From Micavibrio sp. UBA2400 (lineage in GTDB: Bacteria; Pseudomonadota; Alphaproteobacteria; UBA2400), in assembly GCA_002343265.1 (NCBI GenBank), contig DDSC01000018.1:124945-188944 (forward strand): 64,000 bases of DNA. The letters run 5' to 3'. Under the pieces are notes generated by a model. It worked only from the letters and a program-made list of their open reading frames with translations. It was not told the origin of the DNA and searched no databases. The translations under genes were made by a program, and so were the position numbers. The stretch's first letter is position 1, and every line of letters starts with the position of its first letter. Below, piece after piece: positions 1-64,000 of this stretch.

Positions 1-1612
1 CGCGGGTAAAGGCACTATCGGGTGGCAGCGGCAACAGCAGCGAGCGCCACTCGGTGGCCGGAGCCTCGCTGCGGATAAAAGTTTGTCCGGCCTGTTGCAC
101 CTCGGCGATCAGACGGGTGACCAGCTCGCCTTGCCCACGACTGCGTAGAACCTCGAGAGCCTCCTCACCAACCGCGCGTTGCGGCACGCCAAGCTTGAGG
201 GCAGCCGCGAGAAAGGCTGTCACGCTACCCAACGTATCCGGCTGCAACAGGCGCGGTGATAAGGCAGGACGAAGCGCTGGATGCTCGGCCAGTATGTGCT
301 GCAAAAGAGGCCAGTCACGGGCGCGTGCCGGTAATTCCGCGGGGACCTCGACCTCCGGTTCGCTCACATGCAGCAGCGACAGCTCCACCTTGGTGCCCGG
401 CTCCATTGGCGCGCGCCCCGACAGCACCAGCAACCCAGCGGGGGATGTGGCCAGCGGCTCGCCTTGCGGTGTTTGCCCCACCACAATGGCGCTAAAGACG
501 GGCGGTGCACTTGCTGTTAAAGCTGCGCCAGAGACTAGCGGTGGCACAGCGGATGGCGTGGAAATGGCGGAGCTAGCCGTAGGTGGCGGCGGCACACTGA
601 CCTGTTCGACCTGCACCGTCACACTTGCGCCCGGCGGCAAGGTGAGGAGAGCCGGCAAACTGGCAAAGGCAGGAGTTGGCCGGGCAAGCCCCGGTGCCGT
701 ACTGGCTAGGCTGGGGAGCTGCGCTGGAGTCGCGGGCAGCGGTGGCGTGAGAATATCCGGCGGCAGCTTGGACAGAATCTCGCTTAACCCTTGCGGTAGC
801 AAGGCGCGCAAAGCGGGCGCACCCGCCGTCTGCAGCTCAGCAAACAGCGCGGCAGACGCCGGCAGTGATGGGGCCGATAGTACTTGACCGGGTTTGGCCA
901 TACCAAGCTCTGGTAAAGCAAGCACCTGCGCCGGGAGCACCGTACCGGGAATGAGCGGCAGCGCACCGATGGCCTGCGTAGCCGAAAGTGCGGGCAGCGC
1001 CGTGGCCGAACTGAGCAAGGGAGCGGTGCCGGGGGCACTGTGCGTGAGATGAGTAGAAGTAACGGGCGCTGCGGGACGTGCAGCCCCCCCAATAACAGGA
1101 GGGATGCTGGTTGGCGAAGTGGCCGGATTTGGTAGCGACGGCGCAGCCAAAGGAGAACCGAGAGGGGAACCTAGTGGGGAACCCTGAGGTGTGGAGGCTG
1201 GCGCGGTGAGAACAGGTGCCGCGCCAGATGCTGCAACGGAGGGTGTTGGTGTCGGAGATTGCGATGAGGCAAGCAGCGCGGGCGGTAACTGAAGCGCGGG
1301 TGCAGCAACGCTCACCTGCGCACGTACAGGTGGTGCGCCGGGTGGGATTTGCAGAGTGAGTACTTTATCGAGCGGGAGCGGGGTTTGACTGCGGATAATC
1401 AGCTCGCCCACTTGCGTACGCAGCACCAGTGCCCCACCGGGCTGCTGATCGACGACCATGCCACTGAGGATGATATTGCGCGTGAGCTGCGCAATGCGGC
1501 TTGGCACCTGCTCGACCACCACATCGCCGAGCGCTTGCACCTGCGGCAAGGCCCCAGACGGAATCGCACCAGCCGTGCTGGTAGCGACAGGAGGTGGCGG
1601 AGTAACGGCCAT
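1..1612 (-). CDS. Proline/alanine-rich protein, 5' part only (start ATG ~1612, runs off the left edge). Possibly a flagellar hook-length-control (FliK-like) or other flagellar accessory protein.
   Basis: Translated by eye from the minus strand: MAVTPPPPVATSTAGAIPSGALPQ... continues with no stop to position 1. Plus-strand ORFs here (54..887 etc.) are Gly/Ser/Arg/Cys-rich, as expected for antisense of a Pro/Ala-rich gene. Lies downstream of flhF-flhG on the same strand. Confidence 0.45.
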   Translation of the reverse strand, partial: MAVTPPPPVATSTAGAIPSGALPQVQALGDVVVEQVPSRIAQLTRNIILSGMVVDQQPGGALVLRTQVGELIIRSQTPLPLDKVLTLQIPPGAPPVRAQVSVAAPALQLPPALLASSQSPTPTPSVAASGAAPVLTAPASTPQGSPLGSPLGSPLAAPSLPNPATSPTSIPPVIGGAARPAAPVTSTHLTHSAPGTAPLLSSATALPALSATQAIGALPLIPGTVLPAQVLALPELGMAKPGQVLSAPSLPASAALFAELQTAGAPALRALLPQGLSEILSKLPPDILTPPLPATPAQLPSLASTAPGLARPTPAFASLPALLTLPPGASVTVQVEQVSVPPPPTASSAISTPSAVPPLVSGAALTASAPPVFSAIVVGQTPQGEPLATSPAGLLVLSGRAPMEPGTKVELSLLHVSEPEVEVPAELPARARDWPLLQHILAEHPALRPALSPRLLQPDTLGSVTAFLAAALKLGVPQRAVGEEALEVLRSRGQGELVTRLIAEVQQAGQTFIRSEAPATEWRSLLLPLPPDSAFTR

Positions 1613-1648
1613 AATATGAACGATAGCAGGCTCAGCAGGAAGGCCAAG

Positions 1649-1975
1649 CTATTTTACAGCCCCCAGCTGCCCTTTGATTTCTGGCACTAATGGTATATCG
1701 CCCCAATCAGCACAGGGGCTGACCCAACCAAGCGTATTGGACCATGTGACAAAAAGACAAAAGCAGAGAGCTAACGCCGCCAGTACTATTAAAACACGTG
1801 CAGTAATTTTTGCCTGCTTTGTCTGACGCCGTAAAAGCCAATAGGCGGTAACACCTAATAAGACTACTGGTAGAGCTGTCAAAGTTATGGGCAGGACTGG
1901 GCTCACGCGACCATAGTCACAGGCATATGCTGACATGGGGGCAAGCAAAAGACTCAAGGCTATACGAATATACAT
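1649..1975 (-). CDS. Small hydrophobic membrane protein (108 aa), hypothetical
   Basis: Complete ORF with 2-3 predicted TM segments; locally lower GC; no recognisable family. Confidence 0.3.
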   Translation of the reverse strand: MYIRIALSLLLAPMSAYACDYGRVSPVLPITLTALPVVLLGVTAYWLLRRQTKQAKITARVLIVLAALALCFCLFVTWSNTLGWVSPCADWGDIPLVPEIKGQLGAVK

Positions 1976-2126
1976 ACTGTTCCTTTAAGAAGACATCTGG
2001 CCCACAGCAACACTCCTTCATACTATCATACACTGCCAGACTGAGCAGAGATCGGGTTATTTACCCTCTAAAAAGTGACCGGCGGTAGTGGGGTAACGGC
2101 CATGGCCGCAGCCTAGCATGACTGGA

Positions 2127-2558
2127 TTATTTGGGGCGAGCGGTTTCGAGCTTTAAAATGCCGTTGCTGTTGCGGTTCAGCGCATGCGCCAGCAACATGG
2201 GGAGACCTTTGATACCCTCACGCACGAGACGGTCATCATCTGTGGCATAAACCTCTACTGTCTCGTCTGTCATGGTACGAGCCTGCATGATCGCATCATC
2301 AAAGCAACGGTAAATCTCAACCCGCGCCAGCTCGTCTTCGCGCAAGGCACACAGCTGCCAGGCGGCGGCTGGAATAATGACCCCGGTTTCTTCCAAAAAT
2401 TCCCGCTCCATAGCCTGCGGCCCGGTTTCGCCAAACTCAATCTTGCCACCGGAGCCGTTGAGCTGCCCGGCCATCCAGTCGGGACGATTTTTACGGATAA
2501 GCGTAATATGTGTTGCCGCTCGGTTAAATGCCAAACCGACAACGTAACCTGTTTTCAC
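2127..2558 (-). CDS. NUDIX hydrolase
   Basis: Nudix box GGKIEFGETGPQAMEREFLEETG (GX5EX7REUXEEXGU). The start overlaps the flhG stop (ATGA). Confidence 0.6.
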   Translation of the reverse strand: MKTGYVVGLAFNRAATHITLIRKNRPDWMAGQLNGSGGKIEFGETGPQAMEREFLEETGVIIPAAAWQLCALREDELARVEIYRCFDDAIMQARTMTDETVEVYATDDDRLVREGIKGLPMLLAHALNRNSNGILKLETARPK

Positions 2559-3358
2559 TTTGGCTCGGCCAGCACGGCGGCAATGCGCTCGACATCTTCG
2601 GCCGCTTCGGTGTTGGGCGAGCGGGTGAGCAGCGGCGACTGGTGGCGGATGGTGTCAGGCACGCGCGGATCGCGGCGGATGATGCCGCCCAGTGACGGGC
2701 TCTTGCCCAAGAAATTCTCGCACGCCTTGAGGATAGTGCTGTAGGTGCGCTCGCCATCCTTCACGGTGCTGGCCTGATTGACGATAATACGGATATCCGC
2801 CGCCGGATTAGTGGCGTAGGTCACCTTGATAAAGGCATAAGCATCGGTAATGGCGGTTGGCTCGTCATTGGTGACGACCAGGGTGGTGCCCGCCGGGCCG
2901 GAGAGCACGCGCACATTGCGGTCGATACCCGCACCGCAGTCGAGCAATACATGGTCGTATTTGGGGGCGATCGCCAGCAGATCATTGCGCAGTTCGCTCA
3001 AGCGCTGGGTGGTAAGCGAGGCGAGCGAGCCGGAACCGCTGCGTCCGGCCACAATCTCAAACCCGCCTGCGGGGTAGCGCTGCGCCACCTGCTCAAGCGT
3101 TGCGGAGCGGTCGATCACCGCGCCAAGGTCGCGCTCGGGCATCAGACCCAACTGAATATCAACGTTAGCCAAGCCAAGATCGCCATCAAACAACAGGACC
3201 TTGCGGCCCATTTTTGACAGCGCTTGTGAAAGGGTAATGGAAAACCATGTCTTGCCCACGCCGCCCTTGCCCGAGGCAATCGCGATAAGATTGCGCCCAC
3301 GCAGCGGCTGGATGGTCGCACTGGGAGTCGCTAACGCGGCGGGTGAGGCATCAGTCAT
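2555..3358 (-). CDS. flhG: MinD/ParA-family ATPase FlhG (flagellar number regulator)
   Basis: Deviant Walker A IASGKGGVGKT, MinD-like length, immediately downstream of flhF with a 4-nt overlap. Confidence 0.7.
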   Translation of the reverse strand: MTDASPAALATPSATIQPLRGRNLIAIASGKGGVGKTWFSITLSQALSKMGRKVLLFDGDLGLANVDIQLGLMPERDLGAVIDRSATLEQVAQRYPAGGFEIVAGRSGSGSLASLTTQRLSELRNDLLAIAPKYDHVLLDCGAGIDRNVRVLSGPAGTTLVVTNDEPTAITDAYAFIKVTYATNPAADIRIIVNQASTVKDGERTYSTILKACENFLGKSPSLGGIIRRDPRVPDTIRHQSPLLTRSPNTEAAEDVERIAAVLAEPK

Positions 3359-4353
3359 GAATGGGTTCCTGTCTGAGCATTAACCTTTTGTTCACTTTCC
3401 GGCAAGAGCATCCGTGCAAGCGCCATCGGATTCAGTGGCGCGAGTGGCACCGTCACACTACTGGACGCTCCGGCATCACAGAAACGCAAACGGCCACGCC
3501 ACGCTGCCGCCAGTAGCGAACCCAAGCGACGCGCCATATCTAGCCGAGTCGCGAGCAGTCGCGATGCGCCAGCGGCGGCAAAAGCGGTAGCCACCTCCGC
3601 TGACTCTGCGGCATCCAACCCGGCGGGTAAGACCAGCACCGCCTCGGCCTTGATCTGCTTGATGGTGCGGCCAAGCTGGCCCAGCGCCTGCGGGTCATAG
3701 GGATTTTGCCCGGCGGTATCGATGAGAATCTGCTGCGCATCCTTGCGGACCGACAGCGCATCGGGCAGTGCGCCAAAATCTTCCACCTCAAGCAGGTCAA
3801 CTTTCAGCAGACGAGTGAAGGCTGCCAGCTGTTCGATCCCTCCTGCGCGGTCGGTATCGGTGGTAATCACGCTCACGGGCTGACCCTTGAGCGCAAGGCG
3901 CGTGGCCAGCTTGGCGATGCTCAATGTTTTCCCGGCGCCGGGTGGGCCGACCAGCATGATGGGGCGCTCGGCCCGGCCCTCGGGCAGCGGTTGAAATGAG
4001 AAGGTGGCATCGAGCGCGGCGCCGAGCGCCAGAATGGGCTGCTCAAGATCAAACGCTTGCAGGGTATCGGTAAGATGTTCGATCAGATCGCGCGGTACCG
4101 AATGATGCTCCAGTGCCTGCACCACCTGATCGATGGCGTCCTGACTTTCCGGCTCCAACGCCTCATCTTCAAAATAGGGCGTGGCGGTGGGCGGCGGCGC
4201 GGGCGGCAGTGGGCTATCGTCAAGCGCGGCGGTGACGCGCACCTCGCCCCCCTCCTCGCGTGTGGCGACAATAATGGCGTTCTCGCCAAGGGCTTTACGC
4301 ACCTCGGCCATTGCATCGGACAGGGTCTTGGCGGTGAACGACTTCAGACGCAT
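3355..4353 (-). CDS. flhF: Flagellar biosynthesis SRP-type GTPase FlhF
   Basis: G-domain motifs GPPGAGKTLS, DTDR, DTAG, TRLD; N-terminal basic domain typical of FlhF. Confidence 0.8.
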   Translation of the reverse strand: MRLKSFTAKTLSDAMAEVRKALGENAIIVATREEGGEVRVTAALDDSPLPPAPPPTATPYFEDEALEPESQDAIDQVVQALEHHSVPRDLIEHLTDTLQAFDLEQPILALGAALDATFSFQPLPEGRAERPIMLVGPPGAGKTLSIAKLATRLALKGQPVSVITTDTDRAGGIEQLAAFTRLLKVDLLEVEDFGALPDALSVRKDAQQILIDTAGQNPYDPQALGQLGRTIKQIKAEAVLVLPAGLDAAESAEVATAFAAAGASRLLATRLDMARRLGSLLAAAWRGRLRFCDAGASSSVTVPLAPLNPMALARMLLPESEQKVNAQTGTHS

Positions 4354-4666
4354 AACGACTCCACTTCAAACAATAGCTTACCTTGCCGCAAACGCCAAAG
4401 GCTTCTTGCGGGTGGGGATAATTTCAAACCTTGTCCCTTAACGGCTTGGCAGGGCCCGGCTTGCACCATGGCCCTCATCGCGGGAGGGCGTTTATGACGG
4501 GAAAGTATTGCCAAAGTCTGAATCGCAGGGGGGATCTCTTAATTATCTTCAGGTGTCTGCTATGCAAATTTCGAACAGGAATTTTAAGGATTTTTTCAAC
4601 CTCGCCCGCCTCTGTTAACTTCTCCAGGCTTGCAATTGGCCGCCCGGTTTTTCTAAACTCGCCGCC

Positions 4667-5380
4667 ATGGCTTATGTAACTCCGGATTTTAATGCGCTGA
4701 CAGCACTGCTGCGCGCGCATACGGCTCCCAAAATTGGGGCAGAGTTGAGCGAGAAGCTCAATGTGCGTCCGTTTGATACGGCAGCTGGAGCAGAAATCGC
4801 AAGAGCATGGCAACCGCTTTCAGATGCGCATGACAATCCAGAGCAGAAAGAGTGGCGTGACATCGCCTATCTGCGACGTCAGATAGGATTCGCTGAGGTG
4901 ACGGAATCTTACAGTATCTGGCAGCAGCAGAATGTGATTGGTGTCTGTATCATCAACGCATTAGGTGATCGCTGGGCCGATATGATGAAGGTCTGCCTGA
5001 TCGCGTCCTGTCCCGGCCCACATGTTTTAAAAGGCTGTCTGCTAGCTAGCTGCCATCCGCTTAATCTGCATCTGGCCAAACAGAGCGGTGATAGCACTTT
5101 ACTCTATCACGGCGGTTTTTCAGCTGGATCCGTGATGCAGGCCGAGCGTGGTGCATTGCCGGGGCTGACCGAGTGTGCTCGCAACAGTATGTGGCTCGGC
5201 AACTCGGTGCATATCGCCGTCGATCCGACCAGCGATACCGACCCGCTGCACCAACCAGGGGCGAGTACACCACCACGCACCATCTCGGCTCAGTATTATG
5301 CCGCCGCTTATCAGAAACTATTTGGCTATCCATATACGCCCCCTTTCCGCACACTACATACCGCACCAGCCTGCCCCTGA
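4667..5380 (+). CDS. Hypothetical protein (237 aa), Cys-rich, lower-GC
   Basis: Complete ORF, no recognisable motifs, GC visibly below flanking flagellar genes. Confidence 0.3.
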   Translation: MAYVTPDFNALTALLRAHTAPKIGAELSEKLNVRPFDTAAGAEIARAWQPLSDAHDNPEQKEWRDIAYLRRQIGFAEVTESYSIWQQQNVIGVCIINALGDRWADMMKVCLIASCPGPHVLKGCLLASCHPLNLHLAKQSGDSTLLYHGGFSAGSVMQAERGALPGLTECARNSMWLGNSVHIAVDPTSDTDPLHQPGASTPPRTISAQYYAAAYQKLFGYPYTPPFRTLHTAPACP

Positions 5381-5455
5381 TACCTTCTGCCACAGTCAGC
5401 ACTCTTGCACGCTCCGCCAAGTGGGATTAGCGTTACCGCATCAAGGAGGCCCCTT

Positions 5456-5908
5456 ATGCGCCACATTCTCCTCACTCTCACCCTATTGCTCGCCGCACCC
5501 TACGCGCTGGCTGAGAGTACAGCCGCCCCTTCGTCTGAAGTCCATGTATACAAATCGCCCTATTGCGGTTGCTGCGGCAACTGGGTGGAGTATATGCGCA
5601 AGCAAGGCTTTACTGTGACGGTGGAAGAAAAAGAGGATATGAGCCCGATCAAGCAGAGCCTGAACGTGCCGGATGAAATGCAGAGCTGCCACACCTCCAC
5701 CATCGGCGGTTATGTGATTGAAGGTCATGTACCCGCAGAGGATATCCGCCGCCTGCTAAAGGAAAAACCCGATGCTATCGGTCTGGCCGCCCCGGGTATG
5801 CCACAAACATCACCGGGGATGGATGTGGCAGGCAGCACCGAGGCTTATGACGTGCTGTTATTTAAGGCCGATGGCAGTACGCAGATATTTGCGCACCATA
5901 AACCGTAA
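5456..5908 (+). CDS. DUF411-family periplasmic metal-binding protein (CopG-like)
   Basis: Perfect SD AAGGAGG 6 nt before ATG 5456; signal peptide; conserved YxSPxCGCC motif of DUF411. Confidence 0.6.
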   Translation: MRHILLTLTLLLAAPYALAESTAAPSSEVHVYKSPYCGCCGNWVEYMRKQGFTVTVEEKEDMSPIKQSLNVPDEMQSCHTSTIGGYVIEGHVPAEDIRRLLKEKPDAIGLAAPGMPQTSPGMDVAGSTEAYDVLLFKADGSTQIFAHHKP

Positions 5909-5952
5909 ATGCTGGCTAGACAGGTACTGCGGGCATCTTTACCCTGCAGCGC

Positions 5953-6525
5953 ATGAGAATAGGACACCCCACCCGCGCCGCGACACGTGGCTTTAACCTC
6001 ATTGAAGCCGCGATCGTGCTGGGTGTGATCGGCCTTGTTCTTGGCGGCATCTGGATTTCGGCCAATGCTTTGCGTACCCGTATGCAAATGGCGGATATCC
6101 AAAGCATGGTCGTGACGGCCCGCGCGGGGGCGCAAAACCTGTTCCGCTCGCAGTGTCTGAGCGCCAGCAACCTCACGGATACGCTTCATCTCGCCGGGCT
6201 GGTACCCGCGTCGAGCTATGATGCGGGTAATGTTGCCGTCTCTTTGCCGTGGACCGGTTCCTATATGCAGTATCTGACCGGGGGTGGCGTGTCCTGTACC
6301 GAAGAGTTCTGGGTTGATATGTATAACCTGCCCGTCTCACCCTGCATTGAACTGGTCAGCCGCATTTCTTCAGCCGTTCCGCCGGGCGACTTGTTGGACA
6401 TTGAGGTGACCGGTAGCGGCACGACTAACCTCACAACATTTCCGGTATCTCCAGCCGCAGCAACAGCCGCCTGTACCGACCCGACGTCCAACGACGTCCA
6501 GTTCAAGCTCAAATCTTTCCGCTAA
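5953..6525 (+). CDS. Prepilin-type N-terminal cleavage/methylation domain protein (type IV pilin or pseudopilin-like)
   Basis: Class III signal: leader MRIGHPTRAATRG / FNLIEAAIVLGVIGLV with Phe+1 and Glu+5, followed by a hydrophobic helix. Confidence 0.55.
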   Translation: MRIGHPTRAATRGFNLIEAAIVLGVIGLVLGGIWISANALRTRMQMADIQSMVVTARAGAQNLFRSQCLSASNLTDTLHLAGLVPASSYDAGNVAVSLPWTGSYMQYLTGGGVSCTEEFWVDMYNLPVSPCIELVSRISSAVPPGDLLDIEVTGSGTTNLTTFPVSPAAATAACTDPTSNDVQFKLKSFR

Positions 6526-6540
6526 GTCAAACCGCGCCGA

Positions 6541-8673
6541 TCAGACCTGTCCCATGGTCTTGATCTTGGCTTTGGCGTGGATTTCGTTTTGCGAGAGCAC
6601 GGCGGTGGCACCACGGAAGCGTTCAACCACCGAGCGCACATAAGGGCGAATAGCCGGGCTGGTGAGCAGCACCGGGGTTTCACCCATCATGGCAAAGCGC
6701 TCGAAGGTTTGGCGCACCGCGTTGATGAAATCCTGCAGACGGGAGGGCGCCATGGCCAGCTGCTTGTCCTCGCCATCGCCAACCAACGATTGGGCAAACT
6801 CGGTTTCCCATTGCGGGCTGAGGGTGACCAGCGGAATGAACCCGGCCTCGCTGGTATATTGGTGACTAAGCTGGCGGGCCAGACGCGCCCGCACATGCTC
6901 GGTAATAGCCGTGACGTTGCGGGTATAACCACACGCCTCGGCAATGCCTTCCAGAATGGCGGGCAGATCGCGGATGCTGACCCGCTCGGCCAGAAGATTT
7001 TGCAAAATACGCTGCAGGGCGCCAATGGTCACCTGTGAGGGGATGACATCAGCCACCAGTTTTTGCTGCGGCTTATCGAGCTCATCAAGCAGCTTTTGCG
7101 TTTCGGCATGGCTCAGCAGCTCGGGCATATTGTCCTTCACCACTTCGGTCAGGTGCGTAGTAATGACGGTGGGCGGATCGACCACGGTATAGCCCTTGAA
7201 CAGCGCCTCATCGCGGAAGGACGGGTCCACCCACATGGCGGGCAGGCCAAAGGTAGGCTCGCGTGTGGCCTCGCCGGGGATGGTAATAGTCTCACCGCGC
7301 GGGTCCATCACCAGTAGCATGGTGGGGCGGATCTCCCCCTTGCCGACTTCAATTTCCTTCACCCGCACCACATAGCCATTGGGCGGGAGCTGCAGATTGT
7401 CCTGAATACGCACCGAAGGCATAATGAAACCCATCTCACCGGCCATCTGGCGGCGCAGACCCTTGATCTGATCGGTCAGGCGCTTGCCCTGCTCGCTGTT
7501 GATGAGCGGCAGCAGGCCGTAGCCCAGCTCCAGCCGGATCAGATCGATGGCCAGTGCCGTGGCAATCGGCTCTTCCGCAACGACCGGTTTCTTCTTGGCG
7601 GCCTCGACCTCGACGGCCTTCTTCTTGGTCTGCTCGGCCTGCACGCGCGAAAAATGCCAAGCGCCATAGCCCGCTGCCGCCGAGAGCAGCAGGAACGGCA
7701 ATTTGGGCATCCCCGGCAGCACGGCCAGAAACAGCATCAGGAACGCCGACAGGCCTAGCGCCTTGGGATAGAGCGTGAGCTGGCTTACCAGGGCTTTTTC
7801 GGCGGACCCCCCCACACCGGCCTTGGACACCAGCAGACCCGCGGCCACCGAGACGATCAGCGCGGGCACCTGCGTAACCAGACCATCACCCACCGTCAGA
7901 CGGGTATAGACATCAAACGCCTGCCCAAGGTCGAGGTCATGGCGCACGGCGCCAATGATGACCCCCATGACAATGTTGATGAAGGTAATGATCAACCCGG
8001 CAATCGCATCACCGCGTACAAACTTGGCAGCACCATCCATCGAGCCGAAAAAGGCGCTTTCGTCTTCCAGCTCTTTGCGCCGGGTACGGGCCTGCTCCTC
8101 GTTGATCAGACCCGCCGAGAGATCCGCATCAATCGCCATCTGCTTGCCGGGCATGGCATCCAAACTGAACCGGGCCGACACTTCAGCAATACGGCCCGAC
8201 CCTTTGGTGATGACAACGAAGTTGACCACCACCAGAATGGCAAACACCACCAGTCCGATAATGAAATCCCCCGCCATGACCAGACCCGAGAAGGCCTCGA
8301 TCACATGTCCCGCCGCGCTGGTGCCGCTATGGCCGTGCGTAAGAATCAGGCGGGTAGAAGCGATATTGAGAGCCAGACGAATGAGAGTGGAGACCAGCAG
8401 AATGGTCGGAAACGAGCTGAACTCCAGAGGCCGTCCGACAAACAGCGCGATCATCAGGATGACGACCGAGAAGGTAATGGAGAAGGCCAGGAAGACATCA
8501 AGCAGCGGGGCCGGGATCGGAAAGATCATGCCCACCACGATGGCAACCACAAACAGCGCCACCAACAGATCGGGACGGCGCGACCAGCCACGCGCCACAC
8601 TTGCGCCGTCCATCAGACTGGCGAAGCTGGCCCCTCCGGTAGGGGGGGGAGTGGTGGTTGGCACGTCAGCCAT
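6541..8673 (-). CDS. flhA: Flagellar biosynthesis protein FlhA
   Basis: 710 aa, N-terminal 8-TM export-gate domain plus cytoplasmic domain; strong resemblance to FlhA. Confidence 0.9.
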   Translation of the reverse strand: MADVPTTTPPPTGGASFASLMDGASVARGWSRRPDLLVALFVVAIVVGMIFPIPAPLLDVFLAFSITFSVVILMIALFVGRPLEFSSFPTILLVSTLIRLALNIASTRLILTHGHSGTSAAGHVIEAFSGLVMAGDFIIGLVVFAILVVVNFVVITKGSGRIAEVSARFSLDAMPGKQMAIDADLSAGLINEEQARTRRKELEDESAFFGSMDGAAKFVRGDAIAGLIITFINIVMGVIIGAVRHDLDLGQAFDVYTRLTVGDGLVTQVPALIVSVAAGLLVSKAGVGGSAEKALVSQLTLYPKALGLSAFLMLFLAVLPGMPKLPFLLLSAAAGYGAWHFSRVQAEQTKKKAVEVEAAKKKPVVAEEPIATALAIDLIRLELGYGLLPLINSEQGKRLTDQIKGLRRQMAGEMGFIMPSVRIQDNLQLPPNGYVVRVKEIEVGKGEIRPTMLLVMDPRGETITIPGEATREPTFGLPAMWVDPSFRDEALFKGYTVVDPPTVITTHLTEVVKDNMPELLSHAETQKLLDELDKPQQKLVADVIPSQVTIGALQRILQNLLAERVSIRDLPAILEGIAEACGYTRNVTAITEHVRARLARQLSHQYTSEAGFIPLVTLSPQWETEFAQSLVGDGEDKQLAMAPSRLQDFINAVRQTFERFAMMGETPVLLTSPAIRPYVRSVVERFRGATAVLSQNEIHAKAKIKTMGQV

Positions 8674-8682
8674 GTATCCTCA

Positions 8683-10071
8683 TCACCCCGCCGCGCGGTC
8701 GGCTGGCTCACCCGCTGCCGGTGGGGGGACTGCCACACCCTCTTCCCCATACTGCTTGAGCTTGTTGCGCAAGGTGCGGATGGAGATGCCCAGAATGTTG
8801 GCGGCGTGCGTGCGGTTGCCCAACGTATGGCTAAGGGTGTCGATAATCAGATCACGCTCGACATCGGCTACCGTCCGCCCCACCAGCGAGGCGGGCGTGG
8901 CCGGACCGGCGGCGGCGGTCGGAGCAGGTGCTGCAGGTAGAGCTGTTATGACGGCAGCCCCTTCCGGGTGCAGATCCGTGCTCAGGATAATGGCCTCTGG
9001 CTCGATCGTGCTGCCGGTGGCCAGCAGCACCGCACGATGCAGGGTGTTCTCAAGCTCACGCACATTGCCGCGCCAGCTATGCCGCAACAACATCTCGCGC
9101 GCAGCTGGACTGATCGCACTGACCTTCACCCCGTTCGCGTCGGCATACTTCTTCATGAAATGCTCGGCCAGCGCCGGAATATCGGCCGGGCGCTCGCGCA
9201 AGGCCGGCAGCTTGAGGTTCATGACATTAAGGCGGTAATAAAGATCCTCGCGGAATTCGCCCTTCTTCACGGCTTCGCCCATGTTGCGGTTGGAGGTGGC
9301 GAGAATACGCACATCCACTTTCACCGGCCCACTGCCGCCTACACGGTCGATCTCGCGCTCTTGCAGGGCGCGTAGCAGTTTGGCCTGCAGGCGCGGATGC
9401 ATCTCGGTCACTTCATCAAGCAGCAGCGTGCCGCCCGAGGCCTCCTCAAACTTGCCAACACGGCGGGCAATCGCGCCCGTAAAGGCACCTTTCTCGTGCC
9501 CGAACAGCTCGGACTCGAGCAGATTTTCAGGAATGGCGGCGCAGTTCAGCGCCACAAAAGTGCCATTCGCCCGTTTGCTGCGCGCGTGCAGGTAGCGCGC
9601 CATCACTTCCTTACCGGTACCACTCTCGCCAGTGATGAGGACCGACGCATCCGACGGCGCAATCTGGTCGGCCAGCTTGAGCACACCCTGCATGGCCGGA
9701 TCCTTGCCGATAAAACTGGTTGTCTCTTCGGCAACGGCGGCCAGCACGGCGCCAATCAGCTCAGCATCAGGGGGCAGCGGAATATATTCCTTGGCTCCGG
9801 CCTTGATGGCGCGCACCGCCGCGCCCGCATCGTTGCCAATACCACAGGCAACCAATGGCTGGGTAAAGCGCTCATCCCTCAAGGCTTGCACCAGACGCGC
9901 CACATCGCAGGTGACATCCACCATGATGAGGTCGCCGCCCTTGCCCGCGCGCAGGGCCGCCAGCGCCCCATCGACATCATCGATATGCGCGACCTTGGCC
10001 CCCTTGGCGGTGGCAATGCGCCCGGCCTCGGCAATATGGCCCTGAAGTTTACCAACAATCAGCAGTCTCAT
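8683..10071 (-). CDS. flbD: Sigma-54-dependent flagellar transcriptional regulator FlbD
   Basis: Receiver-like N-term [12 protein letters not shown]+ sigma-54 activator domain ([29 protein letters not shown]), C-terminal HTH; close match to Caulobacter FlbD. Confidence 0.85.
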
Positions 10072-10091
10072 CTCTACAGCTTTCTTTGAGC

Positions 10092-10406
10092 TTAGGCTTT
10101 GTCACTCTTGACGATTTCGGTCATGGTCACACCTAGGCGGTCTTCGGTCACCACCACTTCACCGCGCGCGACCAGCCGATTATTGACGTAAATATCAATC
10201 GCCTCGCCAACCTTGCGGTCGAGCGGCACGACCGCACCGCGACCCAGCTTGAGCAGTTGATTGACCGGCATGGTCGACTTGCCGAGCACGGCCGTCACCT
10301 GTACCGGAATTTCATAAATCGCCTCCAGATCGCGCTGCACCCCCCCGTCCGCACTTGCGGCGCCGGTCAAATCATTCAAGTTCAGTCCGTCTTTGGTGTC
10401 GCTCAT
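10092..10406 (-). CDS. fliN: Flagellar motor switch protein FliN
   Basis: 104 aa with the SpoA/FliN C-terminal domain ([10 protein letters not shown]...[11 protein letters not shown]). Confidence 0.8.
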
Positions 10407-10420
10407 GCTGGTCTCCTTGG

Positions 10421-11143
10421 TTAGCTTTCAATCTGGGTTGTGGGTGTATCCATCGGCGGTTCCGTAATCTGCGGGGCGCGTGGCCCGCTTTGCAGCACTT
10501 CGGCGACGGCTTTGTCAACCTGCTGCCATAACCGGCTGGTGTCACGCTCAAGGCCGCCATCGGCCCATTCGACCTTGCAATCGGCCGGGCCCAAGGCGCT
10601 ATCGACCAGAAACACCAGCCTGCCGCCCAGCCCGCGTTGTTGCGCCTGCGGCTCCAGTGTTGCAGTCACGGCATCAAGCTGGCTGTCATGCACACGCACA
10701 ACCACGCGCGGCTCGTGGACCAGTTGCGCCAACACGGCCTGTACTGCAGCTTCAATTTCGGTCTGGCCATGACGAGCCACGCTGGCCGGCAGCAGCTTGC
10801 GGGTAATGGTCACCGCGATCTGCAGGACCATGGCGCGGCTCTGCTCAACCCGGGCTATCTGTTCGCTCATCAGCTCGGCAAGACGCTGACCCAGTTTGTC
10901 CAGCAGCTCATTCTGCACCCGCTGTTCGCTGGTCTGCAGCTCAGCCCGTGCTTTGGCCAACCCTTCGGCAAAGCCCTGCGCATGGGCCTGTGTTTTTGCC
11001 GTCTCCAGCTCAGCTTCGGAGAAGGTAGGCGGGGGGGGTGGTTCCGGCTCCAGCGGCTCAGGCGGCAGCTCCACCACCGGCTCAGGCGGTGGCGGCGGCG
11101 CATCGAAGCGCGTGTCGAACAGGAACTTCTGCACGTCCGGCAT
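10421..11143 (-). CDS. FliH-like flagellar assembly protein (FlbE of the alphaproteobacterial fliF operon)
   Basis: Position between fliG and fliN; Pro-rich N-term, coiled-coil and a FliH-like C-terminal region. Confidence 0.5.
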   Translation of the reverse strand: MPDVQKFLFDTRFDAPPPPPEPVVELPPEPLEPEPPPPPTFSEAELETAKTQAHAQGFAEGLAKARAELQTSEQRVQNELLDKLGQRLAELMSEQIARVEQSRAMVLQIAVTITRKLLPASVARHGQTEIEAAVQAVLAQLVHEPRVVVRVHDSQLDAVTATLEPQAQQRGLGGRLVFLVDSALGPADCKVEWADGGLERDTSRLWQQVDKAVAEVLQSGPRAPQITEPPMDTPTTQIES

Positions 11144-11152
11144 AAATGCCCC

Positions 11153-12175
11153 TTAATAGACCAACTCGTCCTTGCCGCCCTCGGCAATGACGATCTCGCC
11201 CTTGGCGGCCAGCTCTTTGGCCAGCCCCACCATATAGGCCTGCGATTCCTCGACCTCGCGCAGACGCACCGGGCCCATACTCTCCATATCTTCCTTGAGG
11301 ATCTTGGCCGCGCGCTCGGACATATTGGAGAAGAACAGGTCCTTCATGCTGTCCGGAGCCGCCTTGAGCGCCAGCGCCAGCTTGGCCTTGTCGACCTGAC
11401 GCAGCAACGTCTGGATGCCGCTGGGGTCGATCTTCTGCAGATCCTCGAAGGTGAACATGAGGGCCTTGATCTTTTCAGCACTGTCGCGGTTGCGCTCTTC
11501 CAGCGCAGCCATCAGGCGGTTCTCGGCATTGCGATCCAGATTGTTGAAAATTTCGGCCATCAGCTCGTGCGCATCCCGCCGCGCGGTCCGGGCCAGATTG
11601 CTCATGAACTCGGTGCGCAGTGTACGCTCGACGTCATCGAGCACATCCTTCTGCACCGCTTCCATACGCAGCATGCGCATGATGACTTCCATGGCAAAAG
11701 TTTCCGGTAGCAGGCCCAGCACGCGGCTGGCATGGTCGGTTTTGATTTTGGACAGCACCACGGCCACGGTCTGCGGATATTCGTTCTTCAGATAATTGGC
11801 GAGCACTTCCTCATTCACGTTGCCGAGCTTGTCCCACATAGTGCGACCCGCCGGACCACGGATTTCTTCCATGATGGTGCCGACTTTATCCTTACCCAAG
11901 ACGCGGCTGAGCAGACGCTCGGTGCTCTCATAGGTACCCACCAGCGAGCCGGTGGAGGACAGCTGATCGGCAAACTCGACAAACAGTTTTTCCATGATGG
12001 CTGACGAGACCGTGCCAAGATTCGCCATCACCTGCGAGATCTCCTTGATCTCTTCATCATCCATATGACTGAATACCTTGAGGGCCTGCTCTTCGCCCAC
12101 CGCCAGCAGCAGCACAGCAGCCTTTTCCGGCCCGGTCAGGGAGCGATAATCCTCGCGTACGCGTCCACCCGCCAT
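11153..12175 (-). CDS. fliG: Flagellar motor switch protein FliG
   Basis: 340 aa; conserved FliG middle and C-terminal domains. Confidence 0.85.
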
Positions 12176-12187
12176 GTTCTCTCCTTA

Positions 12188-13900
12188 TCAGCTCTCGGCG
12201 TAAATCCACTGCCGGATGATGGCCACCGCCTCTTCCGGATGCTTGTCGATAATTTCGCCCATCTTCTTGAGCGAGGAGGCTTTGACCCGGCCATCCACCC
12301 GGTTGATGTCAATCATGCTATCCTGGCCCTCTTCCATCGCCTGCTCGGCAGCTTCCAGCTGCTGAGCAATCGCGCTGCTGGACGGGCCTGACAGGGCCGC
12401 GGCAGCCTTGTTGCTGGCCTCCAAACGCTCAGCCTCACCCTTCACATCCAGCAGGGTACGGATCATCGGGCGGACAATCACGAGGAGCACCAGCACGGCG
12501 AGCAGCAACATCCCCAACTTCTCCGCCATGCGCAGGATTTCGGGATTGCTGGTCAATTTTTCAACCACACTGGCCGCACCACTGACTTCCGGTTCGGCAG
12601 CAAATTGCAGATTGACGACTTCCACACTGTCACCACGATCGGCATCATACCCCACCGCCGAACGCACCAGCGCGGCGTACTGATCGAGCTGCTCTTTGGT
12701 GCGGGCCTCATAAACCTGCGTGGCCGCATCCCCCTCGCCTTCAGTTTTATATGTACCGTCCACTAGAACGGCGACCGTCACACGCTTGACTGTGCCCGGC
12801 AGGCGGGTCTGGCTTTGCACGGTTTTGCTGATCTCGAAGTTGGTTGTTTCCTCGGTGCGTGTGGTCTTGTTGGTTGGCACCGTGCTGGGAGTAGAGGTGG
12901 CTGGCTTACCCGCCGCATCGGGCAGATTGCTCTGTACGGATACGGCTGAATCACCACCGGCGGTGGTGACTTCATTGGTCTGACTGTTCTCACTGCTGGA
13001 TTGGGTGGAGCGAGCGACCTGACTTTCCGGATCATAGGTTTCGCTCTGCGTGGTGATGCTGTCCATATCCAGATCAACACTCACCTGTGCGCGCACCTTG
13101 TCAAACCCGACGGTACGACCAAGAATTTCTTCCACCCGGGCCGACAGCCGCTGCTCAATGCTGATGCGCTGCTCTTCCGCACTGGCCTGCTGCGCGCTCA
13201 CCGTATCGGTGCCGCCGCCCGATGCCAGCAGATTGCCGCGCGAATCCACAATCGCAACGCGGCCCGGGTCCAGCTGCGGCACGGCAGCAGAGACGAGGTG
13301 CTGAATGGCGTTGATCTGCTCACGCCCGAGTTGGCCCCGCGCTTCGAGGAACACGCTGGCCCGCGCCTGCTGTGCGTCGCGCGCAAACAGTTCGCGGCGC
13401 GGCAAAACCAGCTGCACCCGCGCATTCCCAACGCCTTGCATGCTGCGAATGGAGCGGGCGATCTCACCCTCCAGCGCGCGCTGCTGATTGATGCTCTGCA
13501 GGAAGCTGGTGGTGCCAAAACCTTCCGGCTGGTTGAAAATTTCGTAACCGACACCGCCGCCGGCGGGAATGCCCTCTTGCGCCAACAGCATCTTGACCCG
13601 GCCAGCCTGCTCTTCCGGCACAGAAATACGCGACCCATCCGAAGACGCTTCATAGGGAATGTTGAGCTGTTCGAGTCGCTGCACAATGGCGCCGCCATCG
13701 GCAGCACTCAGGCCGCTGTACACGGTAGACATGCTTGCCCCGCCCATGCGGGCAATAATCACGATCAGGAACAGCAGCGTAGCCAGCGCGACACCGCCAA
13801 GCGCCGCCAGACGCACCGGGCCCAGACTTTTAAGTGTTTGCAGAAAACTGTTCATACGCGCGCAGAGCCCCGAAAAGTTAATGCCATCGAGTCGAAACAA
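12188..13900 (-). CDS. fliF: Flagellar M-ring protein FliF (true start possibly the internal Met at ~13855)
   Basis: 570 aa, N- and C-terminal TM helices, YscJ/FliF domain, Ser/Thr-rich linker. Confidence 0.85.
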   Translation of the reverse strand: MFRLDGINFSGLCARMNSFLQTLKSLGPVRLAALGGVALATLLFLIVIIARMGGASMSTVYSGLSAADGGAIVQRLEQLNIPYEASSDGSRISVPEEQAGRVKMLLAQEGIPAGGGVGYEIFNQPEGFGTTSFLQSINQQRALEGEIARSIRSMQGVGNARVQLVLPRRELFARDAQQARASVFLEARGQLGREQINAIQHLVSAAVPQLDPGRVAIVDSRGNLLASGGGTDTVSAQQASAEEQRISIEQRLSARVEEILGRTVGFDKVRAQVSVDLDMDSITTQSETYDPESQVARSTQSSSENSQTNEVTTAGGDSAVSVQSNLPDAAGKPATSTPSTVPTNKTTRTEETTNFEISKTVQSQTRLPGTVKRVTVAVLVDGTYKTEGEGDAATQVYEARTKEQLDQYAALVRSAVGYDADRGDSVEVVNLQFAAEPEVSGAASVVEKLTSNPEILRMAEKLGMLLLAVLVLLVIVRPMIRTLLDVKGEAERLEASNKAAAALSGPSSSAIAQQLEAAEQAMEEGQDSMIDINRVDGRVKASSLKKMGEIIDKHPEEAVAIIRQWIYAES

Positions 13901-14168
13901 CCCGATAGCCCGATCCGAGCCGCTGCCTGCGGCACTGTTAACTGGCTCTTCTCGGCCAGATGATCGTTAATATACACCTTATTGTAAGGTTAATAAACGA
14001 AAAGTTAACTAATCGGCAATTTTTGCCGAGATATAGTTAATGACGTAGCGTAATGTGGCCCTGCCCGAGCTGCGACGTCATGAACAACTGGTCAGGCCGC
14101 ACCGCTATGTTAATCAAATAGTTAAGTCTGTCGTCTAGACCAGATCAGCCATTTGATGAGGAGCTGTC
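13901..14168. promoter_or_regulatory. Divergent fliF / degP promoter region, strongly enriched for TTAA / TTAAC motifs (CtrA-box-like half sites)
   Basis: Eight TTAA tetramers in ~270 bp of a 63% GC genome, several as GTTAA/TTAAC; class II flagellar promoters in alphaproteobacteria are CtrA-dependent. Confidence 0.4.
14013..14029. promoter_or_regulatory. Perfect 7-3-7 palindrome TCGGCAA-TTT-TTGCCGA inside the fliF/degP intergenic region (candidate regulator binding site)
   Basis: Read directly from the sequence. Confidence 0.3.
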
Positions 14169-15731
14169 ATGCTGTTGCGCCCAATTCGTACTCGCACTGC
14201 CCTTTTTGCGCTTACCATTATAAGCCTGACGCTCAGTCTTCCTACCGCCCCGGCCCTAGCAACCGCCGCGCCGGTGCCAGCCCAACAACAGACCCGGCCC
14301 GATAGCTTTGCCGATCTGTCCGCCCGGCTGCTGCCTTCGGTGGTGAACATCTCGACCATTCAGACCATCAACCCGGAGGATCCGGGGACGGATATGGATA
14401 TGCCGCAGTTTCCGCCCGGCTCGCCGTTTGAAGATTTCTTCAAGCAGTTTCAGGAACGGCGCAAGCAGCAGGGCGGGCGCTCGCGCCGCGCCGCCTCGCT
14501 CGGCTCGGGCTTTGTGATTGACGCCAAAGAAGGGTACGTGGTCACCAACAACCATGTCATTGCCGGAGCCGATGAGATCAAGGTGATCCTGCAGGACGAT
14601 ACCAACCTGCCCGCCAAACTGATCGGCCGCGATGAAAAGACGGACCTGGCCCTGCTGAAAGTTGATCCCGCCGGGCATACCCTGACCGCAGTGCCGTGGG
14701 GCAATAGCGACGACATCCGGGTGGGTGACTGGATCATTGCCATCGGCAACCCCTTTGGCTTGGGCGGCACCGTGACCCAGGGCATCATCTCGGCTCGGGC
14801 TCGCGATATCCAGAGCGGGCCTTATGACGATTTCCTGCAAACCGATGCCAGCATCAACCGCGGCAACTCGGGTGGACCGATGTTCAACCTCAAAGGCGAA
14901 GTGGTGGGTGTGAATAGCGCCATCTACTCACCCTCGGGTGGTTCAATCGGTATTGGCTTTGCCATTCCGGCCAATCTGGCCAAGAGCGTGATTACCCAGC
15001 TTAAGGAGCATGGTCGCACCAAGCGCGGCTGGCTAGGCGTCCGCATTCAGGGCGTGACTCCGGAAATTGCCGAAAGCCTGAACTTCGGTGCGCCGCGTGG
15101 CGCACTGATTGCCAGCATCACGCCCAAGGGTCCGGCCGCCAGTGCCGGCATTGAGGCCGGTGATATTGTGCTGATGTTCGACGGCAAGCCGATTGAGGAT
15201 ATGCGCCGCCTGCCCCGTATCGTCGCCGAGACCGCGGTGGGCAAGACCGTTGCCATTCAGGTCTGGCGCAAAGGCGAAACCAAAAACCTGACCGTCACGG
15301 TGGCCGAATTGGAAGAGGCCGAGAGAGAGGGACTGATCCCCGGCGCCACACCATCGGATGATGAAACCAGCGCACCGCCGTCGGAGGCCGAGGTGCTGGG
15401 TCTGTCACTCACCTCGCTGACCCCCTCGCTGCGCGAGCAGTTTGAGATCAGCGATGACACCAGCGGTATCCTCATCACCGCAGTGGACGAAATGAGCGCC
15501 GCCGCCGAGCAGGGCCTGCAGGAGGGCGATGTGATTGTCAGCGCCAATCAGCAGGATATGAAGGCTCCGGCTGATCTGCAAAAGCAGGTTGAGGCCGTGA
15601 AGAAGGCCGGGCGCAAGTCGATCTTCCTGCTGGTCGCGCGGCAGGATGACCTACGCTATGTCGCCCTGAAGCTGGACGAGCCGAAACCCAGCAAGGACAA
15701 GAAACCATCCGCCCCCAAAGGTGAGGAGTAA
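14169..15731 (+). CDS. degP: Periplasmic serine endoprotease DegP/HtrA family with two PDZ domains
   Basis: Signal peptide, catalytic GNSGGP, trypsin-like domain plus 2 PDZ; 520 aa. Confidence 0.85.
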   Translation: MLLRPIRTRTALFALTIISLTLSLPTAPALATAAPVPAQQQTRPDSFADLSARLLPSVVNISTIQTINPEDPGTDMDMPQFPPGSPFEDFFKQFQERRKQQGGRSRRAASLGSGFVIDAKEGYVVTNNHVIAGADEIKVILQDDTNLPAKLIGRDEKTDLALLKVDPAGHTLTAVPWGNSDDIRVGDWIIAIGNPFGLGGTVTQGIISARARDIQSGPYDDFLQTDASINRGNSGGPMFNLKGEVVGVNSAIYSPSGGSIGIGFAIPANLAKSVITQLKEHGRTKRGWLGVRIQGVTPEIAESLNFGAPRGALIASITPKGPAASAGIEAGDIVLMFDGKPIEDMRRLPRIVAETAVGKTVAIQVWRKGETKNLTVTVAELEEAEREGLIPGATPSDDETSAPPSEAEVLGLSLTSLTPSLREQFEISDDTSGILITAVDEMSAAAEQGLQEGDVIVSANQQDMKAPADLQKQVEAVKKAGRKSIFLLVARQDDLRYVALKLDEPKPSKDKKPSAPKGEE

Positions 15732-15733
15732 GC

Positions 15734-16009
15734 ATGAGCGAAAAGAAAATGTTGCTGCTGCCCACCTTTGACGGGCAGACTCGTGGAGTGGCAGCGATTG
15801 CCCTAGGCTCGATTGATCTGATCAAGCCGTCCATGACCCCAGGCATGACCACACTGTTCCTGACCGGCGATCACGCTAACAACTTTATCGGTGTTGAAAT
15901 GGAAATGCCGGTGCTGATCGAAAAGCTCAAGGAGGCGGGTCTGGCGCTCACCGACCTGTCGGGCGGCCGCAAGATGGAACGCGGCGCCCGGCGGGACGAC
16001 GGGCATTAA
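15734..16009 (+). CDS. Hypothetical small protein (91 aa) co-transcribed with degP
   Basis: Starts 3 nt after the degP stop; no motif recognised. Confidence 0.3.
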   Translation: MSEKKMLLLPTFDGQTRGVAAIALGSIDLIKPSMTPGMTTLFLTGDHANNFIGVEMEMPVLIEKLKEAGLALTDLSGGRKMERGARRDDGH

Positions 16010-18021
16010 TAGCCGAATTTTTTCTCATTCGGGGTATACTTCGGGGCGCATCGGAAACCCTCAGTATCACCAACGACGCTACGCAGCTGTTCAATTTCAG
16101 GCCAGCACCGCTCTTTTAACAGCTTGGCATGATTGCTCACCAACTGGGCCGCATAAGAGCCACTTACATAACCCAGCGTCTCGGCGATATTCTCCATGGT
16201 CGTATCCGGATCAAGATACTGCAAGAATGCGTCACGGCGGGTTTTCTGCCCTGTGATCGTTGCGGCCGGAGCGCCGCTCCACACATGCCCTTCATAACGG
16301 ACCAGACGATTATAGGACTGCGCCAGCATTGCCGCGCGTTCAACCGGATTATCGTCGGTGGCGCCACCGCCAAGGCGATCGAGATAACCAGCATCATAGC
16401 TTTGGCCGGCCTCCCGATTTCGGCCCGCTTCCGGCTCGCGCTCGGGCTGCGGGAATAACTCATCGACACTCCGTGTCAGGGCAATCGCCCACGCATAAGC
16501 GGGATTGGTGTGCAGGCCCATGCGGTCAACTGGAAGGGTTTTACCGCTCGCTGCCTGCAGTAGGAAAAACTCGGGGGCTAAAAGGTTGGGGCTTAATTTT
16601 GCCAAAACTTGCAGTGCTTTTGTTACAAGCGTATCAAACGGGCGGCCATCCTGCGCTACGGCCTCGGCAAAAGCTTGCGTGAGCACGGGCGCGGGTGCAG
16701 CCCTCAGGCGCATCTGCTCGCGCTGTTTGGTCAGCGCCTTAAGCTCGCTGGCCAAAAAGATAGTACGCCCTGTTGCATGCGGAGCGGATGCCAAACTATC
16801 GAGTGTATCAGGTGGGCGCACGGCGTAAATGCCACGAGGGCCCATGAACGAGAAACCACCCATCAGCTCACCGTGCAGGATCTGGTTTGACTCGGTGCCG
16901 TACAGCAGCTCAAAGCACAGGCTTTCCTTGAACGGGCGAAACGGATCCAGCCGCATCATACGGCCGGGCCGTTGCCCGGCTACCACCGGCGAGCGGGTGG
17001 GAGCGATATTGATCACACCATCCAGTCCGGGATCATCATGCCCATGGATCAGGTAATTGGCCGTACTCAGCCAGCGGATATCGCCCGCACGGTGTGCGCG
17101 CAACAATGCGGCGCGCTCGGTATCCGGCATATCCGAATGAATCGCCCGGATAAAATCTCGTCCCATCTGCGCGGTCAGGATCTTGGCCATTGCCTCGGCA
17201 TGGCCGATGCCAGCACAAAACAGCACCGATTTCCGGTCAGTCAGCCGTCGCCCGTGGCCGGGCTGTCGCCACCCACAGAGCAGATCCGCCACAGCCTCAT
17301 TAAAGGCGTGCACATTCAACGCCTGTTCAAGACTAGCGGCCTCATAATCGCCGCGGTGGGAAATGCGCACATGGCGCAAAGCCGGATAAGCCCCTTCCAA
17401 AACATGCACCATACTCTGAAAGGGCGCGAGCAACCCGCCCTCCACTGCGGCCCCCAAGGGCAGGCTGTAGACCGTTTTATACCCGGCCAGCTCAAGATTT
17501 TTGTCCCGCGCATAGGCGGAGGTCGCGGTCAGGGCAATTTGCGGCACCTTTAGCTCGCGCAGGATTTTCTGTCGCTCGGGGGCCAAAGCCAGATGGCCTT
17601 CATCAAGGATGATACAGTCGAGCTGATCGGGGTGAATACTGCCTTCGCGCAACGCCTTCATCCCGGAGTGGTAGGTGGCGATAACAATCGGGCGGCGCGG
17701 CACGCCATCACGGGCGACATACTCACTGGTGAGGCCGACCAGACCAGGAGTCTTTTCGGGGTCGCTAAAGGCATCGTTTAAATCAGCCCTTAGATCGCGC
17801 GAATACGTCATCACCAAGGCGCGTGGCGTCCGCCCCTGCCCCCAATAATCCTGCAGCAGACGTCCGGCCAGAAACCCCTTGCCGGAGCCGGTTGGCATAT
17901 CTACAGTCAGGCGGTGCTGGCCACGCTCAAGATGCTTTGTGACCTGCGCATACGCTTTGGCTTGCGCCCAATTGAAATCCATTAAAAATCGCTCCGGAAA
18001 ATTTGGACCAAGTGTAGCCAA
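16006..18021 (-). CDS. Superfamily-2 (DEAD/DEAH-like, ResIII-type) helicase domain protein with a ~300-aa uncharacterised C-terminal extension
   Basis: Walker A DMPTGSGKG, motif II ILDEGH, motif III TATSAY, motif VI QRPGRMMR in the N-terminal ~370 aa; C-terminal half has no recognisable motifs. Confidence 0.6.
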   Translation of the reverse strand: MATLGPNFPERFLMDFNWAQAKAYAQVTKHLERGQHRLTVDMPTGSGKGFLAGRLLQDYWGQGRTPRALVMTYSRDLRADLNDAFSDPEKTPGLVGLTSEYVARDGVPRRPIVIATYHSGMKALREGSIHPDQLDCIILDEGHLALAPERQKILRELKVPQIALTATSAYARDKNLELAGYKTVYSLPLGAAVEGGLLAPFQSMVHVLEGAYPALRHVRISHRGDYEAASLEQALNVHAFNEAVADLLCGWRQPGHGRRLTDRKSVLFCAGIGHAEAMAKILTAQMGRDFIRAIHSDMPDTERAALLRAHRAGDIRWLSTANYLIHGHDDPGLDGVINIAPTRSPVVAGQRPGRMMRLDPFRPFKESLCFELLYGTESNQILHGELMGGFSFMGPRGIYAVRPPDTLDSLASAPHATGRTIFLASELKALTKQREQMRLRAAPAPVLTQAFAEAVAQDGRPFDTLVTKALQVLAKLSPNLLAPEFFLLQAASGKTLPVDRMGLHTNPAYAWAIALTRSVDELFPQPEREPEAGRNREAGQSYDAGYLDRLGGGATDDNPVERAAMLAQSYNRLVRYEGHVWSGAPAATITGQKTRRDAFLQYLDPDTTMENIAETLGYVSGSYAAQLVSNHAKLLKERCWPEIEQLRSVVGDTEGFRCAPKYTPNEKKFGY

Positions 18022-18108
18022 AGCGATTGGTTAATTTCAATAACATTCGGGGCCGGATGCCCATTCCTACTTGCGCCAGTCGGTTAGCTGGGGCGGGAGC
18101 GGATCAAT

Positions 18109-18501
18109 TTACTGGATGCTGACCGGCATATAGGGGCTGTCGAGCGAAAAAGCCGGGATCGCTACGTCAAACTCGTCGCCCTCCGGGGTTTCCATACTGT
18201 AGGTGCCCAGCATGATGCCCGAGGGCGTGCCCAGCGGAGTGCCGGAGGTATATTCAAACACGGCACCGGGCTCTAGGATCGGCTGCTCACCCACCACGCC
18301 CGCCCCACGTACCTCGTGTACTTTGCCGCGCGCATCGGTAATGCGCCAATAGCGGTGGCGCAGGGTGACCGTCTGCGTGCCGATATTCTCGATCCGCACA
18401 TGGTAAGCCCAGACATATTGCCCATCCTCGGGCTGGGACTGGTCCTCCAGATAAATCGGGTCAACCGATACACGGATGTCGCGGGTGATAGCGGTGTACA
18501 T
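18109..18501 (-). CDS. apaG: ApaG (DUF525) protein; start taken at MYTAITRD
   Basis: Characteristic ApaG motifs ([26 protein letters not shown]); the longer ORF to 18546 adds a Cys-rich 15-aa leader. Confidence 0.7.
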
Positions 18502-18601
18502 GCCGTTAATATAGGAACACTGCGGGCACCGCGCAAGCGGGGCCAAGCAAAAGGGCCGCTGGTGACAGCGGCCCTTCGCAACTCTCGTGGTTTATGGCCG
18601 T

Positions 18602-19405
18602 TTAGCGGTACACAAACTCAACACGGCGGTTCTTGCCTTCCTTGGTGTTATCGTCGGTCGGCACCAGCAGCATGGTTTCGCCTTCGCCTTCCATCACAAT
18701 GTTCTTGCCCTTGAAGCCATGGGCAACCAGCGCGTTCTTGACGGCGGTGGCGCGTGCCACCGACAGCTTCTTGTTGTAGGCCGGGTTGCCAACGGTGTCG
18801 GTATGACCCATCACCGAGAAGCCGGTGACCTTCACACCCTTGGCATCCTTGGCTGCCTGACGAATAACGGCCAGCGCCGCCTTGCTCAGGCTCGAGGAGC
18901 CGGTCTGGAAGAACACGACATACTTGCCGCTACCCAGCTTGGCCATAACATCGTCAAAGTCCTTGCGGCAGGCAGCGATATGCTCGGCCTGATGGTTCTC
19001 TTCCTGCTGTTCCATCCAGCAGTCGAACTTGGCTTGCGCCTTGGCCACCAGCTCCGGCTTGGACTTGGATGCAGCACGCACGCGCACGAGGCGGTCATGC
19101 GCATCGGTCAGATCGGCCACGGCATGCTCGGGCAGGTCACGCATCGCCAGTTCATCAGGCATCACGTCATCCCCGGCGGCGGCGGCCAGACCCTTCTTGG
19201 CGTAGTGCTGGCCGTCACGATAATCCATCATGTCGTTCCACTCGAAGTTGGCGAGGTCGCGATATTCGCGCGCCAAGGCCTGCGAGAAGCCGTCGCCGCC
19301 CAGATCGGCCGCGTTGAGGTTGTCGACATAGCGCTGGCCCGTGAAGCCTGCGCAGCCTGCCAGCAGGGCGCCAGCAACAAAGAGACCAAGATGCGTCGTT
19401 TTCAT
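18602..19405 (-). CDS. OmpA-family lipoprotein (peptidoglycan-associated OmpA C-terminal domain)
   Basis: Lipobox LLAGC; C-terminal OmpA domain (GHTDTVGNPAYNKKLSVARATAV...NRRVEF). Confidence 0.75.
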   Translation of the reverse strand: MKTTHLGLFVAGALLAGCAGFTGQRYVDNLNAADLGGDGFSQALAREYRDLANFEWNDMMDYRDGQHYAKKGLAAAAGDDVMPDELAMRDLPEHAVADLTDAHDRLVRVRAASKSKPELVAKAQAKFDCWMEQQEENHQAEHIAACRKDFDDVMAKLGSGKYVVFFQTGSSSLSKAALAVIRQAAKDAKGVKVTGFSVMGHTDTVGNPAYNKKLSVARATAVKNALVAHGFKGKNIVMEGEGETMLLVPTDDNTKEGKNRRVEFVYR

Positions 19406-19520
19406 TTATTCCTCCAGAATGTGGGCCACAAATTATCTGTCTTGCCCCGAGCGAGCCCACACTAACAGGCCAGATCGGACAATTAAAGCCGCGAGTCCGG
19501 GAAAGTAGCTGTTTTTCACG

Positions 19521-20231
19521 TTATGCAGCCAGCGGTGGCAAGGCTGCCACACCCTCTAACAGCGAGGCGTCCCGGCCATAGCGGAACAGCTCAAGTCCAT
19601 GATCGCGCAGCCACTTCCGGCTGGGTGAGGGATCGCCCACCAGTTGCCGGACCGTGGCCCAGAAGGCCGGACTGTGATTCATGTGGCGGCGATGGGCAAC
19701 TTCATGAGCCACCACATAGCGGGCCACCATAACTGGAGCAAAGACCAGCCGCCAGGACAGGCTGATGCCGCTACGGGCCGAGCAGCTTCCCCAGCGGGAG
19801 CGGGTATCCCGGACTTTGACCGGACAGGGCGGTAGCCCCAGATTGCCCGCATCCTCGTCCGCCCACCGCGTGAACTGGGCGAGTGCATGGCGGCGCAAGG
19901 CGCGCTCAACCCGCTTGGAAAAGACTTCGCGGGAGCCGGTGATGATGAGCGAGTCAGGCTCAGCGATTTTTTCTACGGCTTTAGGATGGTGACGTAAAAA
20001 AACCGTTTGTCCTAATAATTCCAAAGACATATCCGGGACAAACAAGAGCGGAGTGAGCGCGCGCTCACATTGCTGTTCGAGCCAGTCCCGCTGCCCGTCC
20101 AGAAAGCGGGCGATAAAACTGGCAGTCGTACGTGGCGGGGCGGTCAGCACGGCCGAGCCGCTGACACAGTCAAAACGCAAGCGCAGCCGCCGGGCGGTCG
20201 GGCGATAGATGATTTTGACCGGGATCGCCAC
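19521..20231 (-). CDS. DUF45 / M48-like zinc metallohydrolase (YgjP/SprT-like)
   Basis: HEVAH zinc-binding motif in the C-terminal third; length and layout typical of YgjP-family proteins. Confidence 0.6.
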   Translation of the reverse strand: MAIPVKIIYRPTARRLRLRFDCVSGSAVLTAPPRTTASFIARFLDGQRDWLEQQCERALTPLLFVPDMSLELLGQTVFLRHHPKAVEKIAEPDSLIITGSREVFSKRVERALRRHALAQFTRWADEDAGNLGLPPCPVKVRDTRSRWGSCSARSGISLSWRLVFAPVMVARYVVAHEVAHRRHMNHSPAFWATVRQLVGDPSPSRKWLRDHGLELFRYGRDASLLEGVAALPPLAA

Positions 20232-20497
20232 CGCACTCAGACCGTGATGTCAATGTTGCAGCCGCAGCCGGGCGAAGGGGCCTTCTGGATCGGGCCGCGC
20301 TCGGGCAGCTCTAGGCTCCCCCGCCCCTGCCCCCACGGCCGCAGCTGGCCGGGCATCAGAATATCCCGGTTAAGATTGCCGGGTGTACTGGCCGCCGCAT
20401 ACGCACTGAGTTGTGCTGAAAGTGACAAATCCATCCGCTGCCCTGTCCGCTTGCGGCTGCCACTATGGGCCGCTTCGGTCCTGGCGTCCAGATTGTC

Positions 20498-20767
20498 TTA
20501 GACAGTGATATCAACCAGCGAGCCGCGCGGCTTGGGCTGGCTGTTATCATCCTCTTCGGGATCGCGCTTGGTCGCCAGATGGGTATCGCGCCCGCGCTCG
20601 CTTGGCGCTGGCGCACGCACAGCTTTGGCCTGATCCGGGCCGGAGACACTGGACTGTTGACGCACCGCGCCGGTTTCCTGCGCGCCAACGAGGCCCTGAA
20701 TGACCGGTGGTGTTGACCCAACTTGCATATTATCCAACCCTGTCTGTCCATTATCGGACTTATCCAC
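20498..20767 (-). CDS. Possible small acidic, disordered protein (GTG start); weak call
   Basis: Only ORF of note in the 20232-21084 gap; low-complexity composition. Confidence 0.15.
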   Translation of the reverse strand: MDKSDNGQTGLDNMQVGSTPPVIQGLVGAQETGAVRQQSSVSGPDQAKAVRAPAPSERGRDTHLATKRDPEEDDNSQPKPRGSLVDITV

Positions 20768-21084
20768 AGTGTAGCCCCAAGGGACTTAAGCCTCACTTAA
20801 GGGTAGTTCGCCGGTCTGTCAAAAATATCGTGCAACATTTGTGACAATAATCGTGAATTTTTTGACCTAGCCGCGGCGGCAGGTAAGGAAATGACGCCAA
20901 TGAATCAGGTCGCTAGAACGTTAAAGAACCCCTACTCGATAGCATTTGATTGGACGTGCTGATTAACTGGCTGGCAATCTCCGTTACCGAGAAATTGCTT
21001 TTAAAACCGAATCTTAACCGGTTGACGTTAATGTAAGGCATGAAGAATGGCTGCGGGAGTTGTTCTTCTTGAATATGAGCCCTT

Positions 21085-22200
21085 TTGACAGGTGCTGAGA
21101 TGGCTGCATCCTTTGCGGAAGTAGTCGCGTTGGCCAAAGACCGGACCCCGGCGGGACGGCGGCGTTTGGCCACGCAATTCAGTCAGGCTTTTTTCTCGAA
21201 CCAGTCGAGCTTCAGCAGTGCTGAGCGTAATCTGGCGCTGGACATCCTGACCGCCCTCATCCGCGATGCTGCTCTGGAAGTGCGCCGGGAGCTGGCCGCG
21301 GTACTAGCGCAGGACTCGCAGGTGCCGCGCGGACTGATACTCTCACTGGCAAATGATGTCATTGAAGTGGCCGGACCAGTGCTACAACACAGCAGCGTCC
21401 TGACTGAACCCGATCTGTTGGCCATAATACAGAGTCGCTCGCTTGAGCATCGGCTCGCCATTGCTCATCGGCCCCAATTACCCGATACGGTTACGCGCGA
21501 GCTGGCGTCCACCCGCGAAGTCCGTGTTGCGTTGGCGCTGCTGGGCAATATCTCCCTCCATTTATCGGACCCCACATTGCGGCTGCTGGCGCAGCAGGCG
21601 CTGGAGTCGAGCGAGGTGGGCGAGGCCATCGCACAGCGCTCGGAGCTGCCACAGGATCTGGCTGAGCAGATTTACTGGCTCATCAGCGAAGAGTTGCGTG
21701 AGCAGATGCGGCGCCGCTTTGACCTGAACCCCGGCCTGATCGAAAAGGCCCTAGGGGAAACCGTGAGGCGGTTGGCCGAGCGGCAGAGCGATCCTGCAAC
21801 ACGCCGCTCACTGGCTGACCGTTTGGTCGCCGGGGGCACTGTAACCGCTCCGTTCCTGATTGATTTGCTCAAGAACCGCGGCACCGATCTGTTTCGCGAT
21901 ATCCTGCTGGTTATGACCAAGCTGCGCTCTGGCGCGCTGGACATCTTACTGAGCACAGAAGGCAGCGAGTCACTGGCTCTGGTGTGCCGTGCGCTTGGTT
22001 TTGCCAAGACCGAAACCGCCAGCCTGCTGATGCTGGTGCGCGATAGGCTGGCTGGTGAGGCCAAGTTTGATCCGTCTGTTCTGGCCGATTGCCTGACCAC
22101 CTTTGCCCGCCTCACCGAAGGCGATGCCAAGACGGTCTTGTGGCAATGGCAGAGCGATCCATCCTATCTGCTCTCTCTCGGTAACCGGCGCCCGCAGTAA
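21085..22200 (+). CDS. Conserved hypothetical protein, all-alpha repeat protein (DUF2336-like, alphaproteobacterial)
   Basis: 371 aa, Leu/Ala/Arg-rich helical repeats; my recollection of DUF2336 architecture, not verifiable here. Confidence 0.4.
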   Translation: MTGAEMAASFAEVVALAKDRTPAGRRRLATQFSQAFFSNQSSFSSAERNLALDILTALIRDAALEVRRELAAVLAQDSQVPRGLILSLANDVIEVAGPVLQHSSVLTEPDLLAIIQSRSLEHRLAIAHRPQLPDTVTRELASTREVRVALALLGNISLHLSDPTLRLLAQQALESSEVGEAIAQRSELPQDLAEQIYWLISEELREQMRRRFDLNPGLIEKALGETVRRLAERQSDPATRRSLADRLVAGGTVTAPFLIDLLKNRGTDLFRDILLVMTKLRSGALDILLSTEGSESLALVCRALGFAKTETASLLMLVRDRLAGEAKFDPSVLADCLTTFARLTEGDAKTVLWQWQSDPSYLLSLGNRRPQ

Positions 22201-22204
22201 ATCC

Positions 22205-23401
22205 TCAGGTGGCTTGTTCCAGCGCCTTTACCCCCGGCAACTCCTTGCCCTCCAGCCATTCCAGAAAAGCCCCACCTGCAGTTGAAATATAACTGAACTG
22301 GTCCGCCACACCGGCGGCTTCCAGTGCGCTGACGGTATCGCCACCACCCGCCACGCTGAGGAGTTTTCCAGCGCGGGTTAATTCTGCGGCAGCCTTGGCC
22401 AGCGCATTTGTGCCCGCATTAAAGGGAGGAATTTCAAACGCCCCGAGCGGACCGTTCCACACCAGCGTTTTGCAGCTCTCCAGTTTTTGGGCGAACCGAG
22501 CACTGCTGAGCGGGCCGATATCCAGCGCCATCAGGTCGGCGGGAACGGCATCGACACTCGCGGCCAGTGCGCGCGTGCCCGCCTTAAACTCGGCGGCCAA
22601 CATCACATCTTCGGGCAGGAGAATGTCACAGCCATTGGTTTTGGCGGTAGCCAGAATGTCCCGTGCGGTATTCACCAGCTCAGCCTCCACCAATGACTTG
22701 CCCATCGGCTTGCCCTGAGCGAGCAGGAAGGTGTTAGCCATCGCCCCACCGATGATGAGGACATTCACCCGCTTGGTCAGGTTGGTCAGAATGTCGAGCT
22801 TGGTGGAGACTTTAGCCCCGCCCACCACGGCAGCAACCGGGCGCTGCGGATTACCCAAGGCGTGTTCCAGCGCCTCCAGTTCGGCCTGCATCAGGCGGCC
22901 TGCGGCACAGGGCAGTAGCCCGGCCAGCGCAGCGGTGGACGCATGTGCGCGGTGCGCGGCGGAGAAGGCATCATTGACATACAGATCGCCCAGCGCGGCA
23001 AGCTGCCGGGCAAACTCCGGATCGTTTTTCTCTTCGCCTTTGTGAAAGCGCACATTCTCAAGCAGCACAATGCCCCCGGCCGGGAGGGCAGCGATCGCCT
23101 CACGCGCGGGGGCACCCACGCAGTCAGTAGCAAACGCGACCGGCTGACCAACCGCCTTGCTCAGTTCGGCCACCAGCTGTTTTTGGCTGAAGTCCGACTC
23201 CTGCGCCTTGGGGCGGCCGAAATGGGAGAGGACCACCACCTTGGCCCCCTTGGCTGCCAATTCGCGGGCTGTTGGGGCAAAGCGGACAATCCGGGTGGCA
23301 TCGGTAATCACGCCATTTTCGGCCGGAACATTGAGATCCGCCCGCACAAGGACGGTTTTTCCAATAACATCAAGGGCATCGAGGGTCTTGAAGCTCGGCA
23401 T
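22205..23401 (-). CDS. pgk: Phosphoglycerate kinase
   Basis: 398 aa; N-term [26 protein letters not shown] is the canonical PGK signature. Confidence 0.9.
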
Positions 23402-23429
23402 TCTGTGAATCTTTCCAAACGCTTAGGTG

Positions 23430-23459
23430 TTGACAGCAAGGCGCCAAAGCCTCTATAAC
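23430..23459 (+). promoter_or_regulatory. Sigma-70-type promoter of rpmH: TTGACA - 18 bp - TATAAC
   Basis: Consensus -35 and near-consensus -10 found ~35 bp upstream of the rpmH ATG. Confidence 0.5.
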
Positions 23460-23493
23460 CCCCCGACTTTATTACGCAAGACCGGAGTTCATC

Positions 23494-23628
23494 ATGAAGC
23501 GCACCTATCAGCCCAGCAAGCTCGTCCGCAAGCGCCGTCACGGCTTTCGCTCGCGCATGGCTACCGTTGGTGGTCGCAAGGTGCTGGCCAATCGCCGTGC
23601 CCAGGGCCGCAAGAAGCTCTCGGCCTAA
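23494..23628 (+). CDS. rpmH: 50S ribosomal protein L34
   Basis: 44 aa [44 protein letters not shown]; below the ORF-track length cutoff, found by reading the sequence. Confidence 0.85.
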
Positions 23629-23634
23629 CCTCCC

Positions 23635-23976
23635 ATGACGGCGCCAGCCCGCTTGTTGCGGCGCGCCGAGTTTCTGGCGGTGGCCGCCAGTGGCCGTAAA
23701 TGGGTGATGCCGGGTGTTATTCTGCAATGGGCCCCCGCCCCTGACCCTTCACAGATTCGTTATGGTTTAACAGCCTCGCGCAAAGTTGGTGGGGCCGTGC
23801 AGCGTAATCGTGCGCGGCGACGCTTGCGGGCGCTGACGTTGGCGCTTTTGCCAAACAGCGGGTTGAACGGGTGCGATCTGGTGCTGATCGCCCGCCCGGC
23901 GACTGTGACCCGGACCTTTGCCGATTTGCGGGCCGATCTGTTAACGGCGCTCGCCAAGGCCGGAGCGACGACATGA
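23635..23976 (+). CDS. rnpA: Ribonuclease P protein component
   Basis: 113 aa basic protein directly after rpmH; RNase P RNR-like motif (NRARRRLR). Confidence 0.8.
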
Positions 23977-24206
23977 CCCGGCTGATTCTGTGGCTGCTGC
24001 GCATTTATAAGCTGGTCATATCCCCGCTCTTTTTCTATATGGGCGCACGGTGCCGATTTGAGCCAAGCTGCTCGGATTATATGGTACAAGCGGTCACCCG
24101 CCACGGTCCCGCCCGCGGTGTGTGGCTGGGGATCAAGCGGTTCTGCCGCTGCCATCCCTATGGTGGTTCAGGTCACGATCCGGTGCCGCCGCTGCGGTGT
24201 GAGTAG
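23973..24206 (+). CDS. yidD: Membrane protein insertion efficiency factor YidD
   Basis: [19 protein letters not shown]...[10 protein letters not shown]...[14 protein letters not shown], the conserved YidD signature; ATGA overlap with rnpA. Confidence 0.75.
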
Positions 24207-24226
24207 AGTTCTGTTCAGGAGTTGTC

Positions 24227-25981
24227 ATGTCATCCATGTTGCCCCCGCCCGCTGGTGATCCCAAAGACACCAAGAATCTGATGGCGGCGATCATCCTGTC
24301 GTTGCTGGTCATTGTCGGCTGGCAGTATTTCTACGAAAAGCCCCGGCAGGAACAGATCCGCGCGGCCCAGACCCAGCAGCAGCTGGCCGCGGCAACGGCT
24401 GGCACCGCGCCCGAGCAGGTGCCGGTGCTGCCCGAAGCGTCAAGCCCCGCACTCGTGACCACACCGCTCAGCCGTACCGAAGCGATCAAGGCCACGCCCC
24501 GCGTAAGTATCCAGACCGGCAACCTGCACGGATCCATCAATCTGCGCGGTGGCCGTTTTGATGATCTGACGCTGGTGCGCTATCGCGAGACTGTGGACCC
24601 GGAATCGCCGGAGATCGTGCTGCTGTCCCCGGCGGGCAGCGAAGCCCCGTATTATGCCGAGCTGGGGTGGCGGGCCGGTGCCGGGGTCGTGGTGCCCGAT
24701 GCCGAGACGCTATGGCAAGCGGACAAGTTTACGCTCAGCGCCGGAGAAACAGTCACGCTGAGCTGGGACAATGGTGCTGGCCTGCGCTTTGAGCGCAAGA
24801 TCAGTCTGGATGACCAGTATCTCTTCACCATCACGCAAAGCGTGCACAACAGCACGGCTACAGCCGTGAATCTGCATGGCTATGGCCTGATTGCCCGTAC
24901 CTTTGACCCGGCCTACAGCTCGCTCTATCTGCAGCATGAGGGGCCCATTGCCGTCTTTGACGGGCAGCTCGTGGAGCATGACTACAATGAGGTTGCGCAG
25001 GACAAACTCATCAAGCAGGACAGCACCGGCGGCTGGCTGGGCTTTACTGATAAATACTGGCTGGTCGCGCTGGTGCCCGAGCAGACAGCGCAGCTGTCGA
25101 CCCGCACGCTGCACGTGCCGCAGGTCTCGGACCAGCGTTTCCAGATGGATTATCTTGCGCAGGCCACTCTACTGGCGCCAGGACAGAGCCAGAGCGTGAC
25201 CACGCACCTGTTCGCCGGAGCCAAGGAAGTGCGCGCGCTGGATCGCTATCAGAGCGATCTGAAAATTCCGCACTTCGATCTGGCGATTGATTTCGGCTGG
25301 TTCTATTTCCTGACCAAACCGTTCTTCTACGCACTGGACCTGCTGTCGGGCTGGCTCGGCAGCTTTGCCTTGGGCATTTTGGCCTTTACCGTGCTGCTGA
25401 AGCTGGCGCTGTTCAAACTGGCCGATCACTCCTATGTGTCGATGGCCAAGATGAAAAACGTCATGCCGAGACTACAGGAGATTCGCGAGACCTATGCCAA
25501 TGACACCGCACGCCAGAGTCAGGAAATGATGGCGCTGTACAAGAAGGAGGGCATCAATCCGGCCTCCGGCTGTTGGCCGATCCTGATCCAGATTCCGATC
25601 TTCTTTGCCCTCTACAAGGTGCTGTATGTGTCGATCGAAATGCGGCACGCGCCGTTCTATGGCTGGATCCGCGACATGTCGGCGATGGACCCGAGCAACC
25701 TGTTCACCCTGTTCGGTCTGCTCAGCTGGACACCGCCGAGCGGCCTGCATATCGGCATCTTTCCGCTGCTGATGGGTCTGACCATGTGGCTGCAGATGAA
25801 GATGAGCCCGCCGCCTACCGATCCGACCCAGCGCATGATTATCGGCTTCATGCCCATTTTACTAACGGTGTCGCTCTCGCATATGGCGGCCGGGCTGGTG
25901 ATCTACTGGACCTGGAGCAATATCCTCTCCATTCTCCAGCAGTTCATCATTAACCGCCGCATGAAAGTGCGGATGCTGTGA
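24227..25981 (+). CDS. yidC: Membrane protein insertase YidC
   Basis: 584 aa, large periplasmic domain plus conserved C-terminal 5-TM 60-kDa-IMP region. Confidence 0.9.
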   Translation: MSSMLPPPAGDPKDTKNLMAAIILSLLVIVGWQYFYEKPRQEQIRAAQTQQQLAAATAGTAPEQVPVLPEASSPALVTTPLSRTEAIKATPRVSIQTGNLHGSINLRGGRFDDLTLVRYRETVDPESPEIVLLSPAGSEAPYYAELGWRAGAGVVVPDAETLWQADKFTLSAGETVTLSWDNGAGLRFERKISLDDQYLFTITQSVHNSTATAVNLHGYGLIARTFDPAYSSLYLQHEGPIAVFDGQLVEHDYNEVAQDKLIKQDSTGGWLGFTDKYWLVALVPEQTAQLSTRTLHVPQVSDQRFQMDYLAQATLLAPGQSQSVTTHLFAGAKEVRALDRYQSDLKIPHFDLAIDFGWFYFLTKPFFYALDLLSGWLGSFALGILAFTVLLKLALFKLADHSYVSMAKMKNVMPRLQEIRETYANDTARQSQEMMALYKKEGINPASGCWPILIQIPIFFALYKVLYVSIEMRHAPFYGWIRDMSAMDPSNLFTLFGLLSWTPPSGLHIGIFPLLMGLTMWLQMKMSPPPTDPTQRMIIGFMPILLTVSLSHMAAGLVIYWTWSNILSILQQFIINRRMKVRML

Positions 25982-26598
25982 ACGGAACGCGCCTGTCCGG
26001 TGAGCAGCTATTCCGCCAGCCCTGCGAATTTCTCGCCGGGGCCAGCAGTGTGGAGTCCCTGCCGCCCCCCGGTTTACCGGAAGTGGCATTTGCCGGGCGC
26101 TCCAACGTGGGCAAGAGCAGCCTTGTCAACGCGCTGACCAAGCGCAAGAGTCTAGCCCGCGTTTCGCACACACCGGGCCGGACACAGGAAGTGAACTTCT
26201 TTGAATTTGCGGACCGGCTGCGGCTGGTCGATCTGCCCGGCTATGGTTTTGCCAAGGTCGAGCGCAGCAAGGTCGGCGGTTGGCAGCGCCTCATCAAGGA
26301 CTATCTGCGCGGGCGGGTACCACTGCGCCGGGTCTGTGTGCTGATCGATAGCCGCCATGGCGTTAAAGAGGTTGACCGCGAAATTTTTGCCCTGCTTAAC
26401 CAGTCGGCGGTGCCCTTCCAGGTTGTGCTGACCAAAATTGATGAACTGAAAGCCGGCGAACTGGAGGCGCGGATTGCCGACATGGTAGCGGTCCTGAAAA
26501 AGAATCCGGCCGCTCTACCCACTCCGCTGGCAGTCTCAAGCCACCGCGGCGATGGCATGGACGCCCTGCGTGAGGCGCTGGCCGAGCTGGCTGTGTGA
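25978..26598 (+). CDS. engB: Ribosome biogenesis GTP-binding protein YihA/EngB
   Basis: G1 GRSNVGKSSLVNAL, G3 DLPGYG, G4 TKID. Confidence 0.85.
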   Translation: MNGTRLSGEQLFRQPCEFLAGASSVESLPPPGLPEVAFAGRSNVGKSSLVNALTKRKSLARVSHTPGRTQEVNFFEFADRLRLVDLPGYGFAKVERSKVGGWQRLIKDYLRGRVPLRRVCVLIDSRHGVKEVDREIFALLNQSAVPFQVVLTKIDELKAGELEARIADMVAVLKKNPAALPTPLAVSSHRGDGMDALREALAELAV

Positions 26599-26600
26599 GA

Positions 26601-28244
26601 TTACTCCACCACCGACCAGGTTGATTTACCGCTGCGCTTGGCCGCATACATAGCGGCATCGGCTTTTTCCATCAGTACTTGCAGACGCGCCGAGGTATGT
26701 GCCGGGATCAGCACCGCGCCCACCGACAAGCCCAAGGGCTTATCCGGGGCGGCGGAGAGACTGCGCAGCTCGGCACCGGTCGCGACGATGCGCTTGGCGA
26801 TCGCCTCGACCTCGGCACGATCGACCGCCTCGAGCCAGAGGACAAACTCATCACCCCCCATGCGCCCGGCCAGATCGCCGGGCCGGGCAATCAGACGCAG
26901 GATATCCGCCACTTTGCGGATCACCATATCGCCACGCTGGTGGCCATGGGTGTCATTAACCGGCTTGAAATTATCAAGATCGATGTAAAACAGAGCCGAC
27001 GCACGGTCGGTGCCTGCCAGTGCCTCGCCCAGCTTTTCGGTAAAGGTGCTGCGGTTATACAGGCGGGTAAGGCCATCACATTCGGAGAGCACGCGCAGGC
27101 GCTCCTGCGTCTCCACCTGTGCGATGACGATACCCAGGTGGTCAGCCACTTCGCGCAGCAGGGTTTGATCGCTCTCCGGCCAGCTTCCCTGTTCCGCCGG
27201 GCGCCACAGCCAGATACTACCGTTGATGCGCGCCCCCTGCCGGGTCGCAATACCGATCATGGTGGTGCTGCCTTGCTCGATCACCCAGACAGTGGGGCCA
27301 TGCTCGCCCAGCTTGCGGTTATAGCTATTGACGATTTCGGGCAGCGCACCGCCGGTTTCAACCGCCATGTGCAGTTCGTCAAGATCATCGGCGCTATAAA
27401 TGCGGCAGCCACTCCCCCCGAGCGCCCGGTTGATTTCACGGGCCGCGATGTCCAGGGCACTGCGGGTTTGCTCGGCCTCGCGTACGCTTTTCATGAACCC
27501 GGCAATCAGCTGGTCGCGGCGCTGGCGCTGGGCCAGCTCCTCCTGCCGGGCGGCACTGGAGGTTATGTCCTTGGCGACGCCCCGCCGCCCCTTGATCTCG
27601 CCATAGGGGGATAGCACCGGGCGTATTGAGATCAGTGTGCGCGCCAGCGAGCCATCCTTACGGCGCAGCCAGCACTGCCGGTTATCCAGCGGCTGGGATG
27701 TCTCGAAGACATTGCTCTCATGCAAGTGCATGCGAACCTGCAGTTCCTGCGCCCGCTGCCCTTTCAGCTCTTCGGCGCTATAGCCGAGGAACTGCCCTCC
27801 GACAATGTAACTGAACTGACCATCCGCATTCACCTCAAACGCCAGATCCGCCGACAACTCCACCAGATCGCGAAAGCGGTCGCGACTATCGGTCAGAACT
27901 TCATTAAGGCTACGCTCCAACGTGACATTCCGGCCGAGCAACAGTAACCCCGGCGCGGCGGGTAGCGCGACCCACTCCACCAGAATGACTCCGCTCTCCT
28001 GCGGAATACGCGCCAGATGCGGGGAGCGACTACCCCGGGTTTGCGCGAGTGCCAGCCACTCCTGCATCTCGCGCCACCACCCGGTGCCGAATTCCTGCAG
28101 CGAAGCCGCCGCCGTATTGCTGGCCAGCAGACGACCCTCCAACGCATAGAGCGCCGGGCCGGGATAGACGCCCAGCAACTGGGTCGCCAGCTCAGGTAGC
28201 GCTGGCGCAGCGGGCAGGTCAGGAACAGGGTCGGCGGCACTCAT
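26601..28244 (-). CDS. Sensor-domain diguanylate cyclase (PAS/GAF-like N-terminal region + GGDEF)
   Basis: C-terminal GGDEF domain (RLYNRSTF...GGDEF...) preceded by ~350 aa sensory region. Confidence 0.8.
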   Translation of the reverse strand: MSAADPVPDLPAAPALPELATQLLGVYPGPALYALEGRLLASNTAAASLQEFGTGWWREMQEWLALAQTRGSRSPHLARIPQESGVILVEWVALPAAPGLLLLGRNVTLERSLNEVLTDSRDRFRDLVELSADLAFEVNADGQFSYIVGGQFLGYSAEELKGQRAQELQVRMHLHESNVFETSQPLDNRQCWLRRKDGSLARTLISIRPVLSPYGEIKGRRGVAKDITSSAARQEELAQRQRRDQLIAGFMKSVREAEQTRSALDIAAREINRALGGSGCRIYSADDLDELHMAVETGGALPEIVNSYNRKLGEHGPTVWVIEQGSTTMIGIATRQGARINGSIWLWRPAEQGSWPESDQTLLREVADHLGIVIAQVETQERLRVLSECDGLTRLYNRSTFTEKLGEALAGTDRASALFYIDLDNFKPVNDTHGHQRGDMVIRKVADILRLIARPGDLAGRMGGDEFVLWLEAVDRAEVEAIAKRIVATGAELRSLSAAPDKPLGLSVGAVLIPAHTSARLQVLMEKADAAMYAAKRSGKSTWSVVE

Positions 28245-28277
28245 GCTCTCCTAGTCTAGCGTGCAAGGCCTGACTGT

Positions 28278-28994
28278 TTGGTTAATGAGCCCAACGTAAA
28301 TCTGGCTAACATATTGATTTTTATCAGTTTGGGCATTGCGGTTTCGCCAGCTCCGGCTAGTGTCGCTCCCAGCGGAGGCCAGATGATAAAAGGACACGAA
28401 ATCCTGCGGGCATTTGTCGTGGCTAGCCGTCTGGCCCGGTTTGACCTTGCGGCGGCGGGCGGATTACCGCGCGATCTGGCTGCGGCGTGGTCAAGTTTTC
28501 GAGCACTTGGCCTGGCTATCCCGCTTATGATTTATGCCAGCTGGCCTACAGCCCCCGAGTTTTTTACCCGCACCGGGCTTACGCCACTCACGCTCAGCCT
28601 GATTATGACCTTGCAGATGCTGCTAAGTCTGCTTGGCTTTTATCTTCTGCTGGCGGTGATGGCGCGGCGGCTGGGCTTTGTGCGGCGGGTGCCTCACTAT
28701 ATCTGTGTCCAGAACTGGTGTGCCTTGCCGGTGACAACACTGCTAGTGCTCGTGTATGGCGGGCTACGCCTGAGTGCACCGGTGGTGCTGGAGTCCGAGT
28801 GGTTCGAACCCCTGCTGCGCGGGCTGCTGCTGATGTTCAGCTGGGTCATTACCACCGCCACCTTGCACCTCAAGCCGGTTCCCGCTTTTGTGTTATGCTT
28901 GATTGAATTGTTCCTTAGCCGCTTTATCCAGCAGGGGACCGACGTGATCATAGCTCTGACCCTGATCAGCCAGCAAGCGGGGGCAGCCCCATGA
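28278..28994 (+). CDS. Hypothetical polytopic membrane protein (possibly Yip1-like); start uncertain
   Basis: 4-5 TM helices; upstream half of a tandem pair of similar membrane proteins. Confidence 0.35.
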   Translation: MVNEPNVNLANILIFISLGIAVSPAPASVAPSGGQMIKGHEILRAFVVASRLARFDLAAAGGLPRDLAAAWSSFRALGLAIPLMIYASWPTAPEFFTRTGLTPLTLSLIMTLQMLLSLLGFYLLLAVMARRLGFVRRVPHYICVQNWCALPVTTLLVLVYGGLRLSAPVVLESEWFEPLLRGLLLMFSWVITTATLHLKPVPAFVLCLIELFLSRFIQQGTDVIIALTLISQQAGAAP

Positions 28995-29593
28995 CCTTGC
29001 TGGCGACACTTCGTCATCACCTCGCCGCCGTGGGCGGACTACTGCTGTTTCGACCCGGCAGCGCCGAGCGGCTGGCCCCTGATTCAGCGACGGCAACCCG
29101 ATCGCTGCACACCTTATGGTTTGAAGCGCCGTATGCCCTGACGGTCGGGTATATTGTCGATCAGCCGGATCTTGAAAAATTTGCGGTGCCGGTGTGGGTT
29201 TATTTCGTTTTCCGGGGCTGGAGCTATGTAGCCCGACTGCTTGCCACCTTCTGGCTGGTGCGGCTGCATGCCCAGTGGCAAGGCGCGGGTGAGCACAACG
29301 CACGCTGGATCACCGCCTTTAACTGGATGAATGTGCTGACCGATTTACTACTCCTGCCGTTTCTGCTGTACAGCCTTATGGTACCGCTGACGCGCGAGGA
29401 GTTGATTGTCATGGGGACCGCGACCTACCTGTTCATCATTTACAGTTACTGGGCGCTGACGTGGCAGGTGCTAAAGGTCAATCCGTTCTTTGCCGCGGGC
29501 GTAGCCATGATCCCGGTATTTATCAGCGATATGCTGTATAATTTCTCGAATCTGAAAATGTTTGGCTCAATCCGCCCATTCTTCGATCAGTAA
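28991..29593 (+). CDS. Hypothetical polytopic membrane protein, probable paralogue of the upstream gene
   Basis: ATGA overlap with the upstream ORF; 200 aa, 4-5 TM. Confidence 0.4.
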   Translation: MTLLATLRHHLAAVGGLLLFRPGSAERLAPDSATATRSLHTLWFEAPYALTVGYIVDQPDLEKFAVPVWVYFVFRGWSYVARLLATFWLVRLHAQWQGAGEHNARWITAFNWMNVLTDLLLLPFLLYSLMVPLTREELIVMGTATYLFIIYSYWALTWQVLKVNPFFAAGVAMIPVFISDMLYNFSNLKMFGSIRPFFDQ

Positions 29594-30324
29594 AGCACTT
29601 TGAGCAGATACAACCCGTCGGGGGGGCAAGTCGGGCCGCCAGCGCTGCGATCGCGGGCATCCAGAGCCGATTTCACATCCTTGGCAGTCCATTTCCCGCT
29701 ACCAACCAGCGCCAGCGTGCCCACCATATTGCGCACCTGATGGTGCAGGAACGAACGCGCACGGGTAAAGATCTCGATCTCATCGCCCCGGCGGGTAACG
29801 GTCAACTCATCAAGCGTTTTCAGGGGTGATCTGGCCTGACACTCGGCCGCCCGAAAGCTGGTGAAATCATGCGCCCCTACCAACATCTGCGCCGCCGTGT
29901 GCATGGCGGCAGCATCAAGCGCATAAGGCACATACCACACCCGCCCGGCATCCAGTGCGGGGGGACTGCGGCGATTAAGGATGCGGAAAATATATTGCCG
30001 TTCGATCGCGCTGGTGCGGGCATGAAACGCGTCATCAACCTCGTGGGCCGCCAGTACGCTGACTGGATGCGGCTTGAGGTGAAAATTCATCCCATCGCGG
30101 ATATCTTTGGCGCTGCGCGGTTTAGCAATATCCATATGTGCGACCTGACCGAGCGCATGAACACCAGCATCGGTGCGGCCGGCACCCTGTACCAGTACCG
30201 CTTCGCCGGCCAGTTTTTCCGCGGCCTCCTCCAGCACCTGCTGGACGGACAGGCCCGTCTCCTGCCGCTGCCAGCCGATGAAGGGGCCGCCATCATATTC
30301 CAGAGTGATCTTCCAGCGGCTCAT
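29587..30324 (-). CDS. truA: tRNA pseudouridine(38-40) synthase TruA (start MSRWKITLEYDG; ATGA overlap with fmt)
   Basis: Canonical N-term R.KL.L.YDGT.F.GWQ.Q pattern and TruA catalytic region. Confidence 0.8.
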   Translation of the reverse strand: MSRWKITLEYDGGPFIGWQRQETGLSVQQVLEEAAEKLAGEAVLVQGAGRTDAGVHALGQVAHMDIAKPRSAKDIRDGMNFHLKPHPVSVLAAHEVDDAFHARTSAIERQYIFRILNRRSPPALDAGRVWYVPYALDAAAMHTAAQMLVGAHDFTSFRAAECQARSPLKTLDELTVTRRGDEIEIFTRARSFLHHQVRNMVGTLALVGSGKWTAKDVKSALDARDRSAGGPTCPPDGLYLLKVLY

Positions 30325-31244
30325 GCGGCCAGCATCGTGCCGGGGGTAATGCTCAGGCCGCGCAGACACGCCGCCCCCGCCACGGCACTGCGGCCGGGGC
30401 GCTGGACCAGGGTCAGGCGCAAAGCGCCTTCGCCACAGGCGATGGTGAACTGGTCATCCAACAAGGTGCCGGGCGGGCCGGATTGAGTCACAACTTCGGC
30501 CTGCAGCAGCTTGATCTGCTCACCGCCAAGAGTGAACTGCAAGCCCGGCCATGGTGTAAACGCGCGCAGACGCCGCTCGAGCACAACAGCTGGATCAGCC
30601 CAATCAATCAGGCTTTCCGCCTTCTCCAGCTTTTTGGCGTACGTTACGCCCTCAATCGGCTGGGCGATGCACGGCAGCTTTCGCGCCGCCAACGCCTCCA
30701 GATGGTCAGCCAGTAATGTGGCTCCCGCCGCCGCCATGGCATCGTGCAACGTCGCGGCGGTGGTTTGTGGTGTGATTGGAAGGACCGTATGAGCAAACAC
30801 CCCACCGGTATCGAGCCCCTCTTCCATCGCCATCAAACAGATGCCGGTATGTGTGTCGCCTGCTTCAATCGCGCGCTGAATCGGAGCGGCCCCGCGCCAG
30901 CGCGGCAGCAGTGAGCCATGCAGATTGACACAACCCGCACGGGGGGCATCAAGAATCGGTTTGGGCAAGATCAGGCCATACGCCGCCACAATGGCCAGAT
31001 CGAGGTTGAGGGCGGCGAATTTTTCCTGCTCGGCTGCATCGCGCAGGGTCTTGGGGGTAAACACCGGCACTCCGGCCTGCGCGGCGACCTGATGCACGGG
31101 TGAAGGCTGAACCTGATGACCTCGGCCTTTGGGTTTGGGGGCTTGGGTATACACAGCCACCACCTCATGACCCGAGCGCAGCAAGACCTGAAGGGCGGGC
31201 ACTGCAAACTCCGGCGTGCCCATAAAAGCCAGACGCAGCGGCAT
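30321..31244 (-). CDS. fmt: Methionyl-tRNA formyltransferase
   Basis: MPLRLAFMGTPEFAVPAL..., formyl-transferase N and C domains, def-fmt synteny. Confidence 0.85.
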   Translation of the reverse strand: MPLRLAFMGTPEFAVPALQVLLRSGHEVVAVYTQAPKPKGRGHQVQPSPVHQVAAQAGVPVFTPKTLRDAAEQEKFAALNLDLAIVAAYGLILPKPILDAPRAGCVNLHGSLLPRWRGAAPIQRAIEAGDTHTGICLMAMEEGLDTGGVFAHTVLPITPQTTAATLHDAMAAAGATLLADHLEALAARKLPCIAQPIEGVTYAKKLEKAESLIDWADPAVVLERRLRAFTPWPGLQFTLGGEQIKLLQAEVVTQSGPPGTLLDDQFTIACGEGALRLTLVQRPGRSAVAGAACLRGLSITPGTMLAA

Positions 31245-31247
31245 GGA

Positions 31248-31763
31248 CTAGCCCTCGTGTTCGCGGACCAACCGGGCCAGTTTGCGCAGGATCATGTCGC
31301 GTTTGACGCGCGAGAGATAGTCGATGAACAGCACACCGTTGAGATGGTCCATTTCATGCTGAATGCAGGTGGAGAGCAGGCCGGTGGCATGCAGCTCCTC
31401 AGTCGTACCCACCGGGGTTTCAAACCGGACCTTGATTTCCGCCGGGCGGGTAACCTCGGCATATTGTTCCGGAATGGAGAGACACCCTTCCTTATACACG
31501 CTCAGCGTATCAGACTTCCAGATGATCTCCGGATTAATCAGGCAGTATGGTTTTTTCTTCTCCCCCTCGCCAGCCACATCCACCACCAGCATGCGCTCGG
31601 TGATACCCACCTGCGGCGCGGCCAAGCCGATGCCCGGTGCGTCATACATGGTTTCCAGCATATCCTCGGCGCGGCGCTTGACGGCTGCATCAATCAACGT
31701 GACAGGCGCGCAGATCTCGCGCAGCACGGGGTCGGGCACAATACGGATATCCAGCAGGGACAT
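31248..31763 (-). CDS. def: Peptide deformylase
   Basis: Motifs GIGLAAPQVG, EGCLS, HEMDHLNG. Confidence 0.9.
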   Translation of the reverse strand: MSLLDIRIVPDPVLREICAPVTLIDAAVKRRAEDMLETMYDAPGIGLAAPQVGITERMLVVDVAGEGEKKKPYCLINPEIIWKSDTLSVYKEGCLSIPEQYAEVTRPAEIKVRFETPVGTTEELHATGLLSTCIQHEMDHLNGVLFIDYLSRVKRDMILRKLARLVREHEG

Positions 31764-31799
31764 GCTTGTAAAATAAGGGTTTTTACGGCAAAAAGCAAA

Positions 31800-32339
31800 C
31801 TAATTTGCTAAACGGGCAAGCAATTCAATGAGTTGGGCCTGTTCCTCGCGCGTCAGCTTGCTGGCAATCGAGCGTTCATGCTCCTTAACGAGCGGGATCA
31901 GGTCGCTCATCAACTCCTCTCCGGCGGGGGTCAGACGCAGGGCATGGGAGCGGCGATCAAACGGCGATGGGTCACGGGTAACCAGCTTGCGTTCCTCAAA
32001 CCGATCGATCAGAGCCACGACAGTGGAGCGGTCAGCGCGGATGGCCTTGCCCAGATCCGACTGGTTCAGCCCTGCATTTTCGTGAATGAGCAGCAGAACA
32101 CCAAACTCGCTCGGGGTAATGCCAAAGTCGGCAACAATGCGCTGGAATCGTTCGAACACCGCCGTCTCGGCACGCCGCAGGTGCGAGCCGATCAGACCCG
32201 GTAACAATCCGTTTTGCAACTTGGCGCGCCGATGCAGATGCGCATCCATACGCGCGGGGGATGTTGTCGAACTGCGACTCATGCTGCCGTCTCCCGTGGT
32301 GCCGGTGTCGTCCGGATCCGGTCTGTACCTACAGAACAA
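31800..32339 (-). CDS. MarR-family transcriptional regulator (true start probably internal)
   Basis: Winged-helix MarR core (LTPSEFGVLLLI...GLNQSDLGKAI..DRSTVVALIDRFEERKLVTR). Confidence 0.7.
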   Translation of the reverse strand: MFCRYRPDPDDTGTTGDGSMSRSSTTSPARMDAHLHRRAKLQNGLLPGLIGSHLRRAETAVFERFQRIVADFGITPSEFGVLLLIHENAGLNQSDLGKAIRADRSTVVALIDRFEERKLVTRDPSPFDRRSHALRLTPAGEELMSDLIPLVKEHERSIASKLTREEQAQLIELLARLAN

Positions 32340-32421
32340 AGCCCGGATGTAGTATTAATCACGACTTTCCCTTACTGACTAGTCCCGTGCCGGTTAAAAA
32401 ATGATGGAGCAAAAACCTACC

Positions 32422-33207
32422 ATGCGAATAGTGACCTGGAACATCAACAGCGTTCGCAAGCGCCTGCCGCTGCTACTGCAAGTGATGCAGGATTTACGGC
32501 CTGATATCGTCTGTTTGCAGGAAATCAAGGGCGAGACGCATGTCTTTCCGAGCGAGGCTTTGCAAAATGCAGGGTACTCCCATCAATTCGTGCGTGGCAT
32601 GAAAGCATACAACGGCGTTGCAATTCTATCGCGGGTGCCCCTGTCCGGACAGACCGCCACCAACTGGGTCGGGCGTGATGATGCGCGCCATATTGCGGCA
32701 CTTTTGCCCGGTGGTATTGAGCTGCATAACTTCTACGTTCCAGCTGGCGGCGATATTCCCGATCGCACCCAGAATGAGAAATTTGCCCATAAGCTTGATT
32801 TTATGGCTGAAATGGCAGTCTGGGCCCCGCGCGGGAAGGATAAGCCGCGTCTGCTGGTCGGTGATCTGAATGTAGCTCCGCTCCCGGAGGACGTGTGGTC
32901 GCATAAACAATTGCTTGATGTTGTCTCGCACACGCCGGTTGAAGTGGAGGCGCTGAGCCGCATACAGGAAGCCGGGGGCTGGACCGACGCTTTACGTCAG
33001 CGCTTTCCCATTCCGGAACGACTTTACTCATGGTGGAGCTATCGCGCTGCTGATTGGGCAGCATCGAATCGCGGCCGCCGGCTCGACCATATCTGGCTAT
33101 CGGCTCCGCTGGCCGGTACCTTGCGCGATGCGGGCATCTACAAGAAAGCACGCGGTTGGGCCGAGGCGTCCGATCATGCCCCTGTGTGGGTTGATCTGGC
33201 TTTATAA
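32422..33207 (+). CDS. xth: Exodeoxyribonuclease III
   Basis: MRIVTWNINSVR..., EEP-family nuclease motifs (CLQE, GDLNVAP, SDHAPV). Confidence 0.8.
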   Translation: MRIVTWNINSVRKRLPLLLQVMQDLRPDIVCLQEIKGETHVFPSEALQNAGYSHQFVRGMKAYNGVAILSRVPLSGQTATNWVGRDDARHIAALLPGGIELHNFYVPAGGDIPDRTQNEKFAHKLDFMAEMAVWAPRGKDKPRLLVGDLNVAPLPEDVWSHKQLLDVVSHTPVEVEALSRIQEAGGWTDALRQRFPIPERLYSWWSYRAADWAASNRGRRLDHIWLSAPLAGTLRDAGIYKKARGWAEASDHAPVWVDLAL

Positions 33208-34394
33208 GCAAGCCAGAGCGGCAGCGCGCAAAGCAACGCCAAAGCCAGAGGATAGACCTCGGGAGCAACAAACCAGCTCACAGTGAAATCATCCTGTGCA
33301 TAGCGGCGCCAAAGAAACAGGTGGCTGGACTCGGGCACAGTCAGCAGTTGCGGTACGCCAGAGAGGGCCATGCCGACGATCAGGGTCCGGCGAAAGGGCT
33401 GTGGGTGTGGTAGGTTTTCGCTCTGCTGCCACAGAATCAGGGCGCTGAGCAACAGGACCGGAAAATAGTAGATCCAGCCCAACGGCGTGAGCAGCAACAT
33501 GAGCGGACAACACAGAGCGATGCCTAGCGAAAAACTTGCAGGGTGTTGTCTTTGCTGGTTCAACCACACCACCGCCACCAGACCAAAAGAGAGAGTCAGG
33601 GGCAACAGAGCGGGCAGAGGCATGCCCCCAGTGTAGCGTTGCACAACACCATACAGAGAGGCGTTCCAATTGAGGCCACCGGCGCTATAAGTTGTGACAA
33701 CATCGAGCCAGTCGCGATGATTTGCAACGCCAAATAGGAGCAGGCCAAGCCCCATTCCAACGGCCCAGACGGCAGCACCATAGATCAAAATGGCCCATCG
33801 TCGCTGCAGCAGCAACCAGACGAAAATCAACCCAACAAAAAGTTTGAGTAACAGGGCAAGGCCCAGCAGAACCCCAGCCCGGCGGACCTGCCCTTGCTCG
33901 GCGGCGTGCCAATACAAAGCCAGCAGCGCGAACAGCAACAGGCCCATCTGGCCGATCTGCAGATTGGCCAGCACCGGATAATAAACACACAGCACGATCA
34001 CAAAACCCGCGCGTGCCGCCGCCTGACGCAGCAGGGTAAAGCCCGCCAGCAGCGCCAGCCCCACCTGCCCAGCACACCAGACATAATAGGCCGTACGAAG
34101 ATCAAGCGGTACCAGCGGTAACGTCAGCAGTGTGAGAACCGGCGGGTTCAGGTTATGCGATAGCGCCAGAGAGTCGGGGAGAAACTGGATACCACCGGGC
34201 ACATCCGGTGCATAATAGAAGGTATGGTACAGCCCCAGCTGGTGGGTAAAGGCCTGGGCGCTGGCCACGAACAACAGAAAATCCGTTCCCTGCGGCACGC
34301 CTTGTGCGGCATTGAACCAGACCCCGGTGCCAAGCCCGAGCAAAGCGCAAAGCGCCAATGGGGCGAGCCAGCGGGCGCTAAGCCAAGGCAACAT
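33174..34394 (-). CDS. Polytopic membrane protein, GT-C-type glycosyltransferase (DUF2029/GT87-like)
   Basis: 406 aa with ~10 TM helices, N-terminal DFLLFVASAQAF...Y motif region reminiscent of DUF2029/PMT_2 enzymes; from memory of the family, moderate confidence. Confidence 0.4.
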   Translation of the reverse strand: MLPWLSARWLAPLALCALLGLGTGVWFNAAQGVPQGTDFLLFVASAQAFTHQLGLYHTFYYAPDVPGGIQFLPDSLALSHNLNPPVLTLLTLPLVPLDLRTAYYVWCAGQVGLALLAGFTLLRQAAARAGFVIVLCVYYPVLANLQIGQMGLLLFALLALYWHAAEQGQVRRAGVLLGLALLLKLFVGLIFVWLLLQRRWAILIYGAAVWAVGMGLGLLLFGVANHRDWLDVVTTYSAGGLNWNASLYGVVQRYTGGMPLPALLPLTLSFGLVAVVWLNQQRQHPASFSLGIALCCPLMLLLTPLGWIYYFPVLLLSALILWQQSENLPHPQPFRRTLIVGMALSGVPQLLTVPESSHLFLWRRYAQDDFTVSWFVAPEVYPLALALLCALPLWLAYKARSTHTGA

Positions 34395-34421
34395 GACACA
34401 ACCGGGGGGCGGAGAGTGGCC

Positions 34422-34440
34422 AGATGGTGGGCACGACAGG
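34422..34440. repeat. 19-nt direct copy of the tRNA-Val 3' end (GATGGTGGGCACGACAGGG), 45 bp from the tRNA
   Basis: Exact match to 34486..34504, which covers CCA, the acceptor 3' strand and part of the T-arm. Confidence 0.6.
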
Positions 34441-34487
34441 GCCTTCCGGGGCAGCCGGATAGACCAAGACTTGTTTAAGGGGCGGGA

Positions 34488-34562
34488 TGGTGGGCACGAC
34501 AGGGATCGAACCTGTGACCACTACGATGTCAACGTAGTGCTCTACCGCTGAGCTACGTGCCC
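34488..34562 (-). tRNA. tRNA-Val (anticodon GAC), CCA encoded
   Basis: Minus strand reads GGGCACGTAGCTCAGCGGTAGAGCACTACGTTGACATCGTAGTGGTCACAGGTTCGATCCCTGTCGTGCCCACCA: cloverleaf with D-loop AGCTCAGCGGTAGAGC, anticodon loop TTGACAT, T-loop GGTTCGATCC. Confidence 0.8.
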
Positions 34563-34624
34563 ATCCGTGCGGGTGGCGATGGTTTAGCACTTTCTACCCG
34601 GCGCTGGCAACAGTCTTGAACGCC

Positions 34625-35230
34625 TCATTTTTTGGGCCTTTCCGGCACCGGACCGGCCAGATGCGGGGCGTATTTGGCCACCACCGGCCCGTCGGCCCGG
34701 AAGGTGTGGCAGGTATTGAGCAGCGGGAATGGCGATGTCTCGCCATCCTGACCTTGGGTTTGACCTTGGGGTTTCCGGCGGGCGCGCTCCTCGCGGCTCT
34801 TGAAAGGTATGACCGTCTGAAAAGCAGTGGTGGCGATTGGCCCCAGCAACTCGGACAGATGCGTGCACCCGTGAACGCCACCCAGACGCTCCTTGAGGGC
34901 GCGGGTCCAGCCGGGGCCGATGCGCAGACCCACCACCTGCTGATAGGCAGCCGCAATACCGGGACAGGTCGCGGGGTACGGGGCCGTATCGGTGACCGCC
35001 TCAATGGCATGGACTAGCAGCGTGTCATCCACAGTCAGGCGGATCCACATGTCATGCACGGGCGTTCCCGCCGCAACCGTGCCGCGCTCGCTGCTGTCAT
35101 AGCTGTAGCGTTTGCGATCCGTAATCCGGCCTTCGATATCCCAGAGCCCATCGACCCGGCGATAGCCGTGGCACTCGACCTGCCGGGTGTGAATGGGCTC
35201 GCGCGCGGTACTGGCGGGGGAAAGTGGCAT
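34625..35230 (-). CDS. Conserved hypothetical protein (DUF2889-like)
   Basis: 201 aa complete ORF; no catalytic motif recognised. Confidence 0.3.
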   Translation of the reverse strand: MPLSPASTAREPIHTRQVECHGYRRVDGLWDIEGRITDRKRYSYDSSERGTVAAGTPVHDMWIRLTVDDTLLVHAIEAVTDTAPYPATCPGIAAAYQQVVGLRIGPGWTRALKERLGGVHGCTHLSELLGPIATTAFQTVIPFKSREERARRKPQGQTQGQDGETSPFPLLNTCHTFRADGPVVAKYAPHLAGPVPERPKK

Positions 35231-35232
35231 GA

Positions 35233-36540
35233 TCAGGACGCCACCGGCGGCGCGGCAGGGGGGGGCGCCGTATCCTGTCCCGGCGGCCAGATACGCAGCT
35301 GGGTGATCTGGTTGCGCTGACGACGCAGGATTTCAAAGCGAAAGCCGTGAAACTCGAAGGTCTGCCCCACTTCCGGTACCCGCCGCGCTTCGTGCAACAC
35401 AATGCCGGCAACGGTGGCCGGGCCATCTTCCGGCAGGTTCCACTCATACTGGCGATTAAGCTCACGCACTGTGACCGCGCCTTCGACCAGATAGGACCCG
35501 CCCGGCTGACGGATGACACCGGGCATGCCGTCGTCATTTTCATCGCTGATGTCGCCGACGATTTCTTCCAGAATGTCCTCCAGCGTGACGATACCCTGCA
35601 AGACACCATATTCATCGACCACCAGCGCGAAGTGTTCGCGCCGGGCGCGAAAGGCCTGTAATTGCTCAAGCAGATTGGTGGACTCCGGAATGAACCAAGG
35701 CCGGGTGGCAATACGGGCAATATCCAGCTTGCCCACATCGCCGCCCACACGCTGGATCTCGCGCAGCAGCGCCTTGGCATGCAGCACGCCAATAATGTTC
35801 TCGGGGTTATCCTTCCAGAGCGGGATGCGAGTATGCCCGATCTTGAGGGCCTCATCGACGATCTGCGCTGCGGTCAGCCCGGCGTTGATGGTGTCGATCT
35901 GGCGGCGATGGGTCATGATGCCCTTGACCTCGACATTGCTCAGATCGAGAATGGAGCGGAGCATGGCGCGCTCCTGCGCCACATCGTCATCCGGACCACG
36001 GTGCAGATCAATCGCGCCCTTGAGCTCTTCAACATTATCGCTCATGGTCACATCATTGGGATTAGCCCCGAGCAACCGCATGATACCGCGCACCATATGC
36101 ACGATGGCCCAGGTAGCCGGAGTCAGCAGCCAGACCATGAAGCGCATGAAGGGGGCGATACGCACAGCGGTTTCGGTGGCGTGATGAATGGCATAGGTTT
36201 TGGGCAGGACTTCCGAGAAGATCAGCAACGAAATGGTCATGAACAGCGTCGCCACCAGCGCGCCGGTTTCGGCATCACCAAACACCTCAGCCAGCAGCAG
36301 ACCCGAAACGGTGGCCGCCGCCGTATTCACAAAGTTGTTGCCCACCAGTATGGTACCAAGGGTGCGGTCTTTATGTTCACGCAGGTCATAGGCCAGTTTG
36401 GCCCGCTTGTTACCCTCTTGCGTCAGGGTGTGCAGGCGGGCGCGCGAAGCGGTGGTCAGTGCGGTTTCCGAGCCGGAATAGAAAGCCGAGAAACATTGCA
36501 GAACAAAAATGATAAAGCCATAGAGCAGAACCGTTTCCAT
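35233..36540 (-). CDS. HlyC/CorC (CNNM) family transporter: DUF21 membrane domain + CBS pair + CorC_HlyC domain
   Basis: 435 aa; N-terminal 4-TM DUF21, tandem CBS, C-terminal transporter-associated domain. Confidence 0.8.
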   Translation of the reverse strand: METVLLYGFIIFVLQCFSAFYSGSETALTTASRARLHTLTQEGNKRAKLAYDLREHKDRTLGTILVGNNFVNTAAATVSGLLLAEVFGDAETGALVATLFMTISLLIFSEVLPKTYAIHHATETAVRIAPFMRFMVWLLTPATWAIVHMVRGIMRLLGANPNDVTMSDNVEELKGAIDLHRGPDDDVAQERAMLRSILDLSNVEVKGIMTHRRQIDTINAGLTAAQIVDEALKIGHTRIPLWKDNPENIIGVLHAKALLREIQRVGGDVGKLDIARIATRPWFIPESTNLLEQLQAFRARREHFALVVDEYGVLQGIVTLEDILEEIVGDISDENDDGMPGVIRQPGGSYLVEGAVTVRELNRQYEWNLPEDGPATVAGIVLHEARRVPEVGQTFEFHGFRFEILRRQRNQITQLRIWPPGQDTAPPPAAPPVAS

Positions 36541-36816
36541 AAAATACTCCCGATCGCCGGGGCCGGGCTGGATTAGCCCCCCTGCAAGAAATTAACCGTA
36601 ACCACAAAATAGCAATGGTCAGGCGCTGCGCCAATCGCTATTAACAGGATATGCGTCGTCGTCACCGTTCTTATTCCGATGAGGGCAGCGGCCTGCTGGG
36701 TCGTCTGTTCAAGCTCTTTCTGGTTTTGGCCGTGCTGGTCGGCGCGGGGGGGGCCACCTGGCTGGTGCTGACCCCGCTGGATGCCCCCATGCATGAAGTA
36801 ACGCGTCCCCTGCCCA

Positions 36817-37791
36817 GTGACCGCCTTAGCGCCCACTAAACCACGCGGCCGTCCGCGTACCGCTCCGGCGGTGGTGCCGGGGGATATTGCTGTGTTTCTC
36901 GAAATGTTGGCCGCTGAGCGCGGCTTGGCCAAAGCCAGTCTTGACGCCTATCGGCGTGACCTGCTGGACTTGAGCGCGTTTCTGGCCAAGCGGCGCTGCA
37001 CTCCGGCCGCAGCCACCCGCGCGGATCTGGCCGCCTACCTCACCGACCAGCACAAGCGCGGCATGGATGCCGGTACACAGGCCCGGCGGCTGTCCTGTTT
37101 ACGCCAGTTCTACAAATTCCGTCTGTCACAAGGGGCTACGGATGACCCTACTTCGCTGCTTGATGCGCCGCGCCGAACGCGCCGTTTGCCGGGGGTACTA
37201 ACCGAGGCTGAGGTGCTAGCTTTACTGCAGGCAGCGCGCGGAGAGGATCCGGAGCATCACCGGATGACTCTTTTGCTGGAGTTGTTGTATGCCACCGGCT
37301 TACGCGTCAGTGAGCTGGTGAACCTGCCCCTGGAGGCGATTGAGCGAAAGGGCGCATGGGTACGCGTACGCGGCAAAGGTGGCAAGGAGCGCATTGTGCC
37401 GCTGACCGATCCGGCCCGGCAGGCATTAGCGGCTTATCTGGATATCCGCCCAGTCTTTCTGGGGCAAAGCCCCAAGCCCGCCGCGCTCAAGCTGCTGTTC
37501 CCCTCACAGGGGCGCGGGGCGCTGACCCGGCAGCGCTTTGGCCAGATGCTGAAAACCATCGCCCTATCAGCGGGTATTCTGCCCAGTAAGGTCAGCCCAC
37601 ACCAGCTGCGCCATGCCTTTGCCACCCACCTGCTCAGCCATGGGGCCGATTTACGCAGCGTGCAAACCTTGCTCGGGCATAGCGATATTGCCACCACTCA
37701 GATTTATACCCACGTGCTGCCTGAGCGGTTGCAGGTCGCCGTGGCCCGCCATCCGTTAGCGAAAAAGCAACACTTACCATCTAAAGCTTGA
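36817..37791 (+). CDS. xerD: Site-specific tyrosine recombinase XerD
   Basis: Catalytic R..H..R..Y region HQLRHAFATHLLSHGADLRSVQTLLGHSDIATTQIYTHV; XerD-like N-terminal core-binding domain. Confidence 0.8.
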   Translation: MTALAPTKPRGRPRTAPAVVPGDIAVFLEMLAAERGLAKASLDAYRRDLLDLSAFLAKRRCTPAAATRADLAAYLTDQHKRGMDAGTQARRLSCLRQFYKFRLSQGATDDPTSLLDAPRRTRRLPGVLTEAEVLALLQAARGEDPEHHRMTLLLELLYATGLRVSELVNLPLEAIERKGAWVRVRGKGGKERIVPLTDPARQALAAYLDIRPVFLGQSPKPAALKLLFPSQGRGALTRQRFGQMLKTIALSAGILPSKVSPHQLRHAFATHLLSHGADLRSVQTLLGHSDIATTQIYTHVLPERLQVAVARHPLAKKQHLPSKA

Positions 37792-37812
37792 GCACAACCT
37801 CCGGAGGCCCCC

Positions 37813-38133
37813 ATGATCCTCACGACCCTAGAAACGGTTCCCGGCTATGTGACGAGCGCCCATCTGGGAATTGTGAATGGCTCAACCGTGCGCTCCAAGC
37901 ATTTCGGCCGCGATTTTATGGCCGGGCTGAAGAACATCGTCGGCGGTGAGCTCAAAGGCTATACCGAGCTGCTCAATGAATCGCGGCAGGAGGCCATTGA
38001 GCGCCTGAAGCAGCAGGCCGAGGCGATCGGTGCTGATGCGGTGCTGAATATCCGCTTCGCCACATCCTCGATTGCGGCCGGCGCGGCAGAAGTGTTTGCC
38101 TATGGCACCGCGGTCAAGCTGAACCGGGCCTAA
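37813..38133 (+). CDS. YbjQ / UPF0145 (DUF74) family protein
   Basis: 106 aa; typical YbjQ sequence (MILTT.E...Y..S..LGIV.G..V...H.GRD..AGLKNIVGGEL..Y). Confidence 0.7.
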   Translation: MILTTLETVPGYVTSAHLGIVNGSTVRSKHFGRDFMAGLKNIVGGELKGYTELLNESRQEAIERLKQQAEAIGADAVLNIRFATSSIAAGAAEVFAYGTAVKLNRA

Positions 38134-38136
38134 ACC

Positions 38137-38601
38137 ATGATTGGCTATCTCTGGCTGCTCCTCCCCGTTATCGTCGGCTTTATTGTCGGCACCTATCTGG
38201 AGCACCAGCATTTTGCCTCCATCCGCGCGCGTGAAGCCGCCTTGCAGAACCGGGTTTTTACCTATACGGGGCGAGTAATACCCGCGGATATCGCGCCGGG
38301 CGAGCTGCGCCTGCTGGCGGGGAGCACGGTTGTCTCCGTCGATGCATTCAAGCGGTTGGCCGCCAAGCTGCACTCATTTTTTGGCGGACGGATGACAGCG
38401 TATGAAAGCCTGCTGGAGCGGGCCCGCCGTGAAGCCGTACTGCGTCTGCGCGAAAAAGCCGACAGTTTGGGAGCTACCCTGATCTTTGGCGTCCGGATCG
38501 AGACAGCGGCAATTAATGACGGTGATCCGCGCCTGAGCACTGGACTTGAGCTGATTGCCTATGGCACCGCGCTCATTCCCCATGGTCGCCCGCTGTCATG
38601 A
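38137..38601 (+). CDS. YbjQ-like (DUF74) protein with an N-terminal transmembrane helix
   Basis: DUF74-like C-terminal domain (FFGGRMTAYESLLERARREA...) after one TM segment. Confidence 0.5.
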   Translation: MIGYLWLLLPVIVGFIVGTYLEHQHFASIRAREAALQNRVFTYTGRVIPADIAPGELRLLAGSTVVSVDAFKRLAAKLHSFFGGRMTAYESLLERARREAVLRLREKADSLGATLIFGVRIETAAINDGDPRLSTGLELIAYGTALIPHGRPLS

Positions 38602-39440
38602 GCCGGTTTGAAAACCGCCTGCCGCCCGAGAACATTAACGTCAGTAAAAACAACCTGTTGCTGGAATTTGTGTGGTTGCTGGCTGGGGTCGCGTTATCGG
38701 TGATCGCACTGGTGGGGGTGGTGTATGTCGCGGGCAGTCTGCTGGCCCGACATATCCCGCTGTCGTGGGAAAACCGCATCGCCGACGCTCTGTATCCGCG
38801 CGCGATGCCCGAGGATGCCCGGTCCCTCACACTGCAAAAGCTGGCTGACCGGCTGGCCAAAGGGCTAATCTTGCCTCAGGAGATGCGTTTTCGCCTGACG
38901 TATGTTGATGATAATGAGGTCAATGCCTATGCTAGTTTAGGTGGACACATCCATATTCATCGCGGCCTCATCACCCGACTTAACAGCGAGAATGCACTGG
39001 CCATGGTGATTGCCCATGAAATGGCGCATGTTCTGCATCGTGATGTAGCCGACAGCATGGGCGGCAGTATGGCGGTGGGCGCGGCCATGCTGCTGCTCAG
39101 CCCGGTCATTGGGGTGGATGGGCTGAACAGCCTGGTTGGCTTTGTGCAGGACCTGACCCTTAAGAGCTTTTCACGCGAGGCGGAGGCGCGGGCCGATGAT
39201 ACGGCCATCGCCCTCGTGGGGCGCCACTATGGTCATTTGGGTGGCGCACGCGAGGTGTTTGACGAGCTGGCCGCTTACGAGAAGGAAGCAGTCCTGCTGG
39301 CAACGCCCGAACTTCTCAGTACACATCCCGATACCCTGCGCCGCACCAACTTACTGATTGAACTAGGAAAAACGCTAAACCTGCCGCTGGAGGGCAGACT
39401 GCGCCCGCTGCCCACGGACTTGATTAAGGCAGAAAAGTAA
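38598..39440 (+). CDS. M48-family zinc metallopeptidase (HtpX/Ste24-like)
   Basis: HExxH motif VIAHEMAHVLHRD, two N-terminal TM helices, downstream Glu ligand region. Confidence 0.7.
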   Translation: MSRFENRLPPENINVSKNNLLLEFVWLLAGVALSVIALVGVVYVAGSLLARHIPLSWENRIADALYPRAMPEDARSLTLQKLADRLAKGLILPQEMRFRLTYVDDNEVNAYASLGGHIHIHRGLITRLNSENALAMVIAHEMAHVLHRDVADSMGGSMAVGAAMLLLSPVIGVDGLNSLVGFVQDLTLKSFSREAEARADDTAIALVGRHYGHLGGAREVFDELAAYEKEAVLLATPELLSTHPDTLRRTNLLIELGKTLNLPLEGRLRPLPTDLIKAEK

Positions 39441-39442
39441 TT

Positions 39443-40408
39443 CTAGAACGGTTTCAGAAAATAAGGCGCCTGCCTAAACACTTTCTGGAAAACGGGTCGC
39501 TGTTTGGCTTCGTGAGCCGCGCCGAATACAACCATGACACGGTCACGCTGTTGCAACTCGTTAAAGATGTTCTGCACAATTGCCGGCTCACGGACGAGGC
39601 CATAGACGGTACCTAATCGTTGAAAGTAGTTTGCGTTCGAATTGTCTGGCGGCTCGGTGCTGAGATGGCAAAGAGCGTCAAGGGTCATCGGATGACCGGC
39701 TTTTGCTTTGTACCAGTCGACCAACTGGGCGAAGCTGGGCGCCTCCATCCCATAGCGGCGCGCGAAGCCATTAAGTAGGCGATGGCCTTCGCGTTCGATA
39801 GCGTCCGTGTGGGGACTTAAACGACGTTGCCGGGCTTCCTGTTGCAAATATAGTGTTACGTCAAAACAAACGGCATCCAGTGCGCTATAGCCCCTTCTTT
39901 GTAACTCCCGCAGAGTATCGAGCTCCGACGGCTCACCTGAGCTAAAGGGGATACCACTCTTGTGGGCCAGATAGGCGGCAAAGGCAGACTCGGCGCTGTC
40001 CTTGAAGTTATTCTGAGCATCCGAGATGGCTTTTTCTAGAAAATCGGGTTGCGAATATTGGCCGCGCTGGGCAATACCCTCAAGCACAACCAAATCCGGT
40101 CGTGTGTTTATGTCAGCAAACAGGCCTTTGATGGTTTGACAGGTCGCGCTGGATGGTGGATGCGAGGTCGGGTCGTCAGCTCTGGGATGGCGGGCCGCGA
40201 CATACAGGAGCTGCTTGGGACCATCAGAAAATACGGCAACATACGGCTGCTGGAACGGCATAGAGGCCGCTGTCTCCGGCGACCAAGACCGCAGGAGTGA
40301 CATGTCGGGCTGGGCCAGTTCATTCCAGATCTTGCGCATTGAGAAAAGTCTAACATTAGACAAACCGTAAATGCAAAATAATCCCAACAATATTAACCAG
40401 TTAATCAA
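39443..40408 (-). CDS. Hypothetical protein, TraB/GumN-like; lower GC than surroundings
   Basis: N-terminal hydrophobic segment; LLYVAARHP and VMVVFGAAHE blocks resemble TraB/GumN signature regions. Confidence 0.35.
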   Translation of the reverse strand: MINWLILLGLFCIYGLSNVRLFSMRKIWNELAQPDMSLLRSWSPETAASMPFQQPYVAVFSDGPKQLLYVAARHPRADDPTSHPPSSATCQTIKGLFADINTRPDLVVLEGIAQRGQYSQPDFLEKAISDAQNNFKDSAESAFAAYLAHKSGIPFSSGEPSELDTLRELQRRGYSALDAVCFDVTLYLQQEARQRRLSPHTDAIEREGHRLLNGFARRYGMEAPSFAQLVDWYKAKAGHPMTLDALCHLSTEPPDNSNANYFQRLGTVYGLVREPAIVQNIFNELQQRDRVMVVFGAAHEAKQRPVFQKVFRQAPYFLKPF

Positions 40409-40473
40409 GGTGAAACGAACTTTATCCGGCTATCGGCTTGCCGAAAAAGTGTAAATAGGCCATATAAGCCCTC

Positions 40474-41427
40474 ATGCTGAACCTCGACTTTGAACAATCC
40501 ATCGCCGAACTCGAAGCCAAGAAGGAAGAGCTGAGCCGCGTCAGCAGTTCGGGCGAGATCAATATTGCCGATGAAGTGGCCCGGATTGAAAAGAAGATCG
40601 AGCGGCTGCTGAAGGATACCTACGCCAAGCTGACCCCGGCGCAAAAGGTGCAGGTGGCGCGCCACCCCAATCGCCCCCACGCCAAGGATTATATCGACGC
40701 TCTGTTTACCGATTTTCAGCCGCTGGCGGGTGACCGTCACTATGCCGAGGATGCGGCCATCATCGGCGGGCTGGCCCGCTTCAAGGGGCAAGCCGTGGTG
40801 GTTATGGGTCAGGAGCGCGGCCATGATACCGAAAGCCGGGTGAAGCATAATTTTGGCATGGCCAAGCCCGAAGGCTACCGCAAGGCGCAGCGGCTAATGG
40901 CGCTGGCGGATCGCTTCCATCTGCCCATCATTACGCTGGTTGATACCGCTGGCGCGTTTCCCGGCGTACAAGCTGAAGAACGCGGGCAGGCCGAAGCCAT
41001 TGCCAAGAGCATCGAAAGCTGCCTGCGCGCCGCCGTGCCCATCATCTCGGTGGTGATCGGTGAAGGGGGCAGCGGTGGCGCTATCGCCATCGCCACAGCC
41101 GACCGCGTCTATATGCTTGAGCATGCCATTTACTCGGTTATTTCGCCGGAAGGCTGCGCCTCCATTCTCTGGCGCTCGGCCGCCAATGCGGCGGACGCTG
41201 CTGCGGCGCTGCGCCTGACGGCCCAAGACCTTAAGCAATTGGGCGTGATTGACGGAATTATCGAAGAACCGGTGGGCGGCGCGCATCGTGACCCAGCCAC
41301 GATACAAGCTGCTGTGAGCGCGATGATTGATGCCGGTTTGCAGGAGCTGCTCAGCCGCCATCCCTCGGCGCTGAAGGCGGAGCGGCGCCAGAAGTTTCTG
41401 GCCATGGGTAGCAAAGGCCTGTCCTGA
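40474..41427 (+). CDS. accA: Acetyl-CoA carboxylase carboxyltransferase subunit alpha
   Basis: 317 aa; clear AccA sequence throughout. Confidence 0.9.
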
Positions 41428-41439
41428 CGAGTCGCTTTT

Positions 41440-41468
41440 GACAGGCACAGAAATTTCCTGTCTTTTTT
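41440..41468 (+). terminator. Rho-independent terminator after accA: GACAGG-N11-CCTGTC + TTTTTTG
   Basis: Hairpin plus U-tract 12 nt after the accA stop. Confidence 0.6.
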
Positions 41469-41559
41469 GCCCTCTCTCTAGATTTTAATTGTCAGCCCAT
41501 CAAACCCCTGTTACGCTTTGCCCAATAAAAAGGCATCATGCAAAACAGGGAGTTGTAAA

Positions 41560-42150
41560 ATGGGCACAGTTTCCTTGAGTGACAGCAACAGTGACCTGAT
41601 GAACCGGATCGCCGGTGACTCCCCTCGCGCCCACGCCATACTCCGTGAACTGACCCGCGTTGCTACCACCGCGATGGAGCAGAACCGCCGCGAGGTAGAC
41701 GCGGCGTGTGAGGCGGCTCGGGTGCAAAAAAATGAATTTCATGAGCCAAATCAGCCGCATTTTGAGTACATGCTACTGGTATCCCTGCGGCAGAACGATA
41801 TGACAGCCGACCGGCTGATTGCGCTGCACGATACAGTCTGTGGCGGTAACGCGGCCCTAACGGCAGCCACGGCCCTTCACAGCTTCATGACCCGCTCACC
41901 AATGCTGGCGGAAACAGTGCGGCGGGCCAAGGCGGGCTTGCCCTATGGGTTGAATCCCGCCGCGGCACTGCAAGCCGTACAGATGCAATTTCCGGTTTTT
42001 GCCACGCCCGCGCAGGAACCAGCGCAGGATCAGCCCGCACCAGATACGCCAAAGCGCGGCTGGAAGCATATTGCTCCGGCAGAAGCGATGCTGGTTGGAC
42101 CGCCGCGCCCGCGCGCTGTGCCCCCGCTACACGCCTACGCGGTCGCCTGA
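41560..42150 (+). CDS. Hypothetical protein (start MGTVSL after GGGAG RBS)
   Basis: Complete ORF with RBS; no recognisable family. Confidence 0.35.
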   Translation: MGTVSLSDSNSDLMNRIAGDSPRAHAILRELTRVATTAMEQNRREVDAACEAARVQKNEFHEPNQPHFEYMLLVSLRQNDMTADRLIALHDTVCGGNAALTAATALHSFMTRSPMLAETVRRAKAGLPYGLNPAAALQAVQMQFPVFATPAQEPAQDQPAPDTPKRGWKHIAPAEAMLVGPPRPRAVPPLHAYAVA

Positions 42151-42157
42151 GGAGCCT

Positions 42158-42970
42158 CTAAGGCTTGAGCGTTTCATCAAACAGCACCAGCACGTGCCCG
42201 AGGATACGGTTGGCATCCTCGGGGGCGATGGCGTTTTTCAGATAATGATCGCCCTGCCAGAGGCGAAACTGGCTGGAACCACCACCGTCAAGATTAAGAA
42301 AATCTCGCAGACCAAGCTGGCGACCAACCTCTTGCAACTCGAGCAAAGTGCACCCGCCTGTGTTGTCATCACCTTCAACCACCAGAAAGACGATCTGGCC
42401 ATCTTTAAGCCCGATGGCTGTGCGCGGGTGCCGTTGCAACCCATGCGCCAAGATACTGGGCGGGGTAATTTTTCCGCTCTCCAGCGGCAGCATCTTGTCG
42501 GCGGGCAATGACAAAACCTCGCCGCGATAGATCAGCAACGGGGTGCAGCCGAGAATATATTTCGCTGCTTTATCCAGCTCCTCATAAAGCACAATACGCC
42601 ATGGCTCGTGCTTGGCCCGCTGTACAAAGAAGCCGAAGTTGGTGCGATCACGGAAATCTTCATAAGTATGATCGCGGATTTTGACCAACCCGACCGGATC
42701 ACCCACGTGATAGTCCTGATGTGGCCAGTCATAAAAATTCTTGCGATAATGCGAGAACCCCCCGTTGATAAGAAACCGCACGCCGGGTTGCTTGCGGATA
42801 AACTCATCCATCGTGCTGCCGTGGCCGATATGATTGCCCTCGGTGTCGGGCAATACCGCCTCCGACACTTTGGAAATCAGCAGGGTGAGCCTGTCATCAA
42901 AGCGGTTATCCAGCGCGAAAACCCAGATGGTTCTTCCCGCTAGAAGATCTGTGCGCTTTTCGTGCTGCAT
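42158..42970 (-). CDS. Phosphodiester glycosidase family protein (DUF2233)
   Basis: C-terminal NLDGGGSS motif typical of NAGPA-like/DUF2233 proteins. Confidence 0.5.
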   Translation of the reverse strand: MQHEKRTDLLAGRTIWVFALDNRFDDRLTLLISKVSEAVLPDTEGNHIGHGSTMDEFIRKQPGVRFLINGGFSHYRKNFYDWPHQDYHVGDPVGLVKIRDHTYEDFRDRTNFGFFVQRAKHEPWRIVLYEELDKAAKYILGCTPLLIYRGEVLSLPADKMLPLESGKITPPSILAHGLQRHPRTAIGLKDGQIVFLVVEGDDNTGGCTLLELQEVGRQLGLRDFLNLDGGGSSQFRLWQGDHYLKNAIAPEDANRILGHVLVLFDETLKP

Positions 42971-42972
42971 GG

Positions 42973-43521
42973 CTACAGCGCAGGTGGTGCAGGACTATTG
43001 CCTGTGGCGGGCCTTAGCTGTGCGTAGGCTGCCCGGGCGTAATGTAAAATATCACGCATCAGCTCGGCATTGCCTTGATAGAGCTGCAGGAACTGGTCAG
43101 GGCTTAGAATATCCCGCCCGGCGCTTTCCTCATTAGGCACCACCGGGTTGAGCTGGCCCACCGTGGCTGCCACTACTACCATATAAGTCAGTTGTTCGGG
43201 CGCACTGCCAAAATAATCCGATTCAATAAAGCTGGCGATTTTAAGCGCGCCAAGGGTGATAAATGCTTCTTCCGCACATTCGCGCCGCGCGGTGTCTTCA
43301 ATACTGTGATCGCCCACTTGGGTATGGCCACCGGGCAAGTCCACCCCGCGTTTGATGAGCTTTGCCACCACCAGATTTCCATTCTCATCAAACGGAGCCA
43401 CCACCACGCTGGTGATTTTAGCAAAGGCAGGTGTGATGGATTCCGGTGCGCGGAAAGTGAACGTTACCTTCTTGCCTTTCACATCGTGGGTGCGTTTGCG
43501 GTCAAGATGCTGGTCGTTCAT
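42973..43521 (-). CDS. NUDIX hydrolase
   Basis: Nudix box GGHTQVGDHSIEDTARRECAEEAFI. Confidence 0.65.
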   Translation of the reverse strand: MNDQHLDRKRTHDVKGKKVTFTFRAPESITPAFAKITSVVVAPFDENGNLVVAKLIKRGVDLPGGHTQVGDHSIEDTARRECAEEAFITLGALKIASFIESDYFGSAPEQLTYMVVVAATVGQLNPVVPNEESAGRDILSPDQFLQLYQGNAELMRDILHYARAAYAQLRPATGNSPAPPAL

Positions 43522-43527
43522 GTTGGT

Positions 43528-44598
43528 TTACTCAATCTTCTCCGGCTCAGCGGTGGCGGTCAGGCGTGGACGGCTGTCAACGGCCACTGGCTCCTCAATC
43601 ACCTTGCCGATGGTTAGCGCCTCGGTCTCGTGCAGCTTGCGGGCGGTCACCAGCACCCGGCTCTCATAAGCGCTGAGCGTGCTGTTATAAGCGCCAACCG
43701 CTTTATCAAGGGCGTCGCCAACCTTGCTGAAGTGGCGGGTCATCACCTCGCTGCGCTCATACAGCTGGGCACCCAGCGCAGCGATTTCGCGGGCGGTATC
43801 GGCCAGTTTTTCCTGCCGCCAGCCATAATGCACCGCGCGCAACAAGGCAATCAGCGTGGTGGGAGTGGCCAGCACCACGCGCTCCTGCTGACTGGCCTCG
43901 ATCAAATTCGGCTCGGCTTGCAGGGCGGCGGCGTAGAAATTCTCGCCGGGCAGAAACAGCACCACAAATTCTGGGCTGTGTTGGAACTGCTCCCAATAGC
44001 TTTTGGCACTCAGCTGCTTGATATGCTCGCGCACCTGCCGCGCATGTTGCAGCAGCAGGGTCTTGCGCTCAGTCTCATCGGCGGCGTCCTGCGCACGCAG
44101 ATAGGCATCGAGCGGTGTTTTGGCGTCAATGGCAATCTGCTTGCCACCGGGCAGGTTAACCACCAGATCAGGACGACGGCCGCTCTCGGTAGTCACCTGC
44201 GCGTAAAAATCACAGTGATCAAGCATCCCGGCCAGCTCCACCACGCGCTTGAGCTGCACCTCGCCCCAACGGCCGCGCACATGCGGTGTTTTCAGGGCAT
44301 TGACCAGCTTGCCGGTTTCACTGCCCAGCCCCAGCAACTGCTGACCGAGCAGATGCTGGCTCTTGTCCAGCTCACTCAGGCGCTGGGCGATGGGGGCAAT
44401 CAACTCACGAAAGCTTTGCTCGCGCGCGCTAAGCTGGTCGACCAATGTGCCATGGTTTTGCGCGAGCGCTTCATCGGACATCACCTTGAAGCGATCCGTC
44501 ATCGCCTGGTGTAGGGACCGAAAATGCAGCCACACCGCAGCGGCAATCACACCGCCAAGGCCAAAGCCAATGCCAAGGGAGAGGAGATCAAGGTTCAT
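43528..44598 (-). CDS. rmuC: DNA recombination protein RmuC
   Basis: N-terminal TM, long coiled coil, C-terminal RmuC domain; 356 aa. Confidence 0.8.
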   Translation of the reverse strand: MNLDLLSLGIGFGLGGVIAAAVWLHFRSLHQAMTDRFKVMSDEALAQNHGTLVDQLSAREQSFRELIAPIAQRLSELDKSQHLLGQQLLGLGSETGKLVNALKTPHVRGRWGEVQLKRVVELAGMLDHCDFYAQVTTESGRRPDLVVNLPGGKQIAIDAKTPLDAYLRAQDAADETERKTLLLQHARQVREHIKQLSAKSYWEQFQHSPEFVVLFLPGENFYAAALQAEPNLIEASQQERVVLATPTTLIALLRAVHYGWRQEKLADTAREIAALGAQLYERSEVMTRHFSKVGDALDKAVGAYNSTLSAYESRVLVTARKLHETEALTIGKVIEEPVAVDSRPRLTATAEPEKIE

Positions 44599-45188
44599 GC
44601 GCTTCTCCGGGCGGTTAATGCGGTGGCCAAGGTACCTTCATCAAGGTAATCCAGCTCGCCGCCCAGCGGCACGCCATGGGCCAAGCGACTGGCGGGAATG
44701 TTCGCCTCGCGCAAGCGGTCGGCAATATAGTGGGCGGTGGTTTGGCCATCGACGGTGGCGGGCAGCGCCAGAATAACCTCAGTGATATTTTCAGCCACGG
44801 CGCGGGCCAGAAGCTGCGGGATACGCAATTGATCGGGCGTAATGCCGGCGAGGGCTGAGAGTAGACCACCGAGCACATAATAGCGGCCCTTGATACTGCG
44901 GGTGCGCTCGATCGCCCACAGATCGGCGATATCTTCCACCACGCACAGCTGGTGGGTATCGCGCCCGCTTTGCTGGCAGATGGTGCAAGGGTCGTGCACA
45001 TCCACATTGTTGCACAGGGTGCAGGTGAGCAGTTTTGCATCGGCCTCAATCAGCGCACTGGCTAGTGGCTGCATCAGCGTTTCGCGTTTTTTGAGCAGAT
45101 GCAGCACTACCCGCCGCGCCGAGCGCGGGCCAAGGCCGGGTAATTTACCCAGCAGCTGGATCAGGCGGTCAAGCTCGGCACCGATCAT
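44595..45188 (-). CDS. recR: Recombination protein RecR
   Basis: HhH, C4 zinc finger (CTLC...CTIC), Toprim domain. Confidence 0.9.
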   Translation of the reverse strand: MIGAELDRLIQLLGKLPGLGPRSARRVVLHLLKKRETLMQPLASALIEADAKLLTCTLCNNVDVHDPCTICQQSGRDTHQLCVVEDIADLWAIERTRSIKGRYYVLGGLLSALAGITPDQLRIPQLLARAVAENITEVILALPATVDGQTTAHYIADRLREANIPASRLAHGVPLGGELDYLDEGTLATALTARRSA

Positions 45189-45189
45189 G

Positions 45190-45510
45190 TCAGAAGGGCA
45201 GATTCAGGCCGGGGGGCAGGTTCAGCCCGCCCATGGCGGCTTTCATTTCGCTGGCTGTTGCGGCTTCCGACTTGCTACGGGCATCGTTAATGGCAGCGAG
45301 GATCAGGTCTTCCAGCATGTCTTTCTCGGCTGCATTCACCACGCTGGCATCGAGCTGGACTTTGCGGGCTTCGTTCTTGCCGCTGAGCGTGATCTGCACC
45401 GCCCCGCCACCGCTCTGGCCAACAAACTCCATCTGCGCGATCCGCGCCTGTGCATCCTGCATTTTGGCCTGCACGGTTTGGGCCTGCTTCATCATCGCCA
45501 TAATGTTCAT
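45190..45510 (-). CDS. ybaB: Nucleoid-associated protein YbaB/EbfC
   Basis: 106 aa, conserved YbaB sequence; dnaX-ybaB-recR synteny. Confidence 0.85.
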   Translation of the reverse strand: MNIMAMMKQAQTVQAKMQDAQARIAQMEFVGQSGGGAVQITLSGKNEARKVQLDASVVNAAEKDMLEDLILAAINDARSKSEAATASEMKAAMGGLNLPPGLNLPF

Positions 45511-45513
45511 AAC

Positions 45514-47262
45514 TTACTCCTCGTCAAAAATACCCAGATCGGTGCTGCTGTCACTCTCCACCGGGGTGGGCTCATCCAGCACCGCAGCGGCCACCTTATC
45601 ACGCACTGCCGCAATTTTTGCACCCGGAAAAGCCAGCAGCACGGCTTTTACCAGAGGGTGCTCGGCCGCCTGTTGCAGCACATTCTGCTCCTGCGCCTCG
45701 TCCTGCTCGCGCAAGGTGAGGTGGCTGGAGCTGCGGGCCAGATTTACCAACCAACGCTGGCCGGTCCACTCCTGCAGACAGCTGGCGACGCGCGGGGCCA
45801 AGGCGGGCGGCGTGCCGGGGCGCAAGAACAGCTCCAAGGTACCGGGCGCAAAGCTGACGCACTCGACCAGCGTGTTGAGCTGGCCATACAGGGTCAGCTC
45901 GCGCTTTTCGGCAAACAGGGCGACCGCACTTTTCCAGCTTGTCGGCATGGCGGCGACTTGCGGTTGGGCGATGGCCTGGACCACAGGCGCGGGGCGGCTT
46001 TGGCCAACCGCCATTTTCATCACGGGGGCGGTGGTTTGGCTGGGCGACGTCGCTGATCCGCCTGCGCCTGCGGATAGCCCGTCCTGCAAGGCTTTCTCGA
46101 GCTTCTTCACCAGATCGCCCGGTGGCGGCAGCGTGCCGATATGCGCCAAACGGATAATAAGCATTTCTAGTGCGGCCATGGGCTGCGGGGCGCTTTGCAA
46201 CTCCGTTACACCCTTGAGCAGCACCTGCCACGCGCGGGCCAGCACCGGGGTGGTGAAGCTGTCGGCCAATTCGCGCAGATTCTTCAATTCGGTTTCGGTC
46301 ACGCCGATGTTGGCGGTTGGTGGAAGGATTTTAAGGCGCGAGAGCTGATGCGTGGCGTCGAGCAGATCCTGCAACACCGCCAGCGGTTCGGCTCCGCATT
46401 GATGCAGCGTGGCCAGCGTAGCCAGTGCATCGGCGGCCTGCCCGCGCAGGGCAGCGGTCAGCAGCGCGGTAATCTGGGCGCGGTCAGCCAGACCCAGCAT
46501 GTCGCGCACATCCGTTGCCGTTACAGGTGTAGCGCGGGCAATCGCTTGGTCAAACAGCGACAGGCCATCACGCGCCGAGCCATCCGCCGCGCGCGCGAGC
46601 AGGGCCAGAGCTTCGTCCTCTACCTCAACCTGCTCGGCCTTCGCCACTTCGGCAAAATGCGCGCGCAAGACATCCGGCTCGATACGGCGCAGATCAAAGC
46701 GCTGGCAACGCGAGAGGATGGTGACCGGGACCTTGCGGATTTCGGTGGTGGCGAGAATGAATTTTACATGCGGTGGCGGCTCTTCCAGCGTCTTCAGCAG
46801 TGCGTTGAAGCTGGCGGTGGAGAGCATATGCACTTCGTCGATAATGTAGACTTTGGTGCGCACACTGGTGGGGGCGTATTTCACATTCTCCAGCAACTGG
46901 CGGATGTTATCGACACCCGTATTGCTGGCGGCATCCATCTCGATCACATCAACATTGCGGCCCTCGGCAATGCTGGTGCAGGCCGCGCATTTGCCGCAGG
47001 GGTTGATGGTGGGGCCGCTCTCGCAGTTCAGCCCCTTGGCGATGATGCGGGCGGTAGTGGTTTTACCGACACCGCGCACCCCGGTCAGGATAAAAGCATG
47101 CGCCACGCGCCCCGTCTCGAATGCATTGGTGAGGGTGCGCACCAACGCGCCCTGACCCTTAAGCTCGGCAAAATTCTGCGGGCGGTATTTGCGCGCCAGT
47201 ACGCGATAGGCGTTCTGGCTGGGGGCCGGGGTTTCAGGCAGTTCAAACAGGGCGTCGGACAT
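45514..47262 (-). CDS. dnaX: DNA polymerase III subunits gamma/tau
   Basis: AAA+ clamp-loader motifs (GVRGVGKTT, zinc module CGKCAAC, SRC). Confidence 0.9.
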   Translation of the reverse strand: MSDALFELPETPAPSQNAYRVLARKYRPQNFAELKGQGALVRTLTNAFETGRVAHAFILTGVRGVGKTTTARIIAKGLNCESGPTINPCGKCAACTSIAEGRNVDVIEMDAASNTGVDNIRQLLENVKYAPTSVRTKVYIIDEVHMLSTASFNALLKTLEEPPPHVKFILATTEIRKVPVTILSRCQRFDLRRIEPDVLRAHFAEVAKAEQVEVEDEALALLARAADGSARDGLSLFDQAIARATPVTATDVRDMLGLADRAQITALLTAALRGQAADALATLATLHQCGAEPLAVLQDLLDATHQLSRLKILPPTANIGVTETELKNLRELADSFTTPVLARAWQVLLKGVTELQSAPQPMAALEMLIIRLAHIGTLPPPGDLVKKLEKALQDGLSAGAGGSATSPSQTTAPVMKMAVGQSRPAPVVQAIAQPQVAAMPTSWKSAVALFAEKRELTLYGQLNTLVECVSFAPGTLELFLRPGTPPALAPRVASCLQEWTGQRWLVNLARSSSHLTLREQDEAQEQNVLQQAAEHPLVKAVLLAFPGAKIAAVRDKVAAAVLDEPTPVESDSSTDLGIFDEE

Positions 47263-47329
47263 GGCTCAGAGATAGCGCGGATGCGGCTGAGTCGCCACCA
47301 TTTTCCCTATCTTGGCTTACAGGAAATAG

Positions 47330-47539
47330 CTAATCGAAGCGCAACTTGCTGCCTGGCAGTCCGCCATAGCCACGACCAGAATGAGAGCGACCAAGCTGGT
47401 CATTTTTTCTTATTTCCTCATCAAGAGCATCCAAAACATCTTTTGCGGCGTCTCTTGCACCCTCAAGGCTTTTAATAAGCTCTTCTCGTGCATCCGTTGT
47501 GCCGGGGTAGGGCTTGGCTTTTTTTTGCTCTTGGCTCAT
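47330..47539 (-). CDS. Small hypothetical protein (69 aa, charged/helical) in a low-GC islet
   Basis: Complete ORF immediately upstream of dnaX; local GC ~48% versus ~63%. Confidence 0.3.
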   Translation of the reverse strand: MSQEQKKAKPYPGTTDAREELIKSLEGARDAAKDVLDALDEEIRKNDQLGRSHSGRGYGGLPGSKLRFD

Positions 47540-47709
47540 GTTTTGGCGCCCCTCGGGAAGATCAGGTGGAAGACTGGCTGACCCGAGAAAAATTCGTTAC
47601 GGATGCTGCCTTTCGGCCCTGTCCGGGTTGGCGACTCGCCCGTCCAACCAGCCTTCCGAGGCTGGATATAGCAGAAATCAGCCGCGAGGGTGAAGAAAAA
47701 TATCCAAGT

Positions 47710-47964
47710 TTAAGCCCATTTCCAGCTGAATTTAGTTTGATTAAAGGGGGTAATGACATTCTCAAATTTAACTTTGTCACCTACTTCCCAACAATTTGTT
47801 GTAGGAACCCTCAAGCGAACGCGCTCGCCTTGTTTCATATAAAAACACTTGTCGCCAGCAATGGATCCAAAAACTGCGGTGCACTTTTTGGTCGCTTCCA
47901 GCACAGCGATCTGCCGACCGGGAATCCAAGACGATTCGAGTTTTTTCACCAAAAGATCAGACAT
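47710..47964 (-). CDS. Small hypothetical protein (85 aa, predicted beta-rich) in a low-GC islet
   Basis: Strong SD GGAGGT 7 nt upstream of ATG 47964; no known motif. Confidence 0.35.
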   Translation of the reverse strand: MSDLLVKKLESSWIPGRQIAVLEATKKCTAVFGSIAGDKCFYMKQGERVRLRVPTTNCWEVGDKVKFENVITPFNQTKFSWKWA

Positions 47965-48046
47965 AGTGTACCTCCAGCTGCTTATGCTGGTTCGTTCAAG
48001 CATGAGGGGTAATCCCAGTGCAAGAATAAAATGGTTAACGTGAGGC

Positions 48047-49123
48047 TTAGGCCGCTTTCTGGCTGCCGTCTCCACCCGTTAACCGTTGTTCGGCCAAGCG
48101 GTCGGCGGCCAGACTGGTGGGGATATCCTGCTGGGCGGCCAGATCAAAAATCGCCTGCATGGTGCCCGCAATTTTGCCGATATGGGCATAGGCTTTGTCG
48201 CGGTTATAGCCACCGGGGCCACTTAAATGCTCATAGCAGACGTTAATGACGCCGCCCGCGTTAATGGCATAGTCCGGGCAATACAGGATACCGCGCTCAC
48301 GCAGCGTCTGTCCGTGGCGAGCTTCAGCAAGCTGGTTATTGGCCGAGCCGGCGATGATTTTTGTTTTGAGCTGGGCGATGGAGGCATCGTTCAGGATGGC
48401 CCCGAGCGCACAGGGCGCGAGCACATCGGCCTCAACCGCCAAAATCTCACTGGTGCCAACGGCGCGAGCGCCACAAGCCGACACGATCTTTTCCACGCTC
48501 TCGGGGCGAATGTCGGCCACAATCAGCTTGGCCCCGGCCTCATGCAGCAGATGGCACAGGTGCTGGCCGACATTGCCAAGGCCCTGCACCGCCACGGTCA
48601 GGCCTTCTAGGTCGCTAGTTTTCAGCTGATGCTGTACCGCCTGCTTGAGGCCAAGGAAGCAGCCCCATGCCGTGGCGGGTGACGGGTCGCCACTGCCGCC
48701 TTGGTCAGGCGCAAGACCCACCACATGCTTGGTCTGCTTGCGAATCTCGGTCATGTCGGGCGTGCTGGTGCCCACATCCTCGGCCACGATATAGCGGCCT
48801 GCCAGTTGCTCGACCGCGCGACCCATCGCCTGCATCAGTGCGGGCGTTTTTTGGCTGCGCGAATCCCCGATGATGACCGACTTACCGCCACCCAGTGGCA
48901 ATCCCGCGAGGGCGGATTTATAACTCATGCCGCGTGAGAGACGCAGCGCATCGATCACCGCCTCCTCTTCACTGGCATAGGGCCACATACGGCAGCCACC
49001 CAGCGCCGGGCCAAGGCGGGTATTGTGAATGGCAATGATCGCCTTAAGACCACTGGCGGCGTCATGAGCGAACACCACCTGCTCATGAGCTGAGAAATCG
49101 CGGGCCGAGAATACGCTCATCAT
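48047..49123 (-). CDS. Glu/Leu/Phe/Val dehydrogenase family protein (leucine dehydrogenase-like)
   Basis: Catalytic Lys region GGGK, Rossmann GxGxxG (GLGNVG); 358 aa. Confidence 0.75.
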   Translation of the reverse strand: MMSVFSARDFSAHEQVVFAHDAASGLKAIIAIHNTRLGPALGGCRMWPYASEEEAVIDALRLSRGMSYKSALAGLPLGGGKSVIIGDSRSQKTPALMQAMGRAVEQLAGRYIVAEDVGTSTPDMTEIRKQTKHVVGLAPDQGGSGDPSPATAWGCFLGLKQAVQHQLKTSDLEGLTVAVQGLGNVGQHLCHLLHEAGAKLIVADIRPESVEKIVSACGARAVGTSEILAVEADVLAPCALGAILNDASIAQLKTKIIAGSANNQLAEARHGQTLRERGILYCPDYAINAGGVINVCYEHLSGPGGYNRDKAYAHIGKIAGTMQAIFDLAAQQDIPTSLAADRLAEQRLTGGDGSQKAA

Positions 49124-49224
49124 ACTCCCCTTGGTCTGTTGATGTAGTTTTTATCGGCTCATTTTATCACTGCGCGATGGACTGAGCCATGAAAAACGCT
49201 GCTGCACTGCACAGCGACGCAGCG

Positions 49225-50163
49225 TCAGCCAGCCTTTTTCGAAGGCGGTTCAATCGCGGAGGGGATCACGCCGGTCTGATTGCCGACTGTTTCGGCGACG
49301 CAGACCCATTCCAGTGTTTCCATCCCCTTCTTGACCGCGCGGGCGCAAGACTGGTCAAGTGTGACGATCGACTTGTCCGGATTGTTCTGCTTGCGCAGAA
49401 ACTTGGTGGCGATGATGACCAGATCCTCGCACAGCTTTTCATCGATGGTGATGCCGAAATGCTGTTCGTATTTCGGCCGCAAACCTTTGATGATGCGAAT
49501 GGTGGCTTCTACATTCGGCTCTTCGAGCAGCACCTTCTGAAAGCGGCGATCCATCGCGGGGTCGGCAGCCACATACTGGCGGAACTCGTCCACCGTGGTA
49601 GCACCAATCACCTGCAAATCACCCACGGTGAGGTAGGGCTTGAGAATGTCCGATACGCCCGAGGCAGCGGTAGCTTTACAGGTTGGCATCATGGTGTGCA
49701 TTTCGTCGATACACAGGATGATGGGCGGAAATTTCTTGCTGGCGTTGCGCTCGCCGCACCCCTTGATGAAGGGGATCAGGCGGCCCTCAAACTCACCGCG
49801 GGTAGTGGTGCCCGCCGCCATGGTGGGAAACTCCAGCTCGATTACGCGGGCATCCTTGAGCATCTTGGGCACCTTGCCCTCGGCCACCGCACCGGCAAAG
49901 CCGGTGAACAACGCAGTCTTACCCGAACCGGCCGGGCCGCAAACCGCCACGTTACTGCGCCCGCGCTGTAGTAGAATGGTGATGACCTGATCAATCTCGG
50001 CATCGCGACCAATGACCGGGTCGAACTTGCCAAGGCGGGCCAGTTCGGTCAGATCGCGGCAGTATTTCTGGATGAGCGGCTCAAAAACGTCATCTGGCAC
50101 TTTAAAGGCCAGATCGCGGAAACTCTTGGGCGCATCAGGCGCGGGAGAGGCAGCTTCACTCAT
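49225..50163 (-). CDS. Stand-alone AAA+ ATPase equivalent to ClpA/ClpB nucleotide-binding domain 1 (no N-domain, no D2)
   Basis: Near-collinear with ClpB D1: VIGRD.EI..VI.IL.RR, VCGPAGSGKTAL, IILCIDEMHTM, GATTVDEFRQY, DRRFQKV, sensor region; only 312 aa. Confidence 0.65.
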   Translation of the reverse strand: MSEAASPAPDAPKSFRDLAFKVPDDVFEPLIQKYCRDLTELARLGKFDPVIGRDAEIDQVITILLQRGRSNVAVCGPAGSGKTALFTGFAGAVAEGKVPKMLKDARVIELEFPTMAAGTTTRGEFEGRLIPFIKGCGERNASKKFPPIILCIDEMHTMMPTCKATAASGVSDILKPYLTVGDLQVIGATTVDEFRQYVAADPAMDRRFQKVLLEEPNVEATIRIIKGLRPKYEQHFGITIDEKLCEDLVIIATKFLRKQNNPDKSIVTLDQSCARAVKKGMETLEWVCVAETVGNQTGVIPSAIEPPSKKAG

Positions 50164-50211
50164 GCTCTACCTTTAGAAGATCAGGGTTAAGGGCTGGTTA
50201 CCTTGCCCGCC

Positions 50212-50949
50212 CTAAAAGTTAAGTTTATTAAAGATTTTGCGCGGTAAGTGCAAAATCGCCAGCATGATCGGCCACCAGAACCACGGATAATAAAGTGTTC
50301 CGCCGCGGGCGGCGCGCTGCCAGCAGACTTTGGCCAGCCCCTCCGGCACGCCCAGCGGCAGGGGTGGATTTTTTTTGCCCCAGGTCATGGGGGTATCCAT
50401 CACCCCGGGTTTGACCAGAAGTACAGGCACCTGAAAGGCCGACAAATGCGCGGCCAGACCTTGGGCGTAAGCGGCCAGCCCCGCCTTGCTGGCTCCATAC
50501 TGGTAATTTTTCTTGCGGCCACGATCCCCCGCGACCGAGCCGAGCAGCACAATCGCTCCGGCTTTCTGTTGCTCAAACAACGGCAGCAGCGCATTGCAGG
50601 TCAGCATCGCGCTGGTGAAGTTGCTGTTGACCATCTGTGTACATAATACGGCATCCGCCCGCATCGCCGCTTCCTCCGGCATGGTACCAATCGCCCAATA
50701 GAGGCTGACCGGGGCTTTGGCCTGTGCTGCCATAGCCACCAGTGCGCCGCGGTGTTGCTCATTCATGGCGTCGAACAGCGCACAGGTAACACTCGCCGCG
50801 CCGCGCAGTCGCAAATCCTGCTCCTGCGTGGCCAGCTCCTGCGGGTTACGTCCGGCCAGAATAAGATGCGCCCCGTGCTTGGCCGCTTCACGGGCAAAGG
50901 CCTTGGCCAGCGCCGAGCCAGCGCCAAGAATGATCCAGGTTCCGGTCAT
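50212..50949 (-). CDS. DprE2-like short-chain dehydrogenase (decaprenylphospho-2'-keto-ribose reductase homologue)
   Basis: SDR fold (GAGSALAKAF, YGASKAG) and C-terminal ...LHLPRKIFNKLNF matching the DprE2 tail ...LRHIPRSIFRKLPI; 4-nt overlap with the dprE1-like gene. Confidence 0.7.
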   Translation of the reverse strand: MTGTWIILGAGSALAKAFAREAAKHGAHLILAGRNPQELATQEQDLRLRGAASVTCALFDAMNEQHRGALVAMAAQAKAPVSLYWAIGTMPEEAAMRADAVLCTQMVNSNFTSAMLTCNALLPLFEQQKAGAIVLLGSVAGDRGRKKNYQYGASKAGLAAYAQGLAAHLSAFQVPVLLVKPGVMDTPMTWGKKNPPLPLGVPEGLAKVCWQRAARGGTLYYPWFWWPIMLAILHLPRKIFNKLNF

Positions 50950-52286
50950 GCGGTCCTCCGTAAGCCAAGGCGCTGCGCCATGCGTGAGGTGAATTTTTCC
51001 TGCGGGTCCAGCTCGGCCAGGACCCGTTTGAAATCCGGCAGACGTGGGTACATAGCCGCCAGATCATCGGCCGTTAACGTGCTGTCCTTGGCCAGATAAA
51101 CGCGCCCACCCACATCGCGGGTAAATTTATTCAGCGTGGACAAGAACTCCGGTGTGCCGGGGCTGTTGGGAAAATCCAGTGCCAGAACATAGCCGGGCAT
51201 AGCGTAGCTCAGATAATTTTCATCCTCCTGACCCAAGCGCTTGAGTACCGCCAGAAAGGAAGCGCGGGCACTCTGACTAATCATCTCCAGCAGCTTGGGC
51301 AGGGCTTGAGGGGCGGCTGCATCGGGAATAACACACTGGAACTGGTGAAAGCCGCGCTTACCATACATCCGGTTCCAATGCTGAATGCGATCAAGCGGGT
51401 AAAAAAACTGCGCGTGCGGCACGATAGAGAGTGTCGGGTTGGCGCGGCCGACCCACGCATAGCGCACTTTATTGAACAGACGGATGCTGAGCGGGTTCAG
51501 GGCAAAGCTGGGCAGATCAAGCGGAAATACCGGGCCACCATCAAGCCTGACCGGGGCGTTGCCCGGCGCGATATGCGCGCGCTCAAAAATACTCCGCCCC
51601 AGCGCCGCGCCACCGGACAGGGCATCCAGCCATGCGACAGCATAGTCATCGCGCTCAGGCTTGCTGGTGAACGCCGCCAGCAGGTCCTCCAGATTTTTAC
51701 AGCGGTGCTGGGTTACCGCTACACAGCTACCCGCCGCCGGTGTAAGCTGCAGTGCCGCCTGCACGATGATGCCGGTCAGACCGATGCCACCCAGAGTCGC
51801 AAAAAATGCGGGCGCATTCTCGGTGCGGGAAAAGCGGCACACGCGGCCATCAGCGGTCAGCACCTCAACCCACAGGATATGGCGGGACAAGGCCCCGGCA
51901 ACGGGATGGTTCTTGCCATGTACGTTATTGGCAATGGCCCCACCCAAAGTGACAAAGCTGGTGCCGGGGGCGACGGGAATCAGCCAGCCGCGCGGCAAAA
52001 AGGTTTCGAGAATGGTTTTGAAACTTACCCCGGCCTGCGCGACCAGCACACCACTCTGGGGATCAAAGCTTACCAGCTGATCGAGCTGGTCGGTCAGAAT
52101 GGCGCGGGCAGCCTCGGTCGGCAGGGCGGCATCGCCATAACTACGACCTAGGCCATGAGCCAAAATCGCCGGGCTGTTCTGTACGGCCTCCTGCACTGCG
52201 CTGAGTGTATGCGGGCGCGCCGCGCTAGTAGCCGCGCGGCTGGTGCGGCCCCATCCGGTCAGCGTGGTCTGGCCCCAGAGGATCAT
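50946..52286 (-). CDS. DprE1-like FAD-dependent oxidase (decaprenylphosphoryl-beta-D-ribose 2'-oxidase homologue)
   Basis: Blocks LTGWGRT, GLGRSYGD, VTLGGAIANNVHGKNH, GGIGLTGII, FYPLD..WNRMYG..GFHQFQCV.P, GGRVYLAKDS, MAQRLGL track M. tuberculosis DprE1 along its whole length. Confidence 0.75.
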   Translation of the reverse strand: MILWGQTTLTGWGRTSRAATSAARPHTLSAVQEAVQNSPAILAHGLGRSYGDAALPTEAARAILTDQLDQLVSFDPQSGVLVAQAGVSFKTILETFLPRGWLIPVAPGTSFVTLGGAIANNVHGKNHPVAGALSRHILWVEVLTADGRVCRFSRTENAPAFFATLGGIGLTGIIVQAALQLTPAAGSCVAVTQHRCKNLEDLLAAFTSKPERDDYAVAWLDALSGGAALGRSIFERAHIAPGNAPVRLDGGPVFPLDLPSFALNPLSIRLFNKVRYAWVGRANPTLSIVPHAQFFYPLDRIQHWNRMYGKRGFHQFQCVIPDAAAPQALPKLLEMISQSARASFLAVLKRLGQEDENYLSYAMPGYVLALDFPNSPGTPEFLSTLNKFTRDVGGRVYLAKDSTLTADDLAAMYPRLPDFKRVLAELDPQEKFTSRMAQRLGLRRTA

Positions 52287-53170
52287 GCGTACATCAACCA
52301 GATGAAGGTGAGAACCCAGCCCAGTCCAGTTGCGATCATGGGTTTGTCAGTCAGAATGACGGCGGTAGGTGAGCCTGAGCGCTCTTTGACAATCGTCAGC
52401 TGCAAATAACGCAGCATACCGTAAATGACAAACGGAGCGGTATAGAACAGCGTGTCCGTACCGAGGCGCTCCTGTACTTCCGGATCGGTTGTATAGATGA
52501 GATAACTGACCAGCGCTGCACCAAGCGTAATAGCCAACACGACATCCAGAAACGGCCGCGAATAGCCATCGAGCGAGCGGCGATGGTCGGTCCCCAGCGT
52601 CTTGACAATATCATCCCGCCGCTTGGCAAAGCCAAGGAACAGCGCCAGCAAGCCGGTGAGGATCACTATCCACGCGCTTGGAGTGATGCCGATCAGAGCC
52701 GCGCCAGCCTCGACACGCAGCACAAAGCCCAAAGCAATACACATCACGTCTATGACAGCGATATGCTTAAGGCGCAGCGAGTAAGCGATATTCAATACCG
52801 CATAGACCAGCAAATAGATAAAAAACGCGGGCAGCAGACACCACGCGCCCATCAGCCCACCCGCCGCCAGTGCCAGCATGAGGGTGATCGCTACCGGCAG
52901 AGTCACCGTCCCTGCCGCCAGCGGGCGCTTGCATTTGGTGGGGTGGGCGCGATCACGCTCGACATCGCGCCAGTCGTTCAAGATGTAGATGGCGCTCGCT
53001 ACGAGGCTCCAGCACAGGACGCCAAGGGCGACCAGCAGCACGCTCTCGGTTGAAACGACCGAGGGGGTGAAAAACAGTGGCGCGGCAACAAACCCGCTCT
53101 TGATCCAATGATGCGGACGAATGAGCTTGATGACCGGCGGCACCGGGAGCGGCGAAATAAGCGTACCCAT
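52283..53170 (-). CDS. UbiA-family decaprenyl-phosphate 5-phosphoribosyltransferase homologue (Rv3806c-like)
   Basis: 8-9 TM UbiA fold with NDWRDVERDRAHPTKCKRPLAAG (NDxxDxxxD + basic patch) characteristic of DPPR synthases; overlaps the dprE1-like gene by 4 nt. Confidence 0.7.
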   Translation of the reverse strand: MGTLISPLPVPPVIKLIRPHHWIKSGFVAAPLFFTPSVVSTESVLLVALGVLCWSLVASAIYILNDWRDVERDRAHPTKCKRPLAAGTVTLPVAITLMLALAAGGLMGAWCLLPAFFIYLLVYAVLNIAYSLRLKHIAVIDVMCIALGFVLRVEAGAALIGITPSAWIVILTGLLALFLGFAKRRDDIVKTLGTDHRRSLDGYSRPFLDVVLAITLGAALVSYLIYTTDPEVQERLGTDTLFYTAPFVIYGMLRYLQLTIVKERSGSPTAVILTDKPMIATGLGWVLTFIWLMYA

Positions 53171-53263
53171 GCCAGTGTGTTAAGCGATTTGCCGCGTTTC
53201 GGCTAGTCATCTGTCATCGTTTTCCTCTATCAGCCACGCCAAAAGATAGCTAAACTGCATCGC

Positions 53264-53590
53264 ATGATGCGCATGGCACTCGCTATCCTTCTGGCTGTTT
53301 TTCTGCTTTCGGCCGGGCCAGCTCTGGCTGGACCAGCGGCGCATTGCGCCCCCTCCCCGGCGTCTAAGCTGGCGCTTACGCACCAGACGAGCGAGAGTCA
53401 TGTGTCGTCGCTCGTACACCCCTGCGCCGGCCAGACGATGAACTGCCAGAGCGGATGCTGCGCGGCCCTCTTCGCCCAGGTATCGCCGCCCGTGCGACCA
53501 GTGGCACGTATGGTGGCGATCACGCTCCCTCTACGCACTGGGGTCGTGCACGCCCACAGCTACCCGCTGCTGCGCCCACCTAATGTGTAA
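53264..53590 (+). CDS. Small secreted Cys/His-containing hypothetical protein
   Basis: Signal peptide MMRMALAILLAVFLLSAGPALA; no clear family. Confidence 0.3.
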   Translation: MMRMALAILLAVFLLSAGPALAGPAAHCAPSPASKLALTHQTSESHVSSLVHPCAGQTMNCQSGCCAALFAQVSPPVRPVARMVAITLPLRTGVVHAHSYPLLRPPNV

Positions 53591-53647
53591 GCTTACTTCC
53601 TCTTCAATCTTGTAAAATCTGAACATCTCATTGGAAGGAGTTGGACC

Positions 53648-54154
53648 ATGTCCATGACTCATTATATGGAACTGCTGGCCGCCAACCAGCCGTGGAATCT
53701 GTTGTTGTTTATGGCGATCCCGGTCATTCTGGCCGAGACTGTTGCCATCACCGAGCTGTATCTGCTGTTTACCCGTGCCCGCACCGGCTGGGTGAAAACC
53801 CTTAGCCGTGCTGCAGGCATCCTCGGGGGTGTCTACTTTGCCGGAGTGATGGTGTATCTGCTCAAGACCGCAGTGCTGCCGATCACTCAGGCGGGGGCGT
53901 GGCGCGGCCCTGTTGATGTGATCGCCGTGGGTGGCTACCTGCTCAGTGGCATTGCCCTGATCTGCATAGCCTTGCAGGAGCTGCGGGTGATTGATCGTAA
54001 CCGGACCGACGATCAACGCCTGATCCGCCACGCGGTTTATGTTGGTGCATTCCTGATTTTGGCTCATGTGGCCATGATTGCCGGCATGCTTGACCCGGCG
54101 GTATTTGGCTATCAGGCCGCCGCCTCGACCGACATGATGCATGGCAACCACTAA
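53648..54154 (+). CDS. Hypothetical 4-TM membrane protein
   Basis: 168 aa complete ORF, four hydrophobic helices. Confidence 0.4.
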   Translation: MSMTHYMELLAANQPWNLLLFMAIPVILAETVAITELYLLFTRARTGWVKTLSRAAGILGGVYFAGVMVYLLKTAVLPITQAGAWRGPVDVIAVGGYLLSGIALICIALQELRVIDRNRTDDQRLIRHAVYVGAFLILAHVAMIAGMLDPAVFGYQAAASTDMMHGNH

Positions 54155-54266
54155 GCCGTGATGTCGAGTGTGAGGGGTGGGCGTAACGCCCGCCCCTTCT
54201 GCTTTTTAGGACTCGCCATTTGGCCGGGCTTTGCTATGCTGGGTCAAGAACAAACAGGAAACGCGC

Positions 54267-55802
54267 ATGATCGCCCATATCCCTACCGTTGCCTTTGCCG
54301 GGGTCGAGGTGCAGCCGATCGACGTACAGGTGCAAACCTCACCGGGTCTTGTCGGCTTTACGGTGGTGGGTCTGCCCGACAAGGCGGTGGGCGAAAGCCG
54401 CGAACGGGTACGCGCGGCGTTACACTCGCTGGGTCTGGCGCTGCCCGCCAAGCGGATCACCGTCAATCTGTCGCCCGCTGATGTACCCAAGGAAGGCAGC
54501 CATTACGACCTGCCCATCGCGCTGGGTTTGCTGGTCAGTATGGGAATTTTGCCCGGTGAAGAGCTGGCGCGTTATACCGCGCTGGGTGAATTATCCCTTG
54601 ATGCTTCGCTCACCAGCGTGGCCGGGGTGCTGCCCGCCGCGATTGATGCGCTGGCCAATCACCGTGGCATCATCTGCCCGGCAGGATGTGGCGCTGAGGC
54701 GGCCTGGGCCGGGGAGATCGATATTCTGGCGGCGCCCTCCCTGCTCGCGCTCATCAACCACTTCAAGGGCACGCAGGTGCTGGTGCGCCCACAGCCCGCC
54801 GTACAAGACGACCGTATGCCGCTGCCGGATCTGCGCGATATCAAAGGGCAGGAAACCGCCAAGCGCGCCCTTGAGATTGCCGCCGCCGGTGGGCATAACC
54901 TGCTGATGATCGGCCCGCCGGGCAGCGGCAAGAGCATGCTGGCCAGTCGCCTGCCGGGCATCCTGCCGCCGCTGTCGCCGCGCGAAGCTCTTGACGTCTC
55001 AATGATTCATTCCGTCGCGGGGCTGCTGACCGATGGCCGTTTGCTACGCCATCGCCCCTTTCGCGATCCGCACCACAGCGCATCACTGCCTGCCATGGTG
55101 GGCGGCGGCAGCCGGGTCAAGCCCGGCGAGGTGTCGCTCGCGCATGGCGGAGTGCTGTTCCTCGACGAACTGCCCGAGTTTGCCCGCCCCACGCTGGAGG
55201 CGCTGCGCCAGCCGATTGAAAGCGGCAAGGTTATGGTGGCACGGGTGCACGGCCATATTACCTTTCCGGCCCGATTTCAGCTGATTGCCGCCATGAACCC
55301 GTGCCGCTGTGGTCATATCGATGATGCCGCACTGGCCTGCGCCCGGGTGCCCAAATGCGCACAGGAGTATCAGGACAAAATCTCCGGTCCGATCTTTGAC
55401 CGGATTGATCTGCATGTCGATGTACCTGCCGTGCCCCCGCTTGAGCTGGTGCGCGCCCCGCACGGTGAGAGTAGCGCCACCGTGGCGGCCCGGGTGCAAG
55501 CTGCGCGGGATATCCAGACCGCCCGCTATGCCGCATTACAAAACCAGCCGCGTCCGGTGCGCACCAACGCCGATGCTGATGGTGATGTGTTGCAACTCGC
55601 CGCGCAGATGGAGCACACGGCACAAAGCCTGTTGGAGGACGCGGCGGGCAAACTCAAACTCTCGGCGCGCGGCTATCACCGGGTACTGCGCGTCTCTCGC
55701 ACCATTGCCGATCTGGCGGGCAGCGAGCCGGTTACCCGCGTACATATGGCCGAAGCACTATCCTTCCGCCGCCTTGCACCTGCGTTGCTGAAGGTGGCCT
55801 AA
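54267..55802 (+). CDS. comM: YifB/ComM-family Mg-chelatase-like AAA+ ATPase
   Basis: N-terminal Lon-like domain, Walker A GPPGSGKS, Walker B VLFLDELPEF, C-terminal ChlI-like domain; start at MIAHIPT. Confidence 0.85.
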   Translation: MIAHIPTVAFAGVEVQPIDVQVQTSPGLVGFTVVGLPDKAVGESRERVRAALHSLGLALPAKRITVNLSPADVPKEGSHYDLPIALGLLVSMGILPGEELARYTALGELSLDASLTSVAGVLPAAIDALANHRGIICPAGCGAEAAWAGEIDILAAPSLLALINHFKGTQVLVRPQPAVQDDRMPLPDLRDIKGQETAKRALEIAAAGGHNLLMIGPPGSGKSMLASRLPGILPPLSPREALDVSMIHSVAGLLTDGRLLRHRPFRDPHHSASLPAMVGGGSRVKPGEVSLAHGGVLFLDELPEFARPTLEALRQPIESGKVMVARVHGHITFPARFQLIAAMNPCRCGHIDDAALACARVPKCAQEYQDKISGPIFDRIDLHVDVPAVPPLELVRAPHGESSATVAARVQAARDIQTARYAALQNQPRPVRTNADADGDVLQLAAQMEHTAQSLLEDAAGKLKLSARGYHRVLRVSRTIADLAGSEPVTRVHMAEALSFRRLAPALLKVA

Positions 55803-55844
55803 CACTGGATTTCCAAGTATGTTTCGACCTTACAGAAGGGGATA

Positions 55845-56720
55845 ATGATGGCGAATAACAAGGGAGAGCAGCCGAAATTTGTTAGATTTTTCGCCCCACT
55901 TCAAGAGGTTTTACTTAGTCTTGGTGGCTCTGGTTCACCCGATGAGGCATATGCCGGTATAATTGAGAAACTGGCAATTCCGGAAGAAGAACAACTGGAG
56001 TTGCTGAAATCCGGTCAGACTAGGGTATATAACCAAATTCATTGGGCGCGATTTTATTTAGCAAAAAGTGGATTTATCGATTCTTCTAAGCGTGGTGTAT
56101 GGAGTCTGACAGAGCGTGGACTAAAAGAAAAAATTACACCTGAGCTTGCGCGTGAGATTTTTACAACTTGCCAGTCGCGGTTTGCTAGCAAAGATAAGGC
56201 GAGCAATACCTTTCAAGAGATTGAAATTTCTTCGAAAGGCGAGGTGGGCGAATCTGATCTTGATTATAAGGCTAAACTTCTCTCTACTCTCAAAAAACTT
56301 CCTCCCGCAGGATTTGAACGATTTTGCCAGAGAATGTTACGTGAGGCAGGATTTGTGCAAGTCTCCGTCACCGGACGAAGTGGGGATGGTGGCATTGACG
56401 GGTATGGAATCCTACAAATTAACCCTCTAGTCTCATTCAGGGTTTTGTTTCAGTGCAAAAAATATGACGGATCTGTTTCTACAGGCACGGTTAGAGACTT
56501 TCGTGGAGCAATGGCGGGGCGAGCCGATAAGGGTATTATCATTACAACAGGAACCTTTACAGCCGACGCAAAGAAAGAATCACAAAGAGATGGTGCTGCC
56601 CCAATAGAGCTAATTGATGGTGAGAGACTAACAACTATGTGCGAATCTCTTGAATTAGGTCTAAGGCCAGTTACAAGTTTCGAAATTGTGCCGGAGTTTT
56701 TTGAAGAATTTGACGAATAA
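55845..56720 (+). CDS. mrr: Mrr-family type IV restriction endonuclease (Mrr_N winged helix + Mrr catalytic domain), low-GC
   Basis: N-terminal Mrr_N (QIHWARFYLAKSGFI), C-terminal PD-(D/E)xK-like block (GGIDGYG...FQCKKY); local GC ~43%. Confidence 0.7.
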   Translation: MMANNKGEQPKFVRFFAPLQEVLLSLGGSGSPDEAYAGIIEKLAIPEEEQLELLKSGQTRVYNQIHWARFYLAKSGFIDSSKRGVWSLTERGLKEKITPELAREIFTTCQSRFASKDKASNTFQEIEISSKGEVGESDLDYKAKLLSTLKKLPPAGFERFCQRMLREAGFVQVSVTGRSGDGGIDGYGILQINPLVSFRVLFQCKKYDGSVSTGTVRDFRGAMAGRADKGIIITTGTFTADAKKESQRDGAAPIELIDGERLTTMCESLELGLRPVTSFEIVPEFFEEFDE

Positions 56721-56758
56721 TATAAAAATTTTGCGTGCCCCGCGGTGTTGAAAGCGGC

Positions 56759-57361
56759 CTAGGTCAGCGCACGCGCGGGGGTTGCCGCGTGCGCCCACTG
56801 TTCGTTATAGATTGTGACCGCGCGGCGCGGCTTGCCATCCGGCGAGGCCGGTTTGATCCGTAACCCGACGCGAATAACGGGCGACCGGCCCGGCGGACGA
56901 ATCATCTCTTCAAACACCGTAATCTCGGCGGGTGGTAAACACTCCGCACCATAGCGGCCTGACACGCCGGGCTCAGGTACATGCACACCGCTAATCTGAA
57001 ACAGCGCATTGAACGCCTGCAGAGGTGGCAGACTGGCGGGATAGTCCGGGTCCACACCGGTAGCGCGCGCCGTGGCCACATAATAAACGCCAGCGGTGCC
57101 ATGCTTGCTGGTATCCACCAAGGCTGGATCAAAAACGAGGGTCTTTTTTTCGACGCTTAGTGCAACGCCAAACACGTAAGACGCACATACCGGCTCGTCA
57201 CTCACTCTTGGCGGCATACCGATGGATGTGGTGCCCGATCCAAGGTTTACCAGCGGAGCGGGCGCGGTCGGGACGTCAGCGAAATCTGCCGAGCAGGCCG
57301 CGGGCTGGCCAAGCGGAGTATTTGTGATTGTCTGTACCCACTTACGTAAGCGCGTCAGCAT
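56759..57361 (-). CDS. Hypothetical lipoprotein
   Basis: Lipobox-like LAACS after a basic N-term; no family recognised. Confidence 0.35.
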   Translation of the reverse strand: MLTRLRKWVQTITNTPLGQPAACSADFADVPTAPAPLVNLGSGTTSIGMPPRVSDEPVCASYVFGVALSVEKKTLVFDPALVDTSKHGTAGVYYVATARATGVDPDYPASLPPLQAFNALFQISGVHVPEPGVSGRYGAECLPPAEITVFEEMIRPPGRSPVIRVGLRIKPASPDGKPRRAVTIYNEQWAHAATPARALT

Positions 57362-57475
57362 GTTGCCATCTCCGTCAGGTCTATCCTGTCCGGCAAAAAG
57401 CTAGCACCCGGGCACGGCGAAAGTCAAAAGAATCACATGGCTGAAATTTGTTTGTTTTATCAGTAGGATATCGGG

Positions 57476-57844
57476 CTATTTTACCAGCATCGGCCCCAGC
57501 GCCCTACCGGCAAACAGGTGGACGTGCAGATGGGGGACCTCCTGATGCGCGTTGCTGCCAGTGTTGGCGAGCAGGCGAAAACCATCCACTGTAACGCCCA
57601 GTTTGTCAGCTACCACCCCAATCGCGCGGACATAGCCCGTCACTTCCGGGCCGCTGGCCGCCCCGGCAAAATGAGCAAAGTTTACATATGGGCCTTTGGG
57701 AATAACCAGCACATGCACAGGGGCCTGCGGGTTGATATCCGGAAAGGCCAGCGCCCACTCATCCTCATAAATCTTGGTGCAGGGAATCTCGCCCCGCAAA
57801 ATACGGGCAAAGATGTTGTTGTGATCGTAACTCGGTATGCTCAT
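57476..57844 (-). CDS. HIT-family (histidine triad) protein
   Basis: HxHxHxx motif HLHVHLFAG near the C-terminus. Confidence 0.8.
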   Translation of the reverse strand: MSIPSYDHNNIFARILRGEIPCTKIYEDEWALAFPDINPQAPVHVLVIPKGPYVNFAHFAGAASGPEVTGYVRAIGVVADKLGVTVDGFRLLANTGSNAHQEVPHLHVHLFAGRALGPMLVK

Positions 57845-58377
57845 GCGTTCAGGTCCTTGGTAAAGTAGAGGCCACTAACAAATGCGCCGTCCACCAGGGC
57901 ATAGAAGGGATGTTGACCAAACTGGGTAAAGCCAAGCGAGCGGTAGAGGGCAATGGCGGCACCTTGCGTTTCACGCACATCCAGATTGACGACGCGGATA
58001 CCGCTAGCCTTAGCCGCCTCCAGCAGAGTGGTGGTGAGCTGCTTGGACAGACCATGGCCACGCGCCCACGGCGCAATAAAGGTAGTGGTCAGTTGGGCGC
58101 TGTGGCTTTGCGCCTCGTTATTGCGGGTGGGGCGCACAATCTGGGCACTACCGCAGATAACGCCATCAAGCCGGGCCACAAACAAACGACGCTCCGGCAC
58201 CACCAGCACGCCCTTCCAGTAGCGCTCCAGCGCATCGCGCGCGGGCACCTGCAACCAGCCAAAGCCGCCGCCCTCGCGAATGGCGGCTTCGGTGGCATCG
58301 CACAGATCATGCAGATCGCCACTCTTGAAGCGCTCAGTGATTTCATCAACAGACGGGGTCGCGGTCAGATCAGCCAT
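57841..58377 (-). CDS. GNAT-family N-acetyltransferase (start MADLTATPSV)
   Basis: Acetyl-CoA-binding region (IAPWARGHGLSKQL) in the C-terminal half; ATGA overlap with the HIT gene. Confidence 0.6.
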   Translation of the reverse strand: MADLTATPSVDEITERFKSGDLHDLCDATEAAIREGGGFGWLQVPARDALERYWKGVLVVPERRLFVARLDGVICGSAQIVRPTRNNEAQSHSAQLTTTFIAPWARGHGLSKQLTTTLLEAAKASGIRVVNLDVRETQGAAIALYRSLGFTQFGQHPFYALVDGAFVSGLYFTKDLNA

Positions 58378-58431
58378 GGCGCGAACATACTCCGCTTGCA
58401 GGCTGACGCAAAGCATTCTAATCAGGACGGC

Positions 58432-59013
58432 ATGTCCACGCGTGAGAAACTTTGTGCTGCTGCCCTCCGATTGTTTGTTCAGTCGGGTGTCGCGGCCACC
58501 ACCACACGCGATATTGCCGCCGCCGCCGGTGTGGCGGAGGGCACCATCTACCGCCACTTTACCAGTAAGGATGAGCTGGCGGTGGACCTGTTCGTGCGCA
58601 ACTGGCTGGCCTTTGCCACCTATATGGATCGTGCCGCCAGCCGGGGCGAGTCGCCACGCGAGCGGCTATCCCTCATGCTCGACTGGCTGCTGATGGCGGC
58701 CGAGCGGCAGACCGAACTGTTTGACTATCTGTTTCTGGTCCCGCATGGCCTGTCGGCTCAGGTCGCGCGCGATGTGATGACCCCCGCCAGCCTGCTACGC
58801 CGCGAGTTGGCAGACCTGGTCCCGCCGACGGAGGTAGAGTTGCGAGCAGCCCTGCTGACCGGCGCCCTCACTGCTGCCGTTGCGGCCTATCGGAACGGCA
58901 AGGTCGTAACACTGCAACCGGCCCGCGAGCTTATCATGCTCATGACCAAATCATTGGTTGAGCAGATACTTAACGGCCAGACAATAAAAAGCTTATCTCG
59001 CGCAGAGACTTGA
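58432..59013 (+). CDS. TetR/AcrR-family transcriptional regulator (start MSTREKL within the long ORF 57910..59013)
   Basis: N-terminal HTH TTRDIAAAAGVAEGTIYRHFTSKDEL. Confidence 0.7.
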   Translation: MSTREKLCAAALRLFVQSGVAATTTRDIAAAAGVAEGTIYRHFTSKDELAVDLFVRNWLAFATYMDRAASRGESPRERLSLMLDWLLMAAERQTELFDYLFLVPHGLSAQVARDVMTPASLLRRELADLVPPTEVELRAALLTGALTAAVAAYRNGKVVTLQPARELIMLMTKSLVEQILNGQTIKSLSRAET

Positions 59014-59090
59014 GTTACGTCAAATATACAAGAAGTGTTAACCAATTAAGGTCATAACTAGAGAACTTTTTCCTATGGGGAGTCTCTATT

Positions 59091-61025
59091 ATGCGTTTCA
59101 CAATCGCCCGTAAACTTTGTCTAGCTGCGATCCTCTTCATTATCCCTCTAGGGGCAGCGCTCTGGGAGCTGGTGAAGTCGCAAAACGTAGCGATTGATTT
59201 TGCGCGAAAAGAGATTGTCGGCGTTCAGTATCTCCGCGATGTCGCGCGCGTTCATTTTGGTCTCAGCCGGGCGGATCTGGGCCTCACCTCGGCGCCAACC
59301 GGAGCGGACGAGGTGATTGCGGCCACAGAATCCCGCTACGGCGCCGACCTGCAGTCGGCCGACACAGCCGCAGCTACAGTTGCCGCCCTGAAAGGCAGTG
59401 TCAGCAAAGACAAGCATGATACGTTGCGGGCCCTGATTTCCCGTGTGGGCGATAAATCAAACCTCATCCTTGATCCTGATCTCGACAGCTTTTACGAGAT
59501 GGATATCATCGTCGTCAAACTCCCCGACATCCTTGACCGGGTGACCGAGCTGGCTCTAGCGTCCAAAGCGGCCTACGCTGACGGCTATATCGATACCGAT
59601 GAAAAACTCAACCTGCTGGTGCTGAAGGCCGGGTTGCAGACGGTGACCGGCGGGTTGGCCGGGTCTCTGGACTCCGCCTATAGCGGTAACGCCGATGGCA
59701 GCGTTGAGAAAGCGCTGGCCTCCCCCTATGCTGCTTACAGCGCAGCGGTGGTCAATATCGTCGATCTCTGGCAGGATCGGGCTCCGACTAGAGCCGAGCT
59801 GGCCGCCGCGATCGACAGTCTTGAGAATTTGTACACCGTAACCTCGGCTGATCTTGAGCGGCTACTCAACACGCGTATTAACGGGTTCCTGACCGCGCAG
59901 CACTGGACACTGTTACAGGAAGGTATGCTGTTCCTGGCGGTCATGGCTGTCATTCTGGCGATCATCATCAAAGGTGTTGCCAGCCCGCTGGCCCGCATGA
60001 CGGCGCGGATGCGGACACTGGCCGAGAATGATCTGGATACACCGATCCCCTTCGCCGGTCGGGCGGATGAAATCGGCGACATGGCCGGTGCCCTCAAGGT
60101 ATTCCAGACCAGTCTGATTAATTCTGAAAAGATGCGGGTTGAAGAGGCGCGGCGGGTGCAGGAGGAAATGCGCAAGCATGAACATACGGCCAACCTGCTG
60201 ATGGAATTTGAACAGGCGATTCAGGCGGTGGTTGATACCGTGAGCCGCTCGGCCTACGACATGAAGCAATTTGCGCAATCCCTGCACAATACGGCCGATG
60301 ATGCCAATCACCGCGCCACCAGCGTGGCCGCTGCGTCCGAGCAGGCGGCGGCGAATGTCGCCACAGTAGCCTCGGCCACGGAAGAGCTGACAGCTTCAAT
60401 TCAGGAAATCAATCGCCAGGTCGAGGATTCCACCCGGACCGCCAGTGCCGCTGTGCAGGAGGCGCACAACACGAACCGGACTGTGGGGTCGCTCGCCGAG
60501 GCAGCAGCCAAGATTGGCGATGTCGTGCAACTGATCAGCGAGATTGCCAATCAGACCAACTTACTTGCCCTCAATGCCACCATCGAAGCCGCCCGCGCCG
60601 GTGAGGCCGGTAAGGGCTTTGCCGTCGTTGCCAGTGAGGTGAAGAATCTGGCCAGCCAGACCGCTAAAGCGACCGAAGACATTACGGCGCAGATCCAGTC
60701 GATGCAGAGTGCCGCACAGGACGCCGTCCGGGCAATCAACGGCATCAGCGGCACAATTGAGCGCATCAACGGGATCAGCTCGGCCATCGCGGCAGCGGTT
60801 GAACAGCAAGGCGCGGCGACGTCCGAAATTTCCCGCAATGTGCAGGAAGCGGCAATCGGCACCAAGGACGTGTCAGCCAACATTGGTAATGTCAGCACAG
60901 CTGCAAGTGAGACCACGCGCGTGGCCGGTCAGGTTCTGGATGCGGCTGGCGCATTGTCCGGCGAGGCCGAGCACCTTAAACAGGAAGTTGATGGCTTCCT
61001 CGGGCGTATCCGCGACGCTGGATAA
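59091..61025 (+). CDS. Methyl-accepting chemotaxis protein (N-terminal sensor, TM, HAMP, MCP signalling domain)
   Basis: Highly conserved MA core ([32 protein letters not shown]), HAMP after TM2. Confidence 0.85.
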
Positions 61026-61052
61026 ACCTGCGTTCAGATCGCTAGTCAATCA

Positions 61053-61082
61053 AGGGCGCCTGATGCCGACATCAGGCGCCCT
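61053..61082 (+). terminator. Strong hairpin after the MCP gene: AGGGCGCCTGATG-CCGA-CATCAGGCGCCCT (13-bp perfect stem)
   Basis: Read directly; the U-tract is weak (AATCTATT), so it may be rho-dependent or bidirectional. Confidence 0.5.
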
Positions 61083-61171
61083 AATCTATTGGAAAGCTTA
61101 GAAAACCTGACGTTTAAGGGTGTTTTAGGTTCCCTCGGCTAGACTGAGGTGAATAGGACTGGAGTATTACC

Positions 61172-61444
61172 ATGACCAAGCCAACCAAGCCGAACGACAG
61201 GATTGATATGTCCAAATTGAGATCGCCCGCTTGCGAGGCGGCGCGCGATACTCTGGGACAAGTTGAAACAGCTTATCAAAAAGTCCTTGATGCGGCCGCA
61301 CTCGGCTCGGTACAGCCCGGTCAAGCCCGGATGGCGGCCCAGGTTCTGGATGACCATCATAAAAAGGTGGAAGACTCCTGCGGTGCCCCAGCAGCTAAAC
61401 TGCCCCCCAGACCGGCCCGCCCCGCCAGCGGGCCTAAACCCTAG
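61172..61444 (+). CDS. Hypothetical small protein (90 aa)
   Basis: Complete ORF, no motifs. Confidence 0.25.
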   Translation: MTKPTKPNDRIDMSKLRSPACEAARDTLGQVETAYQKVLDAAALGSVQPGQARMAAQVLDDHHKKVEDSCGAPAAKLPPRPARPASGPKP

Positions 61445-62346
61445 TGCAAGGGTTGCTCCGGCCCCGGTGAATCGCCGCGCAGCCGAGTGACTTCGTCCGC
61501 TGTAAAATTATAAAGACGAGCGCAGAACTGGCAGCGCACTTCGGCCGGGCCTTGTTGGGTTAGCTCAGCCAGATCGTCTGCCGTCAAGGTTTGCAATACG
61601 CCCACGACGCGCTCGCGCGTACAGCGGCAGCGATCATCCAGCGCCAGCGGCTCGTACACGCGCACCTCCTCCTCGTGGAACAAGCGGAACAGCAGTTCAT
61701 TGGTACCGAGCTGCGGGTCGCACAACTCGCGCTCTTTCACCGTGTCCAGTAAAAGCCGACTGCGGTGCCAACCATCATCATCCAGCGCTTTGTCCCGCTC
61801 GGGCAAGCGTTGCAGCATGATGCCACCCGCTTGCCAGCCCTGCAGCGGATCACGCCGCACGGCTATCTGAAAGGCGGTATCAATCTGTTCGGACTGCTTG
61901 AAATAGTAGGTTATAAACTCCGTCAGCGTTTCGCCCTGCAGTTCAACCAGCCCCTGATAGCGCTCGGTGCTGCCACTTTGATCGACCGTTAGCGCGAGAT
62001 AGCCGCCGCCCAGCAGCTCCTGCGCCGTCGGTGTTTTGCCCAAAACCGTGAGCTGTTCTGGTGAGAAGCGGGCATAGGCACGCAAATGGCCCTGCGAGGT
62101 AATGTCAGCCACCAGTGTGCTTATCGCACCATTGCCCTTCACCTGCAGAGTAAAGACGCCGTCAAACTTGAGCATTCCGGCCAACAGGGCGGCCAAGGTC
62201 ACGGCCTCGGCCAGCAAGCGGGCGATGACTGGCGGATAGTCATGCCGGACAATCAGGGAATCCAGCACCGGACCCAGCCGCACCGCGCGCCCGCGCAGAT
62301 TAGGGATATCCAGCTGAAACGGCTGGACCAGATCAGTGTCGCTCAT
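61441..62346 (-). CDS. hslO: Redox-regulated chaperone Hsp33 (start taken at MSDTDLV; the ORF extends to 62406)
   Basis: C-terminal zinc centre C.C....C..C (CRCTRE...CQFCARLY), Hsp33 N-domain. Confidence 0.75.
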   Translation of the reverse strand: MSDTDLVQPFQLDIPNLRGRAVRLGPVLDSLIVRHDYPPVIARLLAEAVTLAALLAGMLKFDGVFTLQVKGNGAISTLVADITSQGHLRAYARFSPEQLTVLGKTPTAQELLGGGYLALTVDQSGSTERYQGLVELQGETLTEFITYYFKQSEQIDTAFQIAVRRDPLQGWQAGGIMLQRLPERDKALDDDGWHRSRLLLDTVKERELCDPQLGTNELLFRLFHEEEVRVYEPLALDDRCRCTRERVVGVLQTLTADDLAELTQQGPAEVRCQFCARLYNFTADEVTRLRGDSPGPEQPLH

Positions 62347-63514
62347 GCAGTCGCTCTTGGCATGCCGCGCGGGTTTTTTCAACCGCTTCGTCAATCTCGG
62401 CTTCACGCACCGTTAGCGGAGGGACAAAGCGCAGCACATCCTTGCCCGCGCCCGCACCAATCAGCTTGTGCTTGAGCAGCAGGCGATGCATGTCTGCATA
62501 CTCCTCGGTGAGCTGAAGGCCCAGCATAAGGCCTTTGCCACGCACATCCTTTATCAGGGTCGGAAATTCCTGCATCAACTGGCGAAACTTGAAATCTGCA
62601 TAGGCCGACACTGTGTTGACATGCGCCAGCACGCCAGGCTCGGTAATCATGTTGAGCACTTCTTCAGCCACCGCCATGGCCAGCGGGTTGCCGCCATACG
62701 TTGTGCCGTGGCTACCAACGGTCATTTCCGCTGCCGCCGCTTCGGTGGCCAGACAGGCACCCACCGGAAAACCGCCACCTAAACTCTTGGCAATGCACAT
62801 CACATCCGGCTTCACGCCCGCCTGCTCATAGGCCCACAGTGTGCCGGTACGGCCCATGCCGCATTGAATTTCATCAAGGAACAACAGCAGACCATGCTTG
62901 TCGCACAGCGCGCGCGCCGCTTTCAGGTAGGCGGTGGTAGCCGGGGTGATTCCCCCCTCACCTTGCACAGTTTCAAAGTGAATGGCCCCCGTTTGCGGAG
63001 TGATGGCTTTTTCTAGCGCCTCGATATCATTAAACGGCACCTGATCGAATCCGTCCACCAGCGGACCAAAGCCATCGCACATCTTGGGCGTCTTCGCAGC
63101 CGAAATCGCGGCAATGGTACGACCATGGAACAGACCCTGTGCCACGATGATACGGTTACGCTCCGGCTGCCCCTTACCCCAGAAATGGCGGCGGATGATT
63201 TTCACTCCACACTCCCACGCTTCCACCCCTGAGTTGGTAAAGAACACAGTATCAGCAAAGCTGACTTGCTTGAGTTTCTCGGCCACGCGCTGCTGACCGG
63301 GCACCACAAACATATTGGAGACGATCCATACCTTGTTTGCCTGCTCAGTCAGCGCTTTGATGAGGCGCGGGTTGGCATGGCCGAAGGCACAGACGGCAAT
63401 TCCGGCGACAAAGTCAAGATAGCGAGTGCCATCCGCAGTAAACAGGTTGCAGCCTTCGCCGCGCACAAACTGGATGTCCGCGCGCTTATACACGGGCAGG
63501 ACGGAATTAATCAT
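62333..63514 (-). CDS. argD: Class III aminotransferase, acetylornithine aminotransferase-like (start MINSVLPVYKR after a GGAGG RBS)
   Basis: PLP-lysine region, conserved N-term PVYKRADIQFVRGEGCNLFTADGTRYLDF; 393 aa. Confidence 0.8.
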   Translation of the reverse strand: MINSVLPVYKRADIQFVRGEGCNLFTADGTRYLDFVAGIAVCAFGHANPRLIKALTEQANKVWIVSNMFVVPGQQRVAEKLKQVSFADTVFFTNSGVEAWECGVKIIRRHFWGKGQPERNRIIVAQGLFHGRTIAAISAAKTPKMCDGFGPLVDGFDQVPFNDIEALEKAITPQTGAIHFETVQGEGGITPATTAYLKAARALCDKHGLLLFLDEIQCGMGRTGTLWAYEQAGVKPDVMCIAKSLGGGFPVGACLATEAAAAEMTVGSHGTTYGGNPLAMAVAEEVLNMITEPGVLAHVNTVSAYADFKFRQLMQEFPTLIKDVRGKGLMLGLQLTEEYADMHRLLLKHKLIGAGAGKDVLRFVPPLTVREAEIDEAVEKTRAACQERLHERH

Positions 63515-63562
63515 GGCGTTGCCTCCTTGAGCTTTTGCCCAGTCTAGCGCAAATTGGTAAAA

Positions 63563-64000
63563 ATGCCGAGACAGCTCACCGCCACCAGCCTTTATAACAG
63601 TGCCGTCCATTATCTCGAGCGCTATGCGGCCAGTCGCGCTGGCGTCAAAGCCGTGCTGCAGCGCAACCTGCAACGTCGCGCCCGCCGGGGCGAGGAGATT
63701 CCGCCAGATGCACCGCGCTGGATTGAGCAGACACTGGAAAAACTGGAAAAGCTGGGCTTTCTGAACGATACGGCCTTTGCCGAAACCAAGCTGGTGGCGC
63801 TACGCCGCGCTGGAGCCTCCACGCGCACTATCAAAATGAAGCTGGCGCAAAAAGGTATCGGCGCGGCCACCCTGGCGCAGGTACTGGAGGGCGATGAAAG
63901 TAATGATGAGCAAGCCGCGCTGGCCTACGCCCGCCGCCGCCGCCTGGGACCTTTTGCCGACCCGCGCACCCGCGCCGAAAAACGCGACAAGCATATTGCG
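63563..64000 (+). CDS. recX: RecX-like regulatory protein, 5' part (runs off the right edge)
   Basis: N-term ...SLYNSAVHYLERYAASRAGVKAVL... and repeated helical RecX motifs. Confidence 0.55.
   Translation, partial: MPRQLTATSLYNSAVHYLERYAASRAGVKAVLQRNLQRRARRGEEIPPDAPRWIEQTLEKLEKLGFLNDTAFAETKLVALRRAGASTRTIKMKLAQKGIGAATLAQVLEGDESNDEQAALAYARRRRLGPFADPRTRAEKRDKHIA

Follow-up and report, generated by a model that had tools for sequence, protein, structure and literature searches.

Three adjoining open reading frames on the minus strand of the window (the whole 64 kb stretch of DNA that was analysed) encode a UbiA-type protein, a DprE1-like oxidase and a DprE2-like SDR, in that order (Table 1). At both gene junctions the stop and start codons overlap by 4 nt (ATGA), and a GGAGG Shine-Dalgarno sequence lies 5 nt upstream of the start codon of the third gene. 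An earlier sequence-only reading of this DNA had described three coupled genes with such overlaps, and its coordinates proved exact. The overlaps and the gene order are also kept in relatives at 58-70% protein identity, and the GC and GC3 of the operon are like those of the surrounding genes.

Table 1. Positions of the operon genes, the flanking features and three distant genes considered in the text.
Feature	Position	Strand	Remarks
Polyprenyl-phosphate 5-phosphoribosyltransferase (UbiA-fold PRTase), predicted	52283..53170	-	295 aa; counterpart of Rv3806c, NoeC, PsPA7_6246
DprE1-like FAD-dependent polyprenyl-phospho-ribofuranose 2'-oxidase, predicted	50946..52286	-	446 aa; Pfam FAD_binding_4 + ALO
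DprE2-like SDR, predicted polyprenyl-phospho-2-keto-pentofuranose reductase	50212..50949	-	245 aa; Pfam adh_short
Stand-alone ClpA/ClpB D1-like AAA+ protein	49225..50163	-	312 aa; Pfam AAA_lid_9 + AAA
Terminator-like hairpin + T-run	49197..49216	-	directly 3' of AAA gene; consensus scan
Intergenic region, 476 bp	53171..53647	.	between operon and divergent orf108/DUF6803 genes; presumed promoter region of operon
GT87 (PimE/AftC family) GT-C glycosyltransferase	33174..34394	-	Pfam GT87, 84.8 bits
EEP-family gene	32401..33207		exodeoxyribonuclease III
Type IV pilin-like gene	5953..6525		GFNLIE prepilin motif

The operon is surrounded by housekeeping genes (dnaX-ybaB-recR, comM and the ClpB-D1-like AAA gene), and this synteny is kept down to 58% protein identity. 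The window is chromosomal and is without nod genes. It contains the flagellar genes fliF, fliG, fliH, fliN, flhA and flhF along with a sigma-54 activator, and the best named matches of its phosphoglycerate kinase are from Magnetospirillum, Pelagibius and Telmatospirillum (65-68% identity), in agreement with the flagellated alphaproteobacterium of the earlier reading. The AAA gene starts 48 nt past the DprE2 stop codon, a consensus scan found nothing terminator-like between the two, and the gene is possibly co-transcribed with the trio as a fourth member. Its product aligns through the D1 region with the NCBIfam ClpB/ClpV/ClpA models at about 240 bits, far under their cutoffs. It occupies the same position in only two syntenic relatives (L022 and L023, 84-88% identity) and was not found at any other DprE locus examined. 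The hairpin beyond it is the first terminator-like site 3' of the operon on the minus strand, in a scan that relied on consensus only and returned as many sites as expected from shuffling. No sigma-70 consensus site (by scan) or Rfam family was found in the presumed promoter region.

The UbiA-type protein (Pfam UbiA, 69 bits) scored 269.7 bits against the NCBIfam model NF008977, 'decaprenyl-phosphate phosphoribosyltransferase', passing its curated equivalog cutoff of 234 with a full-length alignment (residues 14-294 vs model positions 6-288 of 297). Its PDB matches were to Rv3806c only (8j8j, E 3.9e-35, residues 10-288 vs 14-294). Among 14 ligands of PRPP, Mg and the 5'-phosphate in Rv3806c, 11 are identical here (R22, K28, Y70, N73, D74, D77, D81, K87, R90, Y138 and K143) and the remaining three are changed conservatively (Q135 to N, Y157 to F, K208 to R); the NDxxDxxxD Mg2+ motif is kept. 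In Rv3806c, Lys28 and Tyr70 bind the 5'-phosphate and a cluster of Arg22, Lys87, Arg90 and Lys143 binds pyrophosphate, and the structure paper reports that the phosphoribose site, including Lys28 and Tyr70, is not conserved in UbiA prenyltransferases (PMC10994848). Models for quinone, heme O and chlorophyll prenyltransferases scored at most 30 bits. By its equivalog match and its PRPP-binding residues, the protein is predicted to be a PRPP-dependent polyprenyl-phosphate 5-phosphoribosyltransferase rather than a quinone prenyltransferase. It is the short form of the enzyme, without a fused HAD phosphatase domain, and is 57.5% identical to the short UbiA of an Azospirillum sp. cluster.

The best NCBIfam family of the oxidase is DprE1 (NF053785) by more than 300 bits; the score of 390.1 bits is nevertheless under the equivalog cutoff of 500, and the alditol and lactone oxidase models reach at most 71 bits. 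The best PDB match is M. tuberculosis DprE1 (E 1.3e-76), covering residues 7-442 vs 11-460 of 461, followed by xylitol oxidase at 4e-16. This bears out the earlier description of a match over the whole protein, and DprE1 stands clearly ahead of the alditol and gulonolactone/lactone oxidases. The two-domain FAD_binding_4 fold is present, with the active-site residues Lys418, His132, Lys134, Gln334, Gln336 and Tyr60; Trp230 and Tyr415 are also kept, and Cys387, Tyr314 and Asn385 are altered to Ala, Phe and Val, respectively. Cys387 of DprE1 is a drug-binding residue that is dispensable for catalysis, and some mycobacteria naturally lack it. As the benzothiazinone target Cys387 of M. tuberculosis DprE1 is Ala here, covalent inhibitors of this type are not expected to act on the oxidase. 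Identity is 36% to M. tuberculosis DprE1, 40% to NoeH of Rhizobium sp. IRBG74 and 47-50% to Rhodospirillales homologues. Judged from these comparisons, the oxidase is a divergent DprE1 homologue and not a strict equivalog, and its score deficit may stem from its distance to the characterised enzymes of actinobacteria.

The SDR scored below the cutoffs of both the generic NCBIfam model PRK07102 (200.8 bits, cutoff 267) and the DprE2 model NF053786 (128.5 bits, cutoff 250). Its best PDB match is M. tuberculosis DprE2 at 30% identity (E 3.9e-20, residues 5-243 vs 12-252 of 254), and the alignment takes in the DprE2-type C-terminal tail and helix, as the sequence-only reading had claimed. The catalytic YxxxK of the Rossmann SDR is kept at Y151/K155. 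Scores under the equivalog cutoffs indicate that the DprE1-like and DprE2-like proteins are divergent, and this, with identities of 30-36% to M. tuberculosis, weighs against the assignment. The earlier claim of homology to Rv3806c, DprE1 and DprE2 stands, in that the M. tuberculosis counterpart is the best PDB match of each protein over nearly its full length.

The module is widely distributed. Adjacent DprE1 and DprE2 genes, usually with a neighbouring UbiA gene, were seen at over 20 loci spread over many phyla, a recurrence which indicates that the arrangement is not due to chance. In most loci examined the DprE2-like gene lies directly 3' of DprE1, and the two are fused in six representative proteins (673-708 aa). 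The module spans Alpha- and Gammaproteobacteria, Acidobacteriota, Planctomycetota and Chloroflexota. Homologues of DprE1 extend to Armatimonadota as well as Gammaproteobacteria, Acidobacteriota, Planctomycetota and Chloroflexota; they form 1,632 clusters at E<=1e-30 in a 50%-identity library and occur on 65 PLSDB plasmids, 34 of them from Rhizobium and others from genera including Cereibacter, Ruegeria, Salipiger and Azospirillum. PRPP-derived polyprenyl-phosphate-pentofuranose systems are likewise widespread in Gram-negative and Gram-positive glycans (Kelly et al. 2024, PNAS, PMC11127046). Hence, the statement of the sequence-only reading that, outside actinobacteria, such pathways are limited to a handful of special cases is outdated.

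The mycobacterial decaprenyl-phospho-arabinose (DPA) pathway (Rv3806c, Rv3807c, DprE1 Rv3790, DprE2 Rv3791, Rv3789 and the Emb/Aft GT-Cs) uses the same three core families, with active-site residues kept and near full-length alignments despite the low identity. It differs in that the phosphoribosyltransferase here shares an operon with DprE1/E2, no Rv3807c-type PAP2 phosphatase, Rv3789/GtrA or Emb/Aft gene is near the operon, and the expected carrier is undecaprenyl, not decaprenyl, phosphate (PMC11127046). The adjoining DprE1 and DprE2 genes recall the M. tuberculosis products, which were co-purified as a complex (PMC9993113). In the three-component systems of Kelly et al. (PMC11127046) the shared entry step is a PRPP-dependent UbiA-type polyprenyl-phosphoribose synthase, and auxiliary epimerases set the pentose. 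Their prototype has a HAD phosphatase (PRP) domain fused to the synthase and a MATE flippase plus a GT136 GT-C, in an O-antigen cluster; all of these extras are absent from the window, where the operon lies among housekeeping genes. The D-Araf cluster for group IV pilin in P. aeruginosa (PsPA7_6245-6251 plus TfpW), which we likened by description and not by sequence, contains the same trio together with a phosphatase and a GtrA-like protein, paired with a dedicated GT-C beside pilA; none of these additions is found here. In that species the essential set consists of the phosphoribosyltransferase, DprE1 and DprE2, while the GtrA-like gene proved dispensable (bioRxiv 10.1101/2020.04.19.049825), which shows that these three genes alone can be enough provided that the remaining functions come from the host.

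Among alphaproteobacterial systems, the rhizobial noeCHOP genes (Rhizobium sp. IRBG74 and Azorhizobium) have the same UbiA - DprE1 - DprE2 order. The IRBG74 cluster is a neighbour of nodABC on a symbiosis plasmid and includes genes for GtrA and for a membrane protein of 401 aa; its proteins are 40% (DprE1), 30% (UbiA) and 31% (DprE2) identical to those of the window. The sequence-only reading had looked to a phylogeny for grouping with either the rhizobial noe or the Pseudomonas pilin-arabinosylation genes. In the NJ tree the IRBG74 noe genes fall on a separate branch, and the sister group is formed by uncharacterised Rhodospirillales clusters (Skermanella, Azospirillum and Belnapia), whose DprE1 proteins are the nearest outside the window's own clade. 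These clusters have the order [HAD-]UbiA - LPG_synthase_TM - DprE1 - DprE2; Azospirillum has the same short UbiA type as the window. They differ from the window in the PF03706 membrane protein between UbiA and DprE1, the frequent HAD fusion and the adjoining GT2, GT4, Wzx or Wzy genes, all of which the window lacks.

Most relatives' loci also encode a GT-C, a phosphatase (PAP2-like or as a HAD fusion) and a membrane protein of the GtrA or LPG_synthase_TM kind. Their modules adjoin genes for GtrA, LPG_synthase_TM, a PAP2-like protein, a PMT_2 GT-C and polysaccharide synthesis. As the sequence-only reading had noted, no phosphatase or arabinosyltransferase is adjacent to the operon here, nor is a flippase-like gene or any GT-C, and no homologue of the relatives' partner genes was detected anywhere in the window. 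For example, no MATE, GtrA/SMR-like or PF03706 flippase was matched by Pfam among the window's called genes, tblastn with the relatives' GtrA and LPG_synthase_TM proteins gave no match in the window, and neither homologues of their partner GT-Cs nor a DUF212 or PAP2 homologue as the 5'-phosphoribose phosphatase were present in it. An EEP-family gene was considered as a phosphatase and rejected as exodeoxyribonuclease III. The operon is the donor-synthesis core only and not a complete glycosylation system; to call it a complete operon, as in the earlier reading, is too strong. Among transferases that depend on a polyprenyl-phosphate sugar, the window yielded only the GT87 protein, encoded 16 kb from the operon within a conserved xth-marR-def-fmt-truA neighbourhood. 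It has an invariant D38 in its first loop, and its AF2 model (pLDDT 90.5) has PimE (9dm5) as top Foldseek match with a TM of 0.64-0.68. No GT87 homologue adjoins DprE at any DprE locus examined, and the idea that this enzyme consumes the Araf donor is speculative.

Sequence comparison bears out the homology, the retention of binding and catalytic residues, the coupling of the genes in an operon and the conservation of the module in many phyla, and we consider it likely that the trio supplies the core, at the cytoplasmic face, of a pathway to the donor polyprenyl-phospho-D-arabinofuranose. For glycans of Gram-negative bacteria the general pathway is already established (PMC11127046). The UbiA-type enzyme would transfer phosphoribose from PRPP to a polyprenyl phosphate, probably undecaprenyl phosphate, the carrier expected in a Gram-negative bacterium. 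The 5'-phosphate of the lipid-linked phosphoribose would then be removed by a phosphatase encoded outside the window's operon, the DprE1-like flavoenzyme would oxidise C2' to a 2-keto intermediate, and the DprE2-like SDR would use NAD(P)H to reduce this intermediate to its arabino form. The product is most likely polyprenyl-phospho-D-arabinofuranose, a donor for periplasmic glycosylation; the lipid-linked Araf would be flipped to the periplasm and transferred by a GT-C to a glycan or protein of the envelope such as LPS, O-antigen, EPS or pilin. The conversion of polyprenyl phosphate plus PRPP to polyprenyl-phosphate-D-Araf, already proposed in the sequence-only reading and here taken to run through polyprenyl-phosphate-ribose, is supported as a prediction by the HMM, PDB, residue-level and synteny tests. 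In this scheme we infer the identity of the lipid, the arabino stereochemistry and the identities of the phosphatase, flippase, transferase and acceptor.

Other interpretations of the trio concern its chemistry and its product. The generic Pfam assignments (UbiA, FAD_binding_4/ALO and adh_short) would also suit an aromatic or quinone prenyltransferase accompanied by an oxidase and SDR acting on a small-molecule polyol or lactone. We regard this as scarcely credible and effectively refuted, given NCBIfam scores of 270 vs at most 30 bits for the UbiA protein and 390 vs at most 71 bits for the oxidase, an equally lopsided PDB ranking, and the conserved PRPP 5'-phosphate and pyrophosphate ligands. 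It is also unlikely that the lipid-linked product is some pentofuranose other than D-Araf, such as Ribf, a 2-keto sugar, another epimer or a further-modified product. Such chemical diversification is seen around DprE1 in related loci: the Kumtagia locus (L015) has an aminotransferase in place of DprE2, and Caulobacterales, Litorimonas and a gammaproteobacterium have extra NAD-epimerase and amine-oxidase-like genes after DprE2. Ribf or Xylf is produced depending on the epimerase (Kelly et al. 2024, PMC11127046), and the SDR has only 30% identity to M. tuberculosis DprE2, with the generic PRK07102 model scoring higher. The window, however, contains the canonical DprE1 and DprE2 pair with no added tailoring genes, the SDR aligns end to end, tail included, with DprE2 as its best solved relative, and DprE1/E2 homologues accompanied the Araf-containing glycans and Araf-adding systems in the survey of Kelly et al. 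(PMC11127046).

A further question is whether and where the donor is used. One use with a published precedent, in group IV strains of P. aeruginosa, is the O-arabinosylation of type IV pilin (bioRxiv 10.1101/2020.04.19.049825), and the window encodes a pilin-like protein that matches Pfam PilS and Bundlin weakly and is rich in Ser, Thr and Pro towards its C-terminus. Since its gene is 44 kb away from the operon, without a TfpW-like GT-C beside it (P. aeruginosa encodes the transferase next to pilA) and without any partner homologue detected in the window, we consider this specific use very unlikely. The bare layout might alternatively mark an orphan remnant that has lost its flippase and transferase genes and has little or no current function. 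The operon lacks both the LPG_synthase_TM gene that separates UbiA from DprE1 in Rhodospirillales relatives and the DUF2339 gene found upstream of the module in the two closest relatives, and the window holds no partner gene. Decay of this kind is nonetheless highly improbable, as all three frames are intact with their catalytic residues kept, overlaps and gene order persist among the diverged lineages, the composition of the operon matches its neighbours, and partner genes may sit in the portion of the genome beyond the window.

Under the favoured donor-pathway reading, the operon could be a vertically inherited core-genome feature of this uncultured, Rhodospirillales-like lineage, as opposed to belonging to a variable island for O-antigen or symbiosis, a proposal that we regard as rather doubtful. 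The donor would then be destined for an envelope component made constitutively, for instance a glycolipid or glycan that is arabinan-like or capped with Araf, and a GT87 enzyme of the PimE/AftC family or another, unrecognised transferase such as the relatives' DUF2339 protein would build it. If true, lipid-linked Araf would be used in a Gram-negative bacterium much as in mycobacteria.

The logic of the pathway is already published and no new question is opened by this locus; cultivable rhizobia, Cereibacter and Azospirillum commonly carry homologous clusters, and in these bacteria the acceptor would be far easier to study than in an uncultured one. The operon adds one fairly divergent proteobacterial lineage to the many bacteria predicted to make lipid-linked D-arabinofuranose. 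Its arrangement is stripped-down, with the trio alone among housekeeping genes, and fits the essential core of three activities in P. aeruginosa.

The three genes for a UbiA-fold phosphoribosyltransferase (PRTase), a DprE1-like oxidase and a DprE2-like SDR reductase are best interpreted, from their sequences, as the core of the published polyprenyl-phosphate-D-arabinofuranose pathway. The PRTase scores 269.7 bits against NCBIfam NF008977 (decaprenyl-phosphate phosphoribosyltransferase; cutoff 234), and the models for quinone, heme O and chlorophyll prenyltransferases give at most 30 bits. Its PDB matches are two Rv3806c entries only (E = 3.9e-35; residues 10-288 against 14-294). Among the functional residues taken from the PRPP-bound Rv3806c structure (PMC10994848), R22, K28, Y70, N73, D74, D77, D81, K87, R90, Y138 and K143 are identical, and the changes at Q135 (N), Y157 (F) and K208 (R) are conservative. 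Phosphoribose-binding residues are what set PRTases apart from true prenyltransferases (PMC10994848). Because the model scores, PDB matches and phosphoribose-site residues all fit a PRTase, the alternative that this protein clusters with ubiquinone or menaquinone prenyltransferases is rejected.

The oxidase is likewise a DprE1 homologue, as the sequence-only reading had proposed. The DprE1 model is its best NCBIfam match (390 bits against 71 for the next family, with the curated cutoff of 500 not reached), and M. tuberculosis DprE1 is its best PDB match (E = 1.3e-76, residues 7-442 against 11-460), the runner-up, xylitol oxidase, reaching only 4e-16. Y60, H132, K134, W230, Q334, Q336, Y415 and K418 are kept, and the position of the benzothiazinone-binding Cys387 is occupied by Ala. 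For the reductase, the best solved relative is M. tuberculosis DprE2 (E = 3.9e-20; next match 7e-14); the alignment extends to residue 252 of 254 and thus covers the DprE2-type C-terminal tail that had been described, and the catalytic YxxxK is present. Its NCBIfam scores favor the generic PRK07102 model (200.8 bits) over the DprE2 model (128.5 bits), both under their cutoffs. By strict membership, then, the PRTase lies above its curated equivalog threshold and the DprE1-like and DprE2-like proteins lie below theirs; these two proteins retain all catalytic features tested. Identities to the M. tuberculosis proteins are 36% (DprE1), 31% (PRTase) and 30% (DprE2), and those to the Noe proteins of Rhizobium sp. 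IRBG74 are 40%, 30% and 31%, respectively.

The three ORFs lie exactly where the sequence-only reading had placed them, and the 4-nt overlaps it reported are present at both junctions (...cgcATGAnc...), each stop overlapping the next start. GGAGG is found upstream of the third start codon, and GC content and GC3 are like those of the surrounding genes. No match was obtained in Rfam and promoter scans of the region upstream of the operon, or in a plasmid nucleotide search with the operon.

Positions of features in the window and, where indicated, in related loci
Feature	Position	Strand	Details
Flagellar block	2555-13900	minus	fliF, fliG, fliH, fliN, sigma-54 activator (FlbD-like), flhA, flhF, ParA/FleN-like gene
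Type IV pilin-like protein	5953-6525	plus	between DUF411 gene and flhA; GFNLIEAAIVLG prepilin motif; weak PilS and Bundlin Pfam matches
GT87 (PimE/AftC family) GT-C glycosyltransferase	33174-34394	minus	406 aa; Pfam, 84.8 bits
tRNA-Val(GAC)	34488-34562	minus	adjoins GT87 gene
Bacterial small SRP RNA	47564-47658	minus	upstream of dnaX; 50.8 bits
Stand-alone AAA+ protein	50163-49225	minus	ClpA/ClpB/ClpV D1 module; 312 aa
DprE2-like SDR reductase	50949-50212	minus	ORF, 245 aa
DprE1-like oxidase	52286-50946	minus	ORF, 446 aa
UbiA-fold PRTase	53170-52283	minus	ORF, 295 aa
Uncalled ORF	53264-53590	plus	108 aa; clear signal peptide; Cys/His-rich mature part
DUF6803 membrane protein	53648-54154	plus	four predicted TM segments; follows the 108-aa ORF
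Mrr-type restriction endonuclease	55845-56720	plus	Mrr_N + Mrr_cat; adjoins comM
Polytopic DUF2339 protein, relative L022	6418-9084	same as UbiA gene	27 nt from UbiA
Polytopic DUF2339 protein, relative L023	5972-8626	same as UbiA gene	

The surroundings of the operon are housekeeping genes, with an AAA gene, a Glu/Leu dehydrogenase gene, SRP RNA, dnaX, ybaB, recR and rmuC on one flank and a small secreted Cys/His-rich ORF, DUF6803, comM and the Mrr nuclease gene on the other. The Mrr gene lies in locally low GC (0.524, 56-58 kb) and is absent from L022 and L023, the two closest relatives, which are syntenic with the window here. The AAA gene begins 48 nt downstream of the trio; no terminator-like site was found in this gap, the first hairpin and T-run on the minus strand stands directly after the AAA gene, and the AAA and DprE genes may be co-transcribed. 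The AAA protein, at 84-88% identity in the two syntenic relatives, has diverged far less than the neighbouring DprE genes. It is kept only where the entire neighbourhood is syntenic, and a role as a pathway component is therefore unsupported. The 108-aa ORF and DUF6803, divergent from the operon, may form a metal-related periplasmic pair. DUF6803 was also considered as a GtrA analogue; since a Pfam search even at E<=1 showed no resemblance to GtrA, and since the protein is missing from every other DprE locus examined, this assignment is unsupported as well. The phosphoglycerate kinase shares 82% identity with its counterpart in one uncultured relative and 65-68% with those of its best named relatives, Magnetospirillum, Pelagibius and Telmatospirillum. 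Together with the flagellar genes, these matches agree with the flagellated alphaproteobacterium of the sequence-only reading and indicate that the host is uncultured and Rhodospirillales-like.

In the proposed pathway, the UbiA-type PRTase would join PRPP and polyprenyl phosphate to give polyprenyl-P-ribose-5-P, which would then be dephosphorylated; DprE1 would oxidize C2' and DprE2 would reduce the oxidized intermediate to polyprenyl-P-D-Araf, which would be flipped and transferred by a GT-C enzyme in the periplasm. The analysis shows the homology, the conservation of the active sites, the coupling of the genes in an operon and the conservation of the module, whereas the identity of the lipid, the arabino configuration and every later step are inferred. 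The pathway logic has been established for Gram-negative O antigens by Kelly et al. 2024 (PMC11127046), who described the strategy as widespread and reported homologues of DprE1/E2 in those of their surveyed systems that add Araf. The genes for the PRTase, DprE1 and DprE2 are the essential ones in P. aeruginosa, and the GtrA-like gene is non-essential there, host ArnE/F appearing able to compensate for its loss (bioRxiv 10.1101/2020.04.19.049825). By analogy, this suggests that a bare trio could plausibly function given a host phosphatase and flippase from elsewhere.

No phosphatase, GtrA, MATE or PF03706 protein and no GT-C was found beside the operon, in agreement with the earlier observation that an adjacent phosphatase and arabinosyltransferase are missing. 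Furthermore, tblastn with the partner proteins known from the related loci (GtrA, LPG_synthase_TM, DUF212 PAP2-like, PMT_2 GT-C, NoeP, other cluster hypotheticals, DUF2339 and HAD domain) against the 64-kb window gave nothing below E = 0.07 except the UbiA gene itself. An Exo_endo_phos gene adjoining the GT87 gene was rejected as the missing phosphatase because it is exodeoxyribonuclease III.

The GT87 protein is the sole polyprenyl-P-sugar-dependent transferase found in the window and as such is a lead to the consumer of the donor. Its AF2 model (pLDDT 90.5) has mycobacterial PimE as the best structural match (TM 0.64-0.68), Asp38 of the protein's first loop is invariant, and the GT87 family also includes the arabinofuranosyltransferase AftC. 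A link to the operon is disfavored because the gene has its own neighbourhood (xth-marR-def-fmt-truA), conserved independently of the operon, because only 43 homologues were detected in a collection of 5.8 billion proteins (nearest 44% identity, or 49% in a MAFFT alignment), and because GT87 never adjoins a DprE locus among those examined. There were also no homologues on plasmids and, among the matches listed, none from the 522-kb contig of the closest trio-carrying relative; hence, GT87 is a family-level candidate only. A second consideration is the pilin-like protein, whose C-terminal part is Ser/Thr/Pro-rich and which recalls, by analogy, the Pseudomonas pilin precedent; however, its gene is 44 kb from the operon and has no GT-C beside it.

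A genome-contig search with a single-sequence query recovered distant loci only (25-43% identity), with no close genome among them. The two closest relatives, whose DprE1 proteins are 70% and 58% identical, keep synteny from comM to dnaX and retain the AAA gene and the same 4-nt overlaps. Just upstream of UbiA, both have a DUF2339 membrane protein (884-888 aa) that is missing from the window and may be an unrecognised pathway partner. The next relatives, at 47-50% identity, are Skermanella, Azospirillum sp., Belnapia and one metagenome contig. Where upstream genes are intact, the Rhodospirillales order is [HAD-]UbiA - LPG_synthase_TM - DprE1 - DprE2; the Belnapia locus is without LPG_synthase_TM, and in the metagenome locus no UbiA was found, only a short LPG_synthase_TM ORF before DprE1. 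GT2, GT4, Wzx or Wzy genes occur near the Azospirillum, Belnapia and metagenome loci, with none near Skermanella. A membrane protein of PF03706 (LPG_synthase_TM), a family named after the transmembrane region of the lysyl-PG synthase MprF, recurs between UbiA and DprE1 in the Rhodospirillales loci and adjoins the cluster in a Chromatiales MAG (L024, L025, L005, L027). It is a candidate for flipping the lipid-linked pentose and differs from the previously described GtrA and MATE types.

The module is also widely distributed beyond these relatives. DprE1 homologues were detected on 65 plasmids (tblastn, PLSDB), 34 of them from Rhizobium and others from Sinorhizobium, Cereibacter, Salipiger, Ruegeria, Agrobacterium, Azospirillum and further hosts. 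Three plasmid loci that were examined show UbiA(+HAD) - GtrA - DprE1 - DprE2 - membrane hypothetical, with an additional hypothetical gene between GtrA and DprE1 in Cereibacter; one is the noeCHOP-type cluster adjoining nodABC on the IRBG74 symbiosis plasmid. More remote loci belong to Thiomicrorhabdus, Legionella, Chromatiales, Caulobacterales, Litorimonas, Acidobacteriaceae, Planctomycetota, Ktedonobacteraceae and Fimbriimonadaceae; in most of these DprE1 and DprE2 are still paired, and UbiA is usually retained too. For example, a PAP2-like DUF212 gene and a PMT_2 GT-C come after UbiA in Thiomicrorhabdus, and in Caulobacterales, Litorimonas and a gammaproteobacterium DprE2 is followed by an NAD-epimerase and an amine-oxidase-like gene, a downstream GtrA gene being confirmed in Caulobacterales only. 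At L015 (Kumtagia ephedrae, 9146-14360), DprE1 is followed by a large class-III aminotransferase-domain protein and there is no DprE2; this arrangement suggests that the 2-keto intermediate is transaminated, giving a lipid-linked 2-amino-pentofuranose.

The DprE1 family comprises 1,632 clusters at E<=1e-30 in a library of 50%-identity representatives, and natural DprE1-DprE2 fusions of 673-708 aa account for six of the top 150 (P0176, P0215, P0226, P0266, P0280, P0282). Given these clusters and the 65 plasmids, the claim that the system is rare outside actinobacteria does not hold. As to whether the window proteins group with the rhizobial genes, a rough NJ tree without bootstraps puts the window clade next to the Rhodospirillales clade as its sister, while the Noe sequences of rhizobia and M. 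tuberculosis branch separately.

In predicted function the trio parallels the core of the DPA pathways of mycobacteria, Pseudomonas and rhizobia, and it draws on the same protein families. It falls outside the definition of a 'three-component' system, since no flippase, GT-C or phosphatase is encoded alongside the synthase. The pathway logic is already in print and the module is abundant in cultivable Alphaproteobacteria; the distinctive points of the window are modest, namely its minimal architecture, the placement of the PRTase in one operon with the epimerase pair, and a stable location in the core genome.
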